Shown: piece by piece, positions 1 through 64,000 of the stretch
How positions within the stretch are numbered: the stretch's first letter is position 1
How the letters are laid out: each line of letters opens with the position of its first letter
Source: an uncultured Acidobacteriota bacterium
GTDB taxonomy: Bacteria; Acidobacteriota; Vicinamibacteria; Vicinamibacterales; Fen-181
Reading direction: 5' to 3'
Length of the DNA: 64,000 nt
Assembly (NCBI GenBank): GCA_963776495.1
Contig: CAVZMW010000006.1
Coordinates: 1,263,954-1,327,953 of the forward strand
Made by a program: the position numbers and the translations under genes
The notes under the pieces: model-generated
The model's database searches: none
What the model was told of the DNA's origin: nothing
Seen by the model: the letters and a program-made list of their open reading frames with translations, nothing else

Positions 1-1359
1 GCCGCCGCCGTCCGGCACGAAGGTCTTGTCCTGGAGCACCAACGGGTACATGTGCCCCAGGTCGGCTGACACGATGGCGCCCGTGGTGGGGTTGGTCACG
101 ATCGTGCCCGGGACGCCCCAGCCTGCCAGCGCCGTTTCCTGCGCCGGATCGACGATCAGATAACCCGCGGCCTCGCCGGCGTACACGTTGAGACGCGTGG
201 TGCCGTAGGCATGGTCGTGGTAGAAGAGCAGGCGACCGCTCTGCTGGTTGGTGTAGTAGTAGGTGGCGTAGCCGTCGGTTTCGCTCGTCCCTCCGCCTGG
301 AATGACCCCGGTCATGTCCGGCACGTTCATGAAGCTCAGGCCCTTGGCGAAGCCCGGAAGCGCAGGCTGCCCGTCGCCTCCCACCGGAGTGATCCACGTG
401 TGTGGCGTTCCATCACTGATCCACGGCGTGTTGCCGCCGTGGAGGTGGATGGTGGCGCGCTTGGGCGAAGACATCAAGGAGGTGGTGCCGTCGCTCACCA
501 TCCCAGCGCCCATGTAGGTGCTGTCCATTGGGATGGCGAGGTCGGTCGTGATCTGGTTGTTGAACAGGACGCGGGTCGCCCGACCGCGCGTCGCGAGGAT
601 GATCGGGCCGAGGTAGTGGGGGTTCGGGTCGGCCGGATTCCCCATGTCGAAGTAGCCGCGCACGTCGGAGCCGCCGGTGGCCTGGAACGCGCTATGGAAG
701 ATCTGCTTGTACTCCTTCAGGCCGATCTGGTAGTAATCGCTGTTCGCGAACGTCGTGGTGTCGGCGACCGCCAGGGGGATGTAATTACCGAGATTATTGG
801 CATTGGTCGATCCCAGGCCGGGCAGGCCGTCCACGAACTTCTGCATGCCGCCGGAAACCACGCCCGCGGTCACCGTGGGGAGCGGGCTGTTCATCCAGTT
901 GGCCACGCCGAAGTAGTCGGGCGGGCCGAAGTTGGTCAGGGCGAGCGCCGTCGGGCCCGCGCCCAGCGTCGCCAGCGGGCTGATCGCCGCTGTCGAGGGG
1001 CTGACGCCGGCGATCTGCCGAGAGACGCCGGTGCGCTGTTTCGCCGCGCCCTTTCTGGCAGCCTGCCGTTTGAGGTGCTTCAGGATGCCCGGAGGACACG
1101 GGTTGAGTGTCTGACCGTTCACGACGCACGACGTCGTGTTCTGCGGTCCCTGCGGTCTCTGGGGTCCAGCTGCCGGGGCCGCGGCCCCCGCCGGCGTCGC
1201 GGGAGCCGTCGCGCTCCCACTGCCCGCGGATGACGCCGCGGTGCTGCTTGTGCGGTTCGACGAGGACGCGCTGATCCCCTGTCCGGTCGTCCAGATGAGG
1301 GCGACCGCCAGGAGGGCCAGCGCCAACGCCGTTCGCCGTGCGAGTTTCCACCTGACCAT
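1..1359 (-). CDS. multicopper oxidase, N-terminal ~453 codons (3' end lies beyond the window start)
   Basis: The minus-strand frame is open from ATG 1359..1357 (GGAGG 6 nt upstream) to position 1. My translation gives a signal-like MVRWKLARRTALALALLAVALIW. It then gives ...KRATIHLHGGNTPW (421-480) and ...SGRLLFYHDHAYGTTRLNVYAGEAAGYLIVDP (121-240). These carry the HxHG and YHDHA copper-ligand motifs of CotA/bilirubin-oxidase-type enzymes. It is missing from the ORF track only because there is no in-window stop. Confidence 0.7.
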   Translation of the reverse strand, partial: MVRWKLARRTALALALLAVALIWTTGQGISASSSNRTSSTAASSAGSGSATAPATPAGAAAPAAGPQRPQGPQNTTSCVVNGQTLNPCPPGILKHLKRQAARKGAAKQRTGVSRQIAGVSPSTAAISPLATLGAGPTALALTNFGPPDYFGVANWMNSPLPTVTAGVVSGGMQKFVDGLPGLGSTNANNLGNYIPLAVADTTTFANSDYYQIGLKEYKQIFHSAFQATGGSDVRGYFDMGNPADPNPHYLGPIILATRGRATRVLFNNQITTDLAIPMDSTYMGAGMVSDGTTSLMSSPKRATIHLHGGNTPWISDGTPHTWITPVGGDGQPALPGFAKGLSFMNVPDMTGVIPGGGTSETDGYATYYYTNQQSGRLLFYHDHAYGTTRLNVYAGEAAGYLIVDPAQETALAGWGVPGTIVTNPTTGAIVSADLGHMYPLVLQDKTFVPDGGG

Positions 1360-1514
1360 GCTCTGCCTCCTTCACGACCAGCGCGTGCTGGTCCTCCCCG
1401 AAGTTGTCAGCGAACCGATCCGCCGACGCTTCGAATCCGAATCACCGAATCCATACCCGCCGCCGAAGGCGATCGACGGCCGTTCATGAGCCGCGCGTCG
1501 GTCACCCAATCCGA

Positions 1515-1847
1515 TCACTGCTGCCTCCCCGCCAGGAACTCGTACCGGTCGATCGTCACCGCCACCGTCCAGCTTCCGTTGCGAGGGCCCGCCTGCTCGA
1601 CGCGGGCCACGCGTCCCCTGCAGCGCACCTGCGAGCCCATCGGCCCCTCGAAAACCGGCAGCGCGAGCACGAACTCGATGCCGGTCTCCGTCTCTGGCGC
1701 CGAGCCCTCGTGGCTGAACCGCACGCCGGTGCGGCTCATGTCCAGGGTCCACGCGGGACGCCACGCCTCGTCCTCCCGCTGCCGGAAGCTGAGCGTCGTG
1801 ACGATCGGGTATCGCCGAGCGCGCGATCGAACCTCCAGCTGGACCAT
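1515..1847 (-). CDS. PilZ domain protein (putative c-di-GMP receptor)
   Basis: 110-aa ORF. RSRAR (RxxxR) and DMSRTG (DxSxxG) are spaced as in PilZ domains. Confidence 0.65.
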   Translation of the reverse strand: MVQLEVRSRARRYPIVTTLSFRQREDEAWRPAWTLDMSRTGVRFSHEGSAPETETGIEFVLALPVFEGPMGSQVRCRGRVARVEQAGPRNGSWTVAVTIDRYEFLAGRQQ

Positions 1848-2085
1848 GATTCAGCCGTGCCTCGGCCCTGCGGTGGACGACGGGCGAGACGCAACTCGAC
1901 AGGATGCCTGCATGAGTCTGGATTCTTGCGTCAGCCGGGCGGCTGGACAATGACCCAATGGTCCCGACGGGAGTGGTACTTCAGGTACTGGCGGGCGTGG
2001 TACGACTGGTCAGGCGGGCACGGGCTCGCCGACGCGCCGGCTAGTGCGCAGTGGGGACTATTCGGGACTTCATGAAGAATCCGGG

Positions 2086-2817
2086 CTAGCGCGCGCGCGG
2101 ACGGGACGGGCTCTGCGGGCCGGCCGGCCCGCGCGCCGCACCCGGGTCGAAGCTCTCGAGCAGCCGGTGGTGGACCGCGTAAAGCCCGAGTTCGAGGCGG
2201 TTGGAGACGCCGAGCTTGTCGAAGATGTGGGAGACGTGGTTCTTCACCGTCTGCTCGGACAGGCCGAACTGGGCGCCGATGTCCTTGTTGGTGGCGCCGC
2301 CCACGATGGCGGCGACGACCTGGATCTCGCGGGGCGTCAGCGTCGCCGCGGGTGTGGCGGATCGGGCCCCCGCCGGTTCGGGATGCCGCAGGCTCGCCAA
2401 CAGGTCGTCCAGCGTGTCGTGTCCGACCCAGAGCACGCCGGACATGACCGCGCGAATGCACTTGTAGAGCATCTGCGTGGCCGATTCCTTCAGCACGACG
2501 CCGCGCGCGCCGAGCCGCAGCGCTTCCACCGTCTCCTGCCGGTCGATGGCCGCCGTGAGCAGCACGATCCGCAGCCCGGGAACCGTGCCCGCGAGTTCCC
2601 TGAGCGCGCCGAGGCCGTCGAGCCGCGGCATGGCCAGGTCGAGCAGCAGGACGTCCGGCTTGAGCTGGCGCGTCCGCTGAACGGCCTCCTCCCCGTCGGC
2701 GGCTTCCCCCACGACCGTCAGTCCCGCCTGCAACTCGAGCAGCTTGCGGAGACCATCCCTGACAATCGCGTGGTCGTCGGCGATGACGATCCGGACGGGC
2801 GGGTCGCTGTGCTTCAT
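2086..2817 (-). CDS. NarL/FixJ-family response regulator (receiver + LuxR-type HTH)
   Basis: In-frame ATG at 2817 (MKHSDPPVRIVIADDHAIVRDGL...DVLLLDLAMP). The C-terminus LTPREIQVVAAIVGGATNKDIGAQFGLSEQTVKNHVSHIFDKLGV is a LuxR-type HTH. The upstream part of the 606-aa track ORF is antisense to the neighbouring gene. No adjacent histidine kinase. Confidence 0.85.
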   Translation of the reverse strand: MKHSDPPVRIVIADDHAIVRDGLRKLLELQAGLTVVGEAADGEEAVQRTRQLKPDVLLLDLAMPRLDGLGALRELAGTVPGLRIVLLTAAIDRQETVEALRLGARGVVLKESATQMLYKCIRAVMSGVLWVGHDTLDDLLASLRHPEPAGARSATPAATLTPREIQVVAAIVGGATNKDIGAQFGLSEQTVKNHVSHIFDKLGVSNRLELGLYAVHHRLLESFDPGAARGPAGPQSPSRPRAR

Positions 2818-3032
2818 GCCTGGTGTGCTCCCGGAGAGGCTCGGCGCCGAGTCGGCCCCTTGATCCGAACGACCCGACCCGGGGGGCGAGACCGCGGACG
2901 GCCCACAGATTCTCTCTCCGCTCGGCGCGAATGTCGAGTCAAGACCTGGAAGATGTCTGACGAGGCCCTGCCTCAGATCGTCGAGCATGTTGTGATCTCG
3001 TCGGAGACCAGGACGGTCTGAGGCGGGTCTCG

Positions 3033-4307
3033 TTAGAACGTTTCTTGGATGGCGAGGTAGAACCCGCGCGACCCGTCCTTGCCCCAGCCCCAGTCCGCGC
3101 ACAGGTTGGTGCGCGAGCGCTTGTTGAGCAGGACCCGCAAGCCGAACCCGGCGGCGGGCGCGTAGGACTCGAAGAGCCGCTCGCCGGTCTCCACGCTGCC
3201 GACGGTGGTCAGGTTCGCGAACACGACGGCACCCAGCAGGCCGTTGCTCGTCAGCGAAGCCCGATACTCGGCTTCCCAGTAGAGCAGTTGCTCTCCGCGA
3301 AACCGCCCTTCGCCGTAGCCGCGCGCGGACCGGCCGTCCATCGACGTCGACGGCAGGTCCCAGAAGGGCGCGGTGCCGCCGGTCACCAGGTCGCCGAGGA
3401 ACCAGACGGCCAGCTTCTGTCGCCCGCTGGGGGTGAGCTTCCAATACGTGCGGGCGTCGAGCGACAACTCCTGCCAGGTCGAGTCGCCGCCGAGAAAGTG
3501 GGCGAAGAACGTCCGGTAGGTGGCGCTCGCGAGCGCGCCGCCGCCCGGGTTGATGCCGTTGTCGCGCGTGTCGTAGCGGACGGCGACGTTGAGGCCGCTC
3601 GAGGCCTGGTGATCGGAGGCGAAGCCGTGCGCCTCGTTGTAGTCGACAAACGCCGCCTGGTTCCACACGTCGGGGCTCGTCGTGCCCGGCCGGATATTGA
3701 AATGGGAACTGACGTTGATGCCGGCGCCGACGAAGAGGCCGGGCGCGACGTTCCGGTACGTCGTTTCGTAGAACCTCATCACGTCGAGCCTCGAATTGGT
3801 GCCCGAGGCGGCCAGCGCGTTGGTGCCCAGCGCGAACGAGCTCTGCGAGGTCCACGACATCCGGCCTTCGGCCAGGATGAACCAGGCGTCGTCGTTCGTG
3901 AACCACGCCATCCGGCCGCCGAAGAGCACCTGGCCGAGTTGCGACACCTTCGTGCCGCCGATGACGGTCGAGATGTGGGTCGTGGACGGGTCGCCCGCGA
4001 AGAACGCGACGTTGCCGGAGAGCCCGCCGGTGAAGCCGGTCGAGGGCTTCGACCCGACGGTCGGCGCGAGCACGAAGAACCGTTGGCTGCCCGACCCCTC
4101 ATCAGCGGCGGCGAGCCCGCCGTGCCGGAGCAGGCGCCAGAGGTCGTCGACGTCGATGGCCGCCGGCGGACGCGACACGCCCGGCAGGTCCGCGGCTGGC
4201 GGGGCCGCGGCCGGCGAGGTGGCGGAATCGGGATGTTCCTGGGCGGCGGCCGGCACGACGGCCATCACGCACAACAGGAGGGGTAGAGACAGTGTCCGCC
4301 ACATCAT
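3033..4307 (-). CDS. outer-membrane beta-barrel protein (Omp85/surface-antigen-like)
   Basis: Signal peptide MMWRTLSLPLLLCVMAVVPAAAQE. Alternating beta-strand-like sequence. The C-terminus ...GFYLAIQETF ends in an aromatic F, as in OMP sorting signals. The start could also be TTG at 4313. Confidence 0.6.
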   Translation of the reverse strand: MMWRTLSLPLLLCVMAVVPAAAQEHPDSATSPAAAPPAADLPGVSRPPAAIDVDDLWRLLRHGGLAAADEGSGSQRFFVLAPTVGSKPSTGFTGGLSGNVAFFAGDPSTTHISTVIGGTKVSQLGQVLFGGRMAWFTNDDAWFILAEGRMSWTSQSSFALGTNALAASGTNSRLDVMRFYETTYRNVAPGLFVGAGINVSSHFNIRPGTTSPDVWNQAAFVDYNEAHGFASDHQASSGLNVAVRYDTRDNGINPGGGALASATYRTFFAHFLGGDSTWQELSLDARTYWKLTPSGRQKLAVWFLGDLVTGGTAPFWDLPSTSMDGRSARGYGEGRFRGEQLLYWEAEYRASLTSNGLLGAVVFANLTTVGSVETGERLFESYAPAAGFGLRVLLNKRSRTNLCADWGWGKDGSRGFYLAIQETF

Positions 4308-4564
4308 TGGCAATTTGACCCGATTAGGATGACCGGCATGAGACGAGGGGATGACATATCTGTGACAGCCGCCCGGCGATGCGCGGGCGGGGCTTTCGTG
4401 TCGTATCGGCCGGACGAGGCGGCGTCAGGAGCGAACGCGCGGCGAACCGCCGGAACGGACCGCGCGGCGAGGTCCGGCGCCACGGGCGCGCTATAATCAG
4501 GCCCGGCCGGGAGCCCTTCCCGCGCAAGACTCGGCCGCCCGTCCCGCCCCCGCGGAGAGCTGCG

Positions 4565-7195
4565 ATGCAGCCGCCCGGTGGTTCCCCGCGTTCCGGCCCG
4601 TCCTCCGACCACCCCTGTCTCGTTCGCAGCGCGAGCGAGGTGCGCTCGGAGTACACGAGCGCCAGGCTGATCGCGGCCAACATCGAGCATCGCCTGCGGC
4701 GAACCGTGCTGCGGAGACCCCCCGGCTACGCCGCCCCCGAAATCGACTACCTCCTGCACGACGGGTCGTCGCATCGGATCGCGGTCCGCGACAGCGACGT
4801 CCGGTACCTCGACCGGGTGCCGGGCCAGCAGGCGACCGGCCACGTGGATCTGATCCACCGCGCGAGGCGCGGGGACCTGGCGGCCGCGGGCGAACTCAAC
4901 CGCCGGACGGAAGCGCTCGGGGAGTCGATCTCGCGGCGGTTCGCCGGGCGCGCCCTCGTCGAGAGTGACGTCGTCATCCCCTACACGTCGTCCCGCACGT
5001 TCGGCGAGGAGGCGATCAGCCACAAGGGCTCGATCCTCATGGACCTCTCGCGGAGGGGGTTCGCGACGGCGGACTTCAACCTGTTGTCGGCCGACGCGTT
5101 CCGGCTGCCGCCGGCCGATCGCGAGCGGGCCGTGCGCGAGGTGGTTGGCAACCTCGAAGTGCTCACCGGCCGGCGCCTGGGCGACGCGCGCAATCCGCTG
5201 CTCATCGCGATGCGGTCGGCCGTGCCGGAGTACATCCCGGGCTTCATGCCGACCTATCTCAACGTCGGGCTGACGCCGGATCTCCTGCCCGGCCTCCCGG
5301 CCCGGTACGGTCCCGACGGGGCCGTGCGCATCCGGCTGAACAACCGCAAGACGATCCTCGAGACGCTCGATCCGGCCGAGTACCGCTCCCTGGAGGACGA
5401 GTTCCGCCCGGACCTGACCCGCGCCGACGCCGGGCGCCTCGCCGACGAGGTGGAAGGGCTGATCGCCGTGCGCGCGCCGGAACTGCTGACCGACGCGTTC
5501 GCGCAGATCCGGTTCTTCCTGGAGAGCGCCTATCGCTACTACGCGGATCATCTCGACGTCCTGGGGAACTTCATGCGCCGGGAGACGCACTACCCGGCCG
5601 TGATCTTCCAACGGATGGTCTGTTCGGTGATCGACGACCGGTCGTACGCCGGCATGCTCTACAGCCGCGATCCGGCGACGGGGAAGGGCGTGTTCCTGCA
5701 ATACGCGAGGGCGGTCTTCGGTGAGGACCTGATGACCGGGCGGTTGGTGCCGCAGGAGGTTCGCTTCTCGACGCGCGACGAGGCGAGGCCGCTATTCCCG
5801 GCAGTGTACCACTTCTGGGATCGGCTGTTCCAGCTCGAGGACATCTTCGAGGCCCCGGTGATGGTGGAGTTCACCGGCGTGCACGGCACGTTCACGATCC
5901 TGCAGGTGAACGCCGCCGAGATGACCGGGTCGGCGATGCTGACGGCGGTCATGGACCTGCACCGGACCGGGCGGATCGGCGCCGCGCGCGTCCGCGAGGT
6001 CATCAGGCCATGCCACGTCCGCCAGATCGAATCCGACGCGATCGACCCGGCGTCGATCCACACGCTGGAGCCGTTCGCCCGGGGCGTCGCGGTCCTGCCG
6101 CGGAGCGTGGCGACGGGCCGGCTGTCGCTCTCGGCGGCGGCCGACGGTGCGGCCGACGGCGCGGACCCCTCGCTGACGATCCTGGCGAAGGACCGGTTCA
6201 CGCCGCAGGACGCCATGGACATGCAGCGGGTGCGCGGCATCTGCAGCCTCAGCCCCGCGGCGATCCACGTCGTGACGACGGCGCAGAACCTCGGGATTCC
6301 TGCGCTGCTCAACCTCGAGGCGGAGGGCGTCCGCATCGACCTGGCCGGCCGCCGCCTGGTGAACGCCGCCGGCCGCGAGATCCGGGAGGGCGACTGGGTG
6401 ACGATCTCGAGCCGCCACCGCACGCTGTACGCCGGGCGCGCGGTCTTCGCGTCGGCGAGGCTGCTGCGATTCATGGCGGGCGAGCCGGTCGAACTGGGGG
6501 CGGACGAACGCCCGCGGTTCGAACGCCTGGCGGACTACTACCGCGGCTACCGGCGGATCCTGGAGCGCGTCGACGCGTCGGGCTTCGAGAGCTTCGAGGA
6601 CCTCGGCCACGCCATCAGGTACGGGGAACTGCGCGACGACCCGGTCCGCGCCGAGGAGTTCGTCAACCGCTGCTTCGACGCGCGGGCCGACGGGCTGGTC
6701 GAGCGCCTGCTGAACACCACGCTCGGCATGCACCTGGTCAACCTGACGGCCTTCGCGATGCTGACCGCGGACCGGAAGGTGCGGCTCTTCCAGCTGGCGG
6801 CGGCGGCGTGCGCGCGCCGCGGCCTGTCGGGCTACCACGCCGGGGCGTTCGTCATCGGCAGCCTGCTCGATCCGCGGGCCCCGGCCGCGTTCTGGCAGGG
6901 TTTCTCGGCGCAGGCGATCGGCTTCCTCCTCAACGAGTGGGTGCAGCACCAGAAGTACCTCGGCGTGCTCGACGCGCTGGGCGAGGGGCGGGTGGCCCGG
7001 GCCCGGGAGATCATCCTGTCGGGCGGCATGGGCGAACTGCCGAGGCTGGCCGCCGCCGCCGCCGGCTTCCTGTCGCTCACGCTCGGTCGCGTGGACCTGG
7101 CGGAGGTCGCGCGCTCGCTGCCGGCCGGGGCCGACCCGCAGACGATCGAGCTGCTGGCGAGGCTGCAAGGCCCGCTCAGCGCGCCGGCCCGCTGA
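4565..7195 (+). CDS. pyruvate,phosphate dikinase-like protein (ATP-grasp + swivel His domain, no PEP/pyruvate TIM barrel)
   Basis: GDARNPLLIAMRSAVPEYIPGFMPTYLNVGL and MLYSRDPATGKGVFLQYARAVFGEDLMTGRLVPQE align by eye with the PPDK nucleotide-binding domain. ICSLSPAAIHVVTTAQNLGIPAL aligns with the GGMTSHAAVVARGMG phosphohistidine loop, and the His is kept. The last ~240 aa are helical with no resemblance I recognise. The start is uncertain (ATG 4565 after GGAGAG; the track ORF opens at 4379). Confidence 0.6.
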   Translation: MQPPGGSPRSGPSSDHPCLVRSASEVRSEYTSARLIAANIEHRLRRTVLRRPPGYAAPEIDYLLHDGSSHRIAVRDSDVRYLDRVPGQQATGHVDLIHRARRGDLAAAGELNRRTEALGESISRRFAGRALVESDVVIPYTSSRTFGEEAISHKGSILMDLSRRGFATADFNLLSADAFRLPPADRERAVREVVGNLEVLTGRRLGDARNPLLIAMRSAVPEYIPGFMPTYLNVGLTPDLLPGLPARYGPDGAVRIRLNNRKTILETLDPAEYRSLEDEFRPDLTRADAGRLADEVEGLIAVRAPELLTDAFAQIRFFLESAYRYYADHLDVLGNFMRRETHYPAVIFQRMVCSVIDDRSYAGMLYSRDPATGKGVFLQYARAVFGEDLMTGRLVPQEVRFSTRDEARPLFPAVYHFWDRLFQLEDIFEAPVMVEFTGVHGTFTILQVNAAEMTGSAMLTAVMDLHRTGRIGAARVREVIRPCHVRQIESDAIDPASIHTLEPFARGVAVLPRSVATGRLSLSAAADGAADGADPSLTILAKDRFTPQDAMDMQRVRGICSLSPAAIHVVTTAQNLGIPALLNLEAEGVRIDLAGRRLVNAAGREIREGDWVTISSRHRTLYAGRAVFASARLLRFMAGEPVELGADERPRFERLADYYRGYRRILERVDASGFESFEDLGHAIRYGELRDDPVRAEEFVNRCFDARADGLVERLLNTTLGMHLVNLTAFAMLTADRKVRLFQLAAAACARRGLSGYHAGAFVIGSLLDPRAPAAFWQGFSAQAIGFLLNEWVQHQKYLGVLDALGEGRVARAREIILSGGMGELPRLAAAAAGFLSLTLGRVDLAEVARSLPAGADPQTIELLARLQGPLSAPAR

Positions 7196-8111
7196 TGGCG
7201 TCGCCGAACTCGGTGACGTCCATGTGGAGCAGGTAGTCGGTGACCACGCGGTTCTTCTGGCGCATGACGCTCGTGCGCTTCTGCGAGATCGAGAACCAGT
7301 CTTCGAGCAGGCGCAGCCGGGGGAAGAGCGTCGTCAACTCCCGCCGGGCGACCTTGCCGACGGCCGTGTACTTCGGGAGCAGGGCGACGCCGTATCCCTC
7401 GAGCGCGGCGTGGACCATCCCCCGGACCTGGTTGACCTCGATGACCTGCCGCAGCACCGGGCGGCGGCGGCCGGGAATCGACCGCAGCGCGTTGGCCCAC
7501 CAGGCCCCGTCCCGGTCGATCGAGATGACCGGCACCCGTTCGAGGTCGAGCGGCTGCCGGATGCGGTGCGCGCGGAGGAAGTCCGGCGAGGCGACGATCA
7601 GGTACTTCTCGCGGAAGAGCCGCGTCACCGTCAGCGACGGGTGCGTGTGGGCCGCGCAGTCCACGGCGATGTCGATCTCGTCGGCGAGCAGCGGCGACTC
7701 GAGGTCGTCGCGGAACCGGAAGTTGACGCGGAGCCAGGGGACGGCGTCGACGAGCGGCCGCAGCTTGCGGATGAGCACCGTCGTCCCGAATTCGACGGTG
7801 GCGCCGACGGTGATGGCCTGCGTGCCGCCCGGGGACCTGGTCGACAGCACGTGCTCGGCCTGGTCGATGTCCTGGAAGACCCGCTCGCACACCTCGCGAA
7901 CGTAATCGCCGTCGTCGGTCAGCGTGAGCCGACGGTGCCGCCACTCGACCAGGCGCCGCCCCGCGGCGTCTTCGAGCGTGCGGATCGCGTGGCTGACGGC
8001 CGAGGGGGTGATGTGCAGGCGCCGCCCCGCGGCCGTGTAGTTGCCGCTGCGCGTGGCCTCGAGGAAGATGCGGAGCCGGTTCAGTTCCAGCCGGGTGCGT
8101 TCGCTGCCCAT
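7176..8111 (-). CDS. LysR-family transcriptional regulator
   Basis: ATG 8111 preceded by GGAGG. The N-terminal HTH is LNRLRIFLEATRSGNYTAAGRRLHITPSAVSHAIRTLE, followed by a LysR substrate-binding region. Its 3' end overlaps the convergent upstream gene by 20 nt. Confidence 0.85.
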   Translation of the reverse strand: MGSERTRLELNRLRIFLEATRSGNYTAAGRRLHITPSAVSHAIRTLEDAAGRRLVEWRHRRLTLTDDGDYVREVCERVFQDIDQAEHVLSTRSPGGTQAITVGATVEFGTTVLIRKLRPLVDAVPWLRVNFRFRDDLESPLLADEIDIAVDCAAHTHPSLTVTRLFREKYLIVASPDFLRAHRIRQPLDLERVPVISIDRDGAWWANALRSIPGRRRPVLRQVIEVNQVRGMVHAALEGYGVALLPKYTAVGKVARRELTTLFPRLRLLEDWFSISQKRTSVMRQKNRVVTDYLLHMDVTEFGDAISGPAR

Positions 8112-8334
8112 GACGAGCCTCCGGGAAGACGTGCCAGGCGATGAATCCCGCTCATCGTACCAGAGAACTCTCATCGTTTCCCTCATCGATCGGGCCTGCG
8201 CTGGTCGTGCTGGGGGCGGCGGCTCCGGGGCCGCGCCCGTCCCGCAACCTCTCGGGTGCCGCGCACGTAGATCGCTGTGGGGGGATCGGCCGGCGGGCGG
8301 CCGTGCGCGCCCGATGGGGGGATCGGGGACCTCG

Positions 8335-9630
8335 ATGACCGAGCAGACGGCGCGGCTGCGCGACACGTTCGTGGGCCTCTGGAACGCGGCGGACCCGGAG
8401 ACTACCATCGACGGCCCGGTCTACACGGCCGCCGCGCACGGGCGCAACGAGCGCCAACTCCGGGACTTCGTCGACGTGCTCGAATCCGAATCGCGCCGCG
8501 CGCGCCGGCGGGCGCTCTCGAGCGAGGACGGCGAGCGGCGCGTGCGCGCCGCGTTTGCGACGCTCGCGAAGGGCGCGCTCGGGTGGAAGCGCGAGTACCT
8601 CGAGGGCACCGAGGCCAGGGCGTTTCGCGAGGCGCTGCGCGCGTTCCCCGTGCGGGCGCGCCGGTTCGACCCGCGGCTGTCGGCCGCGGACATCTACCAG
8701 GCGGCGCGCAACGCGCTCACGATGCACTGCCTGCAGAGCCTTCTCGGGGTGCCCGTCGAGCCGACGCCCGCCGTCCTCGGGTACAGCCTGCTGTACCCGT
8801 ATACCGACAACCTCATCGACGACCCGCGCCTGGACGTCTCGGCGAAGCTGGCCTTCGGCGAGCGGCTGGCCGACCGGCTGCGCGGCCGCCCGGTCGCGCC
8901 GGCCGATCCCCGCGAGGGGCGCATCTTCGATCTCGTCGGGATGATCGAGGGACAGCATCCGCGGGCGCGGAACCCGCACGTCTACGAGAGTCTTCTCGCC
9001 ATCCACGACGCGCAGCTGCGCAGCCTGGCGCTGATGGCGGGCGCGGCGCCGCCCGACGCACGGACGCTCGTCGAGATCGCCGTCGAGAAGGGCGGCACCT
9101 CCGTGATGGCGGACGGCTACCTCGTGTCGGAGTCGCTGACGTCGCGCGAGGTGGAGTGCATCTTCGGCATCGGGGCCTTCCTGCAGCTGCGCGACGACCT
9201 CGAGGATGTGCACGACGACGGGGCGGCCGGCGTCACGACGGTGTTCTCGGTCCACCGGGCCGACCGGCTCGACGAACCCACCGCGCGCGCGCTGGCCGTC
9301 GGCGCCGGCGTGCTGGAGCGCCTGTCCTGCTTCGACTCGCCACGGGCCGCGCCGGTCCGCGACATCATGGCGCGCAGCCTCCAGTGCACGATCGCGGACG
9401 CGGCCGCGTCGTTCCCCCGGCTCTACGGAGTCCCCTACCTCCGGGGACTCGAATCCCGGTCACCGTTCCGGTTTGCGTGCCTGGCCGAGCAGCGGCGCCG
9501 CCTGACGCGGGCCAACGGTTCGCTGACGGGGCTGCTCGAACGCTGGGTGTCGGCGTGCGCCGCGCCGACGGCCGCGCGCGGGCGCGAGCCGGCGCCGGCG
9601 CTCGTCCGAACGGCCCACGACGCGGCGTGA
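8335..9630 (+). CDS. class I isoprenoid-synthase-fold protein (polyprenyl/squalene-phytoene synthase-like), function unknown
   Basis: Two Asp-rich motifs lie ~130 aa apart: LLYPYTDNLIDD, and GIGAFLQLRDDLEDVHDD, which resembles GxAFQxxDDxxD / AFQLxNxLRDxxED. Transcribed divergently from the LysR gene. The start could also be ATG 8314. Confidence 0.45.
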   Translation: MTEQTARLRDTFVGLWNAADPETTIDGPVYTAAAHGRNERQLRDFVDVLESESRRARRRALSSEDGERRVRAAFATLAKGALGWKREYLEGTEARAFREALRAFPVRARRFDPRLSAADIYQAARNALTMHCLQSLLGVPVEPTPAVLGYSLLYPYTDNLIDDPRLDVSAKLAFGERLADRLRGRPVAPADPREGRIFDLVGMIEGQHPRARNPHVYESLLAIHDAQLRSLALMAGAAPPDARTLVEIAVEKGGTSVMADGYLVSESLTSREVECIFGIGAFLQLRDDLEDVHDDGAAGVTTVFSVHRADRLDEPTARALAVGAGVLERLSCFDSPRAAPVRDIMARSLQCTIADAAASFPRLYGVPYLRGLESRSPFRFACLAEQRRRLTRANGSLTGLLERWVSACAAPTAARGREPAPALVRTAHDAA

Positions 9631-9660
9631 GCCGCTCCGCACCCCGGTCGGCCGGACTCC

Positions 9661-10746
9661 CTACGGACGGGCCCGGAACCACCGCAGCACGAACCCCCGG
9701 GCCCGCCCAAACGGGCCCCGGGCGCGTTCGCCAGCTTCCTCGAGCAGGTAGGTGTGCCAGTCGTCGCGTTCGCTCGTGACGCGCAGCGGGGCCAGGGCCA
9801 GCAGTCCCGTCGGGCCGATCGAGCGGCGGAGGTAGCGCAGTTCGTCCAGTTTCGCCCTCAGGTCCGGGCCGGGTTCGACCGCGAGCCCTGTCTCGCGGGC
9901 CATCAGCATCCCCTTGGCGCGGATGGCCAGCTCCAGCTCGACCCGAAGCAGGCAGAACATGTCGGCCACCACCGGGCCGGGGAAATGGTCACGGAGTTCG
10001 ACGAGGTACTGACCCAGCCGGGTCTGGCCGAAGCTGGGAGACGTGACCAGGTGCAGCAGTTCCACGTCGAGGTCCAGCCCTTCTCCGACCCACTCGCGCG
10101 TCGCCCGTTCGCTCCGCTCGAACGCGAAGGTGACGACCACCGGCAGCGCGATCAGCAGCACGCACGTCTGCACGACCGGCGGCATGGGGAAGTGGTTGAA
10201 CACCGAATGGAGCACGACCGGCAGACCGAGGGCGGCCGCCGGCATCAGCATCCCGCGCCCCGGATGCCGCTCGATGAGACCTCGCGCGAGCATGGCGAAC
10301 AGGCTGGTCAGCGCCCCGTGCAGGATGGCCGGTCCGAAGCCGCGCACGAGCCACAGCGCGACGCGCGCGTGGGGCAGCGCTTGCAGGTAGTAGACGTTCT
10401 CGACGAGCGCGAACCCGGTGCCGACGGCGAACCCGACGAGCGCCGCGTCCACGAGGAACGCCAGGCGCCGCCGTCTGAGCAGGACGACCACGTAAACGGC
10501 CTTGAGCGGCTCTTCGATGAGCGGCGCCAGGTAGCGCGGGAGCACCAGGTCGAACAGTCCCGGCGGCAGGAGGCCCGCCGCCCGCAGCCCCTTCTCGATG
10601 GTCAGCGCCGCCACGGCGCTCGCCGCGCCGGCCAGGATCGCCAGGGCGAGCGCCCTGAACGGCACCAGCTTGAAGCTGTCCATCAGGAGCAGGACGCCCA
10701 GGAAGACGAGCACCGGGAGGAGGGCCGCCGCGACGCTGATCGGCAC
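9661..10746 (-). CDS. PrsW-family intramembrane metalloprotease with a ~150-aa cytoplasmic tail
   Basis: Multi-pass membrane protein carrying the PrsW/CPBP signatures LIEEPLK (EExxK), FALVEN, ILHGALT and LHSVFNH (HxxxN). Confidence 0.7.
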   Translation of the reverse strand: MPISVAAALLPVLVFLGVLLLMDSFKLVPFRALALAILAGAASAVAALTIEKGLRAAGLLPPGLFDLVLPRYLAPLIEEPLKAVYVVVLLRRRRLAFLVDAALVGFAVGTGFALVENVYYLQALPHARVALWLVRGFGPAILHGALTSLFAMLARGLIERHPGRGMLMPAAALGLPVVLHSVFNHFPMPPVVQTCVLLIALPVVVTFAFERSERATREWVGEGLDLDVELLHLVTSPSFGQTRLGQYLVELRDHFPGPVVADMFCLLRVELELAIRAKGMLMARETGLAVEPGPDLRAKLDELRYLRRSIGPTGLLALAPLRVTSERDDWHTYLLEEAGERARGPFGRARGFVLRWFRARP

Positions 10747-10756
10747 GGCCCGAATT

Positions 10757-13700
10757 CTACCTGAGGACCTTCAGCGAGACCATCGCTTCCCGCCGGGGCG
10801 AGTGATCCTTCTCGAAGGCGACCGCGCCGCCTACCGAGAACATCATGTCGAGGGTGGACAGGATGGTGAACTGGAAGTCCAGCTGACCGCCGACATCGGC
10901 CAGCACGTGCCGCACGGACCGGGAATCGACGTTGGTGGCCAGCCCGCCGGCGAAGAGCGCCGGGCGCATCCAGGAGACGTAGAAGCCGGGCCGCCCCGCG
11001 CGGCTGAACCGGACCGGCGGGAGGTCCCACTCCAGCACCGATTTCACGAAGTTCCGCCCGCCGACCTCGTTCAGATTCGCGCCGGGAAAGCTGTACCGCT
11101 CGCGGTACCGCTTCTCGCTCCCGTGGTCCACCCAGTTGTTGCCAAAGCCGCCGAAGTAGAAATTCGAGAAGACGGTGTCGGCCGGCCGGGGCGAGAACCC
11201 GGCGGCGTTCAGCAGCCACAACGACCAGTGGTGGCCGCCCGGCAGCGCCAGGCCCTCGTCGAAGGTGGCGTAGAAATGCGGGTAGGCCTGACCGCCGACG
11301 TAGTCGGCCTGCGCCACCAGTTTCGCCCGCGTTCCCTTCTCGTCGTCCACGTGGCCGAGCGACCAGCGCACGTTGCTGTAGGTGAGATCGACCTGGGCCG
11401 AGGCGAGCTTGGTCACCGACACCGGCACGTTCTGGTAGTCGGGCAGGCGATCGAGATTCCCCGAGACGCTCGCATCGATATTCAGGTCCAGCTTCCGGGG
11501 CTCGTCGTAGATGAGCGTGCGCGTGTGCCCGGCTCCGAAGACGTATCCCTTGCGCCCCTTCTTCGTCGGGCCGAAGAGATCGTAGAAATCGGCGTTGTTC
11601 AGCTCCGCCCTCGCCTTCCAGACGCCGGGCAGGAACCTGTTGATGCTGTATCGCGAGAGGTCGGCGCGCAGGTGCACCCGTTCGCTGTCACGGAGGCCTC
11701 CCGCCGGCGAGTAGCTGACCGACACGCCGAGGTGCGCCAGTTGGAGCGGGTCCGACAGGTTGACGCGGATGCCGACCGCCTGCGTGTCCTTGTAGCCCTG
11801 GACGATCGGGTAGACCGACTCCAGCGCGATGCCGGAGGTGAGACGGTACGGCCCTTGCCGCTTGGGCATCGTGTCGTACGGAACCTTGGATGGCGGCGGG
11901 ACCTGCCATTGCTGCAGGACCGGGTATTTCTCGATGACCTGTTGCCCCAGGAACGTGATCGGGTTGATGTCGGTGAGCGGCTGCACCGTGATGCGGGTGG
12001 GCACGAAGCCATTCCCCGAGTACCGGAAGACGAGCAGGTCGTCCCCCTCGAGCGGGATCGGGCGGAAGAACCCGGTTTCCGCGTTGGTCAGCGCCTCGAC
12101 CTTCCCGGCGGACAGGTCGTAGCGGAAGATGTTGGACACGCCCGTCGAATACGAGCTGCCGTACAGGTAGCGGCCGTCTGCCGAGAAGACGAAGCCCTGG
12201 GGCACCGACGCGCCGAAGCCGAACTGCGCGACCGGCGTGACATCGCCCTCGAGCAGCTTCGCGAGTTCGAACACGCGCACGGTCTGCTGCCCGTCGACCT
12301 CGCCGAACGACGCGGAGAGGTAGCGGCCGTCGCGCGACACATCGAGGTCGTACGGCACCGTCCCGTACGGAAACGTCTTCACCTGGTTCCACTCGGTGTA
12401 GGGCCGCGGGATCCGGACGATGGTGCAGAGGCCGTTCAGGTGGCGGATGCCCCACAGCGACCCGTCCGCCTGGTCGAAGGCCAGGTCGCCGATCCGCGCG
12501 TCCTTCATCAGCAGGCGTGTCTTCTTCGTCGCCGGATCGAGGGCGACCAGGTCGCGGAAGGCCGTGTTGTCGTTGGTGTAGAACAGCGTGCGCGATCCCG
12601 GGTCCCACGCGAGCGACGTGACGGTGTAGATGACCGGGTCCTTGATGTCCGCCAGCCGCTCGACCCTGCCGGAGTCGAGCGAGATCGCGCCCACGTGGGC
12701 GACGGCGCCCTGGTAGTTGAAGGCGCCGTAGATCGTTCGCGTCGAGCGATCGTAGTAGGACCTCGAAATCGACCCGAGCGCTCGCGGCGAAATGTCGTGC
12801 GTGGCGGTCACCGGGTACTTCCGGATCGCCTCGAGGTTCTTCTGCTGGAACGAGTGCTCGAACGCCACCCACTCGGCCCACGCGTCCTCGATCGAGCGGC
12901 CGTAGACCTTCTTGAACTGGGTCGCGTAGTACGCGCGGCTGCCGGGCGTGCGTGACAGCCACTCGACGAACTTCTCGGGCGAGTAGCGGTAGGCGAGCCA
13001 CGTCATGAACCGCTCGCCGTAGAGATAGGAGTTGATCTGCAGCTGGAAATCGATCTTGGTCCCCTCGGAGGCCAGGCCCAGCGGGTCGTAGAAGCGGGCC
13101 TGGTCGCGGACCTTCGACCGGAAGACCATCTCGTCGTAGCCGCCCTGCGCGCGGCCGATGCCGCCCGCCATCCAGGTGTCGGTGAAGACGGCCGAGCCCT
13201 CGTGGTACCAGCGCGGCGCGGCCACCCGCGGCGACGTGAGATAGAAGTACAGGATGGTCTCCGGCTGGTCGGCGATCGGCGTCACCTTCCCCTGGAACAG
13301 GCGGCGGAAGACGCGGTCCGGCCCGGCCGCTCCGTCCATCGTCGCCACGTGGACCAGTTCGTGATTCATGATCACGATCACGCGATCATTGGCGGCGAGC
13401 GTCTCGAACGAGTAGTTGAGCGGCGAGATCTGGATCTGCAGCGTGTCGCGAGGCACCGTGCCGGCGCTCGCGTCCCCCGTGTCGGAGAAATCGGCGAGCA
13501 GCACCGTGACCTTCTCCCACGGCTCGTAGTTCCACAGGCGCCGCTGGAACGCCAGGGAGGTGAGGAAGGCGCGCGCGGCGTGGGGCACGAGATACGATTC
13601 GCTGCCTTCGAAGTAGATCAGTCGCAGCGAGTCCACGTTGAGTTCGCCCATCTGCGCGGAGGCCGGCGCGCCCGCCGCGAGGAGCGCAAGCGCCGGGAGG

Positions 13701-13765
13701 ACGCGAGCCAGGACGCGACGAACCGTCAGGGGGCGGGCGGGCCGGCCGGCGGATGACAAGGCCAT
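10757..13765 (-). CDS. exported Peptidase_MA-like / beta-propeller / Omp85-like beta-barrel protein (1002 aa)
   Basis: ATG 13765 after GGAGGGG. Signal peptide LPALALLAAGAPASAQ. NHELVHV...WYHEGSAVF is the gluzincin HExxH...E pattern of Peptidase_MA_2. The central region carries TolB-like repeats (SRDGRYLSASF, SADGRYLYGSS, DPGSRTLFYTN). The C-terminal third is a barrel-like region (FYFGGFGNNW...). Confidence 0.6.
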   Translation of the reverse strand: MALSSAGRPARPLTVRRVLARVLPALALLAAGAPASAQMGELNVDSLRLIYFEGSESYLVPHAARAFLTSLAFQRRLWNYEPWEKVTVLLADFSDTGDASAGTVPRDTLQIQISPLNYSFETLAANDRVIVIMNHELVHVATMDGAAGPDRVFRRLFQGKVTPIADQPETILYFYLTSPRVAAPRWYHEGSAVFTDTWMAGGIGRAQGGYDEMVFRSKVRDQARFYDPLGLASEGTKIDFQLQINSYLYGERFMTWLAYRYSPEKFVEWLSRTPGSRAYYATQFKKVYGRSIEDAWAEWVAFEHSFQQKNLEAIRKYPVTATHDISPRALGSISRSYYDRSTRTIYGAFNYQGAVAHVGAISLDSGRVERLADIKDPVIYTVTSLAWDPGSRTLFYTNDNTAFRDLVALDPATKKTRLLMKDARIGDLAFDQADGSLWGIRHLNGLCTIVRIPRPYTEWNQVKTFPYGTVPYDLDVSRDGRYLSASFGEVDGQQTVRVFELAKLLEGDVTPVAQFGFGASVPQGFVFSADGRYLYGSSYSTGVSNIFRYDLSAGKVEALTNAETGFFRPIPLEGDDLLVFRYSGNGFVPTRITVQPLTDINPITFLGQQVIEKYPVLQQWQVPPPSKVPYDTMPKRQGPYRLTSGIALESVYPIVQGYKDTQAVGIRVNLSDPLQLAHLGVSVSYSPAGGLRDSERVHLRADLSRYSINRFLPGVWKARAELNNADFYDLFGPTKKGRKGYVFGAGHTRTLIYDEPRKLDLNIDASVSGNLDRLPDYQNVPVSVTKLASAQVDLTYSNVRWSLGHVDDEKGTRAKLVAQADYVGGQAYPHFYATFDEGLALPGGHHWSLWLLNAAGFSPRPADTVFSNFYFGGFGNNWVDHGSEKRYRERYSFPGANLNEVGGRNFVKSVLEWDLPPVRFSRAGRPGFYVSWMRPALFAGGLATNVDSRSVRHVLADVGGQLDFQFTILSTLDMMFSVGGAVAFEKDHSPRREAMVSLKVLR

Positions 13766-13900
13766 CGAATCCCCTCCACGTTGGCTTCGCGCACCGACGG
13801 TCGCCCACTCCGTTCGCGGCCGGGCGGCCATGAACGCAGAACCGCCCGGCGGTCTCCACGCAGGAGGCTGCCGGGCGCTCTGTCTTGCCGAGGAGCGGCG

Positions 13901-15547
13901 CTACCGCCGCAGGAGGCTCGCCGAGAACACCGACGGGTTCTGCAGCGCCTGTCGGAACGCCGCGTTGGTGAACGCCTTCGTGAGGTCCGGGTTGTCGAAC
14001 GCTTTGGAGATGGCCGGGTCGGCGAACGCCTTCGAGATGGCCGGGTCGGCGAACGCCTTCGAGATGGCCGGATCCGCGAACGCCTTCGAGATGGCCGGAT
14101 CCGCGAACGCCTTCGAGACGGCCGGGTCCGCGAACGCCTTCGAGACGGCCGGGTCCGCGAACGCCTTGGCGACGGCCGGGTCCGCGAACGCCTTCGAGAC
14201 GGCCGGATCCGCGAACGCCTTCGCGACGGCCGGATCCGTGAACGCTTTCGCGACGGCCGGATCCGCGAACGCCTTCGAGACGGCCGGATCCGCGAACGCT
14301 TTCGAGACGGCCGGGTCCGCGAACGCTTTCGAGACGGCCGGGTCCGCGAACGCCTTCGAGACGGCCGGATCCGCGAACGCCTTCGCGACCGCGGGGTCGG
14401 CGAACGCCTTGGCGACGGCCGGATCCGCAAACGCCTTCGCGATTGCGGGGTCGGCGAACGCTTTCGAGACTGCCGGTTTGTTGAGCGCCTTGGCGACGGC
14501 CGGATCCGCAAACGCCTTCGCGACAGCCGGATCCGCGAACGCCTTGGCGACGGCCGGGTCCGCGAACGCCTTGGCGACGGCCGGGTCCGCGAACGCCTTG
14601 GCGACAGCCGGATCCGCAAACGCCTTCGCGACAGCCGGATCCGCGAACGCCTTGGCGACAGCCGGATCCGCGAACGCCTTGGCGACGGCCGGGTCCGCAA
14701 ACGCCTTCGCGACGGCCGGGTCCGCAAACGCCTTCGCGACGGCCGGGTCCGCAAACGCCTTCGCGACGGCCGGGTCCGCAAACGCCTTCGCGACGGCCGG
14801 ATCTGCGAACGCCTTCGAGACAGCCGGGTCCGCAAACGCCTTCGCGATTGCGGGGTCGGCGAACGCCTTCGCGACGGCCGGGTCGGCGAGCGCCTTGCAA
14901 AGCGCCGCGTTGCCCAGCAGCGCACGCACGTTCTTGTCCTTGAGCAGCCGGTCGAAGGAGTCGCTCTGCAAGAACGCCTGCACTTCGGCGTTGTCGAGCA
15001 CGACGTCCTTCGAAGACGGTTGCGCTCCGCGGTAGCGATCGGCGGCCCCAATCGTGCCCTGGGCGCCCTGGTCGACCGACCGGGTGCCGTTGAAGTACAC
15101 GACCGCGAGAACGACGATGACCGCGAGTCCGGCGATCCCCCACAGCGCCTTCTTTGCCACGATCACACCTCCTCCGGCCATGCCGGCCTTGCGGTACGAC
15201 TCCACGTGAGCCTTGTCCTGCTCGGAATGATGCGGGAACCCGTCGAAAAGTTGGTGGCCCATGCCGCCTGCCAACGCGCCGACCCGTTCGCGCCACCCGC
15301 GGCGAGGGGGCGGGGACTCGGCCACCGCGGCCATCACCCGCTCGGCGAGCGCCGTCGGGGGAGACGGCCGTCCTGGCGCCCCGAGCAGCGCCGCCAGTTG
15401 TTCGAGGCTGTCCGCCCGTGCCCGGAGCGCCGGATCCTCGACCAGGCGGGCGCGCAGGACCGCAGCCTCCTCGTCCGAGAGCGTCCCGTCGAGCGCACGG
15501 TGCAGGAATTCCTCGTCGCGAGGCGCGATCATCTTGTCCTTTTCCAT
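13901..15547 (-). CDS. single-pass anti-sigma factor with a nonapeptide-repeat extracytoplasmic domain
   Basis: ATG 15547 lies inside the 3' end of the sigma gene. N-terminus MEKDKMIAPRDEEFLHRALDGTLSDEEAAVLRARL is anti-sigma-like. One TM segment (ALWGIAGLAVIVVLAVVYF). About 35 KAFADPAVA-type repeats follow. Confidence 0.7.
   Translation of the reverse strand: MEKDKMIAPRDEEFLHRALDGTLSDEEAAVLRARLVEDPALRARADSLEQLAALLGAPGRPSPPTALAERVMAAVAESPPPRRGWRERVGALAGGMGHQLFDGFPHHSEQDKAHVESYRKAGMAGGGVIVAKKALWGIAGLAVIVVLAVVYFNGTRSVDQGAQGTIGAADRYRGAQPSSKDVVLDNAEVQAFLQSDSFDRLLKDKNVRALLGNAALCKALADPAVAKAFADPAIAKAFADPAVSKAFADPAVAKAFADPAVAKAFADPAVAKAFADPAVAKAFADPAVAKAFADPAVAKAFADPAVAKAFADPAVAKAFADPAVAKAFADPAVAKAFADPAVAKAFADPAVAKALNKPAVSKAFADPAIAKAFADPAVAKAFADPAVAKAFADPAVSKAFADPAVSKAFADPAVSKAFADPAVSKAFADPAVAKAFTDPAVAKAFADPAVSKAFADPAVAKAFADPAVSKAFADPAVSKAFADPAISKAFADPAISKAFADPAISKAFADPAISKAFDNPDLTKAFTNAAFRQALQNPSVFSASLLRR
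13967..14905. repeat. tandem 27-bp repeat, about 35 units (939 nt / 27), coding
   Basis: The plus strand reads ...gccgggtccgcgaacgccttcgcgac... repeated head to tail. The minus-strand frame gives K-A-F-A-D-P-A-(V/I)-(A/S). The units at both ends and one internal unit (ALNKPAVS) are degenerate. Confidence 0.9.
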
Positions 15548-16080
15548 GACAGGAGATCCTCCCCAAGCCGCTGCCGCGCCGAGTAGAGCCGCGATTTCAC
15601 CTTCTTCTCGGGGACCCCGAGCACGCCGGCGATCTCGACGTACCGACAGGTTCGCATAGTGGCGCAACACGATGACCTCGCGCGAGATCGATGGCAGCCG
15701 CAGGAGGGCGGCCTGCACGTCGGCCCGCAACTCCGCTCGCTCGGCGTCCCGGTGGGGATCCTCCCGCGCCGCCAGCCTCGCGTCGAGCGGCTCCAGCGCC
15801 CGGCGCGACCGCCGGACGTTCAGGCACTCGTTCACGAGGATGCGGTAGACCCAGCTGAAGAACTTGTGCCTTCGGTCGAACGTCTGGAGTTTCCGGTAGG
15901 CGCGGACGAACGCGTCCTGGACGGCGTCGGCCGCCTGGTCGCCGTCGCCGAGCAGGCGGATGGCGACGCCGAACAGCACCCGCTGGTGGCGTTCCACGAG
16001 CGGCCGGTAGGCCGCCCGATCCCCCCGAGGACCCGTTCGACGAGGACGATGTCGTCGTCCTCACCTATAGGCAATGACAC
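15529..16080 (-). pseudogene. ECF (group 4) sigma-70 factor, frame interrupted twice as assembled
   Basis: Three frames must be joined. They read (GTG 16080) VSLPIGEDDDIVLVERVLGG, then DRAAYRPLVERHQRVLFGVAIRLLGDGDQAADAVQDAFVRAYRKL...VIVLRHYANLS, then YVEIAGVLGVPEKKVKSRLYSARQRLGEDLLSWKRTR*. One base is missing in the C6 run 16021-16026. One extra base lies at GTACC 15640-15644. Confidence 0.75.
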
Positions 16081-16162
16081 GGAGCCCCCCGGAATAGTTG
16101 GCCGAGAAGGCGCGACCCGATGCGGCAGGCGGCATACATATACCACGATCTCGGGTGGTATC

Positions 16163-16642
16163 ATGATCGCGTTTTCGCCGACGCCAATGTCCTCGACGCC
16201 TCGAGCCACCGTGCGCGTCGCCCCCGATCCAGCCGGGATCGCCTTGGCGGCCGACCGCCTCGATCGGTTCTGGGCGGAAGCCGGGCTCGACCCGGGCTCG
16301 GCCTGGCCGGTCCACGTGGCGCTCGACGAAGTCCTGTCGAACATCGTGCGCCATGGAGGGGCCGCCGGAAGCGTGCCGCTCATCGACGTCACGTTCACCC
16401 GCGCCGACAGCGGGGGCGTCGAGGTGACCGTCGTCGACGACGGGCCGGAATTCGATCCCCTGCAGGTGCCGGAACCCGATCTCGCGTCGCCGCTCGACGT
16501 GCGCCGTGCGGGCGGACTCGGCATCCACCTGGTCAGGCACCTGATGGACAAGGTGGCATACGCGCGCCGCGGGGAACGCAACTGGCTCGTCATCGCCCAC
16601 CGTGCCCGGCCGGCCGGTTCGCCGGACCGCGAGAGGGACTGA
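16163..16642 (+). CDS. RsbW/SpoIIAB-like anti-sigma regulatory factor (serine kinase, HATPase_c)
   Basis: ATG 16163. Motifs LDEVLSNIVRHG (N-box-like) and DDGPEFDP...GGLGIHLVRHLMD (G-boxes). About 160 aa, typical of partner-switching kinases. Confidence 0.7.
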   Translation: MIAFSPTPMSSTPRATVRVAPDPAGIALAADRLDRFWAEAGLDPGSAWPVHVALDEVLSNIVRHGGAAGSVPLIDVTFTRADSGGVEVTVVDDGPEFDPLQVPEPDLASPLDVRRAGGLGIHLVRHLMDKVAYARRGERNWLVIAHRARPAGSPDRERD

Positions 16643-16646
16643 ACGA

Positions 16647-16991
16647 ATGGACATCCACCAGGAACGCCTCGGCCAGGTGCTGGTCATCGCGCCAGCCGGC
16701 CGCCTCGACTCCACGACCACGGATGCGCTCGAGCAGGCGTTGACGGCGGCGCACGGGGGCGGGGAGCGCCATGTCGTCATCGACTTCGGCGGCGTGGACT
16801 ACATCAGCAGCCTCGGCTTGCGCGCGCTGCTCGTCGCCGCCAGGCGGATGCGGGAGCGCCGGGGCACGCTGGTGCTCTGCGTCCTGGGCGACGCCGTGCG
16901 CCAGGTGTTCGAGCTCGCCGGCTTCCTGTCGCTCTTCATCGTCGAACCGACCCGGGAGCAGGCCGTGACACGCTGCGGGTCGGACGCCTAG
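16647..16991 (+). CDS. STAS-domain anti-anti-sigma factor (RsbV/SpoIIAA-like)
   Basis: MDIHQERLGQVLVIAPAGRLDSTTTDALEQAL...DFGGVDYISSLGLRALL contains the phosphorylatable DYISS(L)G motif. Confidence 0.8.
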   Translation: MDIHQERLGQVLVIAPAGRLDSTTTDALEQALTAAHGGGERHVVIDFGGVDYISSLGLRALLVAARRMRERRGTLVLCVLGDAVRQVFELAGFLSLFIVEPTREQAVTRCGSDA

Positions 16992-17019
16992 CCCGGGCTG
17001 GGAGAAAGGCCGGACCGTC

Positions 17020-18684
17020 GTGGCCGTGCTCGAACTGCGCATAGAGTCCGCGGGTGGCGCGCCGGTCGCGAGGACCTTCGACGCCGAGTCGCTCGTGATC
17101 GGCCGAAAGGCCGGCGCCGACATCGTCGTCGACGACGTCAGCGTCTCCCGCCGGCACGCCAGGCTGTTCGCCGCGAAGGGGGAGTGGTTCGTCGAGGATC
17201 TCCAGTCGCGCAACGGGTCGCGGCTGAACGGGCTCCCGATCACCGCGGCGGTCGGCGTCAAGGGCGGTGACGTCCTCCAGGTGGGGGACACGAGGCTGCG
17301 GGTGGTCGCGGCGGGCGCCGAGCCTCCGGCCGCCCCGACGGCGGCGATGGCGGTCGACGAGGCGCTGTTCTCGGTGCTCAAGCCCGCCTCGGAGCTGCTC
17401 GGCCGGCCCGCCGACGATGCCGCGGCTTCCTCGCGCCTGCGCCTGCTCAACGAGGTGCACCGGGCGCTCGCGACGCCCATCTCGCGCGACGACCTGCTCC
17501 GCTTGATTCTCGACCGCGCGTTCGCGGCGCTCGAACCCGAGGACGGGGCCGTGTTCCTGAAGGCCGCGGACGGAACGCTCGAGAAGGCAGCCGAACGCCG
17601 CTCCCCCCGGTCGCCGGGCCCGTTGCTGGTGTCGCGGCGGCTGGCCGAGGAGGTCGCGGGCAAGGGGGCGGCGGCGCTGGTGCTCGACGCGCGGGTCGAC
17701 GAGCGGTTCGCGGCGGCCGAGAGCGTCATCATGTCGGGCGTCCGCAGCATCCTCGCCGCGCCGTTGAGCGATGCCGGGGGTTGCCTCGGCATGATCGCGC
17801 TGTACTCGAACGCCGCGGCCCGCCTGTTCTCGGAGCAGGACCTGGAGTTGCTCGTCTCGCTCGCCTCGGCGGCCGCGCTGCGCGTGCGGAACATCGAGCT
17901 GGCCGAGCAGGAAGCCGAGCGCCGGGCCGTCGATCGCGAACTGGCCCTGGCGCGCGAGATCCAGATGGCGATGCTCCGGCGCCGGCCCCTCGGGCGCGAC
18001 GAGGTGGACGTGGCCGCGCGGCAGGAGACGGCCCGGCAGGTCGGTGGCGACTTCTACGAGTTCGTCGTGGACGCCGACCGGCTGTGGTTCGTCGTCGCCG
18101 ACGTGGCGGGCAAGGGGATGGCGGCGGCACTGACGATGGCGATGTCGCAGGCGCTCTTTCGCGCGATCGCCGCGCTCCGGCTGCCGCTCGGCGACGCCGT
18201 CGCCCGGCTCAACGGGGAACTCGCGCGCGACAACGAGCGGGCGATGTTCGTCACCGCGCTGGCCGGATGCCTGGACCTGGGGACCGGGCGGCTCGAGTTG
18301 GCCAACGCCGGCCACAACCTGCCGTATCTGCTTCGTCGGGACGGCAGCGTCGAGCTGCTCGCGGCGCGCAACGCGCTGGCGCTCGGCGTGATGGCGGACG
18401 TCGCGTTTCCCGTGACCGGGGTCGTCCTCGAGCCGGGTGACGGGCTCTTCCTCTACACCGACGGCGTCTGCGATGCGGTCGGCCCGGACGGGAGCCGCTT
18501 CGGCACCGCCGGCCTCGAGCGGCACCTGCGCGCGGTCGGCCGGCAGCACTCGGCCTCCCTCGTCGACGGCGTCTTCCGGGCGGTCGAGGCGTTCGCGGGC
18601 GGCGCCCCGCAGGAAGACGACATCACCGTGGCCGTGGTGCGCTACAAGCCGATGGCGAAGGCCCCGCTCCGGCGCGCCGACTGA
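17020..18684 (+). CDS. FHA-GAF-PP2C(SpoIIE) phosphatase, RsbU-like
   Basis: N-terminal FHA (LVIGRKAGADIVVDDVSVSRRHARLF...FVEDLQSRNGSRLNG). Central GAF-like region. C-terminal PP2C motifs (GGDFYEF, FVVADVAGKG, LYTDGV, DDITVAVV). Confidence 0.8.
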   Translation: MAVLELRIESAGGAPVARTFDAESLVIGRKAGADIVVDDVSVSRRHARLFAAKGEWFVEDLQSRNGSRLNGLPITAAVGVKGGDVLQVGDTRLRVVAAGAEPPAAPTAAMAVDEALFSVLKPASELLGRPADDAAASSRLRLLNEVHRALATPISRDDLLRLILDRAFAALEPEDGAVFLKAADGTLEKAAERRSPRSPGPLLVSRRLAEEVAGKGAAALVLDARVDERFAAAESVIMSGVRSILAAPLSDAGGCLGMIALYSNAAARLFSEQDLELLVSLASAAALRVRNIELAEQEAERRAVDRELALAREIQMAMLRRRPLGRDEVDVAARQETARQVGGDFYEFVVDADRLWFVVADVAGKGMAAALTMAMSQALFRAIAALRLPLGDAVARLNGELARDNERAMFVTALAGCLDLGTGRLELANAGHNLPYLLRRDGSVELLAARNALALGVMADVAFPVTGVVLEPGDGLFLYTDGVCDAVGPDGSRFGTAGLERHLRAVGRQHSASLVDGVFRAVEAFAGGAPQEDDITVAVVRYKPMAKAPLRRAD

Positions 18685-18747
18685 CCCGCGCGCCGGGGGG
18701 CGCCAATCGACCCTGGAGTTGCGGCGCCGCGCGCCCCGCGTGAACGG

Positions 18748-21700
18748 TCACTCGGCCGCGGCCGAATCGAGGGCGGGCTGCCTGGCCGCCTTGCGTCGCG
18801 CCAGCCACTCCTGCAGCTGCTCCATGTAGATGTAGAAGATCGGCGTGACGTAGAGCGTCAGCGTCTGCGACACGATCAGGCCGCCCACCACCGAGAGCCC
18901 GAGCGGACGCCGCGCCTCCGAGCCCGCGCCCCAGCCCAGCGCGATCGGCAGCGTGCCCATCAGCGCCGCCATCGTCGTCATCATGATCGGGCGGAACCGG
19001 ACCCGGCAGGCTTCGTAGATCGCCTCCGGCGCGGTGAGGTTCCCCCGCCGGCGGGCCTCGATCGCGAAGTCGATCATCATGATGCCGTTCTTCTTCACCA
19101 GGCCGACGAGCATGATGATGCCGACAAACGCGTAGATGTTCAGGTCGTACTTGAAGAGGTAGAGCGTCAGCAGGGCGCCGAAGCCGGCCGACGGCAAGCC
19201 GGAGAGAATCGTCAGCGGGTGGATGAAGCTCTCGTAGAGGATGCCCAGCACCACGTAGATCACGAAGATGGCGAGGGCGAGCACCCAGCCCAGGCCCGTC
19301 ATCGAATCCTGGAACGCCTGCGCCGTGCCCTGGAAGCTCCCGGAGATCGTCGCCGGGAGCGTGTCGCGGGCGACCGTCTGGACCTTCGCCACGGCGTCGC
19401 CGAGCGCGACGCCCGGCTTGAGGTTGAACGACAGGGTGACCGACGGCAGCTGCCCGGTGTGGTTCACCGAGAGCGGGCCCGCGGTCTGGCGCGTCCGCAC
19501 GACCGCCGAGAGCGGCACCAGCGTGCCGGCCGGCGAGGTGAGGTAGAGCAGCGACAGCGCGGCCGGATCGCGCTGGTAGGGCGGCGCGACCTGCAGGATG
19601 ACCTGGTACTGATCGTCGGGCGCGTAGATCTGCGACACCTGCTCGGACCCGTACGAGGAGTTCAGCGCCGATTCGACATGGTCGACCGTCAGGCCGAGCG
19701 CGGCGATCTGGTCGCGGTCCAGGTCCACGTTGAGCTGCGGGTTGCGGATCTGCAGGTCCGAGGTGACGTCCTCGATGCCCTCGACCGCGCGCAGGGCCGT
19801 CTCGAACTGCGGCGCCGCCTTGTACAGCTCGTCGGTGTCCGGGTCCTGCAGCGTGAACTGGTACTGGCTCCGCGTCATCATCCCGCCGATCCGGATGGCC
19901 GGGGGATTGACGAGGAAGACCCTGATGCCCGGGATCCGCGCGAGCTTCGGGCGGATCGCCTCGATCACCTGGTCCGCCGTGAGCGGACGCTGGTCGCGCG
20001 GCTTGAGGTCGACGTTCAAGCGGCCGCCGGCGCCGCCGACGTTGGCCGTGTAGCCGGCCACGTTGTCGTCGTGCGCGAGGACGTTCATCACGTCCTTGAC
20101 GCGGGCCACCGTGGCGTCGAACCCGAGCCCCTGGAGCGTCTCGACCTGGCCGCTGAGCTGCCCGGTGTCCACGCTCGGGATGAAGCCCATCGGGATGAGC
20201 GTGAACAGGTAGACCGTGCCGGCCAGCAGCAGGGCCGACACCCCCATGGTGGTGCCCTTGAACCGGATCGTCTGGCGCAGCGACCACGAGTAGCCCTGCA
20301 GCCACGCCTCGAACATCCGCTCCATGACGTTGTAGAACCAGCCGTGCCGGACCGCGTGCGGCGACTGGAGGAACCGGCTGCAGAGCATCGGCGTCAGCGT
20401 CAGCGAGACGAGGCCGGAGACGAGGATGGCCGCGCCGATGGTGACCGCGAACTCGTGCATCAGCCGGCCGACGACGCCGCCCATGAACAGCACCGGGATG
20501 AACACCGCGGCGAGCGACAGCGTCATCGACACGATCGTGAAGGCGATCTCCTTCGACCCGTCGAGCGCCGCCTGCAGCCGCGGCTTGCCCATCTCCATGT
20601 GCCGGACGATGTTCTCGAGCATGACGATCGCGTCGTCGACGACGAAGCCCACCGAGAGCGTGAGGGCCATCAGCGACAGGTTGTCGAGGCTGTACCCGAG
20701 CAGGTACATCACGGCGAACGTGCCGACGATCGAGAAGGGCAGCGCGAGGCTGGGGATGATCGTCGCTGAGAAGTTCCGGAGGAACAGGAAGATCACGAGC
20801 ACGACGAGCGCGATCGTCAGCTGCAGGGTGAACTTGACGTCGCCCACCGATTCGCGGATCGGGACCGATCGATCGCTGCGGACGCGCAGGAGCACCGACG
20901 CCGGGAGTTGCCCCTCGAGCTGCGGCAGCACCGCCTTGATCCGGTCGACCACCTCGACGGTGTTGGTCCCGGGCTGCCGCTGGATCGCGAGGTAGATCGT
21001 GCGCGCGCCGTTGTACCAGCCCGCGTTCCGCTCGTTCTCGACGCCGTCGTAAACGTGGGCGACGTCGCCCAGGCGGACGGGGCTGCCCTTGCGCCACGCC
21101 ACGACGATCCGCTTGTAGTCCTCGGCCGCCATGAGCTGCCCGGACGCCTGGATGACGAAGTTGCGGTCGGGTCCGAACAGCGTGCCGGTCGGGGTGTTCA
21201 CGTTCGCCGACGTGATGGCCGACGCCACCTGGTCGATGCCGATCAGCCGCGACGCGAGCTGCATCGGATCGACGTCCACGCGCACGGCGAACTTCTGCGA
21301 CCCGTACACGCTCACCTGGGCGACGCCCGTGATCATCGACAGGCGCTGGGCCAGCAGGTTCTGCGCGTAGCGGTCGAGCTGCGACAGCGGCAGGGTCGGG
21401 GAGCTCAGCGTCAGGAAGAGCACCGGGGAGTCGGCCGGGTTGACCTTCTGGTAGGACGGCGGCGCGGGCATCCCGGGCGGCAGCTGGCGCTGCGCGCGGG
21501 CGATCATCGACTGCACGTCCTGCGCGGCAGCGTCGATCGACCGGCTCAGGTCGAACTGCAGCGTGATGCTGGTCGAGCCCTGCGTGTTGCTCGAGCTGAT
21601 CGAGCTGACGCCGGCGATGGTCGAGAACTGCTTCTCGAGCGGCGTCGCGACCGACGCCGCCATCGTCTCCGGGCTCGCGCCCGGCAGGCCCGCGTTGACC

Positions 21701-21837
21701 TGGATCGTCGGGAAGTCGATCGTGGGGAGGTCGTTCACCGGCAGGAGCCGGTAGCCCATGATGCCGAAGATCAGGATCGACAGGACGAGCAGCGTGGTGG
21801 CGACGGGGCGGCGGATGAACGGTTCGGCGAAGTTCAT
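18748..21837 (-). CDS. RND efflux transporter, inner-membrane permease (HAE1-type)
   Basis: 1029 aa. N-terminus [29 protein letters not shown] with AcrB/MdtC-like organisation throughout. Confidence 0.9.
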
Positions 21838-21852
21838 GATGGGGTCTCCCGC

Positions 21853-23097
21853 CTACCGGCCGCCGCGGGAACCCTGGCCGCGCGGCTCGCCGGGGCCGGC
21901 GCGACCGGGCGCCGCCTCGCCCCGCTCGACCACGCGGGCGCCGGGCGTGAGCCGCAGGTGCCCGTCGGTGACGACGGTCTCCCCGGCGCTGACGCCGCTC
22001 TCGACGACCACCTGGTCTCCCTGCTGGCGATCGACCTTCACGGGCCGCATCTCGACCGTGCGGTCGCTCCTCACCACGTAGACGTACTGTCCGTCCTGCG
22101 ACGTCTGCACCGCCACCGCGGGGACCACCAGGGCGTTGGGGTCGCTCGTCAGGTCGAGGACCACCTGGACGAAGGCGCCCGGCCACAGCAGGTGCCCCGC
22201 GTTCGCGAACGTCGCCTTCAGCCGGATGGTGCCGGCCGCCGGGTCCACGCTGTTGTCGATGAAGGTCACCGTGCCCCGGTCCCGCGCCGTGAGCGTGGCC
22301 GGCGCCTGGCCGGGGGGCGCCGTGGCCGACTGGTCCGCGCCGGGCGGGAGGACCGCCGAGACCTGGAGCGGCCGCTCGCCCTGGTACTGCCGGACCTTCG
22401 CGAGGTAGAGCCCGGGGACCGAGAACGCCACGTAGACGGGCGAGAGCTGGTTGATCACCACGAGCGCCGTGGTGTCGGCGGACGAGACGAGGTCCCCTTC
22501 GTGGACGCCGAGCGAGCCGGTGCGGCCGGCGAGGGGCGCCTTGATCTCGGTGAACTGGAGATTCAGCCGCGCGCTCTCGATCGCGGCCTGGTCCGCGGCG
22601 ACCGTGCCCGCGAGGGCCCCCGCGCTGGCGCGCTGGGCTTCGTACTGGTCGCGGGAGACCAGTCCCCGGTTGAACAGGTTCTCGAGGCGCGACTGCTGGG
22701 CCTGCGCGTTCTGCCAGGTCGCCGTGTCGCGGGCGAGCACCGCCTCGGCCTGGTGGAGGGCGGCTTCGAACGGCCTCGCGTCGATGCTGAACAGCGGCTG
22801 TCCTTTCTCGACGTCCTGGCCCTCGACGAAGTGGATGGCGCCCACCTGCCCGGAGACCCGCGAGCGGACCTGGACGCTGGCGATCGTCTCGACGGCGCCG
22901 ACAGCGGAGAGCGTCACCGGCATCGGCCTCCGCTCGACGCGCGCGGACACGATCGGGACCGGGCCACCGCCCGCGCGCCCTCCGGCGCGCCCACCGGGCG
23001 GCGCGGCGTCGCCGGCGCCGGACGACGGCGAGCAGGCGGCGAGCGGCAGGCACGAGACGAGGAGTGCGAGGACGGGGCGACGGATGTCTGTCAGCAT
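21853..23097 (-). CDS. RND efflux membrane-fusion (periplasmic adaptor) lipoprotein
   Basis: Lipobox LPLAAC. Lipoyl-like, coiled-coil and beta-barrel MFP segments (ARLNLQFTEIKAPLAGRTG). It lies 15 nt upstream of the RND permease. Confidence 0.85.
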   Translation of the reverse strand: MLTDIRRPVLALLVSCLPLAACSPSSGAGDAAPPGGRAGGRAGGGPVPIVSARVERRPMPVTLSAVGAVETIASVQVRSRVSGQVGAIHFVEGQDVEKGQPLFSIDARPFEAALHQAEAVLARDTATWQNAQAQQSRLENLFNRGLVSRDQYEAQRASAGALAGTVAADQAAIESARLNLQFTEIKAPLAGRTGSLGVHEGDLVSSADTTALVVINQLSPVYVAFSVPGLYLAKVRQYQGERPLQVSAVLPPGADQSATAPPGQAPATLTARDRGTVTFIDNSVDPAAGTIRLKATFANAGHLLWPGAFVQVVLDLTSDPNALVVPAVAVQTSQDGQYVYVVRSDRTVEMRPVKVDRQQGDQVVVESGVSAGETVVTDGHLRLTPGARVVERGEAAPGRAGPGEPRGQGSRGGR

Positions 23098-23275
23098 GGC
23101 GAGTCCGACGGGATCGTGGTCCGGTTCAAGGTCGTGGCCGGCCGCTGCACGTTCCCTGTTCGGGGTTGGCCCTTGGGGCGCGACGACCGGATGGGAGGCG
23201 GGGAAGCGGCGCGTGAAGCAGCCCCGGGTCGAGCGGCCCGAAGGCCGGCGTCCCGGGGCCGTGGGTGTTCGGTGC

Positions 23276-23845
23276 TCAGCGGGACAGCAGTTCCTCGTCC
23301 TTCTTCTTCTGCAAATCGTCGACCTGCGCGATCTCCTGGTCGGTGATCCGCTGCACGTCGTCGAGGCCGCGCTTCTCGTCGTCCTCGGAGACCTTCTTGT
23401 CCTTGGCCAGCTTCTTCAGCCGGTCGTTGGCGTCGCGGCGCACCGTGCGGATCGCGTTCCTCGCTTCCTCGGCCATCTTGTGGACGTGGCGCGAGAGCTC
23501 CTTCCGTCGGTCCTCGGTCAGCGGCGGCACCGGGATCCGGATCACCTTGCCGTCGTTGTTCGGGTTCAACCCGAGATCGGACGCGCGGATGGCCTTCTCG
23601 ATGGCGCCCATGAGCGTCGGGTCGAACGGCTGCGCGACGATCATCGTGGGCTCGGGCACCGACAGCGACGCCACCTGGTTGAGCGGCATCCGCGTGCCGT
23701 AGGCCTCGACGTGCACCGGGTCGAGGATCCCGGTGCTGGCGCGGCCGGTCCGCACGCCGGCCAGCTCGTGGCGCAGGTGATCGATGGCGCCCGCCATCCG
23801 CTTCTTCACTTCCGCGTTCAGGCTCTTGAGATCGTTCACTTCCAT
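23276..23845 (-). CDS. frr: ribosome recycling factor
   Basis: 189 aa, full-length match to RRF (HLRHELAGVRTGRAS...IRIPVPPLTEDRRKEL). Confidence 0.95.
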   Translation of the reverse strand: MEVNDLKSLNAEVKKRMAGAIDHLRHELAGVRTGRASTGILDPVHVEAYGTRMPLNQVASLSVPEPTMIVAQPFDPTLMGAIEKAIRASDLGLNPNNDGKVIRIPVPPLTEDRRKELSRHVHKMAEEARNAIRTVRRDANDRLKKLAKDKKVSEDDEKRGLDDVQRITDQEIAQVDDLQKKKDEELLSR

Positions 23846-23889
23846 GTGTCAGCTCCGACAGGTGAACGTGGGGATGCGAGTCGCGCGAC

Positions 23890-24621
23890 TCAGTCCGCCG
23901 TGACCAGCGACCCGACGCGCTCGCCGAGCACGGCCCGCTTCAGGTGCCCCTCGGTGCGCAGGTTGAAGACGATGATCGGCATCCGGTTGTCCTTGCACAG
24001 CGAGATCGCCGTGGTGTCCATCACCTCGAGGCCCCGGACGACGACGTCGAGGTAGGAGATCGTGTCGAACCGCTGCGCGTCGGGGACCTTCACCGGGTCG
24101 GCCGCGTAGATGCCGTCGACCTTGGTGGCCTTCATCAGGACGTCGGCCTTGATCTCCATCGCGCGCAGGGCGGCGGCCGTGTCGGTGGTGAAGTACGGGT
24201 TGCCCGTGCCGGCCGCGAAGATCACGACGCGGCCCTTCTCGAGGTGGCGCATGGCGCGGCGCCGGATGAACGGCTCGGCGATCTGGCGCATCTCGATCGC
24301 GGTGAGCGTCCGCGTCGTCACGCCCTGGCGCTCGAGCGCGTCCTGCAGCGCCAGCGCGTTGATGCAGGTGGCCAGCATCCCCATGTAGTCCGCCGTCGCG
24401 CGGTCGGTGCCGCGCGTGCTGGCGGCCACGCCCCGGAAGATGTTGCCGCCGCCGATGACGATCGCCACCTCGACGCCGAGCGCGCGGACCTCGGCGACGT
24501 CGCGGGCGATCCGGATGGCGACCGACGGGTCGATCCCGTAGGCCTGCCCGCCCAGGAGCGCTTCGCCGGACAACTTGAGGAGAATGCGTTTGTAGGCGGG
24601 GGTGGCGGGCGAGGCTGGCAT
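23890..24621 (-). CDS. pyrH: UMP kinase
   Basis: ATG 24621. [13 protein letters not shown]...[11 protein letters not shown]...[23 protein letters not shown]. Confidence 0.95.
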
Positions 24622-24639
24622 ACAGGCTAGGATTATAGA

Positions 24640-24688
24640 ACAGAAGACAAAGAAAATGCCGGGCGATGGCACCCCATCGGCCCGGCAT
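24640..24688 (-). terminator. rho-independent terminator downstream of tsf
   Basis: On the minus strand the stem AUGCCGGGC / GCCCGGCAU (24656-24688) is followed by UUUUCUUUGUCUUCUG. Confidence 0.7.
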
Positions 24689-24704
24689 TCGGTAATCGCC
24701 TTGT

Positions 24705-24770
24705 GTCTTGAGTCCTGAGTCTTGCGCCTTGGGCCTCCGCGCATGAGCCCTGAGCCTCAGGCCCGGAGCC
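24705..24770. repeat. phased heptamer array (about ten GYCYYGA-like units) abutting the tsf stop codon
   Basis: gtcttga gtcctga gtcttgc gccttgg gcctccg cgcatga gccctga gcctcag gcccgga gcc, read in 7-nt register. Confidence 0.6.
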
Positions 24771-25400
24771 TTACTCGCTGTCGCCGAGCTTGAAGCGCGC
24801 GAAGCGGGAGACGGTGATGTTCTCGCCCGTCTTGGCCACCGCCGCGGCGACGAGCTGCGAGACCTTCATCGAGGCGTCGCGCACCGACACCTGGTCGAGG
24901 AGGCAGACGCGCTCGTAGAAGCTGCCGAGCTTCCCCTCGACGATCTTCTCGACGACCGGGGCGGGCTTGCCCGAGTCGGCCATCTGCGCGCGGTAGATTT
25001 CCTTCTCCTTCTCGACGTCGCCGGCCGGCACCTGCTCGCGGCTGACCCACTTCGGGTCGGCGGCCGCCACCTGCATCGCCAGTTCCTTGACGAGCGTCTT
25101 GAAGTCGTCGGTCTTGGCGACGAAGTCGGACTCGCAGTTGACCTCGACGAGCACGCCGAGCTTGGCGAACCCGAACGGCCCGGCTCCGTCGGCGATCGGC
25201 ATGTGGATGTAGGTGCCGACGGCGCCCTGCCTGGTGGCGCGGCCGCTCCGCGACGCGGCCTTGGCCAGGCCGCGCTTGCGCAGCACGGTGACCGCCTCCT
25301 CGACGTCGCCGTTCGCCTCGGTGAGGGCCGCCTTGCATTCCATCATGCCTGCGCCGGTCTTGTCGCGCAGCACCTTGACCTGTTCTGCGGTGATAGCCAT
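24771..25400 (-). CDS. tsf: elongation factor Ts (short form)
   Basis: ATG 25400. MAITAEQVKVLRDKTGAGMMECKAALTEANGDVEEAV... Confidence 0.9.
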   Translation of the reverse strand: MAITAEQVKVLRDKTGAGMMECKAALTEANGDVEEAVTVLRKRGLAKAASRSGRATRQGAVGTYIHMPIADGAGPFGFAKLGVLVEVNCESDFVAKTDDFKTLVKELAMQVAAADPKWVSREQVPAGDVEKEKEIYRAQMADSGKPAPVVEKIVEGKLGSFYERVCLLDQVSVRDASMKVSQLVAAAVAKTGENITVSRFARFKLGDSE

Positions 25401-25489
25401 CGCGTTCCTTTCCGTCGCTCCGTACAAAAAAATTGTAGGGGCGGGCTGCCGAACCCACCCCTACACGGTGACTCTGCTCGACCCGCGTC

Positions 25490-26296
25490 CTAGGCCGGGA
25501 CCGTGGTCGGGGCCTGGGGGTGTTCCGGCCGCGGCCGGCGCACGTTGCGCGCGCCGCGCTGGGCGTCGGCCGCCGCGTCCGCGTCGCCCGCCGCCTCGGC
25601 GTGCGCGGCCTCGCGGAAGCCGCGGCCGCTGACGATCGCGTCGGCCAGGCGCGAGGCGAACAGCCGGATCGCCCGCAGCGCGTCGTCGTTGCCGGGGATC
25701 ACGAAGTCGACCTCGTCGGGATCGCTGTTGGTGTCGACGACGCCGATCACCGGGATCTTCAGCTTCCGCGCCTCGTCGACCGCGATCTTCTCCTTGTGGG
25801 TGTCGACCACGAAGACCGCGTCGGGCAGCTTCGCCATCAGGCGGATGCCGTCGAGGTTCTTCTGGAGCTTGCGCTTCTCCTTCTCGAGCCGCGCGACCTC
25901 CTTCTTCGACAGCGAGTCGTAGCGCCCGTCGGTCGCCATCGCCTCCAGCTCCCGCAGCCGGCCGAGGCTCTTCTGGATGGTGGAGAAGTTGGTCAACAGG
26001 CCGCCCAGCCAGCGCTGGTTCACGAAGAACATGCCGCTGCGCTGCGCTTCCTCGGCGATGGCGTCCTGCGCCTGCCGCTTGGTGCCGACGAACAGGACCG
26101 TGCCGCCCTCCGACGCGAGGCGCGAAACGAACTCCTCGGCCTCCCGGAACAGCTTCGCCGTCTTCCCGAGGTCGATGATGTAGATCCCGTTCCGTTGCCC
26201 GAAGATGAATTCCTTCATCTTGGGGTTCCAGCGTTTGGTCTGGTGGCCGAAGTGGACCCCGGCTTCCAGCAACTCTTTCATGGCGATCCCGGACAA
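25490..26296 (-). CDS. rpsB: 30S ribosomal protein S2
   Basis: [22 protein letters not shown]... The track start at 26296 is TTG after GGAGGG. An internal ATG lies 5 codons later. Confidence 0.95.
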
Positions 26297-26328
26297 GCGC
26301 CCTCCACCTTCGGTGCGAAATGAGACAG

Positions 26329-26721
26329 TTAACGTTTGCTGAACTGGAAACGCTTGCGCGCGCCAGCCATGCCGTACTTCTTCCGTTCCTTGGCGCGCGA
26401 GTCGCGCGTCAGCAGCCCTTCCTTCTTCAGCCGCCCCCGGAACTCCGCGTTGTACTCGCAGAGCGCCCGGGTGATGCCGAGCCGGATCGCGCCCGCCTGG
26501 CCGGCCACGCCCCCGCCCGCGACGGTCGCAAGGATGTCGAACTTGTCCGCCGTCTCGGTGAGCAGCAGCGGCTGGCGCACCTGCACGCGCAGCGCCTCGG
26601 TGGGGAAGTAGTTCTCGAACTGCCTGCGGTTGACGCTGATGCCGCCGTTGCCGGGCCGCAGGAAGACGCGCGCGGCCGAGGTCTTGCGACGGCCGGTGCC
26701 GTAATACTGGATGACTGACAC
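26329..26721 (-). CDS. rpsI: 30S ribosomal protein S9
   Basis: 130 aa ending ...[11 protein letters not shown]. Confidence 0.95.
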
Positions 26722-26722
26722 G

Positions 26723-27154
26723 TTAGGCTACCTTGAACTGGGTTGGCTTCTGCGCGGTGTGCGGATGGTCCGCCCCGCGGTAGACCTTGAGCTTGCGATA
26801 CATGGCGTCGCCGAGCTTCGACTTCGGCAGCATGCCGCGGATCGCCTCTTCCACCATCCGCACCGGGCTCTTCTGCCGGACGTCCTTCGCTCGCTCTTCG
26901 CGGAGGCCGCCCTCGTAGCCGCTGTGGTAGCGGTAGAGTTTCTGTTCTTCCTTGCGGCCGGTGAGCTTGACTTGCGCCGCGTTGATCACGACGACGTGGT
27001 CGCCGGTATCGAGGAACGGCGTGTAGGAGGCCTTGTGCTTGCCCTGGAGCAGCTTCGCCGCCACCGACGCGACCCGCCCGAGCACCTGGTCCCCGGCGTC
27101 AATCACGTGCCACTGTCTGTCGATCTTGTTCGCGCTTGGCGTAAACGTCCGCAT
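26723..27154 (-). CDS. rplM: 50S ribosomal protein L13
   Basis: ATG 27154. [30 protein letters not shown]... Confidence 0.95.
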
Positions 27155-27198
27155 CGCACCGTTCCCTGTGGGTGTTCCCGAAACCACGGCAAACCCAA

Positions 27199-27227
27199 AT
27201 GATAGCCAGCCCCGGCCGCACTGTCAA
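27199..27227 (-). promoter_or_regulatory. sigma70-type promoter for rplM-rpsI (TTGACA-N17-TATCAT)
   Basis: The minus strand reads TTGACA (27227..27222), a 17-nt spacer, then TATCAT (27204..27199). This sits about 45 nt upstream of the rplM ATG. Confidence 0.55.
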
Positions 27228-27583
27228 GCCTCAGGGGCAGCCCCACAGGAAGTGTGCAACGTTGAGACACGGCCCGTGGTAAAGTCTGCCGGGCGGGCGC
27301 GGGCTCCCGCTCGCGACCGCGAACCGACTCGGGTCGGGTTGTGGCTCAGCCGGGCCGGGTCCGGCGACTCCGGTCGGCTCGACCCCGGCGCCGTCCGGGT
27401 CCATCGGCGGCAATCCGCCCGGTTGGCGCCGGTGACGCGACGTGCGAAATGGTATTGTCCACTAACGGAACCGTGATCGGCGGGACGACGACCAGCTGGG
27501 CGGACGACGCAGCTGGAGCCTGGGTTTGACGATTTTCGCAGTGAATCCGGGCCGACGACGCTCGGCCCCGGCCGGTGCCCGCT

Positions 27584-27598
27584 TGGCACCGGGCTTGC
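27584..27598 (+). promoter_or_regulatory. candidate sigma54 -24/-12 element (TGGCAC-N5-TTGC) upstream of pilM
   Basis: tTGGCACcgggcTTGCg lies 60 nt upstream of the pilM GTG. Caveat: the same bases also form a palindrome (ccggtgcc/ggcaccgg). Confidence 0.35.
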
Positions 27599-27657
27599 GC
27601 TGCTGCTGAGGTGACCGTCCGCTCGCCCGCGGCCGGATTCGACGAAGAGGGCATGGC

Positions 27658-28710
27658 GTGTTCTCGAGATACAAACCTGTCGCAGGTCTCGACATCGGGT
27701 CGAGTGCGGTGAAGGTGGTGGAACTCCGCCCCTCCGGCCGCTCCTACAAGGTGGTCGCCTTCGGGACCGAGCCGGTACCCGGCGACGCCATCGTCGATGG
27801 GGCGATCATCGACGCGACGGCCGTGGCCGGCGCGCTCGACCGGCTCTTCGGCGCCGCCAAGGTCAAGACGCGCGAGGTGGCCGCGTCGCTCTCCGGCAAC
27901 TCGGTGATCGTCAAGAAGATCACGCTGCCGGTGATGACCGAGGCCGAGCTGTCCGAGTCGATCCAGTGGGAGGCCGAGCAGTACATCCCCTTCGACATCC
28001 AGGACGTCAACCTCGACTACCAGATCCTCTCGTCGCCGCCCGCCGGCGCCAAGGGGAACATGGAGGTCCTGCTCGTCGCGGCCAAGAAGGACAAGATCGC
28101 CGATTACACGGACGTCATCAGGCAGGCCGGCCGGACGCCGGTCGTGGTCGACGTCGACGGGTTCGCGGTGCAGAACGTCTACGAGGCGAACTACGACGTC
28201 GAACCGGGCGCCGTGGTCGCGCTGCTGAACGCGGGTGCGAGCGCGGTCAACATGAACGTCGTCTCGGGCGGACAGTCGCTGTTCACCCGCGACATCTCGA
28301 TGGGCGGCAACGCCTTCACCGAGGCGCTCCAGAAGGAACTCGGCCTCTCGTTCGACCGCGCCGAGCGCGCGAAGAAGCTGGAGCCGGTCGACGGGATCGA
28401 GGCGGCCGACGTCGCGCCGGTCCTGCGCACGGTGACCGAGAACCTGCTGCTCGAGGTCCAGAAGACGCTGGACTTCTTCAAGGCGACGGCGGCGTCGGAC
28501 CGGATTGACCGCATGCTGGTCAGCGGCGGCGCGTCGCGCGTGGACGGATTCGTCGAGCGGCTCTCGGAGCGGTTCGGCACGCCGGTGGACTGGCTCGACC
28601 CGTTCCGGCGGATCGAGTTCGACGGCGGCCGGTTCGGGGTCCACGACGACGTGGCCTCGACCGTGGCCGTCGCCGTGGGGCTCGCACTCAGACGGGCAGG
28701 CGACCGATGA
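27658..28710 (+). CDS. pilM: type IV pilus assembly protein PilM
   Basis: MFSRYKPVAGLDIGSSAVKVVEL... with an actin-like ATPase fold. First gene of the pilMNOPQ order. Confidence 0.9.
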   Translation: MFSRYKPVAGLDIGSSAVKVVELRPSGRSYKVVAFGTEPVPGDAIVDGAIIDATAVAGALDRLFGAAKVKTREVAASLSGNSVIVKKITLPVMTEAELSESIQWEAEQYIPFDIQDVNLDYQILSSPPAGAKGNMEVLLVAAKKDKIADYTDVIRQAGRTPVVVDVDGFAVQNVYEANYDVEPGAVVALLNAGASAVNMNVVSGGQSLFTRDISMGGNAFTEALQKELGLSFDRAERAKKLEPVDGIEAADVAPVLRTVTENLLLEVQKTLDFFKATAASDRIDRMLVSGGASRVDGFVERLSERFGTPVDWLDPFRRIEFDGGRFGVHDDVASTVAVAVGLALRRAGDR

Positions 28711-29297
28711 TTCGCATCAACCTGATCGCCGGTGACCGCGACCGCGCCCGACGCCGCGCCTTCGGCACCGGGCTCGGCCTGGAGGCAACGCAGCGCAAGA
28801 CCACGCTCGCGTGCGCCGCGATCCTGCTCGTCACGGCGCTGGGCGTCGGCCTGTGGTACGTGTCCCTCGCCCGCCACAGCCACCAGATCGAAGCCGACAT
28901 CGTGACCAGCCAGAAGGAGACCGCGCGGCTGCGCGAGCTCATCCAGCAGGTCCAGGGCTACGAGGCGCGGCGCGGGCAGCTGCAGCTGCGGGTGACCCTG
29001 ATCGAGGATCTGCGGAAGGGCCGCGAGGCGCCCGTCCACATGCTCGACGAGATCAGCCGCGCCGTCCCGAACCTGCTGTGGCTCACCGAGATCAAGCAGA
29101 CCGGCGCCGACCTGCTCATCTCCGGCCGGTGCACCTCGCTCACCGCGCTGTCGGACTTCGCCGACAACCTGAAGGCGGGCGGGTACTTCAAGCCGGTGGA
29201 GATCGTCGAGAGCCAGGCGGAGTCGGCCCCGGCCGGCGGCGGGCCGGTGCCCAACAAGTTCTCGATCAAGGCGACGTTCGTCCCGCCGGGCACCTAG
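28707..29297 (+). CDS. pilN: type IV pilus assembly protein PilN
   Basis: MIRINLI..., one TM segment then a periplasmic domain. A 4-nt overlap with pilM. Confidence 0.8.
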   Translation: MIRINLIAGDRDRARRRAFGTGLGLEATQRKTTLACAAILLVTALGVGLWYVSLARHSHQIEADIVTSQKETARLRELIQQVQGYEARRGQLQLRVTLIEDLRKGREAPVHMLDEISRAVPNLLWLTEIKQTGADLLISGRCTSLTALSDFADNLKAGGYFKPVEIVESQAESAPAGGGPVPNKFSIKATFVPPGT

Positions 29298-29387
29298 GCA
29301 CGTTCCGGCCCGGGGACATCGTGAAGACGGCGCGGGGCGGTCGCGCCGGGGACACCAGGCGGCCGTGGCCGCGGAGGAAAGGGAGAC

Positions 29388-30041
29388 GTGGCTGGCACAT
29401 TGAGCAAGCTGCCGTGGTACGGGCAGGTGGGGGCCTTCGTCGGCCTGTCCGTCGCCGGTCTGGCTTCGTTCTTCTACTTCTACGCGTCGCCGATGCAGGT
29501 CGAAATGGCCCAGCGGCAGAAGAAGCTCGACGCCTTGCAGAACGACATCCGCAAGGGCCAGGCGATCGCCCGGCGCCTGCCGCAGTTCCGCGCCGACGTG
29601 GCCGAGCTCGAGGCGAGGCTCGAGACGCTGAAGAACGTGCTGCCGGAAGAAAAGGACATGGCCGACCTGCTCAGGCGGCTGCAGATGCTGGCCGTGCGGT
29701 CGAACCTGACCATCCGGCGCTTCAAGCCCTCGCCCACGCTGGTCGTCAAGGAGCTGCACGCCGAGGTCCCGATCCAGCTCGAACTCGACGGGTCGTACAA
29801 CAACCTGGCGCTCTTCTTCGACCGGGTGAGCAAGTTCCCGCGCATCATCCACATCAGCGCGGTCGACATCAAGGCGAAGGACAAGCAGGAGCCGGACTCG
29901 ACGATCTCGACCGCCTGCGTGGCGACGACCTTCATCCTGCTCGAGAACAAGGCACCGGTCGCGATCCCCGGGCAGAAGACGCCCGCCACACCGCCAGGGC
30001 GGCCGGCGCCCGCGGCATCTCGCGGAGGCGTGCGCCCATGA
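29388..30041 (+). CDS. pilO: type IV pilus assembly protein PilO
   Basis: One TM segment, a coiled coil (QRQKKLDALQNDIRKGQ) and a PilO-like C-terminal domain. Assignment also rests on position. Confidence 0.75.
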   Translation: MAGTLSKLPWYGQVGAFVGLSVAGLASFFYFYASPMQVEMAQRQKKLDALQNDIRKGQAIARRLPQFRADVAELEARLETLKNVLPEEKDMADLLRRLQMLAVRSNLTIRRFKPSPTLVVKELHAEVPIQLELDGSYNNLALFFDRVSKFPRIIHISAVDIKAKDKQEPDSTISTACVATTFILLENKAPVAIPGQKTPATPPGRPAPAASRGGVRP

Positions 30042-30763
30042 CGCGTCAACTTCCGTTCCGCGCGGCGGCGCTGCTGGCCGCGCTCGCGTTCGCCGCGCTC
30101 GCCCCGGCCCAGTCCGGCGGCGCGCGCCCGGCCGCCGGGCAGACCGCGACGCCGGCGAAGACGGTTCCGCCCCCGGCGGCGCAGAAACCCTCGACCCCGG
30201 CCGCCGTGAAGCCGTCCCCGGTCCGGCCTCCAGGCGCCGAGAAGCCCTCGGCGCCACCCCCGACGGCGCAGAAACCCTCGACGCCGGGCGCGCCCCCGGC
30301 GCAGAAGCCCGCACCGGCGCGCCCGGCCGCGCCTCCGGTGCAGAAGCCCTCGACGCCGGCGCCGCCGCCGGCCGCCGAGCAGCCCCCGGCGACGCCGGAC
30401 GCCCAGGGCCAGACCGGTTACAGTTATCGCTCGGAAGGTCGGCGCGACCCGTTCGTGAGTCTCTGGAGCTCCGGCGCCGGCGTCCGCCAGCGCACCAGGG
30501 TCGAGGGCATCGCCGGCGTGTATACGGTCGATCTCGTCGTCAAGGGAATCCTGCAGAGCAACGGCAAGTTCGTGGCCATCGTGCTGGGCCCGGACGCCAA
30601 GCGCCAGTACATCCTGCACACGAACGATCGGTTGGCTGACGGGGTCGTGAAGGCGATCACCGCCGACAGCGTGCTGATTCTCCAGGAGGTGAGCGACCCG
30701 TTGTCGCTCGCCAAGCAACGGGAGGTTCGCAAAACGCTGCGGGCCGTCGAAGAGGTCAAGTAG
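30038..30763 (+). CDS. pilP: PilP-like pilus assembly protein with a Pro-rich linker
   Basis: ATG 30038 overlaps the pilO stop (ATGA). Signal peptide, then a linker repeating (A)QKPSTP several times. The C-terminal beta domain is ...VVKGILQSNGKFVAIVLGPD...ILHTNDRLADGVVKAITADSVLI. Confidence 0.7.
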   Translation: MTRQLPFRAAALLAALAFAALAPAQSGGARPAAGQTATPAKTVPPPAAQKPSTPAAVKPSPVRPPGAEKPSAPPPTAQKPSTPGAPPAQKPAPARPAAPPVQKPSTPAPPPAAEQPPATPDAQGQTGYSYRSEGRRDPFVSLWSSGAGVRQRTRVEGIAGVYTVDLVVKGILQSNGKFVAIVLGPDAKRQYILHTNDRLADGVVKAITADSVLILQEVSDPLSLAKQREVRKTLRAVEEVK

Positions 30764-33073
30764 ATGCGGCACAACTCGACTTTCCGAGAAGCGGCGGGGC
30801 TGAAGGACGGGAACCCGAGGGCCGGTCACGCCGCCGGCGTCCGGGCGGGGCTGGTAGCGGCCCTGGCGGCCTGTGCGGTGATGGTCGCGTTCGCGGCTGT
30901 CGAGCCGGTGCGTCCCCACGCCCGGCTGAACAGCATCTCGGCGAAGGCCAGCGCACGCGGCGCGTCGGTGGTCCTCGAGGCCTCCGAGCCGGTCGCGTAC
31001 GTGACCAGCCGGCCCGACCCGCTGACCGTCCTCGTGGACCTGCGGGACGCGACGGCGTCGGGCGTCGCCAACCGCGTCGCGGCGTCACCGGCCGGGCCGG
31101 TCGCCGCCGTCACGGTGGAGGACGCCGTCGGGTCGGACGGCGCGGCGGTGGCGCGGGTGCGCGTGCTGCTCGCCTCGCCGGCGCGGCACACGGTCCACAG
31201 CGATCGGAACACGATCGAGGTGGACGTCATGCCCGACGACGGGGCGCCCGTCGTGCGCCTGACCGGACCGGCGTCGGCTCCGGCGCCCGCGCCGAACGCG
31301 GCCAGGCCAGCGGGTCCGGCGGCCACGCGCCTCGAGGCGGTGCGGACCAACGCCGGCGGGCGCTCGGTTGACGTGACGCTGTCCGGCAACGGCGTGCTCG
31401 TCGCCAGCTCGGTCGACCTCATGCAGTCGTCTCCCCACCGGCTGATCCTCGACTTCGCGGGCGTCACGCCCGCCGTGCCGGCGGCGATCCCGGTGGCGAG
31501 AGGCGCGGTGGAGCGGGTCCGCGTGGCCTCCTACAGCGCCAGTCCGCAGGTGACGCGCGTCGTGTTCGACCTCGCGCGCCCGGTGCCGTACACCCTCAAC
31601 ACGGTGGGCAACGAGCTGCACGTGAACTTCGCCGACGGCGACGCGCCCGAGGTCGCGAGCCCGGCGCTCCAGGCGCCGGCCGCACCAGCGACCGACGCCG
31701 GGCCGCAGTCCGCCCCGATGGCCGGCGCCATCCAGGGCGGCGGCGTCCAGACCGCGCCGCCCCCCGGACAGGTCGCCGGCACGCAGGGGACGCTGGCGCA
31801 GCTGCAGGCCGGGACGCAGCGTCGGTACGTCGGTCACCCGGTCACCCTCGACTTCCAGGGCGCGGACCTCAGGGCCGTGCTGCGCACCTTCTCCGAGATC
31901 AGCGAGCTCAACATCGTCATCGACCCCGCCGTGCAGGGCACCGTGGACGTGGCGCTGCGCGATGTGCCGTGGGACCAGGCGCTCGACAGCATCCTCCGCG
32001 CCAACAAGCTCGGCTACGTCGTCGACGGCACCATCGTCCGCATCGCGCCGATCACCGTCCTCTCCGAGGAGGAGGCCAACCGACGCAAGCTCTCCGAGGA
32101 GCAGGCGCTGTCGGGCGAGCTGCGGGTGGTCACCAAGGCGCTCAACTACGCGCAGGCGGAGGACCTCGCGCCGCTGCTCAAGGACAACGCCCTCTCCAAG
32201 CGCGGCTCGGTCGCCGTCGACAAGCGCACCAACACGGTGGTGATGAACGACCTGCCGCTGTACCTCGCGAAGGCGGAGGCGCTGCTCAACTCGCTCGACC
32301 AGTCGGAGGGCCAGGTGGAGATCGAGGCGCGCATCGTCTCGACGTCGAAGACCTTCGCCCACCAGCTCGGCGTGAAGTGGGGCTTCCTCGGGCAGGCGAC
32401 GCCGGAACTCGGGAACACGACCGGCGCGTCGTTCCCCAACACGATCACCGGCAACATCGCGGTCAACCCGTCGGGGAGCACGACGACGCTGCCCAACGTC
32501 GCCAGCCTGGTGCTTGGCAGCGTGAACGGGGGGCTCAACCTCAACGCGACGCTGCAGGCGCTCGAGAACGAGGGCCGCATCAAGGTGCTGCTGCAGCCGC
32601 GCGTGGTGACGCAGAACAACGTGAAGGCGCGCGTCGCCAGGGGGCAGGAAATCCCGTACACCACCACCATCGCGCCGCCCACCGGCGGCTCGCAGGGGGT
32701 GGTGGTGCAGCAGCCGATGCCGACGGTGCAGTTCAAGACCGCCGCCCTGACGCTCGAGGTGACGCCCCGCATCACGCCGTCCGACACGATTCTGCTGCAG
32801 GTGGACGTGGACAACGGGTCGGCGGGCGAGGTGCAGGCGAACGGGAACATCGCGATCAACACCCAGCGCGCCACGACCACCGTGCTCGTCCAGAACGGCG
32901 CGACGACGGTCATCGGCGGCATCACCGGCTCGACGCGCAACCGGACCGACTACCGGACGCCCGGGCTGGCGCGAATCCCGCTGCTCAAGTGGCTGTTCAA
33001 GTCCGAGACGACCAACGACTCGGACGAGGAACTCCTGATCTTCATCACGCCGCGCGTGATGCGAGTCAAGTAA
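30764..33073 (+). CDS. pilQ: type IV pilus secretin PilQ
   Basis: 769 aa. N-terminal AMIN-like repeats (ARVRVLLASPARHTV, ERVRVASYSASPQVTRVVFDL). Secretin C-terminus ...IPLLKWLFKSETTNDSDEELLIFITPRVM. Confidence 0.9.
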   Translation: MRHNSTFREAAGLKDGNPRAGHAAGVRAGLVAALAACAVMVAFAAVEPVRPHARLNSISAKASARGASVVLEASEPVAYVTSRPDPLTVLVDLRDATASGVANRVAASPAGPVAAVTVEDAVGSDGAAVARVRVLLASPARHTVHSDRNTIEVDVMPDDGAPVVRLTGPASAPAPAPNAARPAGPAATRLEAVRTNAGGRSVDVTLSGNGVLVASSVDLMQSSPHRLILDFAGVTPAVPAAIPVARGAVERVRVASYSASPQVTRVVFDLARPVPYTLNTVGNELHVNFADGDAPEVASPALQAPAAPATDAGPQSAPMAGAIQGGGVQTAPPPGQVAGTQGTLAQLQAGTQRRYVGHPVTLDFQGADLRAVLRTFSEISELNIVIDPAVQGTVDVALRDVPWDQALDSILRANKLGYVVDGTIVRIAPITVLSEEEANRRKLSEEQALSGELRVVTKALNYAQAEDLAPLLKDNALSKRGSVAVDKRTNTVVMNDLPLYLAKAEALLNSLDQSEGQVEIEARIVSTSKTFAHQLGVKWGFLGQATPELGNTTGASFPNTITGNIAVNPSGSTTTLPNVASLVLGSVNGGLNLNATLQALENEGRIKVLLQPRVVTQNNVKARVARGQEIPYTTTIAPPTGGSQGVVVQQPMPTVQFKTAALTLEVTPRITPSDTILLQVDVDNGSAGEVQANGNIAINTQRATTTVLVQNGATTVIGGITGSTRNRTDYRTPGLARIPLLKWLFKSETTNDSDEELLIFITPRVMRVK

Positions 33074-33089
33074 CGGCAGGAGGCAGAAG

Positions 33090-33641
33090 GTGACCAGGTC
33101 TCTCTCGTTCGTCTCCCGGCGGGCCGCGGCGGCCGCGCTCGCGCTCGCGGTGCTGGCCTTCAGTGCGTCGTGCGGCAAGAGCATGATGCAGCAGGGGAGC
33201 GGATCGTCGTACCTCATCGTCTCGAACCTTCAGGCCGGATCCGGCACGCCTCCCGTCTACGCGAGCATGATCCAGACCAGCGTCTCGTCCGGGACCGACG
33301 CCCCCGGGCAGATCACGTTGCGGATGACGATGAAGGACCCGTCCACCGACGTGACGCCGACCGATACCAACACGATCACGATCACCGGCTATCACGTCGA
33401 CTTCGTGTCGAACCCGCCCGGCCTGGCCGTGCCGTCGTCGTTCGACGGCGCGCTGACCGCGACCATCGGGACCAGCGACACGACGGTGTCGTTCGTCCTC
33501 GTGGGGGCGGCGACGAAGAGCCAGGCCGCGGGGCTGGCGCTCCCGCTCGCCACGGTCGCCACCGTCACCATGCGCGGCCACGACCAGGCGGGCCACGCGG
33601 TGTCGGTGTCGGCCACCATCAGCGTCACCTTCGTGTCCTAG
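33090..33641 (+). CDS. hypothetical lipoprotein downstream of pilQ
   Basis: Signal plus lipobox-like LAFSASC. Ser/Thr-rich, with a beta-sandwich-like alternation. I recognise no family. Confidence 0.55.
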   Translation: MTRSLSFVSRRAAAAALALAVLAFSASCGKSMMQQGSGSSYLIVSNLQAGSGTPPVYASMIQTSVSSGTDAPGQITLRMTMKDPSTDVTPTDTNTITITGYHVDFVSNPPGLAVPSSFDGALTATIGTSDTTVSFVLVGAATKSQAAGLALPLATVATVTMRGHDQAGHAVSVSATISVTFVS

Positions 33642-33701
33642 CCGCACCCGGCCCCGGGCGGACGATGAAGTCGACACGGCAGCTCGAGCGACCGGTGGAC
33701 G

Positions 33702-34343
33702 GTGGGACGAGTCGTGGCTGAACATTTCCGCATAGACGAACTCCGGCGGCGAGTCGAACAGGACCCGTCGTCGATTGCCTTCGCGCAGCTGGCCGAGGCG
33801 CTGCGCCGGACCGGCGCCATCGACGAGGCCATCGAGGCCTGCCGCGCCGGTCTCGTCCACCATCCCACGTACTCCTCGGCCCACGTCACGCTGGGCCGCG
33901 CCCTCATCGAGAAGGGCGACCTGGAGGACGCGGAGACCGAATTCAAGCAGGTACTGGCGTCGGCGCCAGAGAACCTCGCTGCCATCCGCGGGCTGGCCGA
34001 GATCCATCAGCGGCGGGGGCGGCAGGGGGAGGCGCTCGAGCAGTTCCGCCGCGCGCTCACCCTGGCCCCGCACGACCCGGAGCTCGAGGAAACCGTCTCC
34101 CGTCTCGCGGCCGGTCTCGAGGCGCCCCCGAGCCCCGCGCCCCCGGCCGAACCCGGGCCGGACGAGACGCCCGCCCCGGCGTCCGTCCCGGCGACGACGC
34201 CGGCGCCAGCGGAGGCGTCGGCCAGCCCGGCGGCCCCCCCGGACGCGCCCGTCGAGGCCGTCCCGACCCCGGCCGCGCACCAGATCGAAGCGCTGGGACG
34301 CTGGCTCGACGCGATCCTCGCCGAGCGCGAGCGGCAGGATTGA
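33702..34343 (+). CDS. TPR-repeat protein with a Pro/Ala-rich C-terminal region
   Basis: TPR-like helices (AFAQLAEALRRTGAIDEAIEACRAGL; AHVTLGRALIEKGDLEDAETEFKQVL; AIRGLAEIHQRRGRQGEALEQFRRAL). No signal peptide. GTG start. Confidence 0.65.
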   Translation: MGRVVAEHFRIDELRRRVEQDPSSIAFAQLAEALRRTGAIDEAIEACRAGLVHHPTYSSAHVTLGRALIEKGDLEDAETEFKQVLASAPENLAAIRGLAEIHQRRGRQGEALEQFRRALTLAPHDPELEETVSRLAAGLEAPPSPAPPAEPGPDETPAPASVPATTPAPAEASASPAAPPDAPVEAVPTPAAHQIEALGRWLDAILAERERQD

Positions 34344-34452
34344 CAGACCCGCCGGACATCTCCGACCATACTGGACCGGGATATCCTCCCCAGGTTTTGA
34401 TAGGATAGGCGTTTCAGGTTTGAGTCGAACCCCGCTGACCTCGGGCCCTCTA

Positions 34453-34548
34453 GATGTCTTGAAAGGCCAAAGTGGTTGCGCATGAGCCGGGTGATGGCGA
34501 GGTCAATCATGCCTTTCAAGACGTCGAGAGCCCCGCGCACGCGCGGGG
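34453..34548. repeat. two consecutive inverted repeats in the TPR-accB spacer
   Basis: gatgtcttgaaaggc (34453-34467) pairs with gcctttcaagacgtc (34511-34525), 14/15 complementary with a 43-nt spacer. It is followed by ccccgcgc-ac-gcgcgggg (34531-34548). Confidence 0.6.
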
Positions 34549-34659
34549 CCAGCCAACAGCGTTCCCGGGGCTAGCAAGGCGCGCCATGAATCCGCCTCCT
34601 CAGGCTCGGTGGCCTGATGCGCGCCTCGCTAGCCTCCGGGCGGACGAGGTGGAGTACCG

Positions 34660-35118
34660 ATGATCAACGTCGACGAGCTCAAGCAGATCCTGGACCTCGT
34701 CCGCGACCACGAGCTGAGCGAGTTCGAGTTCGAGGCCGAAGGTATCAAGTTGAGGATTCGAAAGGGCGGCCAGGTCGTCGTGCAGGCGGCTCCCGCGGCC
34801 GCCGCCCCGATCGCGCCGCCGCCGACCCCGCCGCCTCCCGCGGCCGTGGCCGGGCCCGCCGACCTCGACGCGGACGTCGAGCTGGCCTTCGTGACCTCGC
34901 CCATCGTGGGCACCTTCTACCGGGCGCCCGAGCCGAACGCGCCGCCGTTCGTCCGGCCGGGCGACCAGGTCAAGCCGGGGCAGACGCTGTGCATCATCGA
35001 GGCGATGAAGATGATGAATAACATCGACTCGGAGTACGAGGGCACGGTGGTCAAGGTGTTCGTGGAGAACGGCCAGCCGGTGCAGTTCGGCGAGCGGTTG
35101 TTCGCCATCAAGCGCTAG
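34660..35118 (+). CDS. accB: acetyl-CoA carboxylase biotin carboxyl carrier protein
   Basis: Pro/Ala linker and the biotinylation motif [10 protein letters not shown]. Confidence 0.9.
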
Positions 35119-35131
35119 GGGGCGCCCGCCT

Positions 35132-36505
35132 GTGTTCAAGAAGATCCTGATCGCCAACCGCGGGGACGTCGCGCTGCGGGTCATCCACGCCTGCCGCGAG
35201 CTGGGCATCAAGACGGTGGCCGTGTACTCGGAGGCCGACGCCAACTCGCTGCACGTCCGGTTCGCCGACGAGGACGTGTGCATCGGGCCCGCCCGCGCCG
35301 CGCAGAGCTACCTGAGCGTGCCGGCCGTCATCAGCGCGGCCGAGGTGACCGGCGCGGACGCGATCCACCCGGGCTACGGCTTCCTGTCCGAGAGCGCCTA
35401 CCTCGCCGAGGTCTGCGAGGCGTGCCACATCAAGTTCATCGGGCCCGACCCGCGGGTGATCCGGCTGATGGGCGACAAGGCGCGCGCCCGGCGCGTGATG
35501 AAGAAGGCCGGCGTCCCGGTGCTCCCGGGCAGCGAGGGGATCGTCGACAGCGAGGAGAAGGCGCTCCGGATCGCGAAGGAGATCGGGTACCCGGTGCTCA
35601 TCAAGGCCACCGCCGGCGGCGGCGGGCGCGGCATGCGCGTGGCGACCGGCCCGGCCGACTTCGGCCAGGCGTTCAAGACCGCGCAGCGCGAGGCCGAGGC
35701 GGCCTTCGGCGTGAAGGACGTCTACCTCGAGAAGTACATCGACGCGCCGCGGCACATCGAGTTCCAGATCCTCGGCGACCACCACGGCACCGTCGTGCAC
35801 CTCGGCGAGCGCGAGTGCTCGATCCAGCGCCGCCACCAGAAGCTGGTCGAGGAGTCGCTCTCGCCGGCCCTGGGCGACAAGATGCGCCGGAAGATGGGCG
35901 GCGTCGTCGTCGACGCCGCGAAGGCGGTCCAGTACGCCAACGCCGGGACGTTCGAGTTCCTGCTCGACAAGGACGGGAAGTTCTACTTCATGGAGGCGAA
36001 CACCCGGCTGCAGGTCGAGCACGGGGTGACCGAGATGGTGACCGGCGTGGACATCGTGAAGGAGCAGATCCGGATCGCGGCGGGCGAGCGGCTGTCGTTC
36101 CGCCAGAGCGAGGTGACCTTCACCGGCCACGCCATCGAGTGCCGCATCAACGCGGAGGACCCCGAGACCTTCGCGCCCTCGCCGGGCACCGTGCACGTGT
36201 TCGCGCTGCCGGGCGGGCCGGGGGTCCGCGTGGACACGGCGTGCCACTCCGAGTGCCTCATCTCGCCCTACTACGACTCGATGATCGCCAAGGTGATGGC
36301 GCACGGGCGCGACCGCCAGGAGGCGATCGCGCGGATGCGCCGGACGCTCGAGATGACGGTGATCGAGGGGATCAAGACCAACGTGCCCCTGCACCTGAAG
36401 ATCCTCGCCGAGGCCGACTTCGGGGCCGGCCGGCTGAACACGGCGTTCATGAACCGCTTTCTGGCGGCCCCGCGGCCGGCCGGGTCGCTGGCCAAGGCGG
36501 TCTGA
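35132..36505 (+). CDS. accC: acetyl-CoA carboxylase biotin carboxylase
   Basis: [26 protein letters not shown]... 457 aa with full-length similarity. GTG start. Confidence 0.95.
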
Positions 36506-36537
36506 GCCCGGACCGTGCGCCCCCGGGACGGAAGACG

Positions 36538-37554
36538 ATGATCAGCACAGGCGACGGCTTGCCCGGCGGCCGGCAACTCGAGCTGGCTGTTGCCGCGCTG
36601 GTCACCGTGGTCGCCGTCGGGACCCTCGGCTACGTGGTGATCGAGGGGTGGAGCGCGTGGGACGCGTTCTACATGACGATCATCAGCGTGACGACGGTCG
36701 GCTACCGCGAGGTGCACGACCTCTCGCGCGCCGGCCAGGCGTTCACCGTCGGCTTGCTCATCACCGGCGTCGGCGCGGTGTTCTACACCATCACGCTCCT
36801 CGCTGCCGGCATCATCGAATCGCGCGTGCATCCACGCGTCCAGGAGAGGCGGAGGGCGCGCATGATCGACCGACTCACCGACCACTTCATCCTGTGCGGC
36901 GCGGGCCGCATCGGGCTCATCATCGCCGACGAGTTCCGCCGCCAGCACGTCCCGTTCGTCGTCATCGACCGGGACCCCGACGCCGTGCACGCGGTGATCG
37001 AGCGCGGCGACCTCGCGGTCGAGGCCGACGCGAGCCGGGACGGGATCCTCGAGCGCCTGCGCGTCGACACGGCCCGCGGCCTGATCGCGGCGCTCGGCAG
37101 CGACGCCGAGAACGTCTACACGATCATGACGGCGCGGGGCCTCAAGCCGGACCTCTTCATCATCGCGCGCGCCGATTCCGACGACGGGAGGCGGAACATG
37201 ATGCGGGCCGGCGCCGACCGGGTCATTTCCCCCTACCTGATCGGCGCGGTCCAGATGGCGCAGACCGCGCTGCGCCCGGCCGTCGTGGACTTCGTGGAAC
37301 TGGCCACCAGCTCCGAGCACCTCGAGCTGGCGATGGAGCAGGTGGACATCGCGGAGGGGTCCGAACTCACCGCCCGCACGATCCTCGAGGCGAATGTGCG
37401 GCAGCGCTTCGGCGTCATCGTCATCGGCATTCGCCGGGGCAGCGGCCGGATGGAGTTCAATCCGCCGTCCGATGCCGTGATGCTGGCCGGCGACCAGCTC
37501 GTCGTGCTCGGCCGGCCCGAGCAGCTGAAGGGGCTCGAGGCCGCCGCCCGGTGA
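36538..37554 (+). CDS. two-TM potassium-channel-family protein with TrkA-N/TrkA-C (RCK) domains
   Basis: Pore helix plus filter AFYMTIISVTTVGYRE. Rossmann motif FILCGAGRIG. C-terminal TrkA-C. Confidence 0.8.
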   Translation: MISTGDGLPGGRQLELAVAALVTVVAVGTLGYVVIEGWSAWDAFYMTIISVTTVGYREVHDLSRAGQAFTVGLLITGVGAVFYTITLLAAGIIESRVHPRVQERRRARMIDRLTDHFILCGAGRIGLIIADEFRRQHVPFVVIDRDPDAVHAVIERGDLAVEADASRDGILERLRVDTARGLIAALGSDAENVYTIMTARGLKPDLFIIARADSDDGRRNMMRAGADRVISPYLIGAVQMAQTALRPAVVDFVELATSSEHLELAMEQVDIAEGSELTARTILEANVRQRFGVIVIGIRRGSGRMEFNPPSDAVMLAGDQLVVLGRPEQLKGLEAAAR

Positions 37555-37689
37555 GAAGTAAGAAGTAAGAAGTAGGAAGTGCGAAGTACGAGGTAGGAAG
37601 CAGGAAGTGTGAGTTGACGGCGATGGTGGCAAGGTGGCGACGGCGTCGGTACTTCATACGTCGAACCTCGAACTTCGCACGATCGCAGG
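37554..37689. repeat. heptamer array (AGAAGTA x3 then GGAAGTG, CGAAGTA, CGAGGTA, GGAAGCA, GGAAGTG) plus a complementary downstream arm
   Basis: The array starts at the last base of the TGA stop. gtgcgaagtacgaggt (37579-37594) pairs with acctcgaacttcgcac (37665-37680), 15 pairs and one A/A mismatch over 16 positions. The right arm is also 7-nt phased (cgaacct cgaactt cgcacga). Confidence 0.7.
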
Positions 37690-37746
37690 ATGGTCAGATT
37701 CTCCCCTCTGCCCCTCCAGGGCACTGGTGGGCCGGGAAGGCGCCGT

Positions 37747-38663
<917 letters not shown>

Positions 38664-38682
<19 letters not shown>

Positions 38683-39287
38683 CCGGGGGCATCGCGACGG
38701 GGAAGAGCTACGTCCGGGCGCGCGTGGCCGCGCGCGGCGTGCCGACGGTGGACGCCGACGCGCTGGTGCACGAGCTGCTCGGGGCTGACACCGAGGCGAC
38801 CGCCGAGGTCGTGCGCCGGTTTGGCGAACGCCTGCGCGGCGGCGACGGCGCCGTGGATCGCCGGGTCCTCGCCACCCTGGTCTTCGCGGACGCCACCGCG
38901 CGCCACGATCTCGAGGCGATCCTCCATCCCAGGGTCTACGCCGGGATCGAGGCCTGGGCGTCCCTGCAGGCCCGCTCCGGCGCGCGCTGGGTCCTGGCCG
39001 ACATCCCCCTGCTGTTCGAGACCGGGCACGAGCGGGACTTCGACCGCGTCATCGCGACCGTGTGCTCCCCGGACGAGCAGGTGCGGCGCGTGGTGGCGCG
39101 GGACGGGTCCGACGAGGCGGCTGCGCGGGCCCGGCTGGCCGCGCAGTGGTCGGCCGCCAGGAAGGCTGCGCTGGCGACCGACGTCATCGACACCGGGGGC
39201 ACGGTCGAGGCCACCGATGCCCAGGTGGACGCGGTCTGCAGGAAGATGGACGAAGAAGCGACCGACGGCTCGACTTTCGGCCTATAA
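38664..39287 (+). CDS. coaE: dephospho-CoA kinase
   Basis: GTG 38664 overlaps the folD end by 19 nt. P-loop VALTGGIATGKSYV. Also ...LHPRVYAGIE...ADIPLLFE. Confidence 0.85.
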
Positions 39288-39386
39288 TGCCCCTCACCTG
39301 ACACGCGCGGTGCCGGGGCCGTGCCCGCTCGAGCCCCTCCCGGAATCGTCAATCTAGCTGCCAATACAGGTTCGGAGGCGCATCAC

Positions 39387-41066
39387 ATGGCAGGTTTGTT
39401 CATCAAGAAGGACCTGGCGAAACTGATTGCCGACGCGAACGACCCGCTCGCCGGCGAAGCGGTCCACGGCGCTCACGCGGGTGGCCAGCTCAAGCGGACG
39501 CTCACGGCGTTCAACCTGACGATGCTCGGCATCGGCGCCATCATCGGGGCCGGGATCTTCTCGCTCACCGGCACGGCGTCCGCCTATTATGCCGGACCGG
39601 GGATCGTGTACAGCTTCATGATTGGCGGCGTGCTCTGCGCGCTCGCCGGGGTGTGCTACGCGGAAATGGCGTCGATGATCCCGGTCGCGGGATCGGCCTA
39701 CGCGTACAGTTACGCCACGATGGGCGAGTTCATCGCCTGGATCATCGGCTGGGACCTGGTGCTGGAGTACGCGTTCGGCGCGGTGACGGTCAGCACGTCG
39801 TGGTCGGGCTATTTCCTCAGCCTGATGCACAAGACGCTGAACGTCCCGGTGACCGACACGATGCTGCGGCTGACCAAGGGGCCGTGGGAGCAGGTGCTGC
39901 TCAACGACGGCGTCACGCACGCCTTCGGCCTCTGGAACGTGCCGGCCAGCTTCATCGGCCTGGCCGTGGCCGCGATCCTCTATCGCGGCATGCGCGAGAG
40001 CGCGTTCGTCAACAACCTCATCGTGGTCGTCAAGGTCACGATCGTCCTGGTGTTCATCGGCCTCGGCATCAGCGTCATCTCCGCGGACAACCTGTTCGTG
40101 AACCACGCGGCGCACGGCCTGGCCGCCCTGGTGCCGGCCAAGGAACTGATGACGATCAACGGGCGCGAGGTGATGGCCTACGGGTGGGGCCTCAACGGGG
40201 TGCTGACCGGGGCCGGCGTGGTCTTCTTCGCCTACATCGGCTTCGACGCCGTCTCCACGACGGCACAGGAGGCGAAGAACCCAGCGCGCGACATGCCAAT
40301 CGGGATCCTGGGCTCCCTCGTCATCTGCACCATTCTCTACATCCTGGTGGCGGTCACGCTCACCGGCGTGGTCAATTTCAAGCAGTTGGGCGTGCCGGAC
40401 CCGATCGCGGTGGGCATCGACCGAATCGTGGCCCTGCGCGGCTGGTCCCCGGTTGCGCAGACGGTCTTCACGTTCGTCATCAAGCTGGGCGCCCTGTGCG
40501 GGCTGACCTCCGTCATCCTCGTCATGATGATGGGCCAGACACGCATCTTCTACGCGATGAGCAAGGACGGGCTGCTGCCGTGGTTCGGCGCCGTCCACAA
40601 GGAGCACGGCACCCCGTACGTGGCGACGATGCTGACGGGTCTCTTCGTCGCCGTGTGCGGCGGCGTGATGCCGATGAGCCTGGTGGGCGAGCTGGTGTCG
40701 ATCGGCACGCTGCTGGCCTTCGTCCTCGTCTGCATCGGCGTTCCGATCCTGCGGGTGACGAACAAGACGATCGATCGCCCGTTCAAGGTCCCCGGCGGCA
40801 TGGCCGGCGCGTGGATCGTCGGCATGGCCGGCGCGGCCGCGTGCCTCTACGTCATGGGTGGCCTGCCCAAAGACACGTGGCTGCGGCTGATCATCTGGAT
40901 GGAGATCGGCCTGCTGATCTACGGCGGGTTCGGATGGCGGCGCAGCCGGCTGGCGGACCCGGCGACGACGCCGGCACGGGCCAGGGTCCACCTTCCGATC
41001 CTGGTGGTGGCGATCGTGGCGTTCATTCCGACGATCTGGCTCGCGTTCGAGACGTTCGGCAAGTAG
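39387..41066 (+). CDS. APC-family amino acid permease
   Basis: ATG 39387 after GGAGG. Polytopic protein with LTAFNLTMLGIGAIIGAGIF and the ...FFAYIGFDAVSTTAQEAKNP signature of amino-acid/polyamine transporters. Confidence 0.85.
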   Translation: MAGLFIKKDLAKLIADANDPLAGEAVHGAHAGGQLKRTLTAFNLTMLGIGAIIGAGIFSLTGTASAYYAGPGIVYSFMIGGVLCALAGVCYAEMASMIPVAGSAYAYSYATMGEFIAWIIGWDLVLEYAFGAVTVSTSWSGYFLSLMHKTLNVPVTDTMLRLTKGPWEQVLLNDGVTHAFGLWNVPASFIGLAVAAILYRGMRESAFVNNLIVVVKVTIVLVFIGLGISVISADNLFVNHAAHGLAALVPAKELMTINGREVMAYGWGLNGVLTGAGVVFFAYIGFDAVSTTAQEAKNPARDMPIGILGSLVICTILYILVAVTLTGVVNFKQLGVPDPIAVGIDRIVALRGWSPVAQTVFTFVIKLGALCGLTSVILVMMMGQTRIFYAMSKDGLLPWFGAVHKEHGTPYVATMLTGLFVAVCGGVMPMSLVGELVSIGTLLAFVLVCIGVPILRVTNKTIDRPFKVPGGMAGAWIVGMAGAAACLYVMGGLPKDTWLRLIIWMEIGLLIYGGFGWRRSRLADPATTPARARVHLPILVVAIVAFIPTIWLAFETFGK

Positions 41067-41093
41067 GAAGAGAGAAGGCCGGCCCCCGGCCAT

Positions 41094-41156
41094 CGACTTG
41101 CGACTTGCGGCCAGGTCACGAACGACGCGTGATCCAGCCGCAGGTCGCGGGTCGCG
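41094..41156 (+). repeat. hairpin element with heptamer-phased arms and a TCACG..CGTGATC apex
   Basis: cgacttg cgacttg cggc (41094-41111) pairs with gccg caggtcg cgggtcg (41137-41154): 15 Watson-Crick pairs plus 3 T:G positions. The loop contains gtcacgaacgacgcgtgatcc. Confidence 0.7.
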
Positions 41157-41162
41157 AGCCTG

Positions 41163-41711
41163 CTACGTTCCGTCCTGCGGCAGGTATCCCGCGACGAGCT
41201 CGTCCCACTTTCCTTGCGCCCTCAGCACCACCTCGATCAGTTCGCGCGCCGCGCCGGCCCCGCCGTCACGGCGGCTGACCCAATCCACGCGCGCGACGAC
41301 TTCCGGCACGGCGTCGGCGGGCGCGGCGGACAGCCCCGCGCGCGCGAGCACCGGCAGGTCCAGCAGATCGTCCCCCATGAAGGCCACCTGGTCCGCCTCC
41401 AGGTGCTCCTGGCCGAGCACCTCGGTGAAGACCTGCAGCTTGTCCACCGCCAGTTGGCGGACGATGGCGATGCCGAGCTGGGCCGCGCGCAGCGTCGTGG
41501 CGGGGGAGTGCCGGCCCGACAGCAGGCCCACCTTCAGCCCGGCGCGCTGGGCCCAGACCACGCCGGTCCCGTCGCGGATGCTGAACTGCTTGGATTCGGT
41601 GCCGTCGGCCTGGACCAGGATCCGCCCGTCGGTCAGCACGCCGTCCACGTCGAACAGCAGCAGCCGGACGCGGGCGGCCTTGCGCGCGAGATCGTCGGGG
41701 TCGCAGGGCAT
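41163..41711 (-). CDS. kdsC: KDO 8-phosphate phosphatase (HAD family)
   Basis: ATG 41711 overlaps the kdsD stop. Contains RLLLFDVDGVLTDG (HAD motif I) and ...FMGDDLLDLP. Confidence 0.8.
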   Translation of the reverse strand: MPCDPDDLARKAARVRLLLFDVDGVLTDGRILVQADGTESKQFSIRDGTGVVWAQRAGLKVGLLSGRHSPATTLRAAQLGIAIVRQLAVDKLQVFTEVLGQEHLEADQVAFMGDDLLDLPVLARAGLSAAPADAVPEVVARVDWVSRRDGGAGAARELIEVVLRAQGKWDELVAGYLPQDGT

Positions 41712-42713
41712 CAGAACAGCTCTGTGCGCCACAGGTCGTGGAGGTGGACGACGCCTTCCGCCCGCCCGTCGGGCGCGACGACGACGATCGAGGTGATCTT
41801 CCGGCGCTCCATCAGGTTCAGCCCCTCGACGGCCAGCAGCGCGCGGCTGACGGTCACCGGCGTCCTGGTCATCACGTCCCGGGCCGCGAGCTCGAGCACG
41901 CGGGCGTCGGTCATGTGCCGGCGCAGGTCGCCGTCGGTGATGATGCCGGCGAGCCGCCCCTGCCCGTCGACGACGCACGTCATCCCCAGGCCCTTGCGCG
42001 ACATCTCCTCGATGACCGCGCGCATGCCCGTCTGCTCCTCGACCCGGGGCAGATCCTCCCCCGCGTGCATCAACTGCTCGAGGCGCATGAGCCGCTTGAT
42101 CTTGCCGCCGGGGTGGCGGCTCGCGAAATCCTCCTGCCCGAAGCCCTTGCGCACGAGCAGCGCCATGGCGAGGGCGTCGCCCAGCGCGAGCGCGGCCGTC
42201 GTGCTGGCCGTCGGCGCGAGGTTCAGCGGGCACGCCTCCTCGCCGACGTGGCAGTCGAGCGTGACGTCGGCCGTCTCGCCGAGCGTGGAGGCGGGGAAGC
42301 CGGTGATCGTCACCATCCGGGCGCCCACGCGGCGGATGGTCTCGAGCAGCCGCCGGATCTCGCCCGTCTCGCCCGAGTACCGACACGGCGACGACGACGT
42401 CGTCGGGCTGGAGCGCCCCGAGGTCCCCGTGGATGGCATCGGCGGGGTGGAGGAAGAACGCCGACGTGCCGGTGCTCGAGAGCGTGGCCGCGATCTTCCG
42501 GCCGATGAGGCCCGACTTGCCCATCCCGGTCAGCAGCACGCGGCCGCGGCACTCGCACAGCAGGTCGACGGCGGCGGTGAAGGCCGCGTCGATGCGGCCG
42601 ACGAGGCCGAGGATCGCGCCCGCCTCGATGCGGAGGACCTTGCGGGCCAGTTCGAGTTCGGTCGGCGCGTCGTGTGGAACCACGGTGGCCTCACCCCCCA
42701 ATCCGGCGGTCAT
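41711..42713 (-). pseudogene. kdsD: arabinose-5-phosphate isomerase (SIS + 2 CBS), one frame interruption as assembled
   Basis: The N-terminal frame reads ...VLLTGMGKSGLIGRKIAATLSSTGTSAFFLHPADAIHGDLGALQPDDVVVAVS. It continues in the frame of ORF 41711..42439 as YSGETGEIRRLLETIRRVGARMVTITG...CBS...HLHDLWRTELF. The junction is at GTACC 42377-42381 (one extra base). Confidence 0.8.
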
Positions 42714-43543
42714 CGCGGCGCCTTGACGACCGCGTCGATCCGCGCCAGGCGGTCGAGCAGCGCGTCGAGCCGGTCCAGCTTCAGCGCGTTCTGCGCGTCG
42801 CTCCGAGCGTTCGCCGGTTCGTCGTGCACCTCGAGGAAGATGCCGTCGACGCCCGCGGCCACGCCCGCCGAGCCCAGCGGCTCGATGTACTCCGCGAGGC
42901 CCGAGGTGACGCCGTTGCCGCCGCCGGGCCGCTGCAGGCTGTGCGTGACGTCGAAGAGGACGGGGAACCCGAGGGCCCGCATCATCGGCAGCGCGCGCAT
43001 GTCGACGACGAGATCGTGATACCCGAACGCCGTGCCGCGCTCGGTGACGATCACGCGCTCGTTGCCGGCGCCGGTCACCTTCGCCACCGCGTGGCGCACG
43101 TCGTCGGGCGCGAGGAACTGGCCCTTCTTGATGTTGACGGCCCGCCCGGTGGCCGCGGCGGCCAGCAGCAGGTCGGTCTGGCGGCAGAGGAACGCCGGGA
43201 TCTGCAGCACGTCGGCGACCTCGGCCGCCGGCGCCGCGTGCGCGGGTTCGTGGATGTCGGTGAGGATCGGGACGCCGAGGTCGGCCCGGATCCGGCCGAG
43301 GATCCGCAGTCCCTCCGCGAGGCCCGGCCCCCGGTACGACGCGATCGACGTCCGGTTGGCCTTGTCGTAGGACGCCTTGAAGATGAACGGCATCCCCCGG
43401 CGGACGGCGATGTCACGAATGGCGGCAGCGAGGGCCGTCGCGTGCGCCTCGCTCTCGATGACGCAGGGGCCCGCGACGAGCACGAGCGGAAGGCCGCCCC
43501 CCAGGCGAACCGATCCGATCTCGACGGTGCGCACGCCGGACAT
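42710..43543 (-). CDS. kdsA: 3-deoxy-8-phosphooctulonate (KDO8P) synthase
   Basis: 277 aa: LVLVAGPCVIESEAH...FKASYDKANRTS...VNIKKGQFLAP... Confidence 0.9.
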   Translation of the reverse strand: MSGVRTVEIGSVRLGGGLPLVLVAGPCVIESEAHATALAAAIRDIAVRRGMPFIFKASYDKANRTSIASYRGPGLAEGLRILGRIRADLGVPILTDIHEPAHAAPAAEVADVLQIPAFLCRQTDLLLAAAATGRAVNIKKGQFLAPDDVRHAVAKVTGAGNERVIVTERGTAFGYHDLVVDMRALPMMRALGFPVLFDVTHSLQRPGGGNGVTSGLAEYIEPLGSAGVAAGVDGIFLEVHDEPANARSDAQNALKLDRLDALLDRLARIDAVVKAPR

Positions 43544-43585
43544 TATACAGGGAGCCGTCAGCGGGGAACGGGCAGTTGTCAGTGG
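43544..43585. repeat. 42-nt pyrG-kdsA spacer made of six phased heptamers
   Basis: tatacag ggagccg tcagcgg ggaacgg gcagttg tcagtgg. It shares the 12-mer gtcagtggctag with 52146-52157. Confidence 0.4.
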
Positions 43586-45247
<1,662 letters not shown>

Positions 45248-46039
45248 TCAGGCCGGAAGCGACGGCGCCGTCAGGCGCCGGACGCGCTCGAGGTCGGCTT
45301 CCGTATCGACCCCGACGGATTCGTGAAGCGTCTCGACGACGCGGACGCGGACCCCGTGTTCGAGGGCCCGCAGTTGCTCGAGCGATTCGGCCCGTTCGAG
45401 CGGCGTCGGTTCGAGACGCGCGAAGTCGAGCAGGAACGTGCGCCGGTAGACGTACAGCCCGATGTGCCGGAACGCGCGTCGGGCGTCGCGCCCGCCGCCC
45501 GCCTCGCGCACGTACGGAATCGGCGCGCGGGAGAAGTACAGCGCGAACCCGGCCCTGTCGATGACGACCTTCACCACGTCCGGGCTCTCGAGCTCGCCGG
45601 CCCCGGCGAGGCGCCGGCAGAGCGTGCCCATCGGGATCGACGGATCGGCGTCGAGCGGCGCGAGGGCCTCGGCGATGCTCTCGGTGGCGAGCAGCGGTTC
45701 GTCCCCCTGGACGTTGACGACCAGGTCGCACGAGAGCCAGGCGGCCACCTCGGCCACCCGGTCGCTGCCGCTCGCGTGGTCGGCCCGCGTCATCACCGCC
45801 AGGCCGCCGAACGCCTCCACCGCCTCCGCGACCCGCCGGTCGTCGGTGGCCACGACGACGGCGTCAACCGCCGGCGAGGCCGCCGCGCGGCGGTACACGT
45901 GCTCGATCATCGGCCGGCCGGCAATCTCGACGAGCGGCTTGCCCGGGAGGCGGGACGAATGGTATCGCGCGGGAATCACGGCGACGCGGCGTGCGTGGGC
46001 GAGGGAGCGGATGTGCCTGGGGTCCCGATCAGGGTGCAC
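45248..46039 (-). CDS. kdsB: 3-deoxy-manno-octulosonate cytidylyltransferase
   Basis: VAVIPARYHSSRLPGKPL... The start is uncertain (GTG 46039, or the GTG at 45979). Confidence 0.85.
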   Translation of the reverse strand: MHPDRDPRHIRSLAHARRVAVIPARYHSSRLPGKPLVEIAGRPMIEHVYRRAAASPAVDAVVVATDDRRVAEAVEAFGGLAVMTRADHASGSDRVAEVAAWLSCDLVVNVQGDEPLLATESIAEALAPLDADPSIPMGTLCRRLAGAGELESPDVVKVVIDRAGFALYFSRAPIPYVREAGGGRDARRAFRHIGLYVYRRTFLLDFARLEPTPLERAESLEQLRALEHGVRVRVVETLHESVGVDTEADLERVRRLTAPSLPA

Positions 46040-46122
46040 GGCGAATCATAGCACACGTCGCGCGGGCGGCCGACCGAGGGGCGGCGCCCGACAACAGATC
46101 CGCCGCGCCCTGTGTACACGAC

Positions 46123-46199
46123 AGGGGTCGGAGCGGTTTTCTCGGGATCACGATTTCGAAATTCAAAATCGTCATCGGGAGAAAACCGCTCCGACCCCT
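46123..46199. repeat. 77-nt imperfect inverted repeat between sdhB and kdsB
   Basis: aggggtcggagcggttttctcgggatcacgatttcgaa is matched by ttcaaaatcgtcatcgggagaaaaccgctccgacccct. The outer 21 bp are perfect. The inner part has 4 mismatches and the centre is AT-rich. Confidence 0.75.
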
Positions 46200-46221
46200 G
46201 CAGAGGCGGAGCGCCTCGTCC

Positions 46222-47052
46222 TCAAATCGTGCGGGCCGGCGCGTCGGGAATCCCCTCGCGGCGCTTCAGGCCTGCCGGCGACTTGGCGAGCTTCGCCGGG
46301 CAGGGCTGCTTCCAGAGCTTGAGATAGTCGAAGACGAGCTGCCGCTTCATCAACTGGATCGCGCGCGCCGGGTCGACCCCCTTCGGGCAGACGCGCGAGC
46401 ACTCCCCGGCGAAATGGCAGCGCCACGGGCCGCGCTCCCCCGAGAGCACCGCCTTGCGCGCCGCGAACCCGCCGTCACGGCTGTCGTTGTTGTAGCGGTG
46501 CGCCTGGGCGAGCGGCATCGGCCCCGCGTAGAGCGGGTCGGTCGCGCAGGTCGGGCAGGCCGCCATGCAGCACCCGCACTTGATGCAGTACCAGAACTGC
46601 AGGAACTGCTCCAGCTGGTGGGACGTCTGCCAGAACTCGCCGGTCGGGTTCTGCTGCTCGGCGACGTCGTCGCGGATGAGGTAGGGCTGCATCGTGACGT
46701 GCGTGTCGATCATCGGCATCAGGTCGGGCACCAGGTCCCTGATGATCTTGAAGTTCGGCAGCGGGGCCACCGTGACCACGCCGCCCCCGAGCTCGGAGAC
46801 CTGCGTGTTGCAGGCCAGGCGGGCCCGGCCGTTGATGAGCATCCCGCACGACCCGCACACGCCCATGCGGCACGACGAGCGCCACGCGATCGTCGGCGAC
46901 AGCGTCTCCTTGATCCGCTTGATGCCCTCGAGCACCGTCATGCCCGGCGGGTTCGGGATCCGGTAGTCCTCGAAGTGCGGTTCGGCGTCGGTCGTCGGGT
47001 CGAACCTGCGGACGCGAAAGACCACCTCGGTCTGGACTGTAGTGTCTGCCAT
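46222..47052 (-). CDS. sdhB: succinate dehydrogenase/fumarate reductase iron-sulfur subunit
   Basis: CRMGVCGSCGMLINGRARLACNT (2Fe-2S) and CIKCGCCMAACP plus CHFAGECSRVCP (4Fe-4S/3Fe-4S). Confidence 0.9.
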   Translation of the reverse strand: MADTTVQTEVVFRVRRFDPTTDAEPHFEDYRIPNPPGMTVLEGIKRIKETLSPTIAWRSSCRMGVCGSCGMLINGRARLACNTQVSELGGGVVTVAPLPNFKIIRDLVPDLMPMIDTHVTMQPYLIRDDVAEQQNPTGEFWQTSHQLEQFLQFWYCIKCGCCMAACPTCATDPLYAGPMPLAQAHRYNNDSRDGGFAARKAVLSGERGPWRCHFAGECSRVCPKGVDPARAIQLMKRQLVFDYLKLWKQPCPAKLAKSPAGLKRREGIPDAPARTI

Positions 47053-47067
47053 GTGTTCTTCCCCCGC

Positions 47068-47448
47068 CTAGGCGCCGCGCGCCACGGTGAATCCCGCCCA
47101 CGCCGCCCACGTCCCGACGGCGAACAGGACGATGCCAACCGCCAGGATGAGGCCGGAGAGCGCCTTCTTGGTCCCGGTCCCGGGGTTGAGCTCGAAGAGG
47201 ATGTTCCGCAGGCCGTAGAGCCCGTGGAACAGCGCCGCGCCGAGCAGCAGCACGTAGGTGACCATGAAGAACACGCTCTTCGCCCGCACGACGACGTTCG
47301 CCCAGTCGATCGGGTCGCCGCCCTGCGGCGCCGACGCCGCCAGCGGCAGGATCGCGTCGAGGTGCATGATCACCATGTGCAACCCGAGCAGCAGCAGGAT
47401 GACGACCCCGGCGGCCAGATGCCACGTCCACAGACTTTGATCGCGCAC
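47068..47448 (-). CDS. succinate dehydrogenase/fumarate reductase membrane anchor subunit (small, 3 TM)
   Basis: 126-aa hydrophobic protein with conserved-looking His residues (HLAAGV, LHMVIMH, FHGLYG). It lies between sdhA and sdhB. Confidence 0.6.
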   Translation of the reverse strand: MRDQSLWTWHLAAGVVILLLLGLHMVIMHLDAILPLAASAPQGGDPIDWANVVVRAKSVFFMVTYVLLLGAALFHGLYGLRNILFELNPGTGTKKALSGLILAVGIVLFAVGTWAAWAGFTVARGA

Positions 47449-47456
47449 GTCTCCTC

Positions 47457-47891
47457 CTACTTCTTCAGGAATGCGATGCCGCCCACGACCGCCAGGGCCG
47501 CGGCGACGATCATCACGCCGACGGCCAGCGGGCGCTGCTCGTTCACCGAGGTCCGGTACGGGTAGACCGGCTCGATCGGCGCGCCGATGGCGAACCCCAG
47601 CTCGGCCAGCACCAGGCGGATGCCGTTCACCGCGTGGAAGGCGAACGCGGCGAAGACCAGGTACTCACCGACGGTGAAAACGGGTCCGTGCACGGCGCCC
47701 ATGGCCGTCTTCCATGCCTGCTCCCCGAACGCCCGGGCCGAGGTCACGCCGATGTGCAGGAGGAAGTAGAGCAGCAGCCCGAGGCCCGTCACCCGGTGCA
47801 GCGTGTACATGTAGCGTTCGAACCCCCAGCGCCCGCCGCCCAGCCAGCCCGTCATCCCGAGGCGGTTCGGACGTCCCTTGTTCTCAATCAT
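47457..47891 (-). CDS. succinate dehydrogenase/fumarate reductase cytochrome b-type membrane subunit
   Basis: ATG 47891 after GAGG. Contains YMYTLHRVTGLGLLLYFLLHIG and AFHAVNGIRL, with three TM helices. Confidence 0.6.
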   Translation of the reverse strand: MIENKGRPNRLGMTGWLGGGRWGFERYMYTLHRVTGLGLLLYFLLHIGVTSARAFGEQAWKTAMGAVHGPVFTVGEYLVFAAFAFHAVNGIRLVLAELGFAIGAPIEPVYPYRTSVNEQRPLAVGVMIVAAALAVVGGIAFLKK

Positions 47892-47910
47892 GGCTCGCCT
47901 CACTTCCTGG

Positions 47911-49626
47911 TCAGTACTTCCGCTCCACCGGCTTCCACTGATCGATCACCACCGGCTTGTAGTCGAGCCGCGGGGCGCCGCCCGTATACCAGGCCAGCGT
48001 GTGCTTCAGCCACTTCTCGTCGTCGCGCGTCGGGAAGTCGCGCCGCGAGTGCGCGCCGCGCGACTCCTGGCGGGCGATGGCGCCGACGATGGTCACCTCG
48101 GCCAGGTCGAGCAGGTTCTCGAGCTCGATGGCGTGGAAGAGGTTCGAGTTGTAGAGCGCCCCCTTGTCGGCGACGGGGGCCTTCTTCGAACGCTCGCGAA
48201 CGTCGCGGATCACCTGCAGCCCCCGCTCGAGCTCGGGGCCGGTGCGGAAGACCCCCACCTCCCGGTCCATCGTCGCGCGGGCTTCGCGCTTGAGCGCGTA
48301 GATGTTCTCGGATCCCTGCCGCGCGAGCAGGTCCTTGACGCGCGCCTGCCGGTCCGCGACCAGGCGCTCGGGCACGGGGGCCGGCGCGCCGAGCTTCGGC
48401 AGCGCCTTGACGATCTCGGCTCCGGTGATGCCGCCCCAGACCAGGCACTCGCCGGTCGAGTTGGAGCCCAGGCGGTTGGCGCCGTGCAGCGACACCGCCG
48501 CGGCTTCGCCCGCCGCCCAGACGCCCGGGATGCGCGTGAGGCCGTCGATGTCGGTCTCGATCCCGCCCATCGAGTAGTGCGCCACCGGGCGGATGGGGAT
48601 CATCTGCGTGATCGGATCGACGCCGATGAACTTGATGCACACCTCGCGGATGAGCGGGAGGCGCGTGTTGATCCGCTCGGCGCCGAGGTGCGTGAGGTCC
48701 AGGTTGATGGTGGGGAGGCCGTCCGAGCCGACCAGACCGCGGCCCGCCTCGATCTCGGTCTGCTCGGCGCGCGACACCATGTCGCGGGGCGCCAGCTCCA
48801 GCTTGCTCGGCGCGTGGCGCTCCATGAACCGTTCGCCCGACGCGTTGCGCAGGTACCCGCCTTCGCCGCGGCACGCCTCGGTCATGAGGATGCCGTTCGG
48901 CACGAGGCCGGTCGGGTGGAACTGGAGGAACTCCATGTCCTCGAGCGGCAGGCCGGCCCGGTACGCCATCGCCATCCCGTCGCCCGTCACCGTCTCCGAG
49001 TAGGTCGTGAAGCCGTAGAGGGTGCCGCCGCCGCCGGTGGCGATGAGCAGGGCCTTGCCGCGAAGCACGACCGTCTCGCCGCTGGGCGCGTGGATGCCGA
49101 GCAGGCCGGCGAACCGTCCCCCTTCGACCAGCAGGTCGGTGACGAAGAACTCGTCGTACCGCGTGAAGCTCTTGTAGCGCACCAGCTGGTCGTACAGCGT
49201 CTGCATCTCGAAGAAGCCGGTCTTGTCGGCCGCCAGCGTCGCCCGCGGGAACGAGTGGCCGCCGAAGGGCCGCTGCGCGATCCGCCCGTGCTCGTCGCGC
49301 GTCCACGGGATGCCCCAGTGGTCGAGCCGCCGGATCTCGTCCGGGATCGTCTGCGCGAAGCGGCGAACGACATCTTGGTCGGCGAGGAAGTCGGACCCCT
49401 TCACGGTGTCCCACGCATGCAGGTCGACCGAGTCGCCTTCCTCGGTTCGCAGGGCAGCGGCGGTGCCGCCCTCGGCGCAGACCGAGTGCGCGCGCATCAA
49501 CTGCACCTTCGACACGATGCCGACATCCACGCGGCCATCCAGGCGGGAGCAAATCTCGACGGCCGCGCGCAGGCCGGCGAGTCCCGCGCCAAGAATGAGT
49601 ACGTCGTGGGTCAGGCTTTGAGCCAT
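47911..49626 (-). CDS. sdhA: succinate dehydrogenase/fumarate reductase flavoprotein subunit
   Basis: ATG 49626 after GGAGG. MAQSLTHDVLILGAGLAGLRAA (FAD GxGxxG). RAHSVCAEGG (covalent-FAD His region). HYSMGGI. Confidence 0.9.
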   Translation of the reverse strand: MAQSLTHDVLILGAGLAGLRAAVEICSRLDGRVDVGIVSKVQLMRAHSVCAEGGTAAALRTEEGDSVDLHAWDTVKGSDFLADQDVVRRFAQTIPDEIRRLDHWGIPWTRDEHGRIAQRPFGGHSFPRATLAADKTGFFEMQTLYDQLVRYKSFTRYDEFFVTDLLVEGGRFAGLLGIHAPSGETVVLRGKALLIATGGGGTLYGFTTYSETVTGDGMAMAYRAGLPLEDMEFLQFHPTGLVPNGILMTEACRGEGGYLRNASGERFMERHAPSKLELAPRDMVSRAEQTEIEAGRGLVGSDGLPTINLDLTHLGAERINTRLPLIREVCIKFIGVDPITQMIPIRPVAHYSMGGIETDIDGLTRIPGVWAAGEAAAVSLHGANRLGSNSTGECLVWGGITGAEIVKALPKLGAPAPVPERLVADRQARVKDLLARQGSENIYALKREARATMDREVGVFRTGPELERGLQVIRDVRERSKKAPVADKGALYNSNLFHAIELENLLDLAEVTIVGAIARQESRGAHSRRDFPTRDDEKWLKHTLAWYTGGAPRLDYKPVVIDQWKPVERKY

Positions 49627-49883
49627 CCAGACCTCCTTGCACGTCAAAAACGTGAAGTCCGCGCAACAGGGCGGAGTGGGAACGCGGGGATGAAATCCGC
49701 GGTTACGCTTTCGACAGGTAGCGCGCATCTTATCGCGCGGACGACGATGATGCAACCCGTTGTCGACGACACGTCTCGACAGTGTCGCGCGCGGCCGGTC
49801 GACGCGGCCACGAATTGCCCCAGGATGGTGCAAACTGAAGAATCGCGCCTCTGTGTTGCGGAAACTGCGGATCGTGCCCGGCT

Positions 49884-49916
49884 TTTCAACAGAGTTATCC
49901 ACAGATCCTGTTGAAA
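49884..49916. promoter_or_regulatory. 9-bp perfect inverted repeat enclosing a consensus DnaA box (TTATCCACA)
   Basis: tttcaacag (49884-49892) and ctgttgaaa (49908-49916) flank agTTATCCACAgatc (box at 49895-49903). This lies in the 467-bp sdhA/sucC divergent spacer. Confidence 0.45.
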
Positions 49917-50093
49917 GCGCGCGAGGCTCACACGGGGCTCTGACCTAACGACGTCTTTAGGCTCCATCAGGCGTGACGCGCGATCGCTCGGGGCTCACGT
50001 CGTGGCAAACGAGGTTGCGTCGATCCGTGTTGGGCGATAGCATGGCTGAACTTCCACCGTAAGCTGTTTCATTCTCACCGAGGGGCAAGACTT

Positions 50094-51258
50094 GTGAAGA
50101 TTCACGAATACCAGGCGAAGGCCATTCTCGCGAGACACGGCGTCCCCGTGCCTCGCGGTGAAGTGGCGCACACGCCGTCGGACGCCGGTGACATCGCCCG
50201 GCGGCTGGGCGGCACCGTCGTCGTCAAGGCGCAGATCCATGCCGGCGGCCGCGGCAAGGGCGGCGGGGTGAAGCTGGCCACGTCGGCCGTCGAGGCCGAG
50301 GCGCTGGCCACGCAGATGATCGGCATGCGTCTCACGACGCACCAGACCGGTCCCGAAGGGCGCATCGTCAAGCGCCTGCTCGTCGAGGAAGGCCTGCAGA
50401 TCGCGCGCGAGCTGTACCTCGGCCTCGTGATCGACCGCGCGGCCGAGCGCCCGGTGCTGATGGTCAGCCCGGCGGGCGGCATGGAGATCGAGAAGGTGGC
50501 GGCCGAGACGCCGCACCTGATCTTCAAGGCGCACATCGACCCGGCCACCGGGTTGCTGCCGTTCCAGGCGCGCGGGCTCGCGTTCAGCCTCGGGCTCGAG
50601 GGGGCGGCCGTCGCGAAGGCGGCGAAGGTGATGGCGCAGGTCTTCGAGGCCTTCATGGCGACCGACGCGTCGCTCATCGAGATCAACCCGCTCATCGTCA
50701 CCGCGTCCGGCGACCTGCTGGCGCTCGACGCGAAGATGAACTTCGACGACAACGCGCTGTTCCGGCACCCGGACATCAAGGACCTCCGCGACTTCGACGA
50801 AGAGGACCCGCTCGAGATCGAGGCCTCGAAGTACCTCGCTCAACTACATCCGCCTCGACGGCAACATCGGCTGCATGGTCAACGGCGCGGGCCTGGCCAT
50901 GGCCACCATGGACGTCATCAAGCTGGCGGGCGGCGAGCCGGCCAACTTCCTCGACGTCGGCGGCGGGGCGACGGCCGAGCAGATCAGGAACGCGGTCCGG
51001 ATCCTGACCTCCGACCGCAACGTGCGGGCGGTGTTCGTCAACATCTTCGGCGGCATCCTGCGCTGCGACATCCTGGCCGAGGGGCTGGTGGCGGCGGTCA
51101 AGGAACTGCACGTTTCCCTCCCGATCGTCATCCGGATGGAGGGGACCAACGTCGACACGGGCAAACGGATGCTGCGCGACAGCGGGCTGAACTTCACCAC
51201 GGCCGACGCGGTGGACGAGGCGGCCGCGGCCGTCGTTGCGCTTGCGGGAGGTCGCTAA
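50094..51258 (+). pseudogene. sucC: succinyl-CoA synthetase beta subunit, one frame interruption as assembled
   Basis: GTG 50094 gives [20 protein letters not shown]...[11 protein letters not shown]. It continues in the +1 frame as (S)[43 protein letters not shown]...ALAGGR*. The junction is GTACC 50831-50835. The shifted frame runs on into sucD, which produces the 677-aa track ORF. Confidence 0.85.
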
Positions 51259-52127
51259 TGGCAGTGCTACTCGACAAGTCCACACGGCTGCTCGTCCAGG
51301 GGCTCACCGGCCGCGAGGGGACGTTCCACGCGAAGGCGGCGGCTTCCTACGGCACGACCATCGTCGGCGGCGTGACCCCGGGCAAGGGGGGGACGACCCA
51401 CGAGGGCTGGCCGATCTTCAACACCGTGCAGGACGCGAAGGCCGCGACCGGCGCCAACGCGTCGCTCATCTTCGTGCCGCCGGCCGCGGGGGCCGACACG
51501 ATCATGGAAGCGGTGGACGCGGGGCTGCCGCTCGTCGTGTGCATCACCGAGGGGATCCCCACGCTCGACATGATGCGCGTGGTCACCTTCATGCGCGGCC
51601 GGCAGGTCAGGCTCATCGGGCCGAACTGCCCGGGCCTCATCTCGCCCGGCAAGGCGAAGGCCGGCATCATCCCGGGCCACATCTGTCGCGAGGGCCGCGT
51701 CGGGATCGTGTCGCGCAGCGGGACGCTGACCTACGAGGCGATCCAGCAGACGACGCAGCTCGGCTACGGCCAGACGACGTGCATCGGGATCGGGGGCGAC
51801 CCGATCATCGGGACCACCTTCGTCGACGCGCTCGGGCTCTTCAACGCCGACCCGGAGACCGAGGCGGTCGTCATGATCGGCGAGATCGGCGGCACGGCCG
51901 AGGAGGAGGCCGCCGACTTCATCCGGCGCGAGTTCACCAAGCCGGTCGTCAGCTTCATCGCCGGGCAGACGGCTCCGCCGGGACGCCGGATGGGCCACGC
52001 GGGCGCGATCATCGCCGGCGGAAAGGGGACGGCCGCCGAGAAGATGGCGGCGCTGACCGCGGCGGGCGTGCATGTCGTGAAGAGCCCGGCCGAGATCGGC
52101 GCGGCGGTCAAGTTGGTGTTGAAGTAG
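51258..52127 (+). CDS. sucD: succinyl-CoA synthetase alpha subunit
   Basis: The ATG overlaps the sucC TAA (TAATG). [24 protein letters not shown]...GHAGAII. Confidence 0.9.
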
Positions 52128-52135
52128 TCCGGGTC

Positions 52136-52193
52136 GTGGCCAGTGGTCAGTGGCTAGTGCGTCACGCGTGATCGTCCAGCCACTAGCCACTAG
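52136..52193. repeat. heptamer-phased hairpin element after sucD, right arm interrupted by the IS
   Basis: gtggcca gtggtca gtggcta gtgcgtc acgcgtg atcgtcc agccact agccact ag|IS|ccact. The apex is gtcacgcgtgatcg (52161-52174). Confidence 0.7.
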
Positions 52194-54287
52194 CCTGGAT
52201 TTCCACGGACCACCATTTGCCTAATCGGGGCCCGACTGGTCGGGCCTGTATGCCTGCGTGAGCCGCTGATTCCGCCGCCGGAGCCGTCGCGGCGGTTCTC
52301 GGTGCCGCGTTGGTGCTTACCGTAATGGTCGTCTGATAGAAACAGTCTCACGGCAATACACAGCATACGGGTCCGCATGCTCCCGAGCCAGCGAGTGCGC
52401 AAGAGCCGCCTCTGGCAAGGGATCCGACGCCACACGCCGTGGTGTACGGAGGCCTGGCTTGACGCCAGAGGCGGTAGGTGATACCGTTGCATCGTGCAGA
52501 ACGGAGCACCTAAAGACATAAGCGCCGTTCGCCGGTTCTTCCTCGACCCGCAGTCGCCGAAGCAGCGCCAGTACGAGGCGCTGCGCGCCTACTTCGTGGA
52601 GGGGCGGGCCTCCCAGGAGGCCGCCCGCGCCTTCGGCTACTCGGTGTCCGCGTTCCACGTCTTGTGTCACCACTTCCGTCGCCAGGTGGACCCCGTCTTC
52701 TTTGTCACGCCACGACACGGCCCGCGATCGCAGCCGAAGAAGTCGGCCGCGCGGGATCTGATCGTCGATCTGCGCAAGCGGAATTACTCCGTCTACGAGA
52801 TCAGCGAGCACCTCAAGGCGCAGCAGCAGCCGCTGAGCCCGACGGCCGTCCGCGAGGTCCTGAAGGCCGAGGGGTTTGCCGCGCTGCCCCGGCGCTTGGA
52901 CGACGAGCGCCCGGCGCGGCCGCGGCCCACGGTGGAGCCGGTCGCCGATGTCCGGGGCTTCTCGCTCGCCCCGCGCCGGTTTACGACGGCCTGCGGGGGC
53001 CTCTTCCTCTTTGTGCCGGACTTGGTCCGGCTCAATCTCGACGGCGCCATCCAGGACGCCCGGCTGCCAGGCTCGAAGATGATCCCGGCCGGCCATGCCG
53101 CGCGAGCGTCGCTGGCCTTGAAGCTCTGGTCCATCGAACGCAAGAGCCACGTGATGGCCTTACTGGCCGACGACGGGTTTGGGCTGTTTGCCGGCCTCAA
53201 CGTCTTTCCGAAGAAGAGCTTTCTCTCCGAGTACTCGAGTCGCATCGATCACCTGAGGACCATGCGCCTGCTGGCCGCCTGGCATGCCCACGTCCGCGGC
53301 GAGTCGATCTTTCCCGGGCAGTCCTTCAATCTGGATTTTCATTCGGTGCCCTACTACGGAGAGCATCCGACCGTCCAGAAGCACTTCGTCTCCATGCGCA
53401 GCCGGCGCCAGCCGAGCGTGCTCGTCTTCCTCGCCCAGGATGCCGACACCCACGCGTTCTGCTATGCGAATGCCGATCTCCGGAAGGGCGACGAGCCCGA
53501 TGAGGTCTTCCGCTTCATCGACTTCTGGAAGCGCACGCACGGCACCTTGCCGCCGCACCTGGTCTTCGATTCGAAGCTCACGACCCATCGCGGGCTGGCG
53601 CGGATTGATGATCTGCAGATCGACTTCATCACGCTCCGACGCCGCTCGTCCACGCTCCTCAAGGAGATCGTGCTGCTGCCCCGGTCGGCCTGGCGCACGG
53701 TGGAATTGGACGTGCCGACCCGCAAGTACCGCACACCGCGGTACGTCGAGCAGGCCGTCACGCTGGCCGGGCGGCGCTTCCGCCAGCTCTATGTGCAGGA
53801 CCTCGGCCACGAGGACCCCACGATTCTGCTGACCAACGAATCCCGGACCTCGCCGAAGGCCCTCATCACGCGCTACGCGCAGCGCATGCTCATCGAGAAC
53901 GCGCTCTCCGATGCCGTCCGCTTCTTCCACATGGACGCCTTGTCCTCCGCGGTCGGCTTGAAGGTCGACTTCGACATGACGCTGCTCGTCGTCGCCAGCG
54001 GCCTCTACCGCCTGCTCGCGGGACGCATGCGCGGGTACCACGATGCCCAGGCCCGCCAGATCTTTCGCGACCTCGTCGCCATGCCGGCGACGGTCACAAT
54101 CACGAACGACGACGTGGAGGTCAGCTTCCACCGACGCTCACACCTGCCGATCGTCATGGCTTCGGGGCTCATGGACCACCCGGTCGCTGTCCCCTGGTGG
54201 GGTGGGCGCCGACTCCGGCTCACGACGTACAATGGCCCGACCGAGACGGCGTCGTCTTAGGCAAATTCTCGTCCGTGGAAATCCAGG
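52194..54287 (+). mobile_element. insertion sequence, 2094 bp, 31-bp imperfect terminal inverted repeats, CTAG target-site duplication
   Basis: The left end is cctggatttccacggacCACCatttgcctaa. The reverse complement of the right end is cctggatttccacggacGAGAatttgcctaa (27/31 identical). It is flanked by ctag at 52190-52193 and 54288-54291. It contains a single transposase ORF. Confidence 0.85.
52494..54260 (+). CDS. DDE-type transposase (588 aa), family not assigned
   Basis: It fills the element. N-terminal HTH-like region (QRQYEALRAYFVEGRASQEAARAFGYSVSAFH). A YAQRMLIENALSD segment resembles the IS4-type Y-x2-R-x3-E signature. The TAG stop lies inside the right inverted repeat. Confidence 0.7.
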   Translation: MQNGAPKDISAVRRFFLDPQSPKQRQYEALRAYFVEGRASQEAARAFGYSVSAFHVLCHHFRRQVDPVFFVTPRHGPRSQPKKSAARDLIVDLRKRNYSVYEISEHLKAQQQPLSPTAVREVLKAEGFAALPRRLDDERPARPRPTVEPVADVRGFSLAPRRFTTACGGLFLFVPDLVRLNLDGAIQDARLPGSKMIPAGHAARASLALKLWSIERKSHVMALLADDGFGLFAGLNVFPKKSFLSEYSSRIDHLRTMRLLAAWHAHVRGESIFPGQSFNLDFHSVPYYGEHPTVQKHFVSMRSRRQPSVLVFLAQDADTHAFCYANADLRKGDEPDEVFRFIDFWKRTHGTLPPHLVFDSKLTTHRGLARIDDLQIDFITLRRRSSTLLKEIVLLPRSAWRTVELDVPTRKYRTPRYVEQAVTLAGRRFRQLYVQDLGHEDPTILLTNESRTSPKALITRYAQRMLIENALSDAVRFFHMDALSSAVGLKVDFDMTLLVVASGLYRLLAGRMRGYHDAQARQIFRDLVAMPATVTITNDDVEVSFHRRSHLPIVMASGLMDHPVAVPWWGGRRLRLTTYNGPTETASS

Positions 54288-54433
54288 CTAGCCACTCTCT
54301 CCCGACGTTCCCACCTGCCGGCTGCGCCAGCCCGGGCGCAGCACACCGAATGCTATACTGGAGTCGTTTCCTCGTTTAATCTGCCGGCGCGCCGGTCGAG
54401 GCGCCCGGCGCCCTCGACATCCGGGGAGCACGC

Positions 54434-56287
54434 ATGACGCTGGCAGAACTCCCACGCCGTACGGCCTCGGGACCAGCGGCCGGGCCGGTCGTCAACGATT
54501 TCAGCATCGAGGTGGCGACCGTCAACGGCTCCGGCAGCCAGACGGCCAACCTGGTGCTGCTCAGGTCCCTGTTCCAGTCGGGCGTGCCGGTGTCGGGGAA
54601 GAACCTGTTCCCGTCGAACATCGCGGGTCTGCCGACCTGGTTCACCATCCGCGCGAGCCGGCGCGGCTACATCGGGCGCAAGAAGCGCACCGACATCCTG
54701 GTCGCGATGAATCCCGAGACGGCGCGCGAGGACGTGCTCGGCCTCGAGCCCGGCGCGGTCGCGCTCTACGACGAGCCGCTGCGGCTGGCCGCCCTCCGCG
54801 ACGACCTGACGTTCTACCCGGTGCCGTTCGACAAGCTGGTGGCCCCGATCTGTCCCGACGCCAAGCTGCGCAAGCTGGTGCGGAACATGATTTACGACGG
54901 CGTGCTCTCGCGCCTGCTCGGCATCGATCTCGCCGAGATGGAGCGGGCGCTCGCCAAGCAGTTCGGGAGGAAGCCCAAGGCGCTGGCCCTCAACCAGGCG
55001 GCCCTCGAGGCGGGGTTCGAGTTCGCCGGCGCGAACCTCGAGAAGCGGGACGGGTTCCTCGCCGAACCGATGGCGGCCACGCCGGGGCGCATTCTCGTCG
55101 ACGGCAACGCGGCGGCGGCCATCGGCGCCATGATGGCCGGCGTGACCGTGGTGACCTGGTACCCGATCACGCCGTCCTCCTCGTTGTGCGAGACGCTGAC
55201 CGGCTACCTGCGGAAGTACCGCATGGACCCGGCGACCGGCAAGGCCACCTTCGCGGTCGTGCAGGCGGAGGACGAGCTGAGCGCCCTCGGCATGGCGCTC
55301 GGCGCCGGCTGGATGGGCGCCCGGTCGATGACGGCAACCTCCGGCCCGGGCATCTCCCTGATGGCGGAGTTCGCCGGCCTCGGCTACTACGCCGAGCTCC
55401 CGGCGGTCGTCTTCGACATCCAGCGCGCCGGGCCGTCCACCGGCCTGCCGACGCGGACGGCGCAGGGCGATATCCTGTCGACCGCGTTCCTCTCGCACGG
55501 CGACACGCGCCACCCGATGCTCCTGCCCTCGTCGCCGCGCGAGGCCTACGAGATGGCGATCGCGGCATTCGACCTGGCCGAGCGGCTGCAGACGCCGGTG
55601 TTCGTGATGAGCGACCTCGACCTGGGCATGAACACGTGGATGTCGGACCCGTTTCCGTATCCCGAGACGCCGGTCGACCGGGGCAAGCGCCTGACGCCCG
55701 AGAAGCTGAGTGAGCTGGGCGACTGGGGACGCTACCGCGACGTGGACGGCGACGGCATCCCGTACCGCACGGTCGCGGGCGACGGGCTGCCGCCCTACTT
55801 CTGCCGCGGGTCGGGCCACAACGACCGCGCGCAGTACAGCGAGCGGCCGGCCGACTACACCGCCAACCTCGACCGGATCGACCGGAAGTTCACGCAGGCG
55901 CGCGCCCTAGTGCCGCCGCCGGTCGTCGAACGGGTCGAGGGCGCGCGCGTCGGCGTCATCGGGTACGGGACCAGCCACTGGGCCATCGTGGAGTGCCGGG
56001 ACCAGCTGCGCGACGAGGCAGGCCTGGAGACCTCGTACCTCCGGCTGCGCGCGTTCCCGTTCGACGCCCGGCTCGAAGCCTTCATCGCGGCGCACGACCG
56101 GGTCTACATCGTCGAACAGAACCGGGATGGGCAGATGGGATCGCTCGTCATGCTGGACGTCGGGGCCGCGCTCTCGCCGAAGCTGCGCCACGTGCTGCAC
56201 TACGACGGCCTGCCGATCGACGCGAGGTCGATCGCCGACGAGATCCTGAGACAGGAAGCCGCGACGGCGGCGGAGGTGCGGCGATGA
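54434..56287 (+). CDS. korA: 2-oxoglutarate/2-oxoacid:ferredoxin oxidoreductase alpha subunit
   Basis: 617 aa: VNDFSIEVATVNGSGSQTANLVLLRSLFQSGVPVSGKNLFPSNIAGLPTW... and YPITPSS. Confidence 0.8.
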   Translation: MTLAELPRRTASGPAAGPVVNDFSIEVATVNGSGSQTANLVLLRSLFQSGVPVSGKNLFPSNIAGLPTWFTIRASRRGYIGRKKRTDILVAMNPETAREDVLGLEPGAVALYDEPLRLAALRDDLTFYPVPFDKLVAPICPDAKLRKLVRNMIYDGVLSRLLGIDLAEMERALAKQFGRKPKALALNQAALEAGFEFAGANLEKRDGFLAEPMAATPGRILVDGNAAAAIGAMMAGVTVVTWYPITPSSSLCETLTGYLRKYRMDPATGKATFAVVQAEDELSALGMALGAGWMGARSMTATSGPGISLMAEFAGLGYYAELPAVVFDIQRAGPSTGLPTRTAQGDILSTAFLSHGDTRHPMLLPSSPREAYEMAIAAFDLAERLQTPVFVMSDLDLGMNTWMSDPFPYPETPVDRGKRLTPEKLSELGDWGRYRDVDGDGIPYRTVAGDGLPPYFCRGSGHNDRAQYSERPADYTANLDRIDRKFTQARALVPPPVVERVEGARVGVIGYGTSHWAIVECRDQLRDEAGLETSYLRLRAFPFDARLEAFIAAHDRVYIVEQNRDGQMGSLVMLDVGAALSPKLRHVLHYDGLPIDARSIADEILRQEAATAAEVRR

Positions 56288-57336
56288 CCGCGACGGCAGG
56301 TCCCGCCCCGGCCGCCGGCCGGAAGGTGAACCGGATCGGTCTCGAGATGGCCGCCTACCGCGGCGGCAAGAGCACGCTGTGCGCCGGCTGCGGGCACAAC
56401 GCCATCTCGGAGCGCATCATCGAGGCCTTCTACGAGATGGGCGTCGAGAGCGGCCGGGTGATCAAGCTGTCGGGGATCGGCTGCTCGAGCAAGAGCCCGG
56501 CGTACTTCCTCGGCCAGGCGCACGGGATCAACTCCGTCCACGGGCGGATGCCGTCGGTGGCGACCGGGGCGATGCTGGCCAACCGGACCATGCGGGCCAT
56601 CGGCGTCAGCGGCGACGGCGACACCGGGGCGATCGGCATCGGCCAGTTCGTCCACCTGATGCGCCGCAACGTGCCGATGATCTACATCGTCGAGAACAAC
56701 GGCTGCTACGGGCTCACCAAGGGGCAGCTGTCGCCGACGGCCGACGTCGGCTCCACGCTCAAGAACGGGGTGGTGAACGACCTGCCGCCCATCGACCTGT
56801 GCGGGCTGGCGTTGGACCTCGGCGCCAGCTTCGTCGCCCGGTCGTTCTCGGGCGACAAGAAGCAGATGCTGTCGCTGCTCAAGGCCGCGATCTCGCACCA
56901 GGGCACGGCTATGCTCGACGTCATCTCGCCGTGCGTGACCTTCAACGACCACGAGGGCTCGACCAAGAGCTACTCGTATGTGAAGGACCACGACGAGCCG
57001 CTCGAGGAGATCAGCTTCGTCCCCTTCTTCGAGGACATCTCGGTCGACTACGAGCCGGGGACCGTGCAGGAGGTCGCCCTTCACGACGGGTCGAAGGTGC
57101 TGCTCAAGAAGCTCGCCGGCGACTACGACCCGACCAACAAGGCGATGGCGCGGCGGGTGATCGCCGAGTCGGCCGCGCGAGGCGAGTTCGCGACCGGCCT
57201 CATCTACGTCGAGCCGAACCGGCCGGACTTCCTCATACTGCTCAACCTCGTGGACCAGCCGCTGGCGGAGCTGCCATCCGACCGGGTGCGCCCGTCGCGC
57301 GAGGCGCTCGACGCCATCAACCGGGCGTTAGCGTAA
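56284..57336 (+). CDS. korB: 2-oxoglutarate/2-oxoacid:ferredoxin oxidoreductase beta subunit (TPP-binding)
   Basis: The ATG overlaps the korA TGA. CAGCGHNAI and GVSGDGDTGAIGIGQFVHLMRRNVPMIYIVENNGCYGLTKGQ (TPP motif). Confidence 0.8.
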   Translation: MTATAGPAPAAGRKVNRIGLEMAAYRGGKSTLCAGCGHNAISERIIEAFYEMGVESGRVIKLSGIGCSSKSPAYFLGQAHGINSVHGRMPSVATGAMLANRTMRAIGVSGDGDTGAIGIGQFVHLMRRNVPMIYIVENNGCYGLTKGQLSPTADVGSTLKNGVVNDLPPIDLCGLALDLGASFVARSFSGDKKQMLSLLKAAISHQGTAMLDVISPCVTFNDHEGSTKSYSYVKDHDEPLEEISFVPFFEDISVDYEPGTVQEVALHDGSKVLLKKLAGDYDPTNKAMARRVIAESAARGEFATGLIYVEPNRPDFLILLNLVDQPLAELPSDRVRPSREALDAINRALA

Positions 57337-57340
57337 TCCG

Positions 57341-57418
57341 TGGTGGCCGGTTGCCAGTGGCCAGTGGGCAGTCTGTCACGTGTGATCGACTGGCAACTGA
57401 CAACTGGCTATTGCCGGG
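57341..57418. repeat. heptamer-phased hairpin element after korB
   Basis: ccagtgg ccagtgg gcagtct gtcacgt gtgatcg actggca actgaca actggct attgccg. The arms pair at 16 of 20 positions. The apex is gtcacgtgtgatcg (57375-57388). Confidence 0.7.
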
Positions 57419-57470
57419 TGAATCGTCGGCTCCGGCGCGGCAGCCGGGCTGGTGTACAATCGAAGGCTCC

Positions 57471-57884
57471 ATGGAACGCACATTGGCCATCATCAAGCCC
57501 GACGCCGTCGGCCGGCAGCTGGTCGGACCGATCGTCGGACGTATCGAACAGGCGGGCTTCCGGATCCGGGCGATGCGCCTGGCCCACCTCACCAGGCGCG
57601 AGGCCGAGGGGTTCTATGCCGTCCACCGCGAGAAGCCGTTCTTCGGCGGCCTGACCGAGTTCATGTCCTCCGGGCCGGCGGTGCTCATGGTGCTCGAGGC
57701 CGACGGGGCGATCTCGAAGTGGCGCGACCTGATGGGCGCGACCGACCCTGCGAAGGCCGCCCCGGGAACGCTTCGCCGGGAGTTCGGGACGTCGATCGGG
57801 TCCAACGCCACACACGGATCCGACGCGCCGGACACGGCCGCCTACGAGATCGGCTACTTCTTCCGGGGCATGGAACTGATCTGA
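57471..57884 (+). CDS. ndk: nucleoside diphosphate kinase
   Basis: MERTLAIIKPDAV...NATHGSDAPDTAAYEIGYFF. Confidence 0.95.
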   Translation: MERTLAIIKPDAVGRQLVGPIVGRIEQAGFRIRAMRLAHLTRREAEGFYAVHREKPFFGGLTEFMSSGPAVLMVLEADGAISKWRDLMGATDPAKAAPGTLRREFGTSIGSNATHGSDAPDTAAYEIGYFFRGMELI

Positions 57885-57906
57885 GCGCCGGACGGGTGCG
57901 CAGCGC

Positions 57907-58101
57907 ATGGCCAAGGTGCTGATAGTGGTCGGGCTGGCAATCGCGGCCGCGGGGGCCGCCATGTGGCTCGGCCTGCCGCTCGGCCGCCTTCCCGGCGACA
58001 TCGTCGTGCGCCGCGGCGCGTTCTCGTTCGCCTTTCCCCTGACGACGTGCGTGCTGCTGAGCGTGGTCATCACGTTGCTGCTCGCCCTCTTCCGGCGCTG
58101 A
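57907..58101 (+). CDS. small membrane protein, DUF2905-like
   Basis: 64 aa with two TM segments. The central LGRLPGDIVVRRGAFSFAFPLTT matches my recollection of the DUF2905 pattern. Confidence 0.55.
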   Translation: MAKVLIVVGLAIAAAGAAMWLGLPLGRLPGDIVVRRGAFSFAFPLTTCVLLSVVITLLLALFRR

Positions 58102-58140
58102 CCGACAGGTCGCCGGGCTCCGGACTGTGGAACTCACGCC

Positions 58141-59393
58141 ATGATTGCTGCCATCCGAGGGACGCAGGACATCCTGCCGGGGACCGTGGACAAGTGGCAG
58201 TTCGTCGAGTCGACGGCCTGCCGCGTGTTCGAGCAGTACGGCTACGCGGAGATCCGGACGCCCGTCATCGAGCGGGAGGAGCTGTTCGCCAAGGGCACCG
58301 GCGAGACCACGGACATCGTCCAGAAGGAGATGTACGCGTTCACCGACAAGGACGGCGAGCGGATCACGCTGCGCCCCGAGGCGACGCCCAGCCTGGTGCG
58401 CGCCTTCGTCGAGCACTCGCTCGAGCAGGCGATGGCGGTGCCGAAAGTCTTCACCATCGGCCCGATGTTCCGGCGCGAGCGGCCGCAGAAGGGGCGCTAC
58501 CGCCAGTTCCACCAGCTCGACGTCGAGGTGTTCGGCGTCAAGGACCCGTCGGTTGACGGGGAAGTGATCGAATCTCGCCTGGACGCTCATCGGCGCGCTC
58601 GGGATCACCGACGTCGAACTGGCGGTGAACTCGGTCGGATGCCAGGCGTGCCGGCCGGCGTTCTCGGCGGCGCTGGTCGCCGCCCTTGGCGACGACGTGA
58701 AGAAGCTGTGCGGGGACTGCCAGCGGCGCGCGGCGACCAACCCGCTGCGGATCTTCGACTGCAAGGTGCCGGCGGACCAGCCGCTCATCGACGCCTTGCC
58801 GCACACCGTGGACTACCTGTGCGACGAGTGCCGGGCGCACTTCGACGCCGTCCGGCGCTACCTCGACCGGTTCCGGATCCCTTACGCGCTCTCGCACCGG
58901 CTCGTGAGGGGCCTCGACTACTACACCCGGACGACGTTCGAGGTCCTGGCCGGGCAGATAGGCGCGCAGAACGCGCTGCTCGGCGGCGGGCGGTACGACG
59001 GCCTAGTCAAGCACCTTGGCGGCCCGGACCGGGTCGGCATCGGCTTCGCCGCCGGGATCGAACGGCTCGTGCTCGCGCTGCCCGGCACGCTGACGTTGCC
59101 GGAGAAGCGGCCGGACGTCTTCATCGCGGCCCTCGGCGACCCGGCCCGGGAGGAGTCGCTGGCGCTCCTGCGCGACCTGCGCCGCGCCGGCCTCAACGCG
59201 CAGGTCGAGTACCGAGGGGCGGTCGCTCAAGTCGCAGATGAAGCGGGCCGACCGGCTGAACGCCCCGCTCGTCTTCATCCTCGGCGACGACGAGCTCGCC
59301 CGCGGCGAGATCACGGTGCGCCGGATGGCATCCTCTTCCCAGGAATCGATTCCCCGCGGCAGCGCCGTGGCGTTTGTCAAGGCCGGCAGGTGA
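58141..59393 (+). pseudogene. hisS: histidine--tRNA ligase, two frame interruptions as assembled
   Basis: Frame 1: MIAAIRGTQDILPG...FRRERPQKGRYRQFHQLDVEVFG...DGEVIE. Frame 2 (ORF 58625..): LAWTLIGALGITDVELAVNSVGC...RGLDYYTRTTFEV...GGGRYDGL...AQVEY. Frame 3: (E)GRSLKSQMKRADRLNAPLVFILGDDELARGEITVRRM...KAGR*. The junctions are near 58573 and at GTACC 59209-59213. Confidence 0.85.
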
Positions 59394-59396
59394 CCT

Positions 59397-61175
59397 ATGT
59401 TCGACCAGCTCGGTGAGTGGACGCGGACCGACACGTGCGGGGGCCTGCGGGCGGCCGACATCGGCCGGACGGTGACGCTGCTGGGGTGGGTGCACCGGGT
59501 GCGGGACCTCGGGGCGCTGCTGTTCCTCGACGTGCGCGACCGCTACGGCCTGACGCAGGTCGTCGTGTCGGAGGGGCACCCGGCCCTCGCGACGGCCAAG
59601 CACCTGCGCGCCGAGTTCGTCATCGGCGTGACGGGCACGGTGAGAGCGCGGGCGGCCGACGCCGTGAATCCCCGCATGCCGACCGGCGAGGTCGAGGTCG
59701 CGGTTGACGAGATGCGCGTGCTGAACGAGGCGGCGGTTCCGCCGTTCCAGATCGCCGACGAGGCGGCGCTCGCCTCGGACGACCTCCGGCTGCGCTATCG
59801 CTACCTCGACCTGCGGCGCCCGAAACTGGCCGCCAACCTTGGTTTGCGGCACCGGGTGACGATGGCGGTCCGCCGCTACTTCGACGAGCAGGGATTCTGG
59901 GAGATCGAGACGCCGGTGCTCGGGAAGTCGACGCCGGAAGGGGCGCGCGACTACCTGGTCCCGAGCCGCGTTCACCCCGGCGAGTTCTACGCGCTGCCGC
60001 AGTCGCCGCAGCTGTTCAAGCAGCTGCTGATGATCGCCGGCACCGACCGCTACTTCCAGATCGTGAAGTGCTTTCGCGACGAGGACTTGCGCGCCGACCG
60101 CCAGCCGGAGTTCACCCAGGTGGACGTCGAGATGTCGTTCGCGCGCCCGCAACTGGTCTTCGACCTGATCGAGCCGCTCATGCAGCGGGTGTTCGCCGTG
60201 ATCGGCCGCGAGGCGCCGACGCCGTTCCGCCGCATGCCGTACGCCGAGGCGATGGCACGCTACGGGTCCGACAAGCCGGACCTGCGCTGCGGCATGGAGA
60301 TCGGGGACCTGTCGCCGGTGTTCGAGGGGACGGCGTTCACGCCGTTCCACGACGCCCTGGCGGCGGGCGGCGCGGTTCGGGGCATCGTCGTGCCGGACGG
60401 CGCGCGCTACAGCCGCAAGCAGCTCGACACGCTGACCGAGCAGGCGCGGCAGGCGGGCGCGTCGGGGCTGGTCTGGGTACGCCGCGGCGAGGACGGGATC
60501 AAGAGCCCCGCCCTCAAGGGCGCGGGTGAAGCGGCGCTCGCCTCGGCGCTCGAACGGGCCGGCGCCGGCCCCCGCGACCTGCTGCTGCTCGCGGCGGGCG
60601 AGGCCGGGAAGACGTCGGTCGTCCTCGGCCAGCTGCGCCTGGCGGTGGCGAAAGAAGAGGGGCTCCTGAAGCCCGACCGGTTCGCGTTCCTGTGGGTGAC
60701 CGACTTCCCGATGTTCGAGTGGGACCCGGAGGGGCAGCGCTTCGCTGCCATGCACCACCCGTTCACCTCGCCCCGGCCCGAGGACATCGACAAGCTCGAG
60801 AGCGAGCCGGCGGGGGTGCGCGCGCAGGCCTACGACCTCGTGCTCAACGGCAGCGAGATCGGCGGCGGGAGCATCCGGATCCACGACTCGTCGGTACAGG
60901 CGCGGGTCTTCAAGGCCATCGGCCTTTCCGACGAGGAGGCGGCCCACCGGTTCGGGTTCTTCCTCCAGGCGCTGCGCTACGGCACGCCGCCGCACGGCGG
61001 CATCGCCCTCGGACTCGACCGGATCGTGGCGCTGCTGGCCGGAGAGACGTCGATCCGCGAGGTCATCGCGTTTCCGAAGACGGCGGCGGCCGTCGACCAG
61101 ATGACGGGCGCACCCACCGGGGTCGACGAGCGGCAGTTGCGGGACCTCGGCATCGCGCTGGGCCGAAGGGTTTGA
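59397..61175 (+). CDS. aspS: aspartate--tRNA ligase
   Basis: 592 aa: VTLLGWVHRVRDLGALLFLDVRDRYG...FRDEDLRADRQPEFTQVD...GGGSIRIH...HGGIALGLDR. Confidence 0.95.
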   Translation: MFDQLGEWTRTDTCGGLRAADIGRTVTLLGWVHRVRDLGALLFLDVRDRYGLTQVVVSEGHPALATAKHLRAEFVIGVTGTVRARAADAVNPRMPTGEVEVAVDEMRVLNEAAVPPFQIADEAALASDDLRLRYRYLDLRRPKLAANLGLRHRVTMAVRRYFDEQGFWEIETPVLGKSTPEGARDYLVPSRVHPGEFYALPQSPQLFKQLLMIAGTDRYFQIVKCFRDEDLRADRQPEFTQVDVEMSFARPQLVFDLIEPLMQRVFAVIGREAPTPFRRMPYAEAMARYGSDKPDLRCGMEIGDLSPVFEGTAFTPFHDALAAGGAVRGIVVPDGARYSRKQLDTLTEQARQAGASGLVWVRRGEDGIKSPALKGAGEAALASALERAGAGPRDLLLLAAGEAGKTSVVLGQLRLAVAKEEGLLKPDRFAFLWVTDFPMFEWDPEGQRFAAMHHPFTSPRPEDIDKLESEPAGVRAQAYDLVLNGSEIGGGSIRIHDSSVQARVFKAIGLSDEEAAHRFGFFLQALRYGTPPHGGIALGLDRIVALLAGETSIREVIAFPKTAAAVDQMTGAPTGVDERQLRDLGIALGRRV

Positions 61176-61254
61176 CCGGCTGGCGGGCGCGTGGTACGAT
61201 GGCTCGTCTAAGTCTCTGTAGAGGAAGGAGATACACGCAGCCTTGCGGCCTTCG

Positions 61255-62226
61255 ATGAGAACGATTGCGGTCCCCGACGAGGGGATTGAGACGCTGTTCG
61301 GGTCCTTCGACGAGAACCTCCGCTTCCTCGAGTCTCTTCTCAACGTCCACATCCGCACACAGGGCCAGGCCCTGCTGGTTGACGGCGATGAGGCCGGCAC
61401 CGAGAAGGTCGAGCGCGTGGTCTCGGCGCTGGCGGCGCTCGTGCGCGAGGGGTACCGCCTCGCCAACGGCGACGTGAAGCTGGCCGCGCAACTCGTGGCC
61501 GACGACGCCGACGTGGAACTGCGGGACTACTTCGTGAAGGGGGCGCAGCCCCGGGCGGTGGGCAAGAAGCAGGTGACGCCCAAGAGCGTCAACCAAAGGC
61601 GGTATCTTGACGCCATCGAGCGCCACGACATCGTGTTCGGGATCGGGCCGGCCGGCACGGGCAAGACCTACCTCGCGATGGCCGAGGCCGTGTCGTTCCT
61701 GCTGGCGAAGCGGGTGACGCGCATCATCCTCGCGCGGCCGGCGGTCGAGGCGGGCGAGAAGCTCGGCTTCCTCCCCGGCGACCTGCAGGAGAAGGTGAAT
61801 CCGTACCTGCGGCCGCTCTACGACGCCCTCTACGACATGCTCGACGTCGAGCGCGTCGAGCGGCTGCTCGACCGGGGGACGATCGAGGTCGCCCCGATCG
61901 CCTTCATGCGCGGCCGCACGCTGAACGACTCGTTCGTGATCCTCGACGAGGCGCAGAACACCACGTCCGAGCAGATGAAGATGTTCCTCACGCGCCTCGG
62001 GTTCGGATCCAAGGCGGTCGTGACCGGCGACATCACGCAGATCGACCTGCCGACGGGGCGCACCTCGGGCCTCATCGAGGCGATGAAGGTCGTCTCGCAC
62101 ATCGACGGGATCGCGTTCGTGTATTTCGACGAGCGGGACGTCGTGCGCCACAAGCTCGTGCAGCAGATCGTGAAGGCGTACGAGAGCTTCTCGAACGGCG
62201 ACGCCCCGCCGCGCCGAGCGACGTAG
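61255..62226 (+). CDS. phoH: PhoH-family ATPase
   Basis: Walker [14 protein letters not shown]. ...[33 protein letters not shown]. The track ORF opens 4 codons earlier. Confidence 0.9.
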
Positions 62227-62237
62227 GCGAAAGGGCC

Positions 62238-62696
62238 ATGGCGCCACGGACGGTTCGGCAGGGCGTGCGCGTCATCCTCACCGACGGGGCGGGTCGGCCG
62301 GGCCGCGCTCCGGGGCTGTCGGCCTGGCTTCGCGCCGTCGCGCCGGCCAGGGCCCGCGGGACGATCGTCCTCGCGCTCGTCGGCGACGCCGAGATGCGGC
62401 GGCTGAACCGGCGCTTCGCGGGCAACGACCGGGTCACCGACGTGCTGTCGTTCCCGTCGGGCGGGGTCGAGGGGGGGCTCGGCGACATCGCCATCGCCAC
62501 CGGGGTGGCCCGGCGGCAGGCGCGGGAGGCCGGCCACACCTACGGCGAAGAGCTGCGCGTCCTGGGGCTTCACGGGCTGCTGCACCTGCTCGGCTACGAC
62601 CACCACGGCGACGGCGGCGCGATGGCGCGCGTGGAGTCGCGGCTGCGCCGCAAGGGCGGGCTGCGGGCCGGATTGATCGAACGCACGAGGCCGTAA
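62238..62696 (+). CDS. ybeY: rRNA maturation endoribonuclease YbeY
   Basis: [11 protein letters not shown] zinc motif; 152 aa. Confidence 0.9.
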
Positions 62697-62721
62697 CGCG
62701 GCCGGAACGGACAGACGACGG

Positions 62722-63618
62722 ATGCGCTGTGGTTTCGTGGCACTCATCGGGCGGCCGAACGTCGGCAAGTCGACCCTGCTCAACCGGGTGGTCGGCACCA
62801 AGCTGGCCATCGTCTCCGACAAGCCGCAGACGACGCGGAACCGGATCGCGGGTGTGCGGAACTACGACGCGGGGCAGGCGATCTTCCTCGACACGCCGGG
62901 GATCCACCGGCCGACGCACCGCATGAACGTGCGGATGGTAGACGCCGCCGTCGAGGGGATCCGCCAGGCGGACCTGCTGGCGCTCGTCACCGACGCGACC
63001 GATGCCCGCAGGGGCCGGGGTGAACGCTTCATCCTGGAACAGGTGACCCGGGCGACCTCGCCCGTCACCCTCGTCATCAACAAGATCGACCTCGTCGGGC
63101 GGCCCGTCCTCCTGCCGCTCATCGATTCGTGGGCGCAGCGCCACCCCTTCGCCGACATCGTGCCGGTGTCGGCGCTGACCGGCGAGAACGTCGACCGCCT
63201 CGAGCGGGTCATCCTGGACCACCTGCCCGAGGGGGACCCGATCTACCCGACCGACTACCTGACCGACCAGCCCGAGCGGTTCTTCGTGGCCGAGACGGTG
63301 CGCGAGAAGGTGCTGGCGCTGACGCACGCCGAGATCCCGTTTTCGAGCGCCGTCGTCGTCGATCAGTTCGAGGAGGCGGACGAGAAGGGGACCATGCGCT
63401 TCTACTGCTCGATCGTGGTCGAGCGGGAGTCGCAGAAGCCGATCCTGATCGGTCGCGGCGGTGAGATGATCAAGCGGATCGGGACCGAGGCCCGGCGGGA
63501 CCTCGAGCGGTTCTTCGACGCGCACGTCTTCCTGGACCTGCACGTGAAGGTCGAGTCGGAGTGGCGCGAGAACGACCGGATGCTGGACACGCTGGGGATG
63601 CCCCGCCGGGAGCGATAG
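62722..63618 (+). CDS. era: GTPase Era
   Basis: GRPNVGKSTL (G1), DTPG (G3), NKID (G4) and a C-terminal KH domain. Confidence 0.95.
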   Translation: MRCGFVALIGRPNVGKSTLLNRVVGTKLAIVSDKPQTTRNRIAGVRNYDAGQAIFLDTPGIHRPTHRMNVRMVDAAVEGIRQADLLALVTDATDARRGRGERFILEQVTRATSPVTLVINKIDLVGRPVLLPLIDSWAQRHPFADIVPVSALTGENVDRLERVILDHLPEGDPIYPTDYLTDQPERFFVAETVREKVLALTHAEIPFSSAVVVDQFEEADEKGTMRFYCSIVVERESQKPILIGRGGEMIKRIGTEARRDLERFFDAHVFLDLHVKVESEWRENDRMLDTLGMPRRER

Positions 63619-63619
63619 G

Positions 63620-63727
63620 CGCAGGCCTGAAGGCCTGCGGTATCAGAAGTAAGGACCAGGAACCGGATAGCGCAGGGCTTCAGCCCTGCGACCCAAAGAC
63701 GCCGTAGGAGCGGGGCTTCAGCCCCGC
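63620..63727. repeat. three REP-like GC-rich hairpins (7-8 bp stem, TGAA/TTCA tetraloop)
   Basis: cGCAGGCCtgaaGGCCTGCg (63620-63639), cGCAGGGCttcaGCCCTGCg (63671-63690) and GCGGGGCttcaGCCCCGC (63710-63727). Confidence 0.8.
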
Positions 63728-63765
63728 GCTTCATGGTAGAGTAAGGAGCTTTCGCGCGCGCCGCC

Positions 63766-64000
63766 ATGCCCCTCTACAAGACCGACGCGCTCATCCTGCG
63801 GACCTACAAGCTCGGGGAGGCGGACCGAATCGTCGTCTTCCTGACGAGGGACCGCGGGAAGAAGCGCGGTGTGGCGAGCGGGGCGCGGCGCCCGAAGTCG
63901 AGGTTCGCCGGGGCGCTCGAGCCGCTGACGCGTGTGGGCCTCTCCTATTACGAGCGGGAACAGCGGGACCTCGTCCGGCTCAGCTACGCCGAGTCGCAGT
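63766..64000 (+). CDS. recO: DNA repair protein RecO (N-terminal 78 codons; continues beyond the window)
   Basis: MPLYKTDALILRTYKLGEADRIVVFLTRDRGKKRGVA... It follows era, as in many bacteria. Confidence 0.8.
   Translation, partial: MPLYKTDALILRTYKLGEADRIVVFLTRDRGKKRGVASGARRPKSRFAGALEPLTRVGLSYYEREQRDLVRLSYAESQ

Follow-up and report, generated by a model that had tools for sequence, protein, structure and literature searches.

A widely conserved ECF sigma factor locus with a possible regulated-proteolysis pathway and phosphorylation-dependent input

Results

Organisation of the locus

The window, that is the whole stretch of 64,000 nucleotides analysed here, contains seven genes of interest, which are listed together with the associated sequence features in Table 1. 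On the minus strand an ECF sigma factor gene is followed by a gene for a fusion of an anti-sigma domain and a membrane repeat protein, the ATG of which lies 19 nt within the sigma 3´ end. After a gap of 135 nt comes the gene for a large exported protein, termed BIG in the following, with a GGAGG Shine-Dalgarno sequence 7 nt upstream of its ATG, and after a further 10 nt the gene for a PrsW-family intramembrane protease. Divergent from the sigma gene and separated from it by 82 bp are the genes for an RsbW-like kinase, a STAS protein and a phosphatase with FHA, GAF and PP2C domains. The preliminary description was correct on the order, strands and spacing of the genes, and Pfam matches agree with its assignments of PrsW, the kinase, the STAS protein and the phosphatase. 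Between the anti-sigma and BIG genes lies a GC-rich stem-loop, which might act in attenuation or in mRNA stability; of 8 loci checked, 7 had a comparable stem-loop of other sequence at this place.

Table 1. Genes and sequence features of the locus (positions in the window)
Feature	Position	Strand	Remarks
PrsW-family protease gene	9661-10746	-	361 aa
BIG gene	10757-13765	-	1002-aa exported protein
GC-rich stem-loop	13843-13877	-	15-bp arms; within the 135-nt anti-sigma/BIG gap
Anti-sigma/membrane repeat protein fusion gene	13901-15547	-	548 aa
27-nt tandem repeat array	13970-14896	-	TRF: 34.3 copies, 88% matches; AFADPAVAK-type units
Internal in-frame start region	15158-15181	-	ATG 15181-15179, GGAGGAGG 15175-15168, GTG 15160-15158
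P2, promoter-like motif	15226-15254	-	CCAACTTTTCGACGGGTTCCCGCATCATT; second motif copy, inside the fused anti-sigma gene
ECF sigma gene	15529-16080	-	two frameshifts in the present assembly
Frameshift 2	15643-15644	-	extra G, TCGGTAC versus TCGTAC in the ortholog
Frameshift 1	16021-16026	-	run of 6 G; the L084 ortholog has one base more
P1, promoter-like motif	16073-16101	-	CCAACTATTCCGGGGGGCTCCGTGTCATT; overlaps the sigma GTG start codon
Candidate sigma-70-type extended -10 element	16137-16145	-	TGGTATATG; upstream of P1, tentative
RsbW-like HATPase_c_2 kinase gene	16163-16642	+	159 aa
STAS gene	ORF from 16602, likely ATG 16647, end 16991	+	
FHA-GAF-PP2C (SpoIIE-type) phosphatase gene	17020-18684	+	554 aa

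The sigma factor gene

The reading frame of the sigma gene was established by comparison with an intact ortholog of 183 aa (L084:954-1505, 91% DNA identity), which revealed two frameshifts. Owing to the second one, the central part of sigma is read in the frame of the anti-sigma gene, which generates an ORF from 13901 to 15997. Domain matches for sigma appeared only once both frameshifts had been repaired. The repaired protein of 183 aa matches Sigma70_r2 (2e-18) and r4_2 (4e-14) and has no region 3 match in Pfam, and it scores 106 bits against TIGR02937 (cut-off 42.9). With sigma-2 and sigma-4 regions and neither region 3 nor region 1.1 it fits the ECF (group 4) layout, and the named ECF equivalogs of NCBIfam (SigM, SigW, RpoE and others) all stayed below their cut-offs. 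The earlier assignment as an ECF sigma factor is thus borne out by the domains of the repaired gene, but in the raw sequence the frame is broken twice. The previously reported absence of a group-3 sigma factor from the window agrees with a phmmer search with an ECF query, which has limited sensitivity for group-3 sigmas and found no second sigma-like ORF in the 64 kb.

Two frameshifts within the 552 bp of sigma, with the remaining six genes intact, could mean that the cassette is decaying in this organism and that sigma is a true pseudogene. We consider this highly improbable: the essential hisS gene in the same window (58141-59416) carries two frameshifts as well, yet both of its halves match tRNA-synt_His, and for this reason the sigma frameshifts are probably indel errors of the assembly. 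Furthermore, both sigma indels involve G residues, the gene is intact in the closest relative, and the source sequence is a metagenomic contig of 1.6 Mb. The possibility of a dead sigma gene, raised beforehand as an argument against the cassette, is therefore probably moot.

A predicted anti-sigma domain fused to a membrane repeat protein

The product of the gene following sigma begins with a predicted anti-sigma domain, which is followed by a single transmembrane helix, a juxtamembrane motif and about 34 nine-residue repeats. Residues 13-92 gave sub-threshold matches to NCBIfam anti-sigma models (E = 3e-6 and 2e-5); Pfam yielded no anti-sigma match, and a FecR domain was found neither with Pfam nor with NCBIfam. 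A single hydrophobic helix is visible in the protein. The juxtamembrane motif, GTIGAADRY...Q...DV.L.D...Q.FLQSD, is kept in 44 homologs, and both the repeat unit and the copy number vary by lineage, with DAFRQALAS, ELQAALKSP, IRDFEKAQA and SGVQ among the examples. Some lineages encode the anti-sigma domain and the repeat protein in one gene and others in two, the latter including Woeseiaceae/gammaproteobacterial MAGs and Eisenbacteria. In correction of the preliminary description, the gene in the window encodes a predicted anti-sigma domain fused to a separate, conserved membrane repeat protein. Stand-alone homologs of the repeat protein begin with MAKK..W.(I/V).G after a Shine-Dalgarno sequence similar to that of the internal in-frame start region, use of which would yield a stand-alone membrane repeat protein, (M)AKKALWGIAG..., also from the fused gene.

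The exported protein BIG

BIG starts with a signal peptide, followed by an M1-like gluzincin domain (approximately residues 38-315), a roughly six-bladed TolB-like propeller (approximately 320-595) and a beta-barrel (approximately 636-1002), and the AF2 model of the protein has a pLDDT of 88.4 and a pTM of 0.87. More than 5,700 homologs were found. The metal site of the gluzincin domain is intact: H135, E136, H139 and E189 (HExxH plus Glu) are invariant in 120 homologs. Searching the PDB with this domain using Foldseek gave M1 aminopeptidases for all of the top 50 matches (IRAP, PepN, LTA4H and tricorn F3), with TM-scores of 0.36-0.50 and E values from 4e-4 for an isolated-domain model with a pLDDT of only 69.5. 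At the sequence level BIG has no significant Pfam match, and Peptidase_MA_2 and Peptidase_M1 (Pfam, NCBIfam) did not match even at E = 10. The M1-like fold is typical of exopeptidases; the GxMEN exopeptidase motif was not seen in BIG, which has an invariant FET..N.R upstream of HExxH.

With the whole model, Foldseek retrieved TolB (7mx5, 2hqs, 1c5k) at E = 1e-7 to 4e-6 as well as other propellers, and PD40 matches, each individually below cut-off, occur in 17 of 18 homologs. Weak matches to Omp85_2 (PF19143) were obtained for 9 of the 18, and the C-terminal barrel is predicted by the AF2 model. No TonB-dependent receptor, plug or STN match was found with Pfam or NCBIfam, and a tricorn catalytic domain was not detected. 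Of the three domains assigned to BIG in the preliminary description, the gluzincin is upheld by fold and invariant residues and the propeller by the TolB matches, while the Omp85 relationship of the barrel is weak.

The PrsW-family protease

The PrsW-family protein matches PF13367 over residues 29-205 (E = 1e-22, 81 bits versus a cut-off of 23.5). Its catalytic motifs are intact, E78, E79, K82, H143, H180 and N184 (EExxK, H and HxxxN) being invariant in 18 homologs. The PrsW of B. subtilis is known to carry out the site-1 cleavage of RsiW (PMC10202637). Orthology to B. subtilis PrsW was rejected by the equivalog model NF033739 (34 bits versus a cut-off of 225). The protein described here has an extra cytoplasmic C-terminal domain of about 150 aa, highly conserved in the 18 homologs and without a Pfam match, and this domain is confined to PrsW proteins with an architecture of approximately 335-360 aa (502 clusters among 1.84 billion representatives).

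The partner-switching genes

The divergent genes encode the three protein types of a partner-switching module, namely an HATPase_c_2 kinase, a STAS protein and a PP2C phosphatase. The kinase matches HATPase_c_2 in Pfam (2e-24), shows weak NCBIfam matches to RsbW and SpoIIAB and has visible N-box and G-box motifs. The STAS protein (STAS 1e-18; TIGR00377 3e-19, above cut-off) carries the usual phosphorylatable Ser in its DYISSLGL motif, and the phosphatase combines SpoIIE/PP2C (1e-49), FHA (3e-15) and GAF (1e-12) domains. Other phyla have GAF-PP2C proteins without FHA, and STAS-fused versions occur in loci L001 and L003. The partner-switching genes are divergent in Vicinamibacteria and located upstream on the same strand in most other phyla. 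STAS is the most persistent cytoplasmic neighbour (32 of 42 loci), and the sole sigma adjoining partner-switching genes at the related loci is the ECF sigma.

Conservation across genomes

Altogether, 82 related loci from Acidobacteriota, Gamma- and Betaproteobacteria, Eisenbacteria, Ignavibacteriales, Bacteroidota, Zixibacteria and KSB1 were compared. The sigma/anti-sigma/BIG/PrsW run is kept in at least eight phyla. BIG is directly followed by PrsW at no fewer than 67 of 76 loci and directly preceded by the repeat protein or anti-sigma at 54 of 60. An orthologous ECF sigma is located upstream at 38 of 49, and STAS or RsbW adjoins at 35 of 42; the full gene set was found in 25 of the 38 loci having both flanks. 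Linkage is kept even in Steroidobacteraceae, where PrsW is inverted and the sigma and anti-sigma genes are located downstream. Since the arrangement recurs across phyla it is far beyond chance, and conservation of the neighbourhood, a test set beforehand, is seen in at least eight phyla and also through rearrangement.

Some loci have no sigma. A Vicinamibacteria clade (L020, L022, L023 and L024) keeps PP2C, STAS, RsbW, the repeat protein, BIG and PrsW, and no sigma, anti-sigma domain or promoter-like motif (see below) was found there; in L027 and L029 just STAS, BIG and PrsW remain, beside a two-component system. That loci lacking sigma keep the protease trio of repeat protein, BIG and PrsW indicates a role of the trio that is independent of this sigma.

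A promoter-like motif at two positions

An ECF-type motif, CCAACyTTT-N12-GTAwTT, is present in two copies per locus, here called P1 and P2, and its spacing is canonical for ECF sigmas (AAC-N17-GT). P1 is the sole exact match in the 64-kb window, where 0.01 would be expected. All of 43 loci have the motif at the sigma start, 41 of them with the CAAC-N17-GTA spacing. In about 30 loci an equivalent of P2 precedes the start codon of the repeat protein by 45-100 nt; P2 of the window has A for G at the first -10 position and shares TCATT with P1. Within a lineage the two copies co-vary. The strict pattern matched 61 times in 1.33 Mb (both strands), with 30 matches at the sigma start; most of the others shortly precede the repeat-protein gene, and about ten are located elsewhere.

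P1 lies directly beside the sigma start codon or overlaps it, and with canonical ECF geometry the transcript would begin inside the first sigma codons, so that simple positive autoregulation does not fit. A tentative sigma-70-type extended -10 element, TGnTAnAnn, is present 13-47 nt (mostly 18-30 nt) upstream of P1 in 12 of the 18 divergent-type loci having P1; a scan for consensus promoters gave no match.

Discussion

A candidate pathway from the envelope to gene expression

Because the genes stay together in at least eight phyla and have their own promoter-like motif, the seven genes very probably constitute one signalling system that links the cell envelope to gene expression. The preliminary description had proposed a single envelope-signalling cassette, and synteny, the common motif and the fusion of anti-sigma domain and repeat protein support this. 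The fuller reading, a widely conserved ECF cassette in which regulated proteolysis is combined with input from a phospho-switch, has in our view an even chance of being correct.

Judged from sequence comparison, regulated proteolysis appears to be the best-supported mechanism. The anti-sigma/repeat protein would hold sigma at the inner membrane, with its repeat tail and juxtamembrane motif in the periplasm, and BIG would be an outer-membrane protein whose metalloprotease and propeller domains face the periplasm. BIG could sense an envelope condition and bind or trim the repeat tail, whereupon PrsW would cut near the membrane, a site-1 step like that of Bacillus PrsW on RsiW, and sigma would be released by a site-2 protease encoded elsewhere. 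Free sigma would then transcribe from P1 and P2, thus resupplying anti-sigma, repeat protein, BIG and PrsW and resetting the system. The STAS protein, the RsbW-like kinase and the GAF-PP2C phosphatase (with FHA in this lineage) might provide a cytoplasmic, phosphorylation-dependent input, the target of which could be sigma, the anti-sigma domain or the PrsW C-terminal domain.

Several observations speak against the proteolysis model. Sigma-less loci retain the repeat protein, BIG and PrsW or BIG and PrsW, and P1 is located at the sigma start codon. In addition, PrsW is by the NCBIfam cut-off not an ortholog of the Bacillus protein, and the M1-like fold of BIG is typical of exopeptidases, which would find no end of the repeat tail in the periplasm other than its C-terminus.

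The trio might instead be an envelope-maintenance or processing machine, for instance one degrading periplasmic or outer-membrane proteins; it would be the target of sigma and not its activator, and sigma and anti-sigma would only set its amount. P2 places the trio in the likely regulon of sigma, the trio is retained at loci without sigma, and BIG resembles peptide-degrading assemblies of M1 peptidase and propeller, tricorn F3 being among the fold matches. However, the anti-sigma domain has repeatedly been fused to the repeat protein, which speaks for the latter being part of the control of sigma, anti-sigma cleavage is the only characterised PrsW function, and STAS and RsbW travelling with the trio are left unexplained, so that we regard such a machine as possible but rather unlikely. 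It is also conceivable, if improbable, that RsbW, STAS and PP2C are a separate partner-switching system outside the pathway, directed at another sigma or at a target that is no sigma at all. Partner-switching modules classically act on group-3 sigmas, and RsbW and PP2C are often absent beside sigma-positive loci (for example L002, L006, L007, L010, L018 and L021). In the btr system of Bordetella, BtrU/V/W adjoins the ECF sigma BtrS with no known route of control (PMC7498569). Against such a separation, STAS or RsbW adjoins across phyla, as counted above, and at the loci examined in Proteobacteria, Eisenbacteria, Ignavibacteriales and Zixibacteria it immediately precedes P1 and sigma in the same orientation; moreover, STAS stays beside BIG and PrsW in sigma-less and minimal loci.

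The proteolysis model could be extended to a trans-envelope "fuse", in which a spacer function of the repeat tail, a STAS-gated PrsW and pure negative feedback apply jointly, a combination that we consider quite improbable. If it were true, the repeat tail would reach from the inner membrane to BIG in the outer membrane as a timer or spacer tunable by its length, and consumption or release of the tail would expose the juxtamembrane motif to PrsW. The phosphorylation state of STAS would gate PrsW from the cytoplasm via the PrsW-specific C-terminal domain, and the output of the partner switch would be a protease instead of a sigma. P1, starting transcription just past the sigma start codon, would lead to more inhibitor and protease and no extra sigma.

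Comparison with known systems

A search of the literature found no description of such a system; parts of it resemble several known ones. The sigma-W/RsiW/PrsW/RasP pathway of B. subtilis has an ECF sigma with a single-pass membrane anti-sigma, as is predicted for the present locus, and a PrsW-family protein is the candidate site-1 enzyme here. In Bacillus the extracytoplasmic stub has to be trimmed further before site-2 cleavage. In contrast to sigma-W, PrsW is here part of the same operon, has an extra cytoplasmic domain and scores far below the equivalog cut-off; the organisms are diderm and the cassette includes an outer-membrane-anchored protease/propeller protein, the anti-sigma has a long tandem-repeat tail, and a STAS/RsbW/PP2C switch is attached. 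With sigma-E/RseA/DegS/RseP of E. coli the cassette would share the signalling of outer-membrane or periplasmic status to an ECF sigma via sequential anti-sigma proteolysis as proposed here, but it lacks both RseB and a PDZ serine protease of the DegS type, and its candidate sensor is a predicted outer-membrane protein with a metalloprotease domain. As in FecA/FecR/FecI, the gene of a predicted outer-membrane protein adjoins an anti-sigma and ECF sigma pair; however, BIG has no TonB-dependent receptor match, the anti-sigma has no FecR domain, and the gene order differs.

The PP2C phosphatase, the STAS antagonist with its Ser and the HATPase_c_2 kinase correspond to RsbU/RsbV/RsbW-sigma-B and SpoIIE/SpoIIAA/SpoIIAB-sigma-F, whereas no group-3 sigma is nearby and the linked sigma is an ECF sigma with its own predicted membrane anti-sigma. 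The btr locus of Bordetella also has an ECF sigma gene (BtrS) beside a PP2C/kinase/STAS switch (BtrU/BtrW/BtrV, PMC7498569), but it controls type III secretion, uses the secreted anti-sigma BtrA and has no PrsW, BIG or repeat protein. Finally, the combination of a beta-propeller with an M1-type gluzincin is also found in the tricorn protease with its M1 factor F3, which serves archaeal peptide degradation, whereas BIG fuses both in one exported protein that ends in a predicted outer-membrane barrel.

Composition and conservation of the cassette

The preliminary description proposed that an ECF sigma gene, an anti-sigma gene, the gene for the large exported protein BIG (gluzincin domain, TolB-like propeller and C-terminal beta-barrel), a PrsW-family protease gene and a divergent partner-switching module (STAS, RsbW and PP2C genes) form one envelope-signalling cassette at 9661-18684. 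Gene order, strands and gaps were recovered (see table), with sigma, anti-sigma, BIG and PrsW consecutive on the minus strand and no other called gene between them on either strand. The limits of the cassette are given by the neighbouring genes, which are unrelated: an RND efflux pair is convergent with the phosphatase gene, and a LysR regulator and proteins without Pfam match lie beyond PrsW. The domain assignment was confirmed by Pfam and NCBIfam for the cassette genes except BIG, which gave nothing significant in either, and the anti-sigma, for which NCBIfam gave sub-threshold matches. The G+C content of the window is approximately 70%, and Rfam returned no matches over 9000-19500.

Just beyond the cassette lie an Omp85-superfamily protein gene and two large ORFs without Pfam match. 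The RND pair (AcrB-type protein and membrane-fusion protein) adjoins the phosphatase gene in the related locus L001 as well, which is probably mere local synteny.

Features of the window and of related loci (L numbers); positions without a locus prefix refer to the window
Feature	Position	Strand	Remark
ECF sigma gene	15529-16080	minus	
Anti-sigma gene	13901-15547	minus	ATG (15547) 19 nt within sigma 3´ end
BIG gene	10757-13765	minus	1002 aa, exported; 135 nt past anti-sigma gene; GGAGG 7 nt ahead of ATG
PrsW-family protease gene	9661-10746	minus	10 nt past BIG gene
HATPase_c_2 RsbW-like kinase gene	16163-16642		divergent from sigma gene across 82 bp
STAS protein gene	16647-16991		divergent side, after kinase
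FHA-GAF-PP2C phosphatase gene	17020-18684		divergent side, after STAS
P1 motif	16101-16073	minus	sole exact motif match in 64 kb; 0.01 expected
P2 motif	15254-15226	minus	within fused anti-sigma gene
Extended -10-like element TGGTATATG	16145-16137	minus	also in L001, L002, L003, L007, L010, L011, L014, L015, L018, L028, L046
GC-rich stem-loops upstream of BIG	13843-13877; L084:3019-3059; L001:9891-9929; L003:9897-9929; L046:9945-9978; L002:9881-9926; L061:9780-9823		
hisS gene	58141-59416	plus	frameshifts near 58570 and near 59210
RND efflux pair	18748-23097; L001:1-4815	minus (window)	
Omp85-superfamily protein gene	3033-4424	minus	PF01103, 3e-8
ORF without Pfam match	4379-7195	plus	938 aa
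ORF without Pfam match	8041-9630	plus	529 aa
STAS/FHA-GAF-PP2C fusion	L001:4869-6956; L003		777-aa ORF in L003
Rearranged cassette	L051:12961-16154		
Two-component genes and divergent STAS gene	L029:7194-9947		also in L027

A scan with one genome per species yielded 80 loci, to which four were added by exact look-ups; in 82 loci the six-frame ORFs were searched with the window proteins, and counts were restricted to loci with enough flank. The loci come from Vicinamibacteria and other Acidobacteriota, Woeseiaceae, Steroidobacteraceae, Lysobacterales and Betaproteobacteria, and furthermore from Eisenbacteria, Ignavibacteriales, Bacteroidota, Zixibacteria and KSB1. All neighbour counts are lower bounds since single-sequence searches miss divergent members. 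The neighbourhood, whose conservation the preliminary description had proposed to test, is conserved across these genomes: PrsW lies directly downstream of BIG in at least 67 of 76 loci, the repeat protein or anti-sigma gene directly upstream in at least 54 of 60, and an orthologous ECF sigma gene upstream on the same strand in at least 38 of 49. STAS or RsbW is adjacent to BIG in at least 35 and PP2C in at least 18 of 42 loci, STAS being the most persistent cytoplasmic partner (32/42). PrsW, the repeat protein, sigma and STAS or RsbW are all present in at least 25 of 38 loci. Four loci (L014, L027, L049, L053) carry the labels Bifidobacteriaceae, Bifidobacterium breve, Dormiibacterota or Levyibacteriota; with a diderm-type cassette, they are probably mis-binned contigs.

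The partner-switching genes are divergent in Vicinamibacteria, and in the loci examined from Proteobacteria, Eisenbacteria, Ignavibacteriales and Zixibacteria they are located directly upstream on the same strand, in the order PP2C, RsbW, STAS, sigma, anti-sigma, repeat protein, BIG, PrsW. In some Acidobacteriota, STAS is fused to the FHA-GAF-PP2C phosphatase. The Steroidobacteraceae locus L051 counted as PrsW-negative in this search, but by Pfam a PrsW-family gene in inverted orientation comes straight after BIG. The order there is P2, repeat protein and BIG, the opposite-strand PrsW-family gene, and finally P1 with sigma and a likely anti-sigma of 249 aa. Sigma is found approximately 1.8-1.9 kb downstream of BIG in the related loci L048, L057 and L081. 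A Vicinamibacteria clade (L020, L022, L023, L024) has repeat protein, BIG and PrsW and, divergent from these, PP2C, STAS and RsbW; the four loci are without sigma, anti-sigma domain and CCAAC motif. Minimal sigma-less loci (L027 and L029) have only STAS, BIG and PrsW of the cassette. There, two-component genes (histidine kinase, OmpR-type response regulator) and, after them, a divergent STAS gene occupy the place of sigma, anti-sigma and repeat protein directly upstream of BIG and PrsW.

Sigma, anti-sigma and repeat protein

The sigma reading frame of the window is broken at two points. In the closest relative found (L084, BIG 84% identical) sigma is intact with 183 aa, and the DNA alignment (91% identity) shows the window to be one base short in the G-run 16021-16026 and to have one G too many at 15643-15644; the latter frameshift joins mid-sigma to the anti-sigma frame, creating an artificial 698-aa ORF (13901-15997). 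The histidyl-tRNA synthetase gene hisS, an essential gene, is likewise split by two frameshifts in the window: HisRS sequence is recognisable in all three frames, and both pieces match tRNA-synt_His. Since the L084 sigma is intact, hisS is similarly damaged and the source is metagenomic (a 1.6-Mb contig), assembly indels are the likeliest explanation and we treat sigma as functional; a true pseudogene is less likely. Programmed frameshifting was rejected, because hisS carries the same type of damage.

Woeseiaceae and gammaproteobacterial MAGs (e.g. L032) and Eisenbacteria (e.g. L061) have two separate genes after sigma. The one next to sigma codes for a 250-270-aa anti-sigma, in which the anti-sigma domain is accompanied by a transmembrane helix and a small domain in the periplasm. 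The other codes for the repeat protein, which spans the membrane once and combines the conserved juxtamembrane module GTIGAA.RY...Q....DV.L.D...Q.FLQSD with a long tail of tandem repeats. In the window, other Vicinamibacteria, Betaproteobacteria and one Ignavibacteriales locus, a single gene carries the anti-sigma domain joined directly to this repeat protein. This occurrence in fused and split form argues that the repeat protein functions jointly with the anti-sigma. Its transmembrane helix and juxtamembrane module are conserved; the repeat units are wholly lineage-specific (AFADPAVAK in the window; DAFRQALAS, ELQAALKSP, IRDFEKAQA and SGVQ in other lineages), and their copy number also varies by lineage.

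A GC-rich stem-loop lies between the repeat-protein or anti-sigma gene and BIG in seven of eight loci checked, its structure but not its sequence being kept. It may set the expression ratio of repeat protein versus BIG and PrsW.

The exported protein BIG and PrsW

BIG belongs to a very large and very conserved family with more than 5,700 homologs (the best 120 are 60-87% identical), which are spread over soil, sediment and freshwater lineages in many phyla. An AlphaFold model built on 120 sequences (pLDDT 88.4, pTM 0.87) comprises a signal peptide and three domains with approximate limits: a helical domain (residues 38-315), a roughly six-bladed propeller (320-595) and a long-stranded barrel (636-1002). 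With the whole model, Foldseek returned only propellers, TolB and others, in agreement with the TolB-like propeller described before; therefore, the N-domain was modelled separately (pLDDT 69.5). Every one of its best 50 PDB matches was a gluzincin peptidase of the M1 type (IRAP, E. coli PepN, LTA4H, tricorn factor F3), and 120 sequences have H135, E136, H139 and E189 without exception, which bears out the proposed gluzincin domain. A profile search against PDB sequences gave no match for N-domain or barrel. The C-terminal barrel, described as Omp85-like, is present in the model, but the Omp85 label is weak: PF19143 (Omp85) matches nine of 18 BIG homologs (best E 0.0027) and not the BIG of the window, a POTRA domain is absent and solved Omp85 sequences were not matched.

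In PrsW, the catalytic motifs (EExxK, H, HxxxN) show no variation, and the protein scores far below the cut-off of the Bacillus PrsW equivalog. It ends in a conserved, predicted cytoplasmic domain of about 150 aa without Pfam match. Among 1.84 billion representatives, searched exhaustively, it occurs in 502 clusters, where it forms residues 200-340 of full-length matches (approximately 330-360 aa); shorter matches look like gene fragments, and the domain was found in no other architecture. It is a new, subfamily-specific predicted cytoplasmic domain. PrsW fusions to STAS or RsbW were not found among the homologs.

Two copies of a promoter-like motif

The motif CCAACyTTT-N12-(k)GTAwTT is located at the sigma gene start in all 43 sigma-bearing loci (P1), with a CAAC-to-GTA spacing of 17 nt in 41 of them. 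The canonical spacing of ECF promoters is AAC-N17-GTC, as in sigma-E-type promoters, and the motif matches it. In about 30 loci, the motif recurs (P2) at a distance of 45-100 nt ahead of the start codon of the repeat protein. The strict pattern has 61 matches in 1.33 Mb (both strands), 30 of them at the sigma start, most others shortly ahead of the repeat-protein gene and some ten elsewhere. Within a lineage, both copies have variable flanks in common (GCGTGTAATTG in Betaproteobacteria, CCGGTATGT in L064, CCCGTATTC in L077). Since both blocks carry the motif, one regulator, most simply sigma itself, would be common to the sigma gene and the repeat-protein/BIG/PrsW block. An RNA hairpin was rejected for P1, CAAC and GTGT not being complementary, as was an opposite-strand promoter, the orientation being constant with or without a divergent gene.

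In the window, an ATG at 15181 lies in frame downstream of P2, and after it a strong GGAGGAGG (15175-15168) precedes a GTG (15160); translation from there would give (M)AKKALWGIAG, the opening of the stand-alone repeat proteins. Two products may therefore arise from the fused gene, which a putative promoter nested in the anti-sigma gene would permit.

The geometry of P1 allows two readings. Its -10 part ends 3 nt ahead of the sigma ATG in most phyla, and in Vicinamibacteria it overlaps the sole available sigma start codon (GTG at 16080 in the window). Transcription from ECF promoters normally starts some 10-12 nt past the G in GTA, and a conserved CA/CAGA is found at this position in P2 and in P1 of Vicinamibacteria. 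As the -10 part abuts or overlaps the start codon in every phylum examined, the expected start lies inside the sigma ORF, and such a P1 transcript would be without the sigma start codon. One possibility is that P1 transcripts are leaderless mRNAs with unusual geometry. The other is that sigma-dependent P1 transcripts skip sigma and express only anti-sigma and the downstream genes, in which case sigma itself would depend on transcripts reading through from the STAS operon or on an extended -10 element. Such a sigma-directed element (TGnTAnAnn, in narrower form TG(n)TA(T/G)A(A/G)) is present 13-47 nt, mostly 18-30 nt, upstream of P1 in 12 of 18 divergent-type loci with P1 and may act as a housekeeping promoter that maintains a basal level of sigma; a consensus promoter scan found no sigma-70-type promoter.

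Proposed mechanism

Conserved linkage, the common motif, the gene fusion and intact active-site motifs are the observed basis for the following model. The anti-sigma/repeat protein would sequester sigma. BIG would have its anchor in the outer membrane and its protease and propeller in the periplasm, sense the state of the envelope and engage or trim the repeat tail. PrsW would cut the juxtamembrane module, as modelled on B. subtilis, where PrsW cuts RsiW (PMC10202637). A site-2 protease encoded elsewhere would free sigma, which would then drive P1 and P2 and thereby restore the components. The STAS/RsbW/PP2C switch would add a cytoplasmic input. Its target might be the PrsW C-terminal domain, a plausible speculation since in L027 and L029 this domain is the sole sizeable cytoplasmic part besides STAS among the STAS, BIG and PrsW products. 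The sigma-less loci L020 and L022-L024 encode RsbW and PP2C, either of which is a possible STAS binder.

The main rival explanation is that repeat protein, BIG and PrsW form an envelope-maintenance machine that is merely regulated by sigma. The existence of sigma-less loci favours it, but the fusion of anti-sigma domain and repeat protein as well as the known role of PrsW speak against it. We rate the cassette as a putative form of ECF regulated-proteolysis signalling.

Relation to known systems

Anti-sigma cleavage dependent on PrsW is known from Firmicutes; to our knowledge, the roles of PrsW homologs in bacteria with an outer membrane are essentially unstudied, and the cassette may point to such a role. 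Through this widespread candidate pathway, an ECF sigma factor would be linked with a protease anchored in the outer membrane, and the promoter-like motif can be used for mapping the regulon. Regulated proteolysis and STAS/RsbW partner switching usually serve different sigma classes, and their union in one cassette provides a testable link. BIG represents a large conserved family without significant Pfam match in the scans made. The BIG family, the membrane repeat protein and the PrsW C-terminal domain appear to be undescribed in the literature searched. In line with the earlier view that no system of this composition is described, the literature on PrsW with ECF, partner switching, STAS or outer membrane, at incomplete full-text coverage, gave no description of the cassette, and these neighbours of an ECF sigma gene do not figure in the main text of the ECF reclassification paper.

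The cassette resembles sigma-W/RsiW/PrsW in its protease logic and sigma-E/RseA/DegS in relaying envelope status; its likeness to Fec-type signalling is limited to having an outer-membrane component. It shares with the Bordetella btr locus a partner switch beside an ECF sigma gene, the route of that switch not being established (PMC7498569). None of these systems unites all parts of the cassette.

Follow-up and report, generated by a model that had tools for sequence, protein, structure and literature searches.

The 64-kb window, by which we mean the whole stretch of DNA analyzed, contains three long hairpins placed behind stop codons, named here elements A, B and C (Table 1). Element A lies between korB and ndk, beginning 4 nt past the korB TAA (57334-57336) and ending 57 nt ahead of the ndk ATG (57471). 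KorA, encoded upstream, has Pfam support, and KorB is backed by homologues named 2-oxoglutarate ferredoxin oxidoreductase beta subunit. Element B comes after sucD, whose TAG (52125-52127) precedes the first clean unit by 10 nt; upstream, SucC and SucD are supported by Pfam. Element C sits between the convergent genes of an amino-acid (AA) permease (+) and of a SIS+HAD protein (-), both with Pfam support, and starts 28 nt past the permease TAG; a small GC hairpin lies in the gap.

Table 1. Coordinates of the hairpin elements, of a short copy and of the inserted IS in the window.
Feature	Position	Strand	Evidence	Composition
Element A, canonical member	57340..57414	+	apex scan, folding, covariance model (71.9 bits)	GTGG (degenerate GTAG); 4 left units 57344-57371; apex TCTGTCACGTGTGATCGA 57372-57389; 3 right units 57390-57410; TTGC (degenerate CTAC)
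Element B, proximal part	52137..52193	+	apex scan, folding, covariance model (59.1 bits)	left arm TGGCCAG TGGTCAG TGGCTAG 52137-52157; apex TGCGTCACGCGTGATCGT 52158-52175; right arm CCAGCCA CTAGCCA CTAG 52176-52193
IS interrupting B, not a family member	52194..54287 (2,094 bp)	+	inverted ends, CTAG duplication
Element B, distal right-arm remainder	54288..54296	+		CTAG CCACT (CTAGCCACT)
Element C, divergent member	41094..41154	+	apex scan, folding, covariance model (22.4 bits, E 0.0025)	arms CGACTTG CGACTTG CGGCC / GGCCGC AGGTCGC GGGTCG
Collapsed remnant or minimal copy	43569..43595	+		CGGGCAG TTGTCAG TGGCTAG, then ACTAC

The window contains exactly three matches to GTCACG-N{0,12}-GTGATC, each on the + strand (41115-41134, 52161-52173 and 57375-57387) and with a spacer of 1 or 8 nt. 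Shuffles have a mean of 0.40 such matches, and none of 100 shuffles reached three. Period-7 arrays were detected by Tandem Repeats Finder at each site (41094-41109, 52132-52195 and 57343-57372), and all three sequences fold into long hairpins, with dG -42.9 (z -3.5) for A, -34.8 (z -3.2) for B and -57.2 (z -5.4) for C. Thus the three post-stop hairpins with a conserved apex and heptamer-phased arms, which had been proposed in a sequence-only reading of this DNA, are real. A scan of the whole window with the family covariance model gave no other significant match, and Rfam covariance models at gathering thresholds gave none anywhere in the window. A and B are canonical members, homologous in register along their full length. 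The earlier claim that arms differ between copies is correct for the family, in which several mutually complementary heptamers are used, but not for A and B, which have the same arms.

Element C is more divergent. Its apex (41114-41134), which follows a 2x2 internal loop, is a 7-bp stem, GGTCACG/CGTGATC, that carries the loop aacgacg. Folding shows that what had been described as eight additional apex bases (aacgacgc) is better read as this 7-nt loop on its stem. The element terminus is GCTAC (41157-41161). In the ortholog of C at the related locus L184, the stem is kept (GGATCACG/CGTGATCC), and the loop (cttcatc) and the arm units are different.

The right arm of B is split by an IS that has 17-nt perfect inverted ends (CCTGGATTTCCACGGAC) and a CTAG duplication on both flanks. 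Its ORF (52494-54260) codes for a DDE-type transposase of 588 aa, for which NCBIfam gives a weak IS1380 match (E 7.5e-8, short of the curated cut-off) as well as weak matches of the IS4/IS1634-like kind. The short segment beyond the IS had been listed along with the hairpin after sucD; it is the distal right arm of B, detached by the IS, and its CTAG is the second copy of the target duplication. Locus L140 has no IS and shows a continuous element at the position of B; the IS is also absent in L001 and L002. We rejected a relationship between this IS and the hairpins, as its ends are unrelated and it is absent from all other loci compared. It is thus an unrelated insertion into a CTAG of B's arm.

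A repeat family with a conserved centre

A 14-base pattern matched by chance in large collections (at least 120 matches), so searches there were limited to patterns that specify 19 or more bases. In 185,579 species genomes (596 Gb), the 19-base pattern found 41 stretches, 32 of which had heptamer arms. All 32 armed copies were in seven Acidobacteriota MAGs, including 17 in MFD05942.bin.1.436, a relative of the source genome at about 89-91% nt identity, and the nine matches in other phyla had no arms. A metagenome scan added 18 stretches with 19 apex copies. The expectation that these hairpins form a repeat family with further copies is therefore borne out, in a set of sequences that are mostly MAGs. 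Viral contigs had no match to the pattern, and a phage origin was rejected on this basis.

The canonical element is about 75-82 nt long and reads GTAG-(TGGYYAG)n-TNTGTCACGCGTGATCGA-(CTRRCCA)n-CTAC. Over the family, length ranges from 61 to 124 nt, with 1 to about 25 units per arm (mode 4-5). Arm heptamers follow the pattern T-NNNN-AG (canonically TGGYYAG) on one side and CT-NNNN-A (canonically CTRRCCA) on the other. The centre, TNT-GTCACG-C-GTGATC-GA, is slightly asymmetric and is the most conserved part of the element, while the arms vary. Patterns of 19 bases or more bias retrieval toward well-conserved apices, so that apex conservation is partly an ascertainment effect of requiring an exact match; positions left free in the pattern are nevertheless conserved (central base C in 31 of 34 copies, the A of GATCGAC in 33 of 34). 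As for the tips, GTAG starts 16 and CTAC ends 22 of the 25 best-delimited copies. Since CTAC is GTAG on the other strand, the motif is present at both ends, base-paired.

Across copies, whole heptamer types have been replaced while the arms remained complementary: in addition to TGGYYAG/CTRRCCA, the same apex is found between TAGGCAG/CTGCCTA, TTCTCAG/CTGAGAA and GGCTGAG/TCAGCC arms. Paired cells amount to 84.3% versus 81.7 +/- 0.5 in shuffles, and the arm covariation score is 0.167 versus 0.126, a value reached by none of 500 shuffles. Sliding the partner by 1-3 columns lowers arm pairing to 13-46%. Most of this covariation signal is due to copies with non-canonical unit types; among canonical copies, the YY/RR positions that vary mostly fail to match between paired units.

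The apex stem is retained with loops of either 0-1 nt or 6-7 nt. The recognized form is therefore most likely a folded single strand rather than a duplex of fixed spacing; it would be DNA during mobilization, or RNA. The opposite possibility is that the centre, a palindrome (TCACGCGTGA) that contains GATC, is bound as duplex DNA by a protein dimer (for example a regulator, a factor linked to methylation, or one that serves the nucleoid or segregation), the arms being incidental. The palindrome is perfect over 10 bp in most copies, it belongs to the best conserved part of the element, and its fixed asymmetric flanks, GTG/CGA, are conserved as well. However, half-sites separated by 0-1 nt in some copies and by 6-7 nt in others would be intolerable for a duplex-binding dimer. 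Moreover, the sites are downstream of genes and not in promoters, and the neighbouring genes have no common function. By eye, the centre is also unlike the parS and CRP/FNR consensus sequences. We find a duplex site very improbable.

Gene ends and related genomes

Genes in the loci were called crudely, as stop-to-stop ORFs filtered by codon-position GC. By this measure, the stop of a coding-like ORF is at the tip of the element or at most 24 nt from it in at least 24 of 34 copies, and in about 11 of these the terminal TAG of the element is the stop codon itself. TAG represents 15 of 22 adjacent stops, versus 60 of 178 elsewhere (p = 0.002). The neighbours are housekeeping genes (prfA, prmC, purD, dnaK, nuoL, leuS, sufB, korB, sucD) and never transposases; at locus L153, the operon order is prfA-element-prmC-element-HIT. 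Stop triplets close all three frames on 35 of 42 strand-directions, versus 20% of shuffles, so that translation should be unable to run through. Probably the element is transcribed together with its neighbours and forms a hairpin between cistrons or at the 3' end.

It could be that such sequences are RNA elements selected by the host at 3' ends or between cistrons, and that their dispersal is secondary. They would act as a stabilizing hairpin (a barrier to 3' exonucleases), as an RNase III site, as a terminator independent of a T tract, or as a three-frame stop pad for read-through or frameshifted ribosomes. The tight placement 0-24 nt past stops, often within housekeeping operons, speaks for this explanation, together with the strong hairpins (about -40 kcal/mol), the arm covariation above shuffles and the closing of all frames; REPs placed likewise are reported to function as RNA elements (Di Nocera et al. 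2013, PMC3733652). However, no strand-specific signal tracks transcription. The apex has the orientation of the upstream gene in about 14 copies and the opposite one in about 9, and folding energies show no preference for the sense or the antisense strand (p = 0.34), for which reason selection on the sense-strand RNA was rejected. The strand with the 'forward apex' has a small folding advantage (p = 0.03), largely due to a conserved G-T pair in the apex. A strand-specific role of the apex in mRNA is therefore unsupported, and this weakens the mRNA 3'-end structure suggested in the sequence-only reading; the tally of stop codons and strands that it had called for revealed the clustering near stops and no fixed apex orientation.

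In addition, there is no T tract and no Rfam match, and junctions of close relatives do without the element. The terminator scan did not call A, B or C, the flanks of the elements are not T-rich, and an intrinsic (Rho-independent) terminator was rejected. The elements are thus unlike ordinary terminators, and unlike simple REPs of 20-40 nt, as had been noted from the sequence alone. Selection as an RNA element seems to us unlikely.

Comparison of orthologous loci shows how the elements change. The ortholog of A in L140 has GTAG and one extra right-arm unit, and the window and L140 copies differ by exactly one heptamer (a 7-nt indel). The number of arm units thus changes by 7 nt at a time, as expected from replication slippage, and the slippage-driven element imagined earlier is seen directly at this pair. 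The L140 ortholog of B carries its apex as the reverse complement (AGTGAATCACGCG-GACACACT): with the covariance model, its score is higher on the - strand (53.8 bits) than on the + strand (50.8 bits), against 59.1 on + and 38.2 on - for B of the window. At this one ortholog pair, the centre has been inverted between near-identical arms. Hairpins can also collapse to short remnants. The CTAG of the remnant or minimal copy of Table 1 provides the stop codon of a minus-strand gene (43586-45241), and L158 has at this position a full element with a canonical apex and more than 25 heptamers.

Whole elements are present or absent as well. Element A is shared by the window and L140 (about 89-91% nt identity), and is absent in L001, which is equally close, and in L002, L003 and L004; the korB-ndk spacer devoid of the element is 49 nt in L001, L002 and L003 and 117 nt in L004. 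The purD-purE junction exists in four states, namely a canonical element (L149), a GGCTGAG-armed element with the apex core (L187), a 70-nt spacer without element (L188) and an ATGA overlap (L189).

Origin of the hairpins

We favour, with moderate confidence, the reading that these sites are copies of a dispersed, non-coding and non-autonomous foldback repeat, similar to REPs and MITEs and with slippage-driven arms, which is restricted to a clade of Vicinamibacterales-like Acidobacteriota. Such an element would be mobile in the manner of REP/REPINs or MITEs. As a whole unit, it would have spread by copying to some 20 or more unrelated places in each genome, copies would persist almost only in the few bases between a stop codon and the start signals of the next gene, and the arms would evolve much faster than the centre after insertion. 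Heptamer replacement with kept complementarity would result from selection for pairing or from templating of one arm by the other in the folded element.

Transposition itself we infer, as filled and empty sites could not be aligned with one another to the single nucleotide. Within the 14 nt that flank each side of the element, examined in 25 copies, no target-site duplication, direct repeat or conserved base was found. Duplication of TA in a G-TA-C target, or of a palindromic CTAG, does not fit the GTAG...CTAC tips unless a fixed 4-bp target is assumed. The sequence-only reading had envisaged an association with a RAYT or IS200-like gene. No RAYT was detected by tblastn with E. coli TnpA-REP (checked against PDB 4ER8) in ~0.5 Mb around 52 armed copies; the best E was 0.76 over the window, 32 MAG loci, 4 relatives and 18 metagenome loci, which represent ~5% of any one genome.

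Counted with the exact pattern, copy number is about 20 per genome, which is low for REPs and speaks against this reading.

Rather than being moved as units, the hairpins might have formed in place. Heptamer arrays would be made in situ by 7-nt slippage at gene ends, as a lineage-wide mutational habit, and inverted by quasi-palindrome template switching, and the apex cassette would then spread by gene conversion via the near-identical arms. Periodicity in these sequences speaks for this model, with 83 period-7 runs versus 3 of period-5 and 6 of period-8, the period-7 runs being made of many different units. Arrays often start at the stop codon of a gene, the unit being the stop codon plus 4 nt, as at 37552 in the window (TGA-GAAGTAA...), at 4684 in L186 (TAG-CTGG...) and in L187 (GGC-TGA-GGGCTGA...). 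Related loci contain many other period-7 arrays, some of them hairpins, that lack such an apex, for example a hairpin in L186 and a solo (CTAGTGG)9 array in L135; arms could thus arise in place and the apex spread by recombination. This model also predicts both apex orientations and a variable unit number, and neither a target duplication nor a transposase was found at the loci. However, canonical copies are present at more than 30 unrelated loci with a common arm vocabulary, sharp GTAG/CTAC tips and unrelated flanks, which fits whole-unit copying better than origin in place. Moreover, close relatives have no array at all at some of these junctions (korB-ndk in L001 and L002, purD-purE in L189), so that no prior hairpin was available for conversion, and 28 nt of homology in each arm is little for conversion. 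We give little credence to formation in place.

The dispersed foldback repeat that we prefer could be taken one step further, to a proposal that we regard as speculative and improbable. This would be a new kind of bacterial foldback element, whose heritable identity resides only in the apex hairpin and the GTAG tips. An enzyme would act on it in the folded single-stranded form, which would explain the free loop size, and the arms would be renewed all the time, through slippage by 7 nt and templating of one arm on the other; the element would also serve as a three-frame stop-and-hairpin pad. If true, it would give a mechanistic handle on the origin of the STRR, TAACTGA and GGGAATC arrays, which have been described across phyla and are unexplained.

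Comparison with known systems

Gene-adjacent heptamer arrays are on record for cyanobacteria, Xanthomonas, Beggiatoaceae and Bacteroidetes, in literature that leaves their origin and function open. In the present family, such arrays are combined with a conserved unique centre and fixed tips. Single copies are thereby recognizable and traceable between genomes, and reveal 7-nt arm turnover, replacement of unit types, inversion of the centre and collapse to remnants. The host lineage consists of abundant, mostly uncultured soil bacteria, for which the 18-nt centre is a highly specific clade marker: among the 41 matches in 185,579 species genomes, 32 of 32 armed copies are in 7 MAGs of the clade. 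As copies lie inside essential operons (prfA-prmC, sucCD-korAB-ndk, purD-purE) and sometimes provide the stop codon, they can affect gene-end annotation and possibly operon expression.

Integron attC sites are imperfect palindromes placed right after cassette stops, with R''/R' core sites RYYYAAC ... GTTRRRY and a setting of cassettes and an integrase. They were rejected as a model, because the tips GTAGTGG/CCACTAC do not fit GTTRRRY and the neighbours are syntenic housekeeping genes. In foldback transposons, the terminal inverted repeats are made of tandem subrepeats whose number varies between copies; these are eukaryotic and far larger, and the analogy is structural. MITEs resemble our elements in being short and non-coding, with inverted repeats throughout and presence/absence polymorphism. 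However, a target-site duplication is expected for MITEs, and there is none at 25 copies here. A parent IS with matching ends was not found either: no autonomous IS with the same ends was seen in the loci compared, and the window's one IS has unrelated ends.

GTAG-tagged REPs, RAYTs and TIR families with RAYT-like genes (TIRYTs) in Acidobacteria are treated in Di Nocera et al. 2013 (PMC3733652). As described there, REPs are extragenic palindromes with a terminal GTAG, mostly located after coding regions, in the spacers of unidirectional or convergent gene pairs, and in these respects they resemble our elements. The terminal tetranucleotide of REPs is GT[A/G]G, and the cognate RAYT, a Y1 HUH transposase, is as a rule encoded in the genome with such repeats on its flanks. 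REPINs (Bertels and Rainey 2011, PMC3116915) are larger hairpins made of two inverted halves and a spacer. Both REPs and REPINs are non-autonomous, as proposed here, and Acidobacteria are known to have RAYT-like genes accompanied by long inverted repeats. The differences are in size and anatomy. REPs have 20-40 nt and usually more than 100 copies, versus 61-124 nt and 17 exact-pattern copies in the best-sampled MAG. The GTAG of REPs is an unpaired tag at one end, whereas here it is present at both ends and paired, and the arms are heptamer arrays instead of REP palindromes. In REPINs the REP ends are conserved and the spacer is variable, whereas here the centre is most conserved.

STRR units (CCCCAGT, TTGGTCA, CAACAGT) have a CAGT/ACTG core in common with units of the family, and one right-arm unit of A, CAACTGA, is one base from TAACTGA. 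STRR and TAACTGA arrays are similar to our arms as intergenic tandem heptamers of variable unit number and patchy distribution among taxa, with stop triplets in the units. TAACTGA repeats were described in Beggiatoaceae, Cyanobacteria and Bacteroidetes (MacGregor 2015, PMC4679880), and that paper cites Mrazek et al. 2007 as the first to note heptanucleotide LSSRs as a class. In contrast with the hairpins, these arrays are nearly all direct, with a single inverted set reported in a Beggiatoa genome; they are mostly just upstream of start codons and have no common centre (PMC4679880).

The closest published analogue is the inverted GGGAATC heptamer arrays of Xanthomonas (Rehm et al. 2015, PMC4692102). 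These have a mode of 4 units and form 70-75 convergent pairs per genome, which are potential stem-loops. About 90% are intergenic, with the upstream stop at a mean of 28 nt (3-30 nt in the table of that paper), and some overlap the end of an ORF. They lie between co-oriented housekeeping genes, such as groES/groEL, atpA/atpG and gltB/gltD, and their unit number varies between species (PMC4692102). Both systems have tandem heptamers in inverted pairs, a mode of about 4 units (4-5 here), a location that is about 90% intergenic, stops within tens of nt and housekeeping neighbours, in GC-rich non-cyanobacterial genomes whose relatives differ in unit number. Since these arrays at stop codons are published, the novelty that the sequence-only reading saw in inverted heptamer arrays with a shared palindromic apex in such genomes was too strong a claim; conservation of the part between the arms is not reported for the Xanthomonas arrays. 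The units in Xanthomonas, which were studied for G-quadruplex formation, are rich in G, whereas TGGYYAG/CTRRCCA units have no G3 tracts. Copy number is about 185 per genome in Xanthomonas and about 20 here. The spacer between Xanthomonas arms is 21-67 nt, with conservation not reported, whereas in the Acidobacteriota family the 18-nt centre and the GTAG/CTAC tips are conserved across loci and genomes and, unlike in Xanthomonas, several heptamer vocabularies surround one centre.

Three elements in the window

The apex pattern GTCACG-N{0,12}-GTGATC matched three times in the window, always on the forward strand, against a mean of 0.40 matches in dinucleotide shuffles of the window, none of 100 of which reached three. 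Each apex is flanked on both sides by period-7 arrays (Tandem Repeats Finder), and long hairpins fold at all three sites (z-scores between -3.2 and -5.4), which we name A, B and C (see table); they are as the sequence-only reading had described them. The window has a GC content of about 70%, and the best homologues of KorB (85-91% identity) come from metagenome-assembled genomes (MAGs), where named of Vicinamibacterales, Acidobacteriota. Look-ups of the window's Ndk and SdhB for exact protein matches gave no record, and the source genome is therefore absent from the collection searched.

A and B share their arms, in register, and are therefore homologous to each other. The fragment at 54288-54296 had been assigned to B, rightly, but it is the distal end of the right arm, severed by an insertion sequence (IS). 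In NCBIfam the 588-aa ORF of this IS resembles IS1380, IS4 and IS1634 transposases only weakly, and it has no Pfam match; the IS possibly represents a poorly described group. At site B of L140, a locus from a relative, the element is uninterrupted and carries no IS; nor does the IS occur in L001, L002 or any other comparison locus. As a mover of the family it was rejected, being unrelated to it and found at no other locus compared.

At C, folding refines the eight extra apex bases noted earlier to a 7-nt loop on a 7-bp stem. The ortholog of C (L184, permease 94% identical) keeps GGATCACG/CGTGATCC as its stem and GCTAC at its end, with loop cttcatc versus aacgacg in C and with other arm units, which fits a divergent family member. 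Built on an alignment of 50 distinct copies, the family's covariance model found A and B, C weakly, and no further member over the whole window.

Coordinates of the features (window unless a comparison locus is named)
Feature	Location	Strand	Remarks
Apex of A	57375-57387	+	KorA and KorB upstream, Ndk downstream
Apex of B	52161-52173	+	SucC/SucD upstream
Apex of C	41115-41134	+	amino-acid permease and SIS+HAD protein, convergent
IS in right arm of B	52194-54287		2,094 bp; 17-nt perfect inverted ends CCTGGATTTCCACGGAC; CTAG target duplication
ORF of the IS	52494-54260		588 aa
Distal right arm of B	54288-54296		
Collapsed or minimal copy	43569-43595		GTCAGTGGCTAG then ACTAC; its CTAG supplies the stop codon of minus-strand gene 43586-45241
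Small GC hairpin, then TTCTCTCTTC	41077-41091	-	between permease stop and C; terminator-like call; could be a terminator of the convergent kdsC/kdsD-like genes
sucC and sucD	50094-52127		single 677-aa ORF, middle without SucC CoA-ligase domain; two genes in relatives
Separate coding-like frame	50740-51258		within the sucC/sucD region
Hairpin array without apex	37552-37690		z -5.3; begins at upstream TGA stop; left arm (GAAGTAA/GAAGTAG/GAAGTGC...) x8, roughly 38-nt centre, right arm GTACTTC...GAACTTC
Period-7 array	24690-24770		intergenic
Palindrome, kdsB-sdhB	46122-46200		79 nt, near-perfect; 39-nt arms, 90% complementary; dG -57, z -11.5; GATCACGAT near centre
27-nt tandem repeat	13970-14896		34.3 copies, 88% matches, score 1189
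Coding-like ORF around it	13901-16060	-	
Two canonical elements	L153 1133-2219		same orientation, bracketing prmC
Three related features	L135 257-660, 5509-5680		solo direct (CTAGTGG)x9 (257-319); large (NAGTCNA)n/(TTGACTG)n hairpin; canonical element
Hairpin array without apex	L186 4684-4772		z -6.6
GAAGTAA run	L001 7853-7888		after sucD stop; 89% over 36 nt to that of 37552-37690

The fused sucC/sucD frame suggests frameshift errors of the kind common in long-read assemblies, or else a genuine disruption.

A family with one centre and many arms

The 14-base apex pattern is too short, chance matches swamping the scan, and GGNNAGTNNGTCACGNGTGATCGNC (19 specified bases) was used instead over one genome for each of 185,579 species, with 41 matching stretches. 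Heptamer arms were present in 32, all from seven Acidobacteriota MAGs, with 17 in MFD05942.bin.1.436, a relative of the window's genome; the other nine are armless, five of them being the same Kitasatospora coding region. A second pattern, run on metagenome contigs, matched 18 stretches; these hold 19 apex copies, of which one is armless, and viral contigs scanned for the family pattern gave no match. The family suspected from three sites thus has further copies in MAGs and metagenomes, counted with an exact apex, as retrieval demanded, and nearly all of its sequences are MAGs. No description of such elements in Acidobacteria was found in the full-text literature, and they form a foldback repeat family, apparently undescribed, that belongs to a Vicinamibacterales-like clade.

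In its canonical form the element is GTAG-(TGGYYAG)n-TNT GTCACGCGTGATC GA-(CTRRCCA)n-CTAC and typically spans 75-82 nt, with usually 4-5 units per arm (range 1 to about 25). Positions left unspecified in the search are conserved too: of 34 copies, 31 have C as the central base and 33 have the A of GATCGAC. Canonical arms use TGGCCAG, TGGTCAG, TGGCTAG, TGATCAG, TTGYCAG and their complements, and the two variable positions of opposed units are often mismatched. Other copies join the same centre to quite different units, still complementary between arms: TAGGCAG/CTGCCTA (L168, L177), TCTTGAG or TTATGAG with CTCATAA (L169, L181), TTCTCAG/CTGAGAA (L183) and GGCTGAG/TCAGCC (L187). The proposed combination of fixed apex and variable self-complementary arms therefore describes the whole family, and does not apply to A versus B, whose arms are the same.

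To test pairing, the centre and three units of each arm were aligned without gaps. Paired cells amounted to 84.3%, versus 81.7 +/- 0.5% with partners shuffled, and the covariation score was 0.167 versus 0.126 (attained by none of 500 shuffles), an excess that is real but modest and that kinship among the sequences can inflate. When partner columns were slid, pairing fell to 13-46%. L129 has a further stem of the same sequence as in C, its loop measuring 6-7 nt. Loops of 0-1 nt and of 6-7 nt thus go with one and the same stem sequence, which argues for a folded strand, rather than a duplex site of fixed spacing, as the form that would be recognised, the recognition step itself being one that we infer. 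The canonical element of L135 has about 17 left units and only 4 right ones; arm lengths can therefore grow very unequal.

Position at gene ends and turnover among relatives

Gene ends were taken, crudely, as those of coding-like ORFs (GC3 above 0.8) reading toward the element. Such an ORF stops at the tip or at most 24 nt from it in at least 24 of 34 copies, and only two ORFs stop inside an element. The post-stop position noted at the first three sites extends to most of these 34 copies, the asymmetric centre standing in either orientation (roughly 14 same and 9 opposite to the abutting gene, on these crude calls). In about 11 cases the stop codon is the TAG of the terminal GTAG. TAG accounts for 15 of 22 adjacent stops versus 60 of 178 elsewhere (p = 0.002), and most of this excess can be attributed to use of the element's own TAG. 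The purD gene of L149 appears to have lost its ancestral TGA: TCG stands where it is expected, and the stop now lies at the element's TAG 12 nt on. Elements hold 5.7 stop triplets per strand versus 2.7 in shuffles, and all three frames are closed on 35 of 42 strand-directions versus 20% of shuffles. Neighbouring genes are ordinary (prfA, prmC, HIT protein, purD, dnaK, nuoL, leuS, sufB/D, peptidase M3, mazG and others), with no transposases among them. The L153 operon runs prfA, element, prmC, element, HIT, so that the genes for release factor 1 and for its methyltransferase are each trailed by a TAG-rich element.

A role of the element at the RNA level is a live alternative to mobility. Sense and antisense strands fold equally (mean dG -42.2 versus -40.5, p = 0.34), and Rfam gave no match. 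A, B and C have no T tract and none is called by a terminator scan, in agreement with the earlier view that they do not resemble ordinary terminators.

Besides the window, L140 (flanking genes about 89-91% identical) carries element A, and it is lacking in L001, which is as close, and in L002, L003 and L004; the korB-ndk spacer of the window measures 134 nt, that of L001-L003 49 nt and that of L004 117 nt. The two copies of A differ by one 7-nt unit and five substitutions over 123 aligned positions. At site B, the centre in L140 matches the canonical apex read as its reverse complement (AGTGAATCACGCG-GACACACT versus AGTCGATCACGCGTGACACACT); the covariance model gives 53.8 bits on the minus strand versus 50.8 on the plus strand there, and 59.1 bits on the plus strand versus 38.2 on the minus strand in the window. 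This state may have arisen either by inversion between arms that are nearly identical or by a second insertion into this site. The remnant at 43569-43595 looks like a collapsed hairpin or a minimal family copy; the matching junction of L158 carries one with more than 25 units. Close relatives show four states at purD-purE: L149 has a canonical element, L187 one with GGCTGAG arms and the apex core, L188 a spacer of 70 nt that holds a mini-palindrome, and L189 an ATGA overlap of stop and start. Around copies, neither a target-site duplication nor a consensus in the flanks was found, and no filled/empty site pair among the loci compared could be aligned base for base.

A tblastn search with E. 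coli TnpA-REP (query identical to PDB 4ER8) gave nothing better than E = 0.76 in the window, MAG loci, relatives and metagenome loci, a few percent of any genome. Other Acidobacteria are documented to carry RAYT-like genes flanked by inverted repeats of great length (PMC3733652).

Period-7 runs number 83, versus 3 of period 5 and 6 of period 8, in Acidobacteriota loci, a biased set chosen for containing elements. Their units are many and unrelated (TGAGCCT, CAGGCTT, CGTGAGG/CGTAAGG, CTGACTC/CTGACTG, TAGCTGG, GAAGTAA, TCAGAAC, CCCTGAG and others); several arrays start exactly at a stop codon, the unit being the stop triplet plus four bases, and the arrays of L186 and of window 37552-37690 form hairpins that lack the GTCACG apex. 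The apex family therefore lies within a lineage-wide habit of heptamer arrays at gene ends. That the hairpins arose in place, their apex spreading by conversion, is likewise a live alternative. Our preferred explanation, somewhat more likely than not, is a non-autonomous mobile hairpin element: copies would be moved by some mobilising enzyme, arms would change by 7-nt slippage while staying paired, and the element would be tolerated only just downstream of stop codons.

Other repeats were seen in these loci. Intergenic period-7 arrays also occur in L126, L127, L145, L153, L165, L172 and others, most of their units containing a stop triplet or its C-for-T variant, and the L186 junction orthologous to window 37552-37690 has no array. 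Relative to L001 and L002, where the alignments leave out window 46106-46221 and 46090-46221, the kdsB-sdhB palindrome is inserted sequence; the family model gives it only 13 bits (E 0.6), and no second copy exists among the comparison loci. The 27-nt repeat probably encodes a 9-residue protein repeat.

Comparison with known systems

Heptanucleotide arrays in general have been noted, for many prokaryotes, as the most common of the long simple repeats, and polymerase slippage has been proposed to cause them; TAACTGA arrays are described in Beggiatoaceae, Cyanobacteria and Bacteroidetes (PMC4679880). The GTAG tip, extragenic position and hairpin of the present family resemble REPs and REPINs (PMC3733652), whereas size, copy number, arm structure and conservation pattern do not, and no RAYT was found in the loci searched. 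With no target duplication found, the family also falls outside the definition of a MITE.

The closest known system is the GGGAATC arrays of Xanthomonas, where 70-75 inverted pairs stand 21-67 nt apart, with species-variable unit number; the arrays lie at a mean of 28 nt from the upstream stop, in some cases reaching into the ORF, and the genes around them include groES/groEL and atpA/atpG (PMC4692102). In view of these arrays, the novelty once supposed for such elements in a GC-rich non-cyanobacterial genome was put too strongly; palindromes of the REP/MITE type and, at the ends of genes, inverted arrays of heptamers are already known kinds of object. Unlike the Xanthomonas arrays, the present family has a conserved centre and tips, carries several unit vocabularies on one centre and is free of G tracts.
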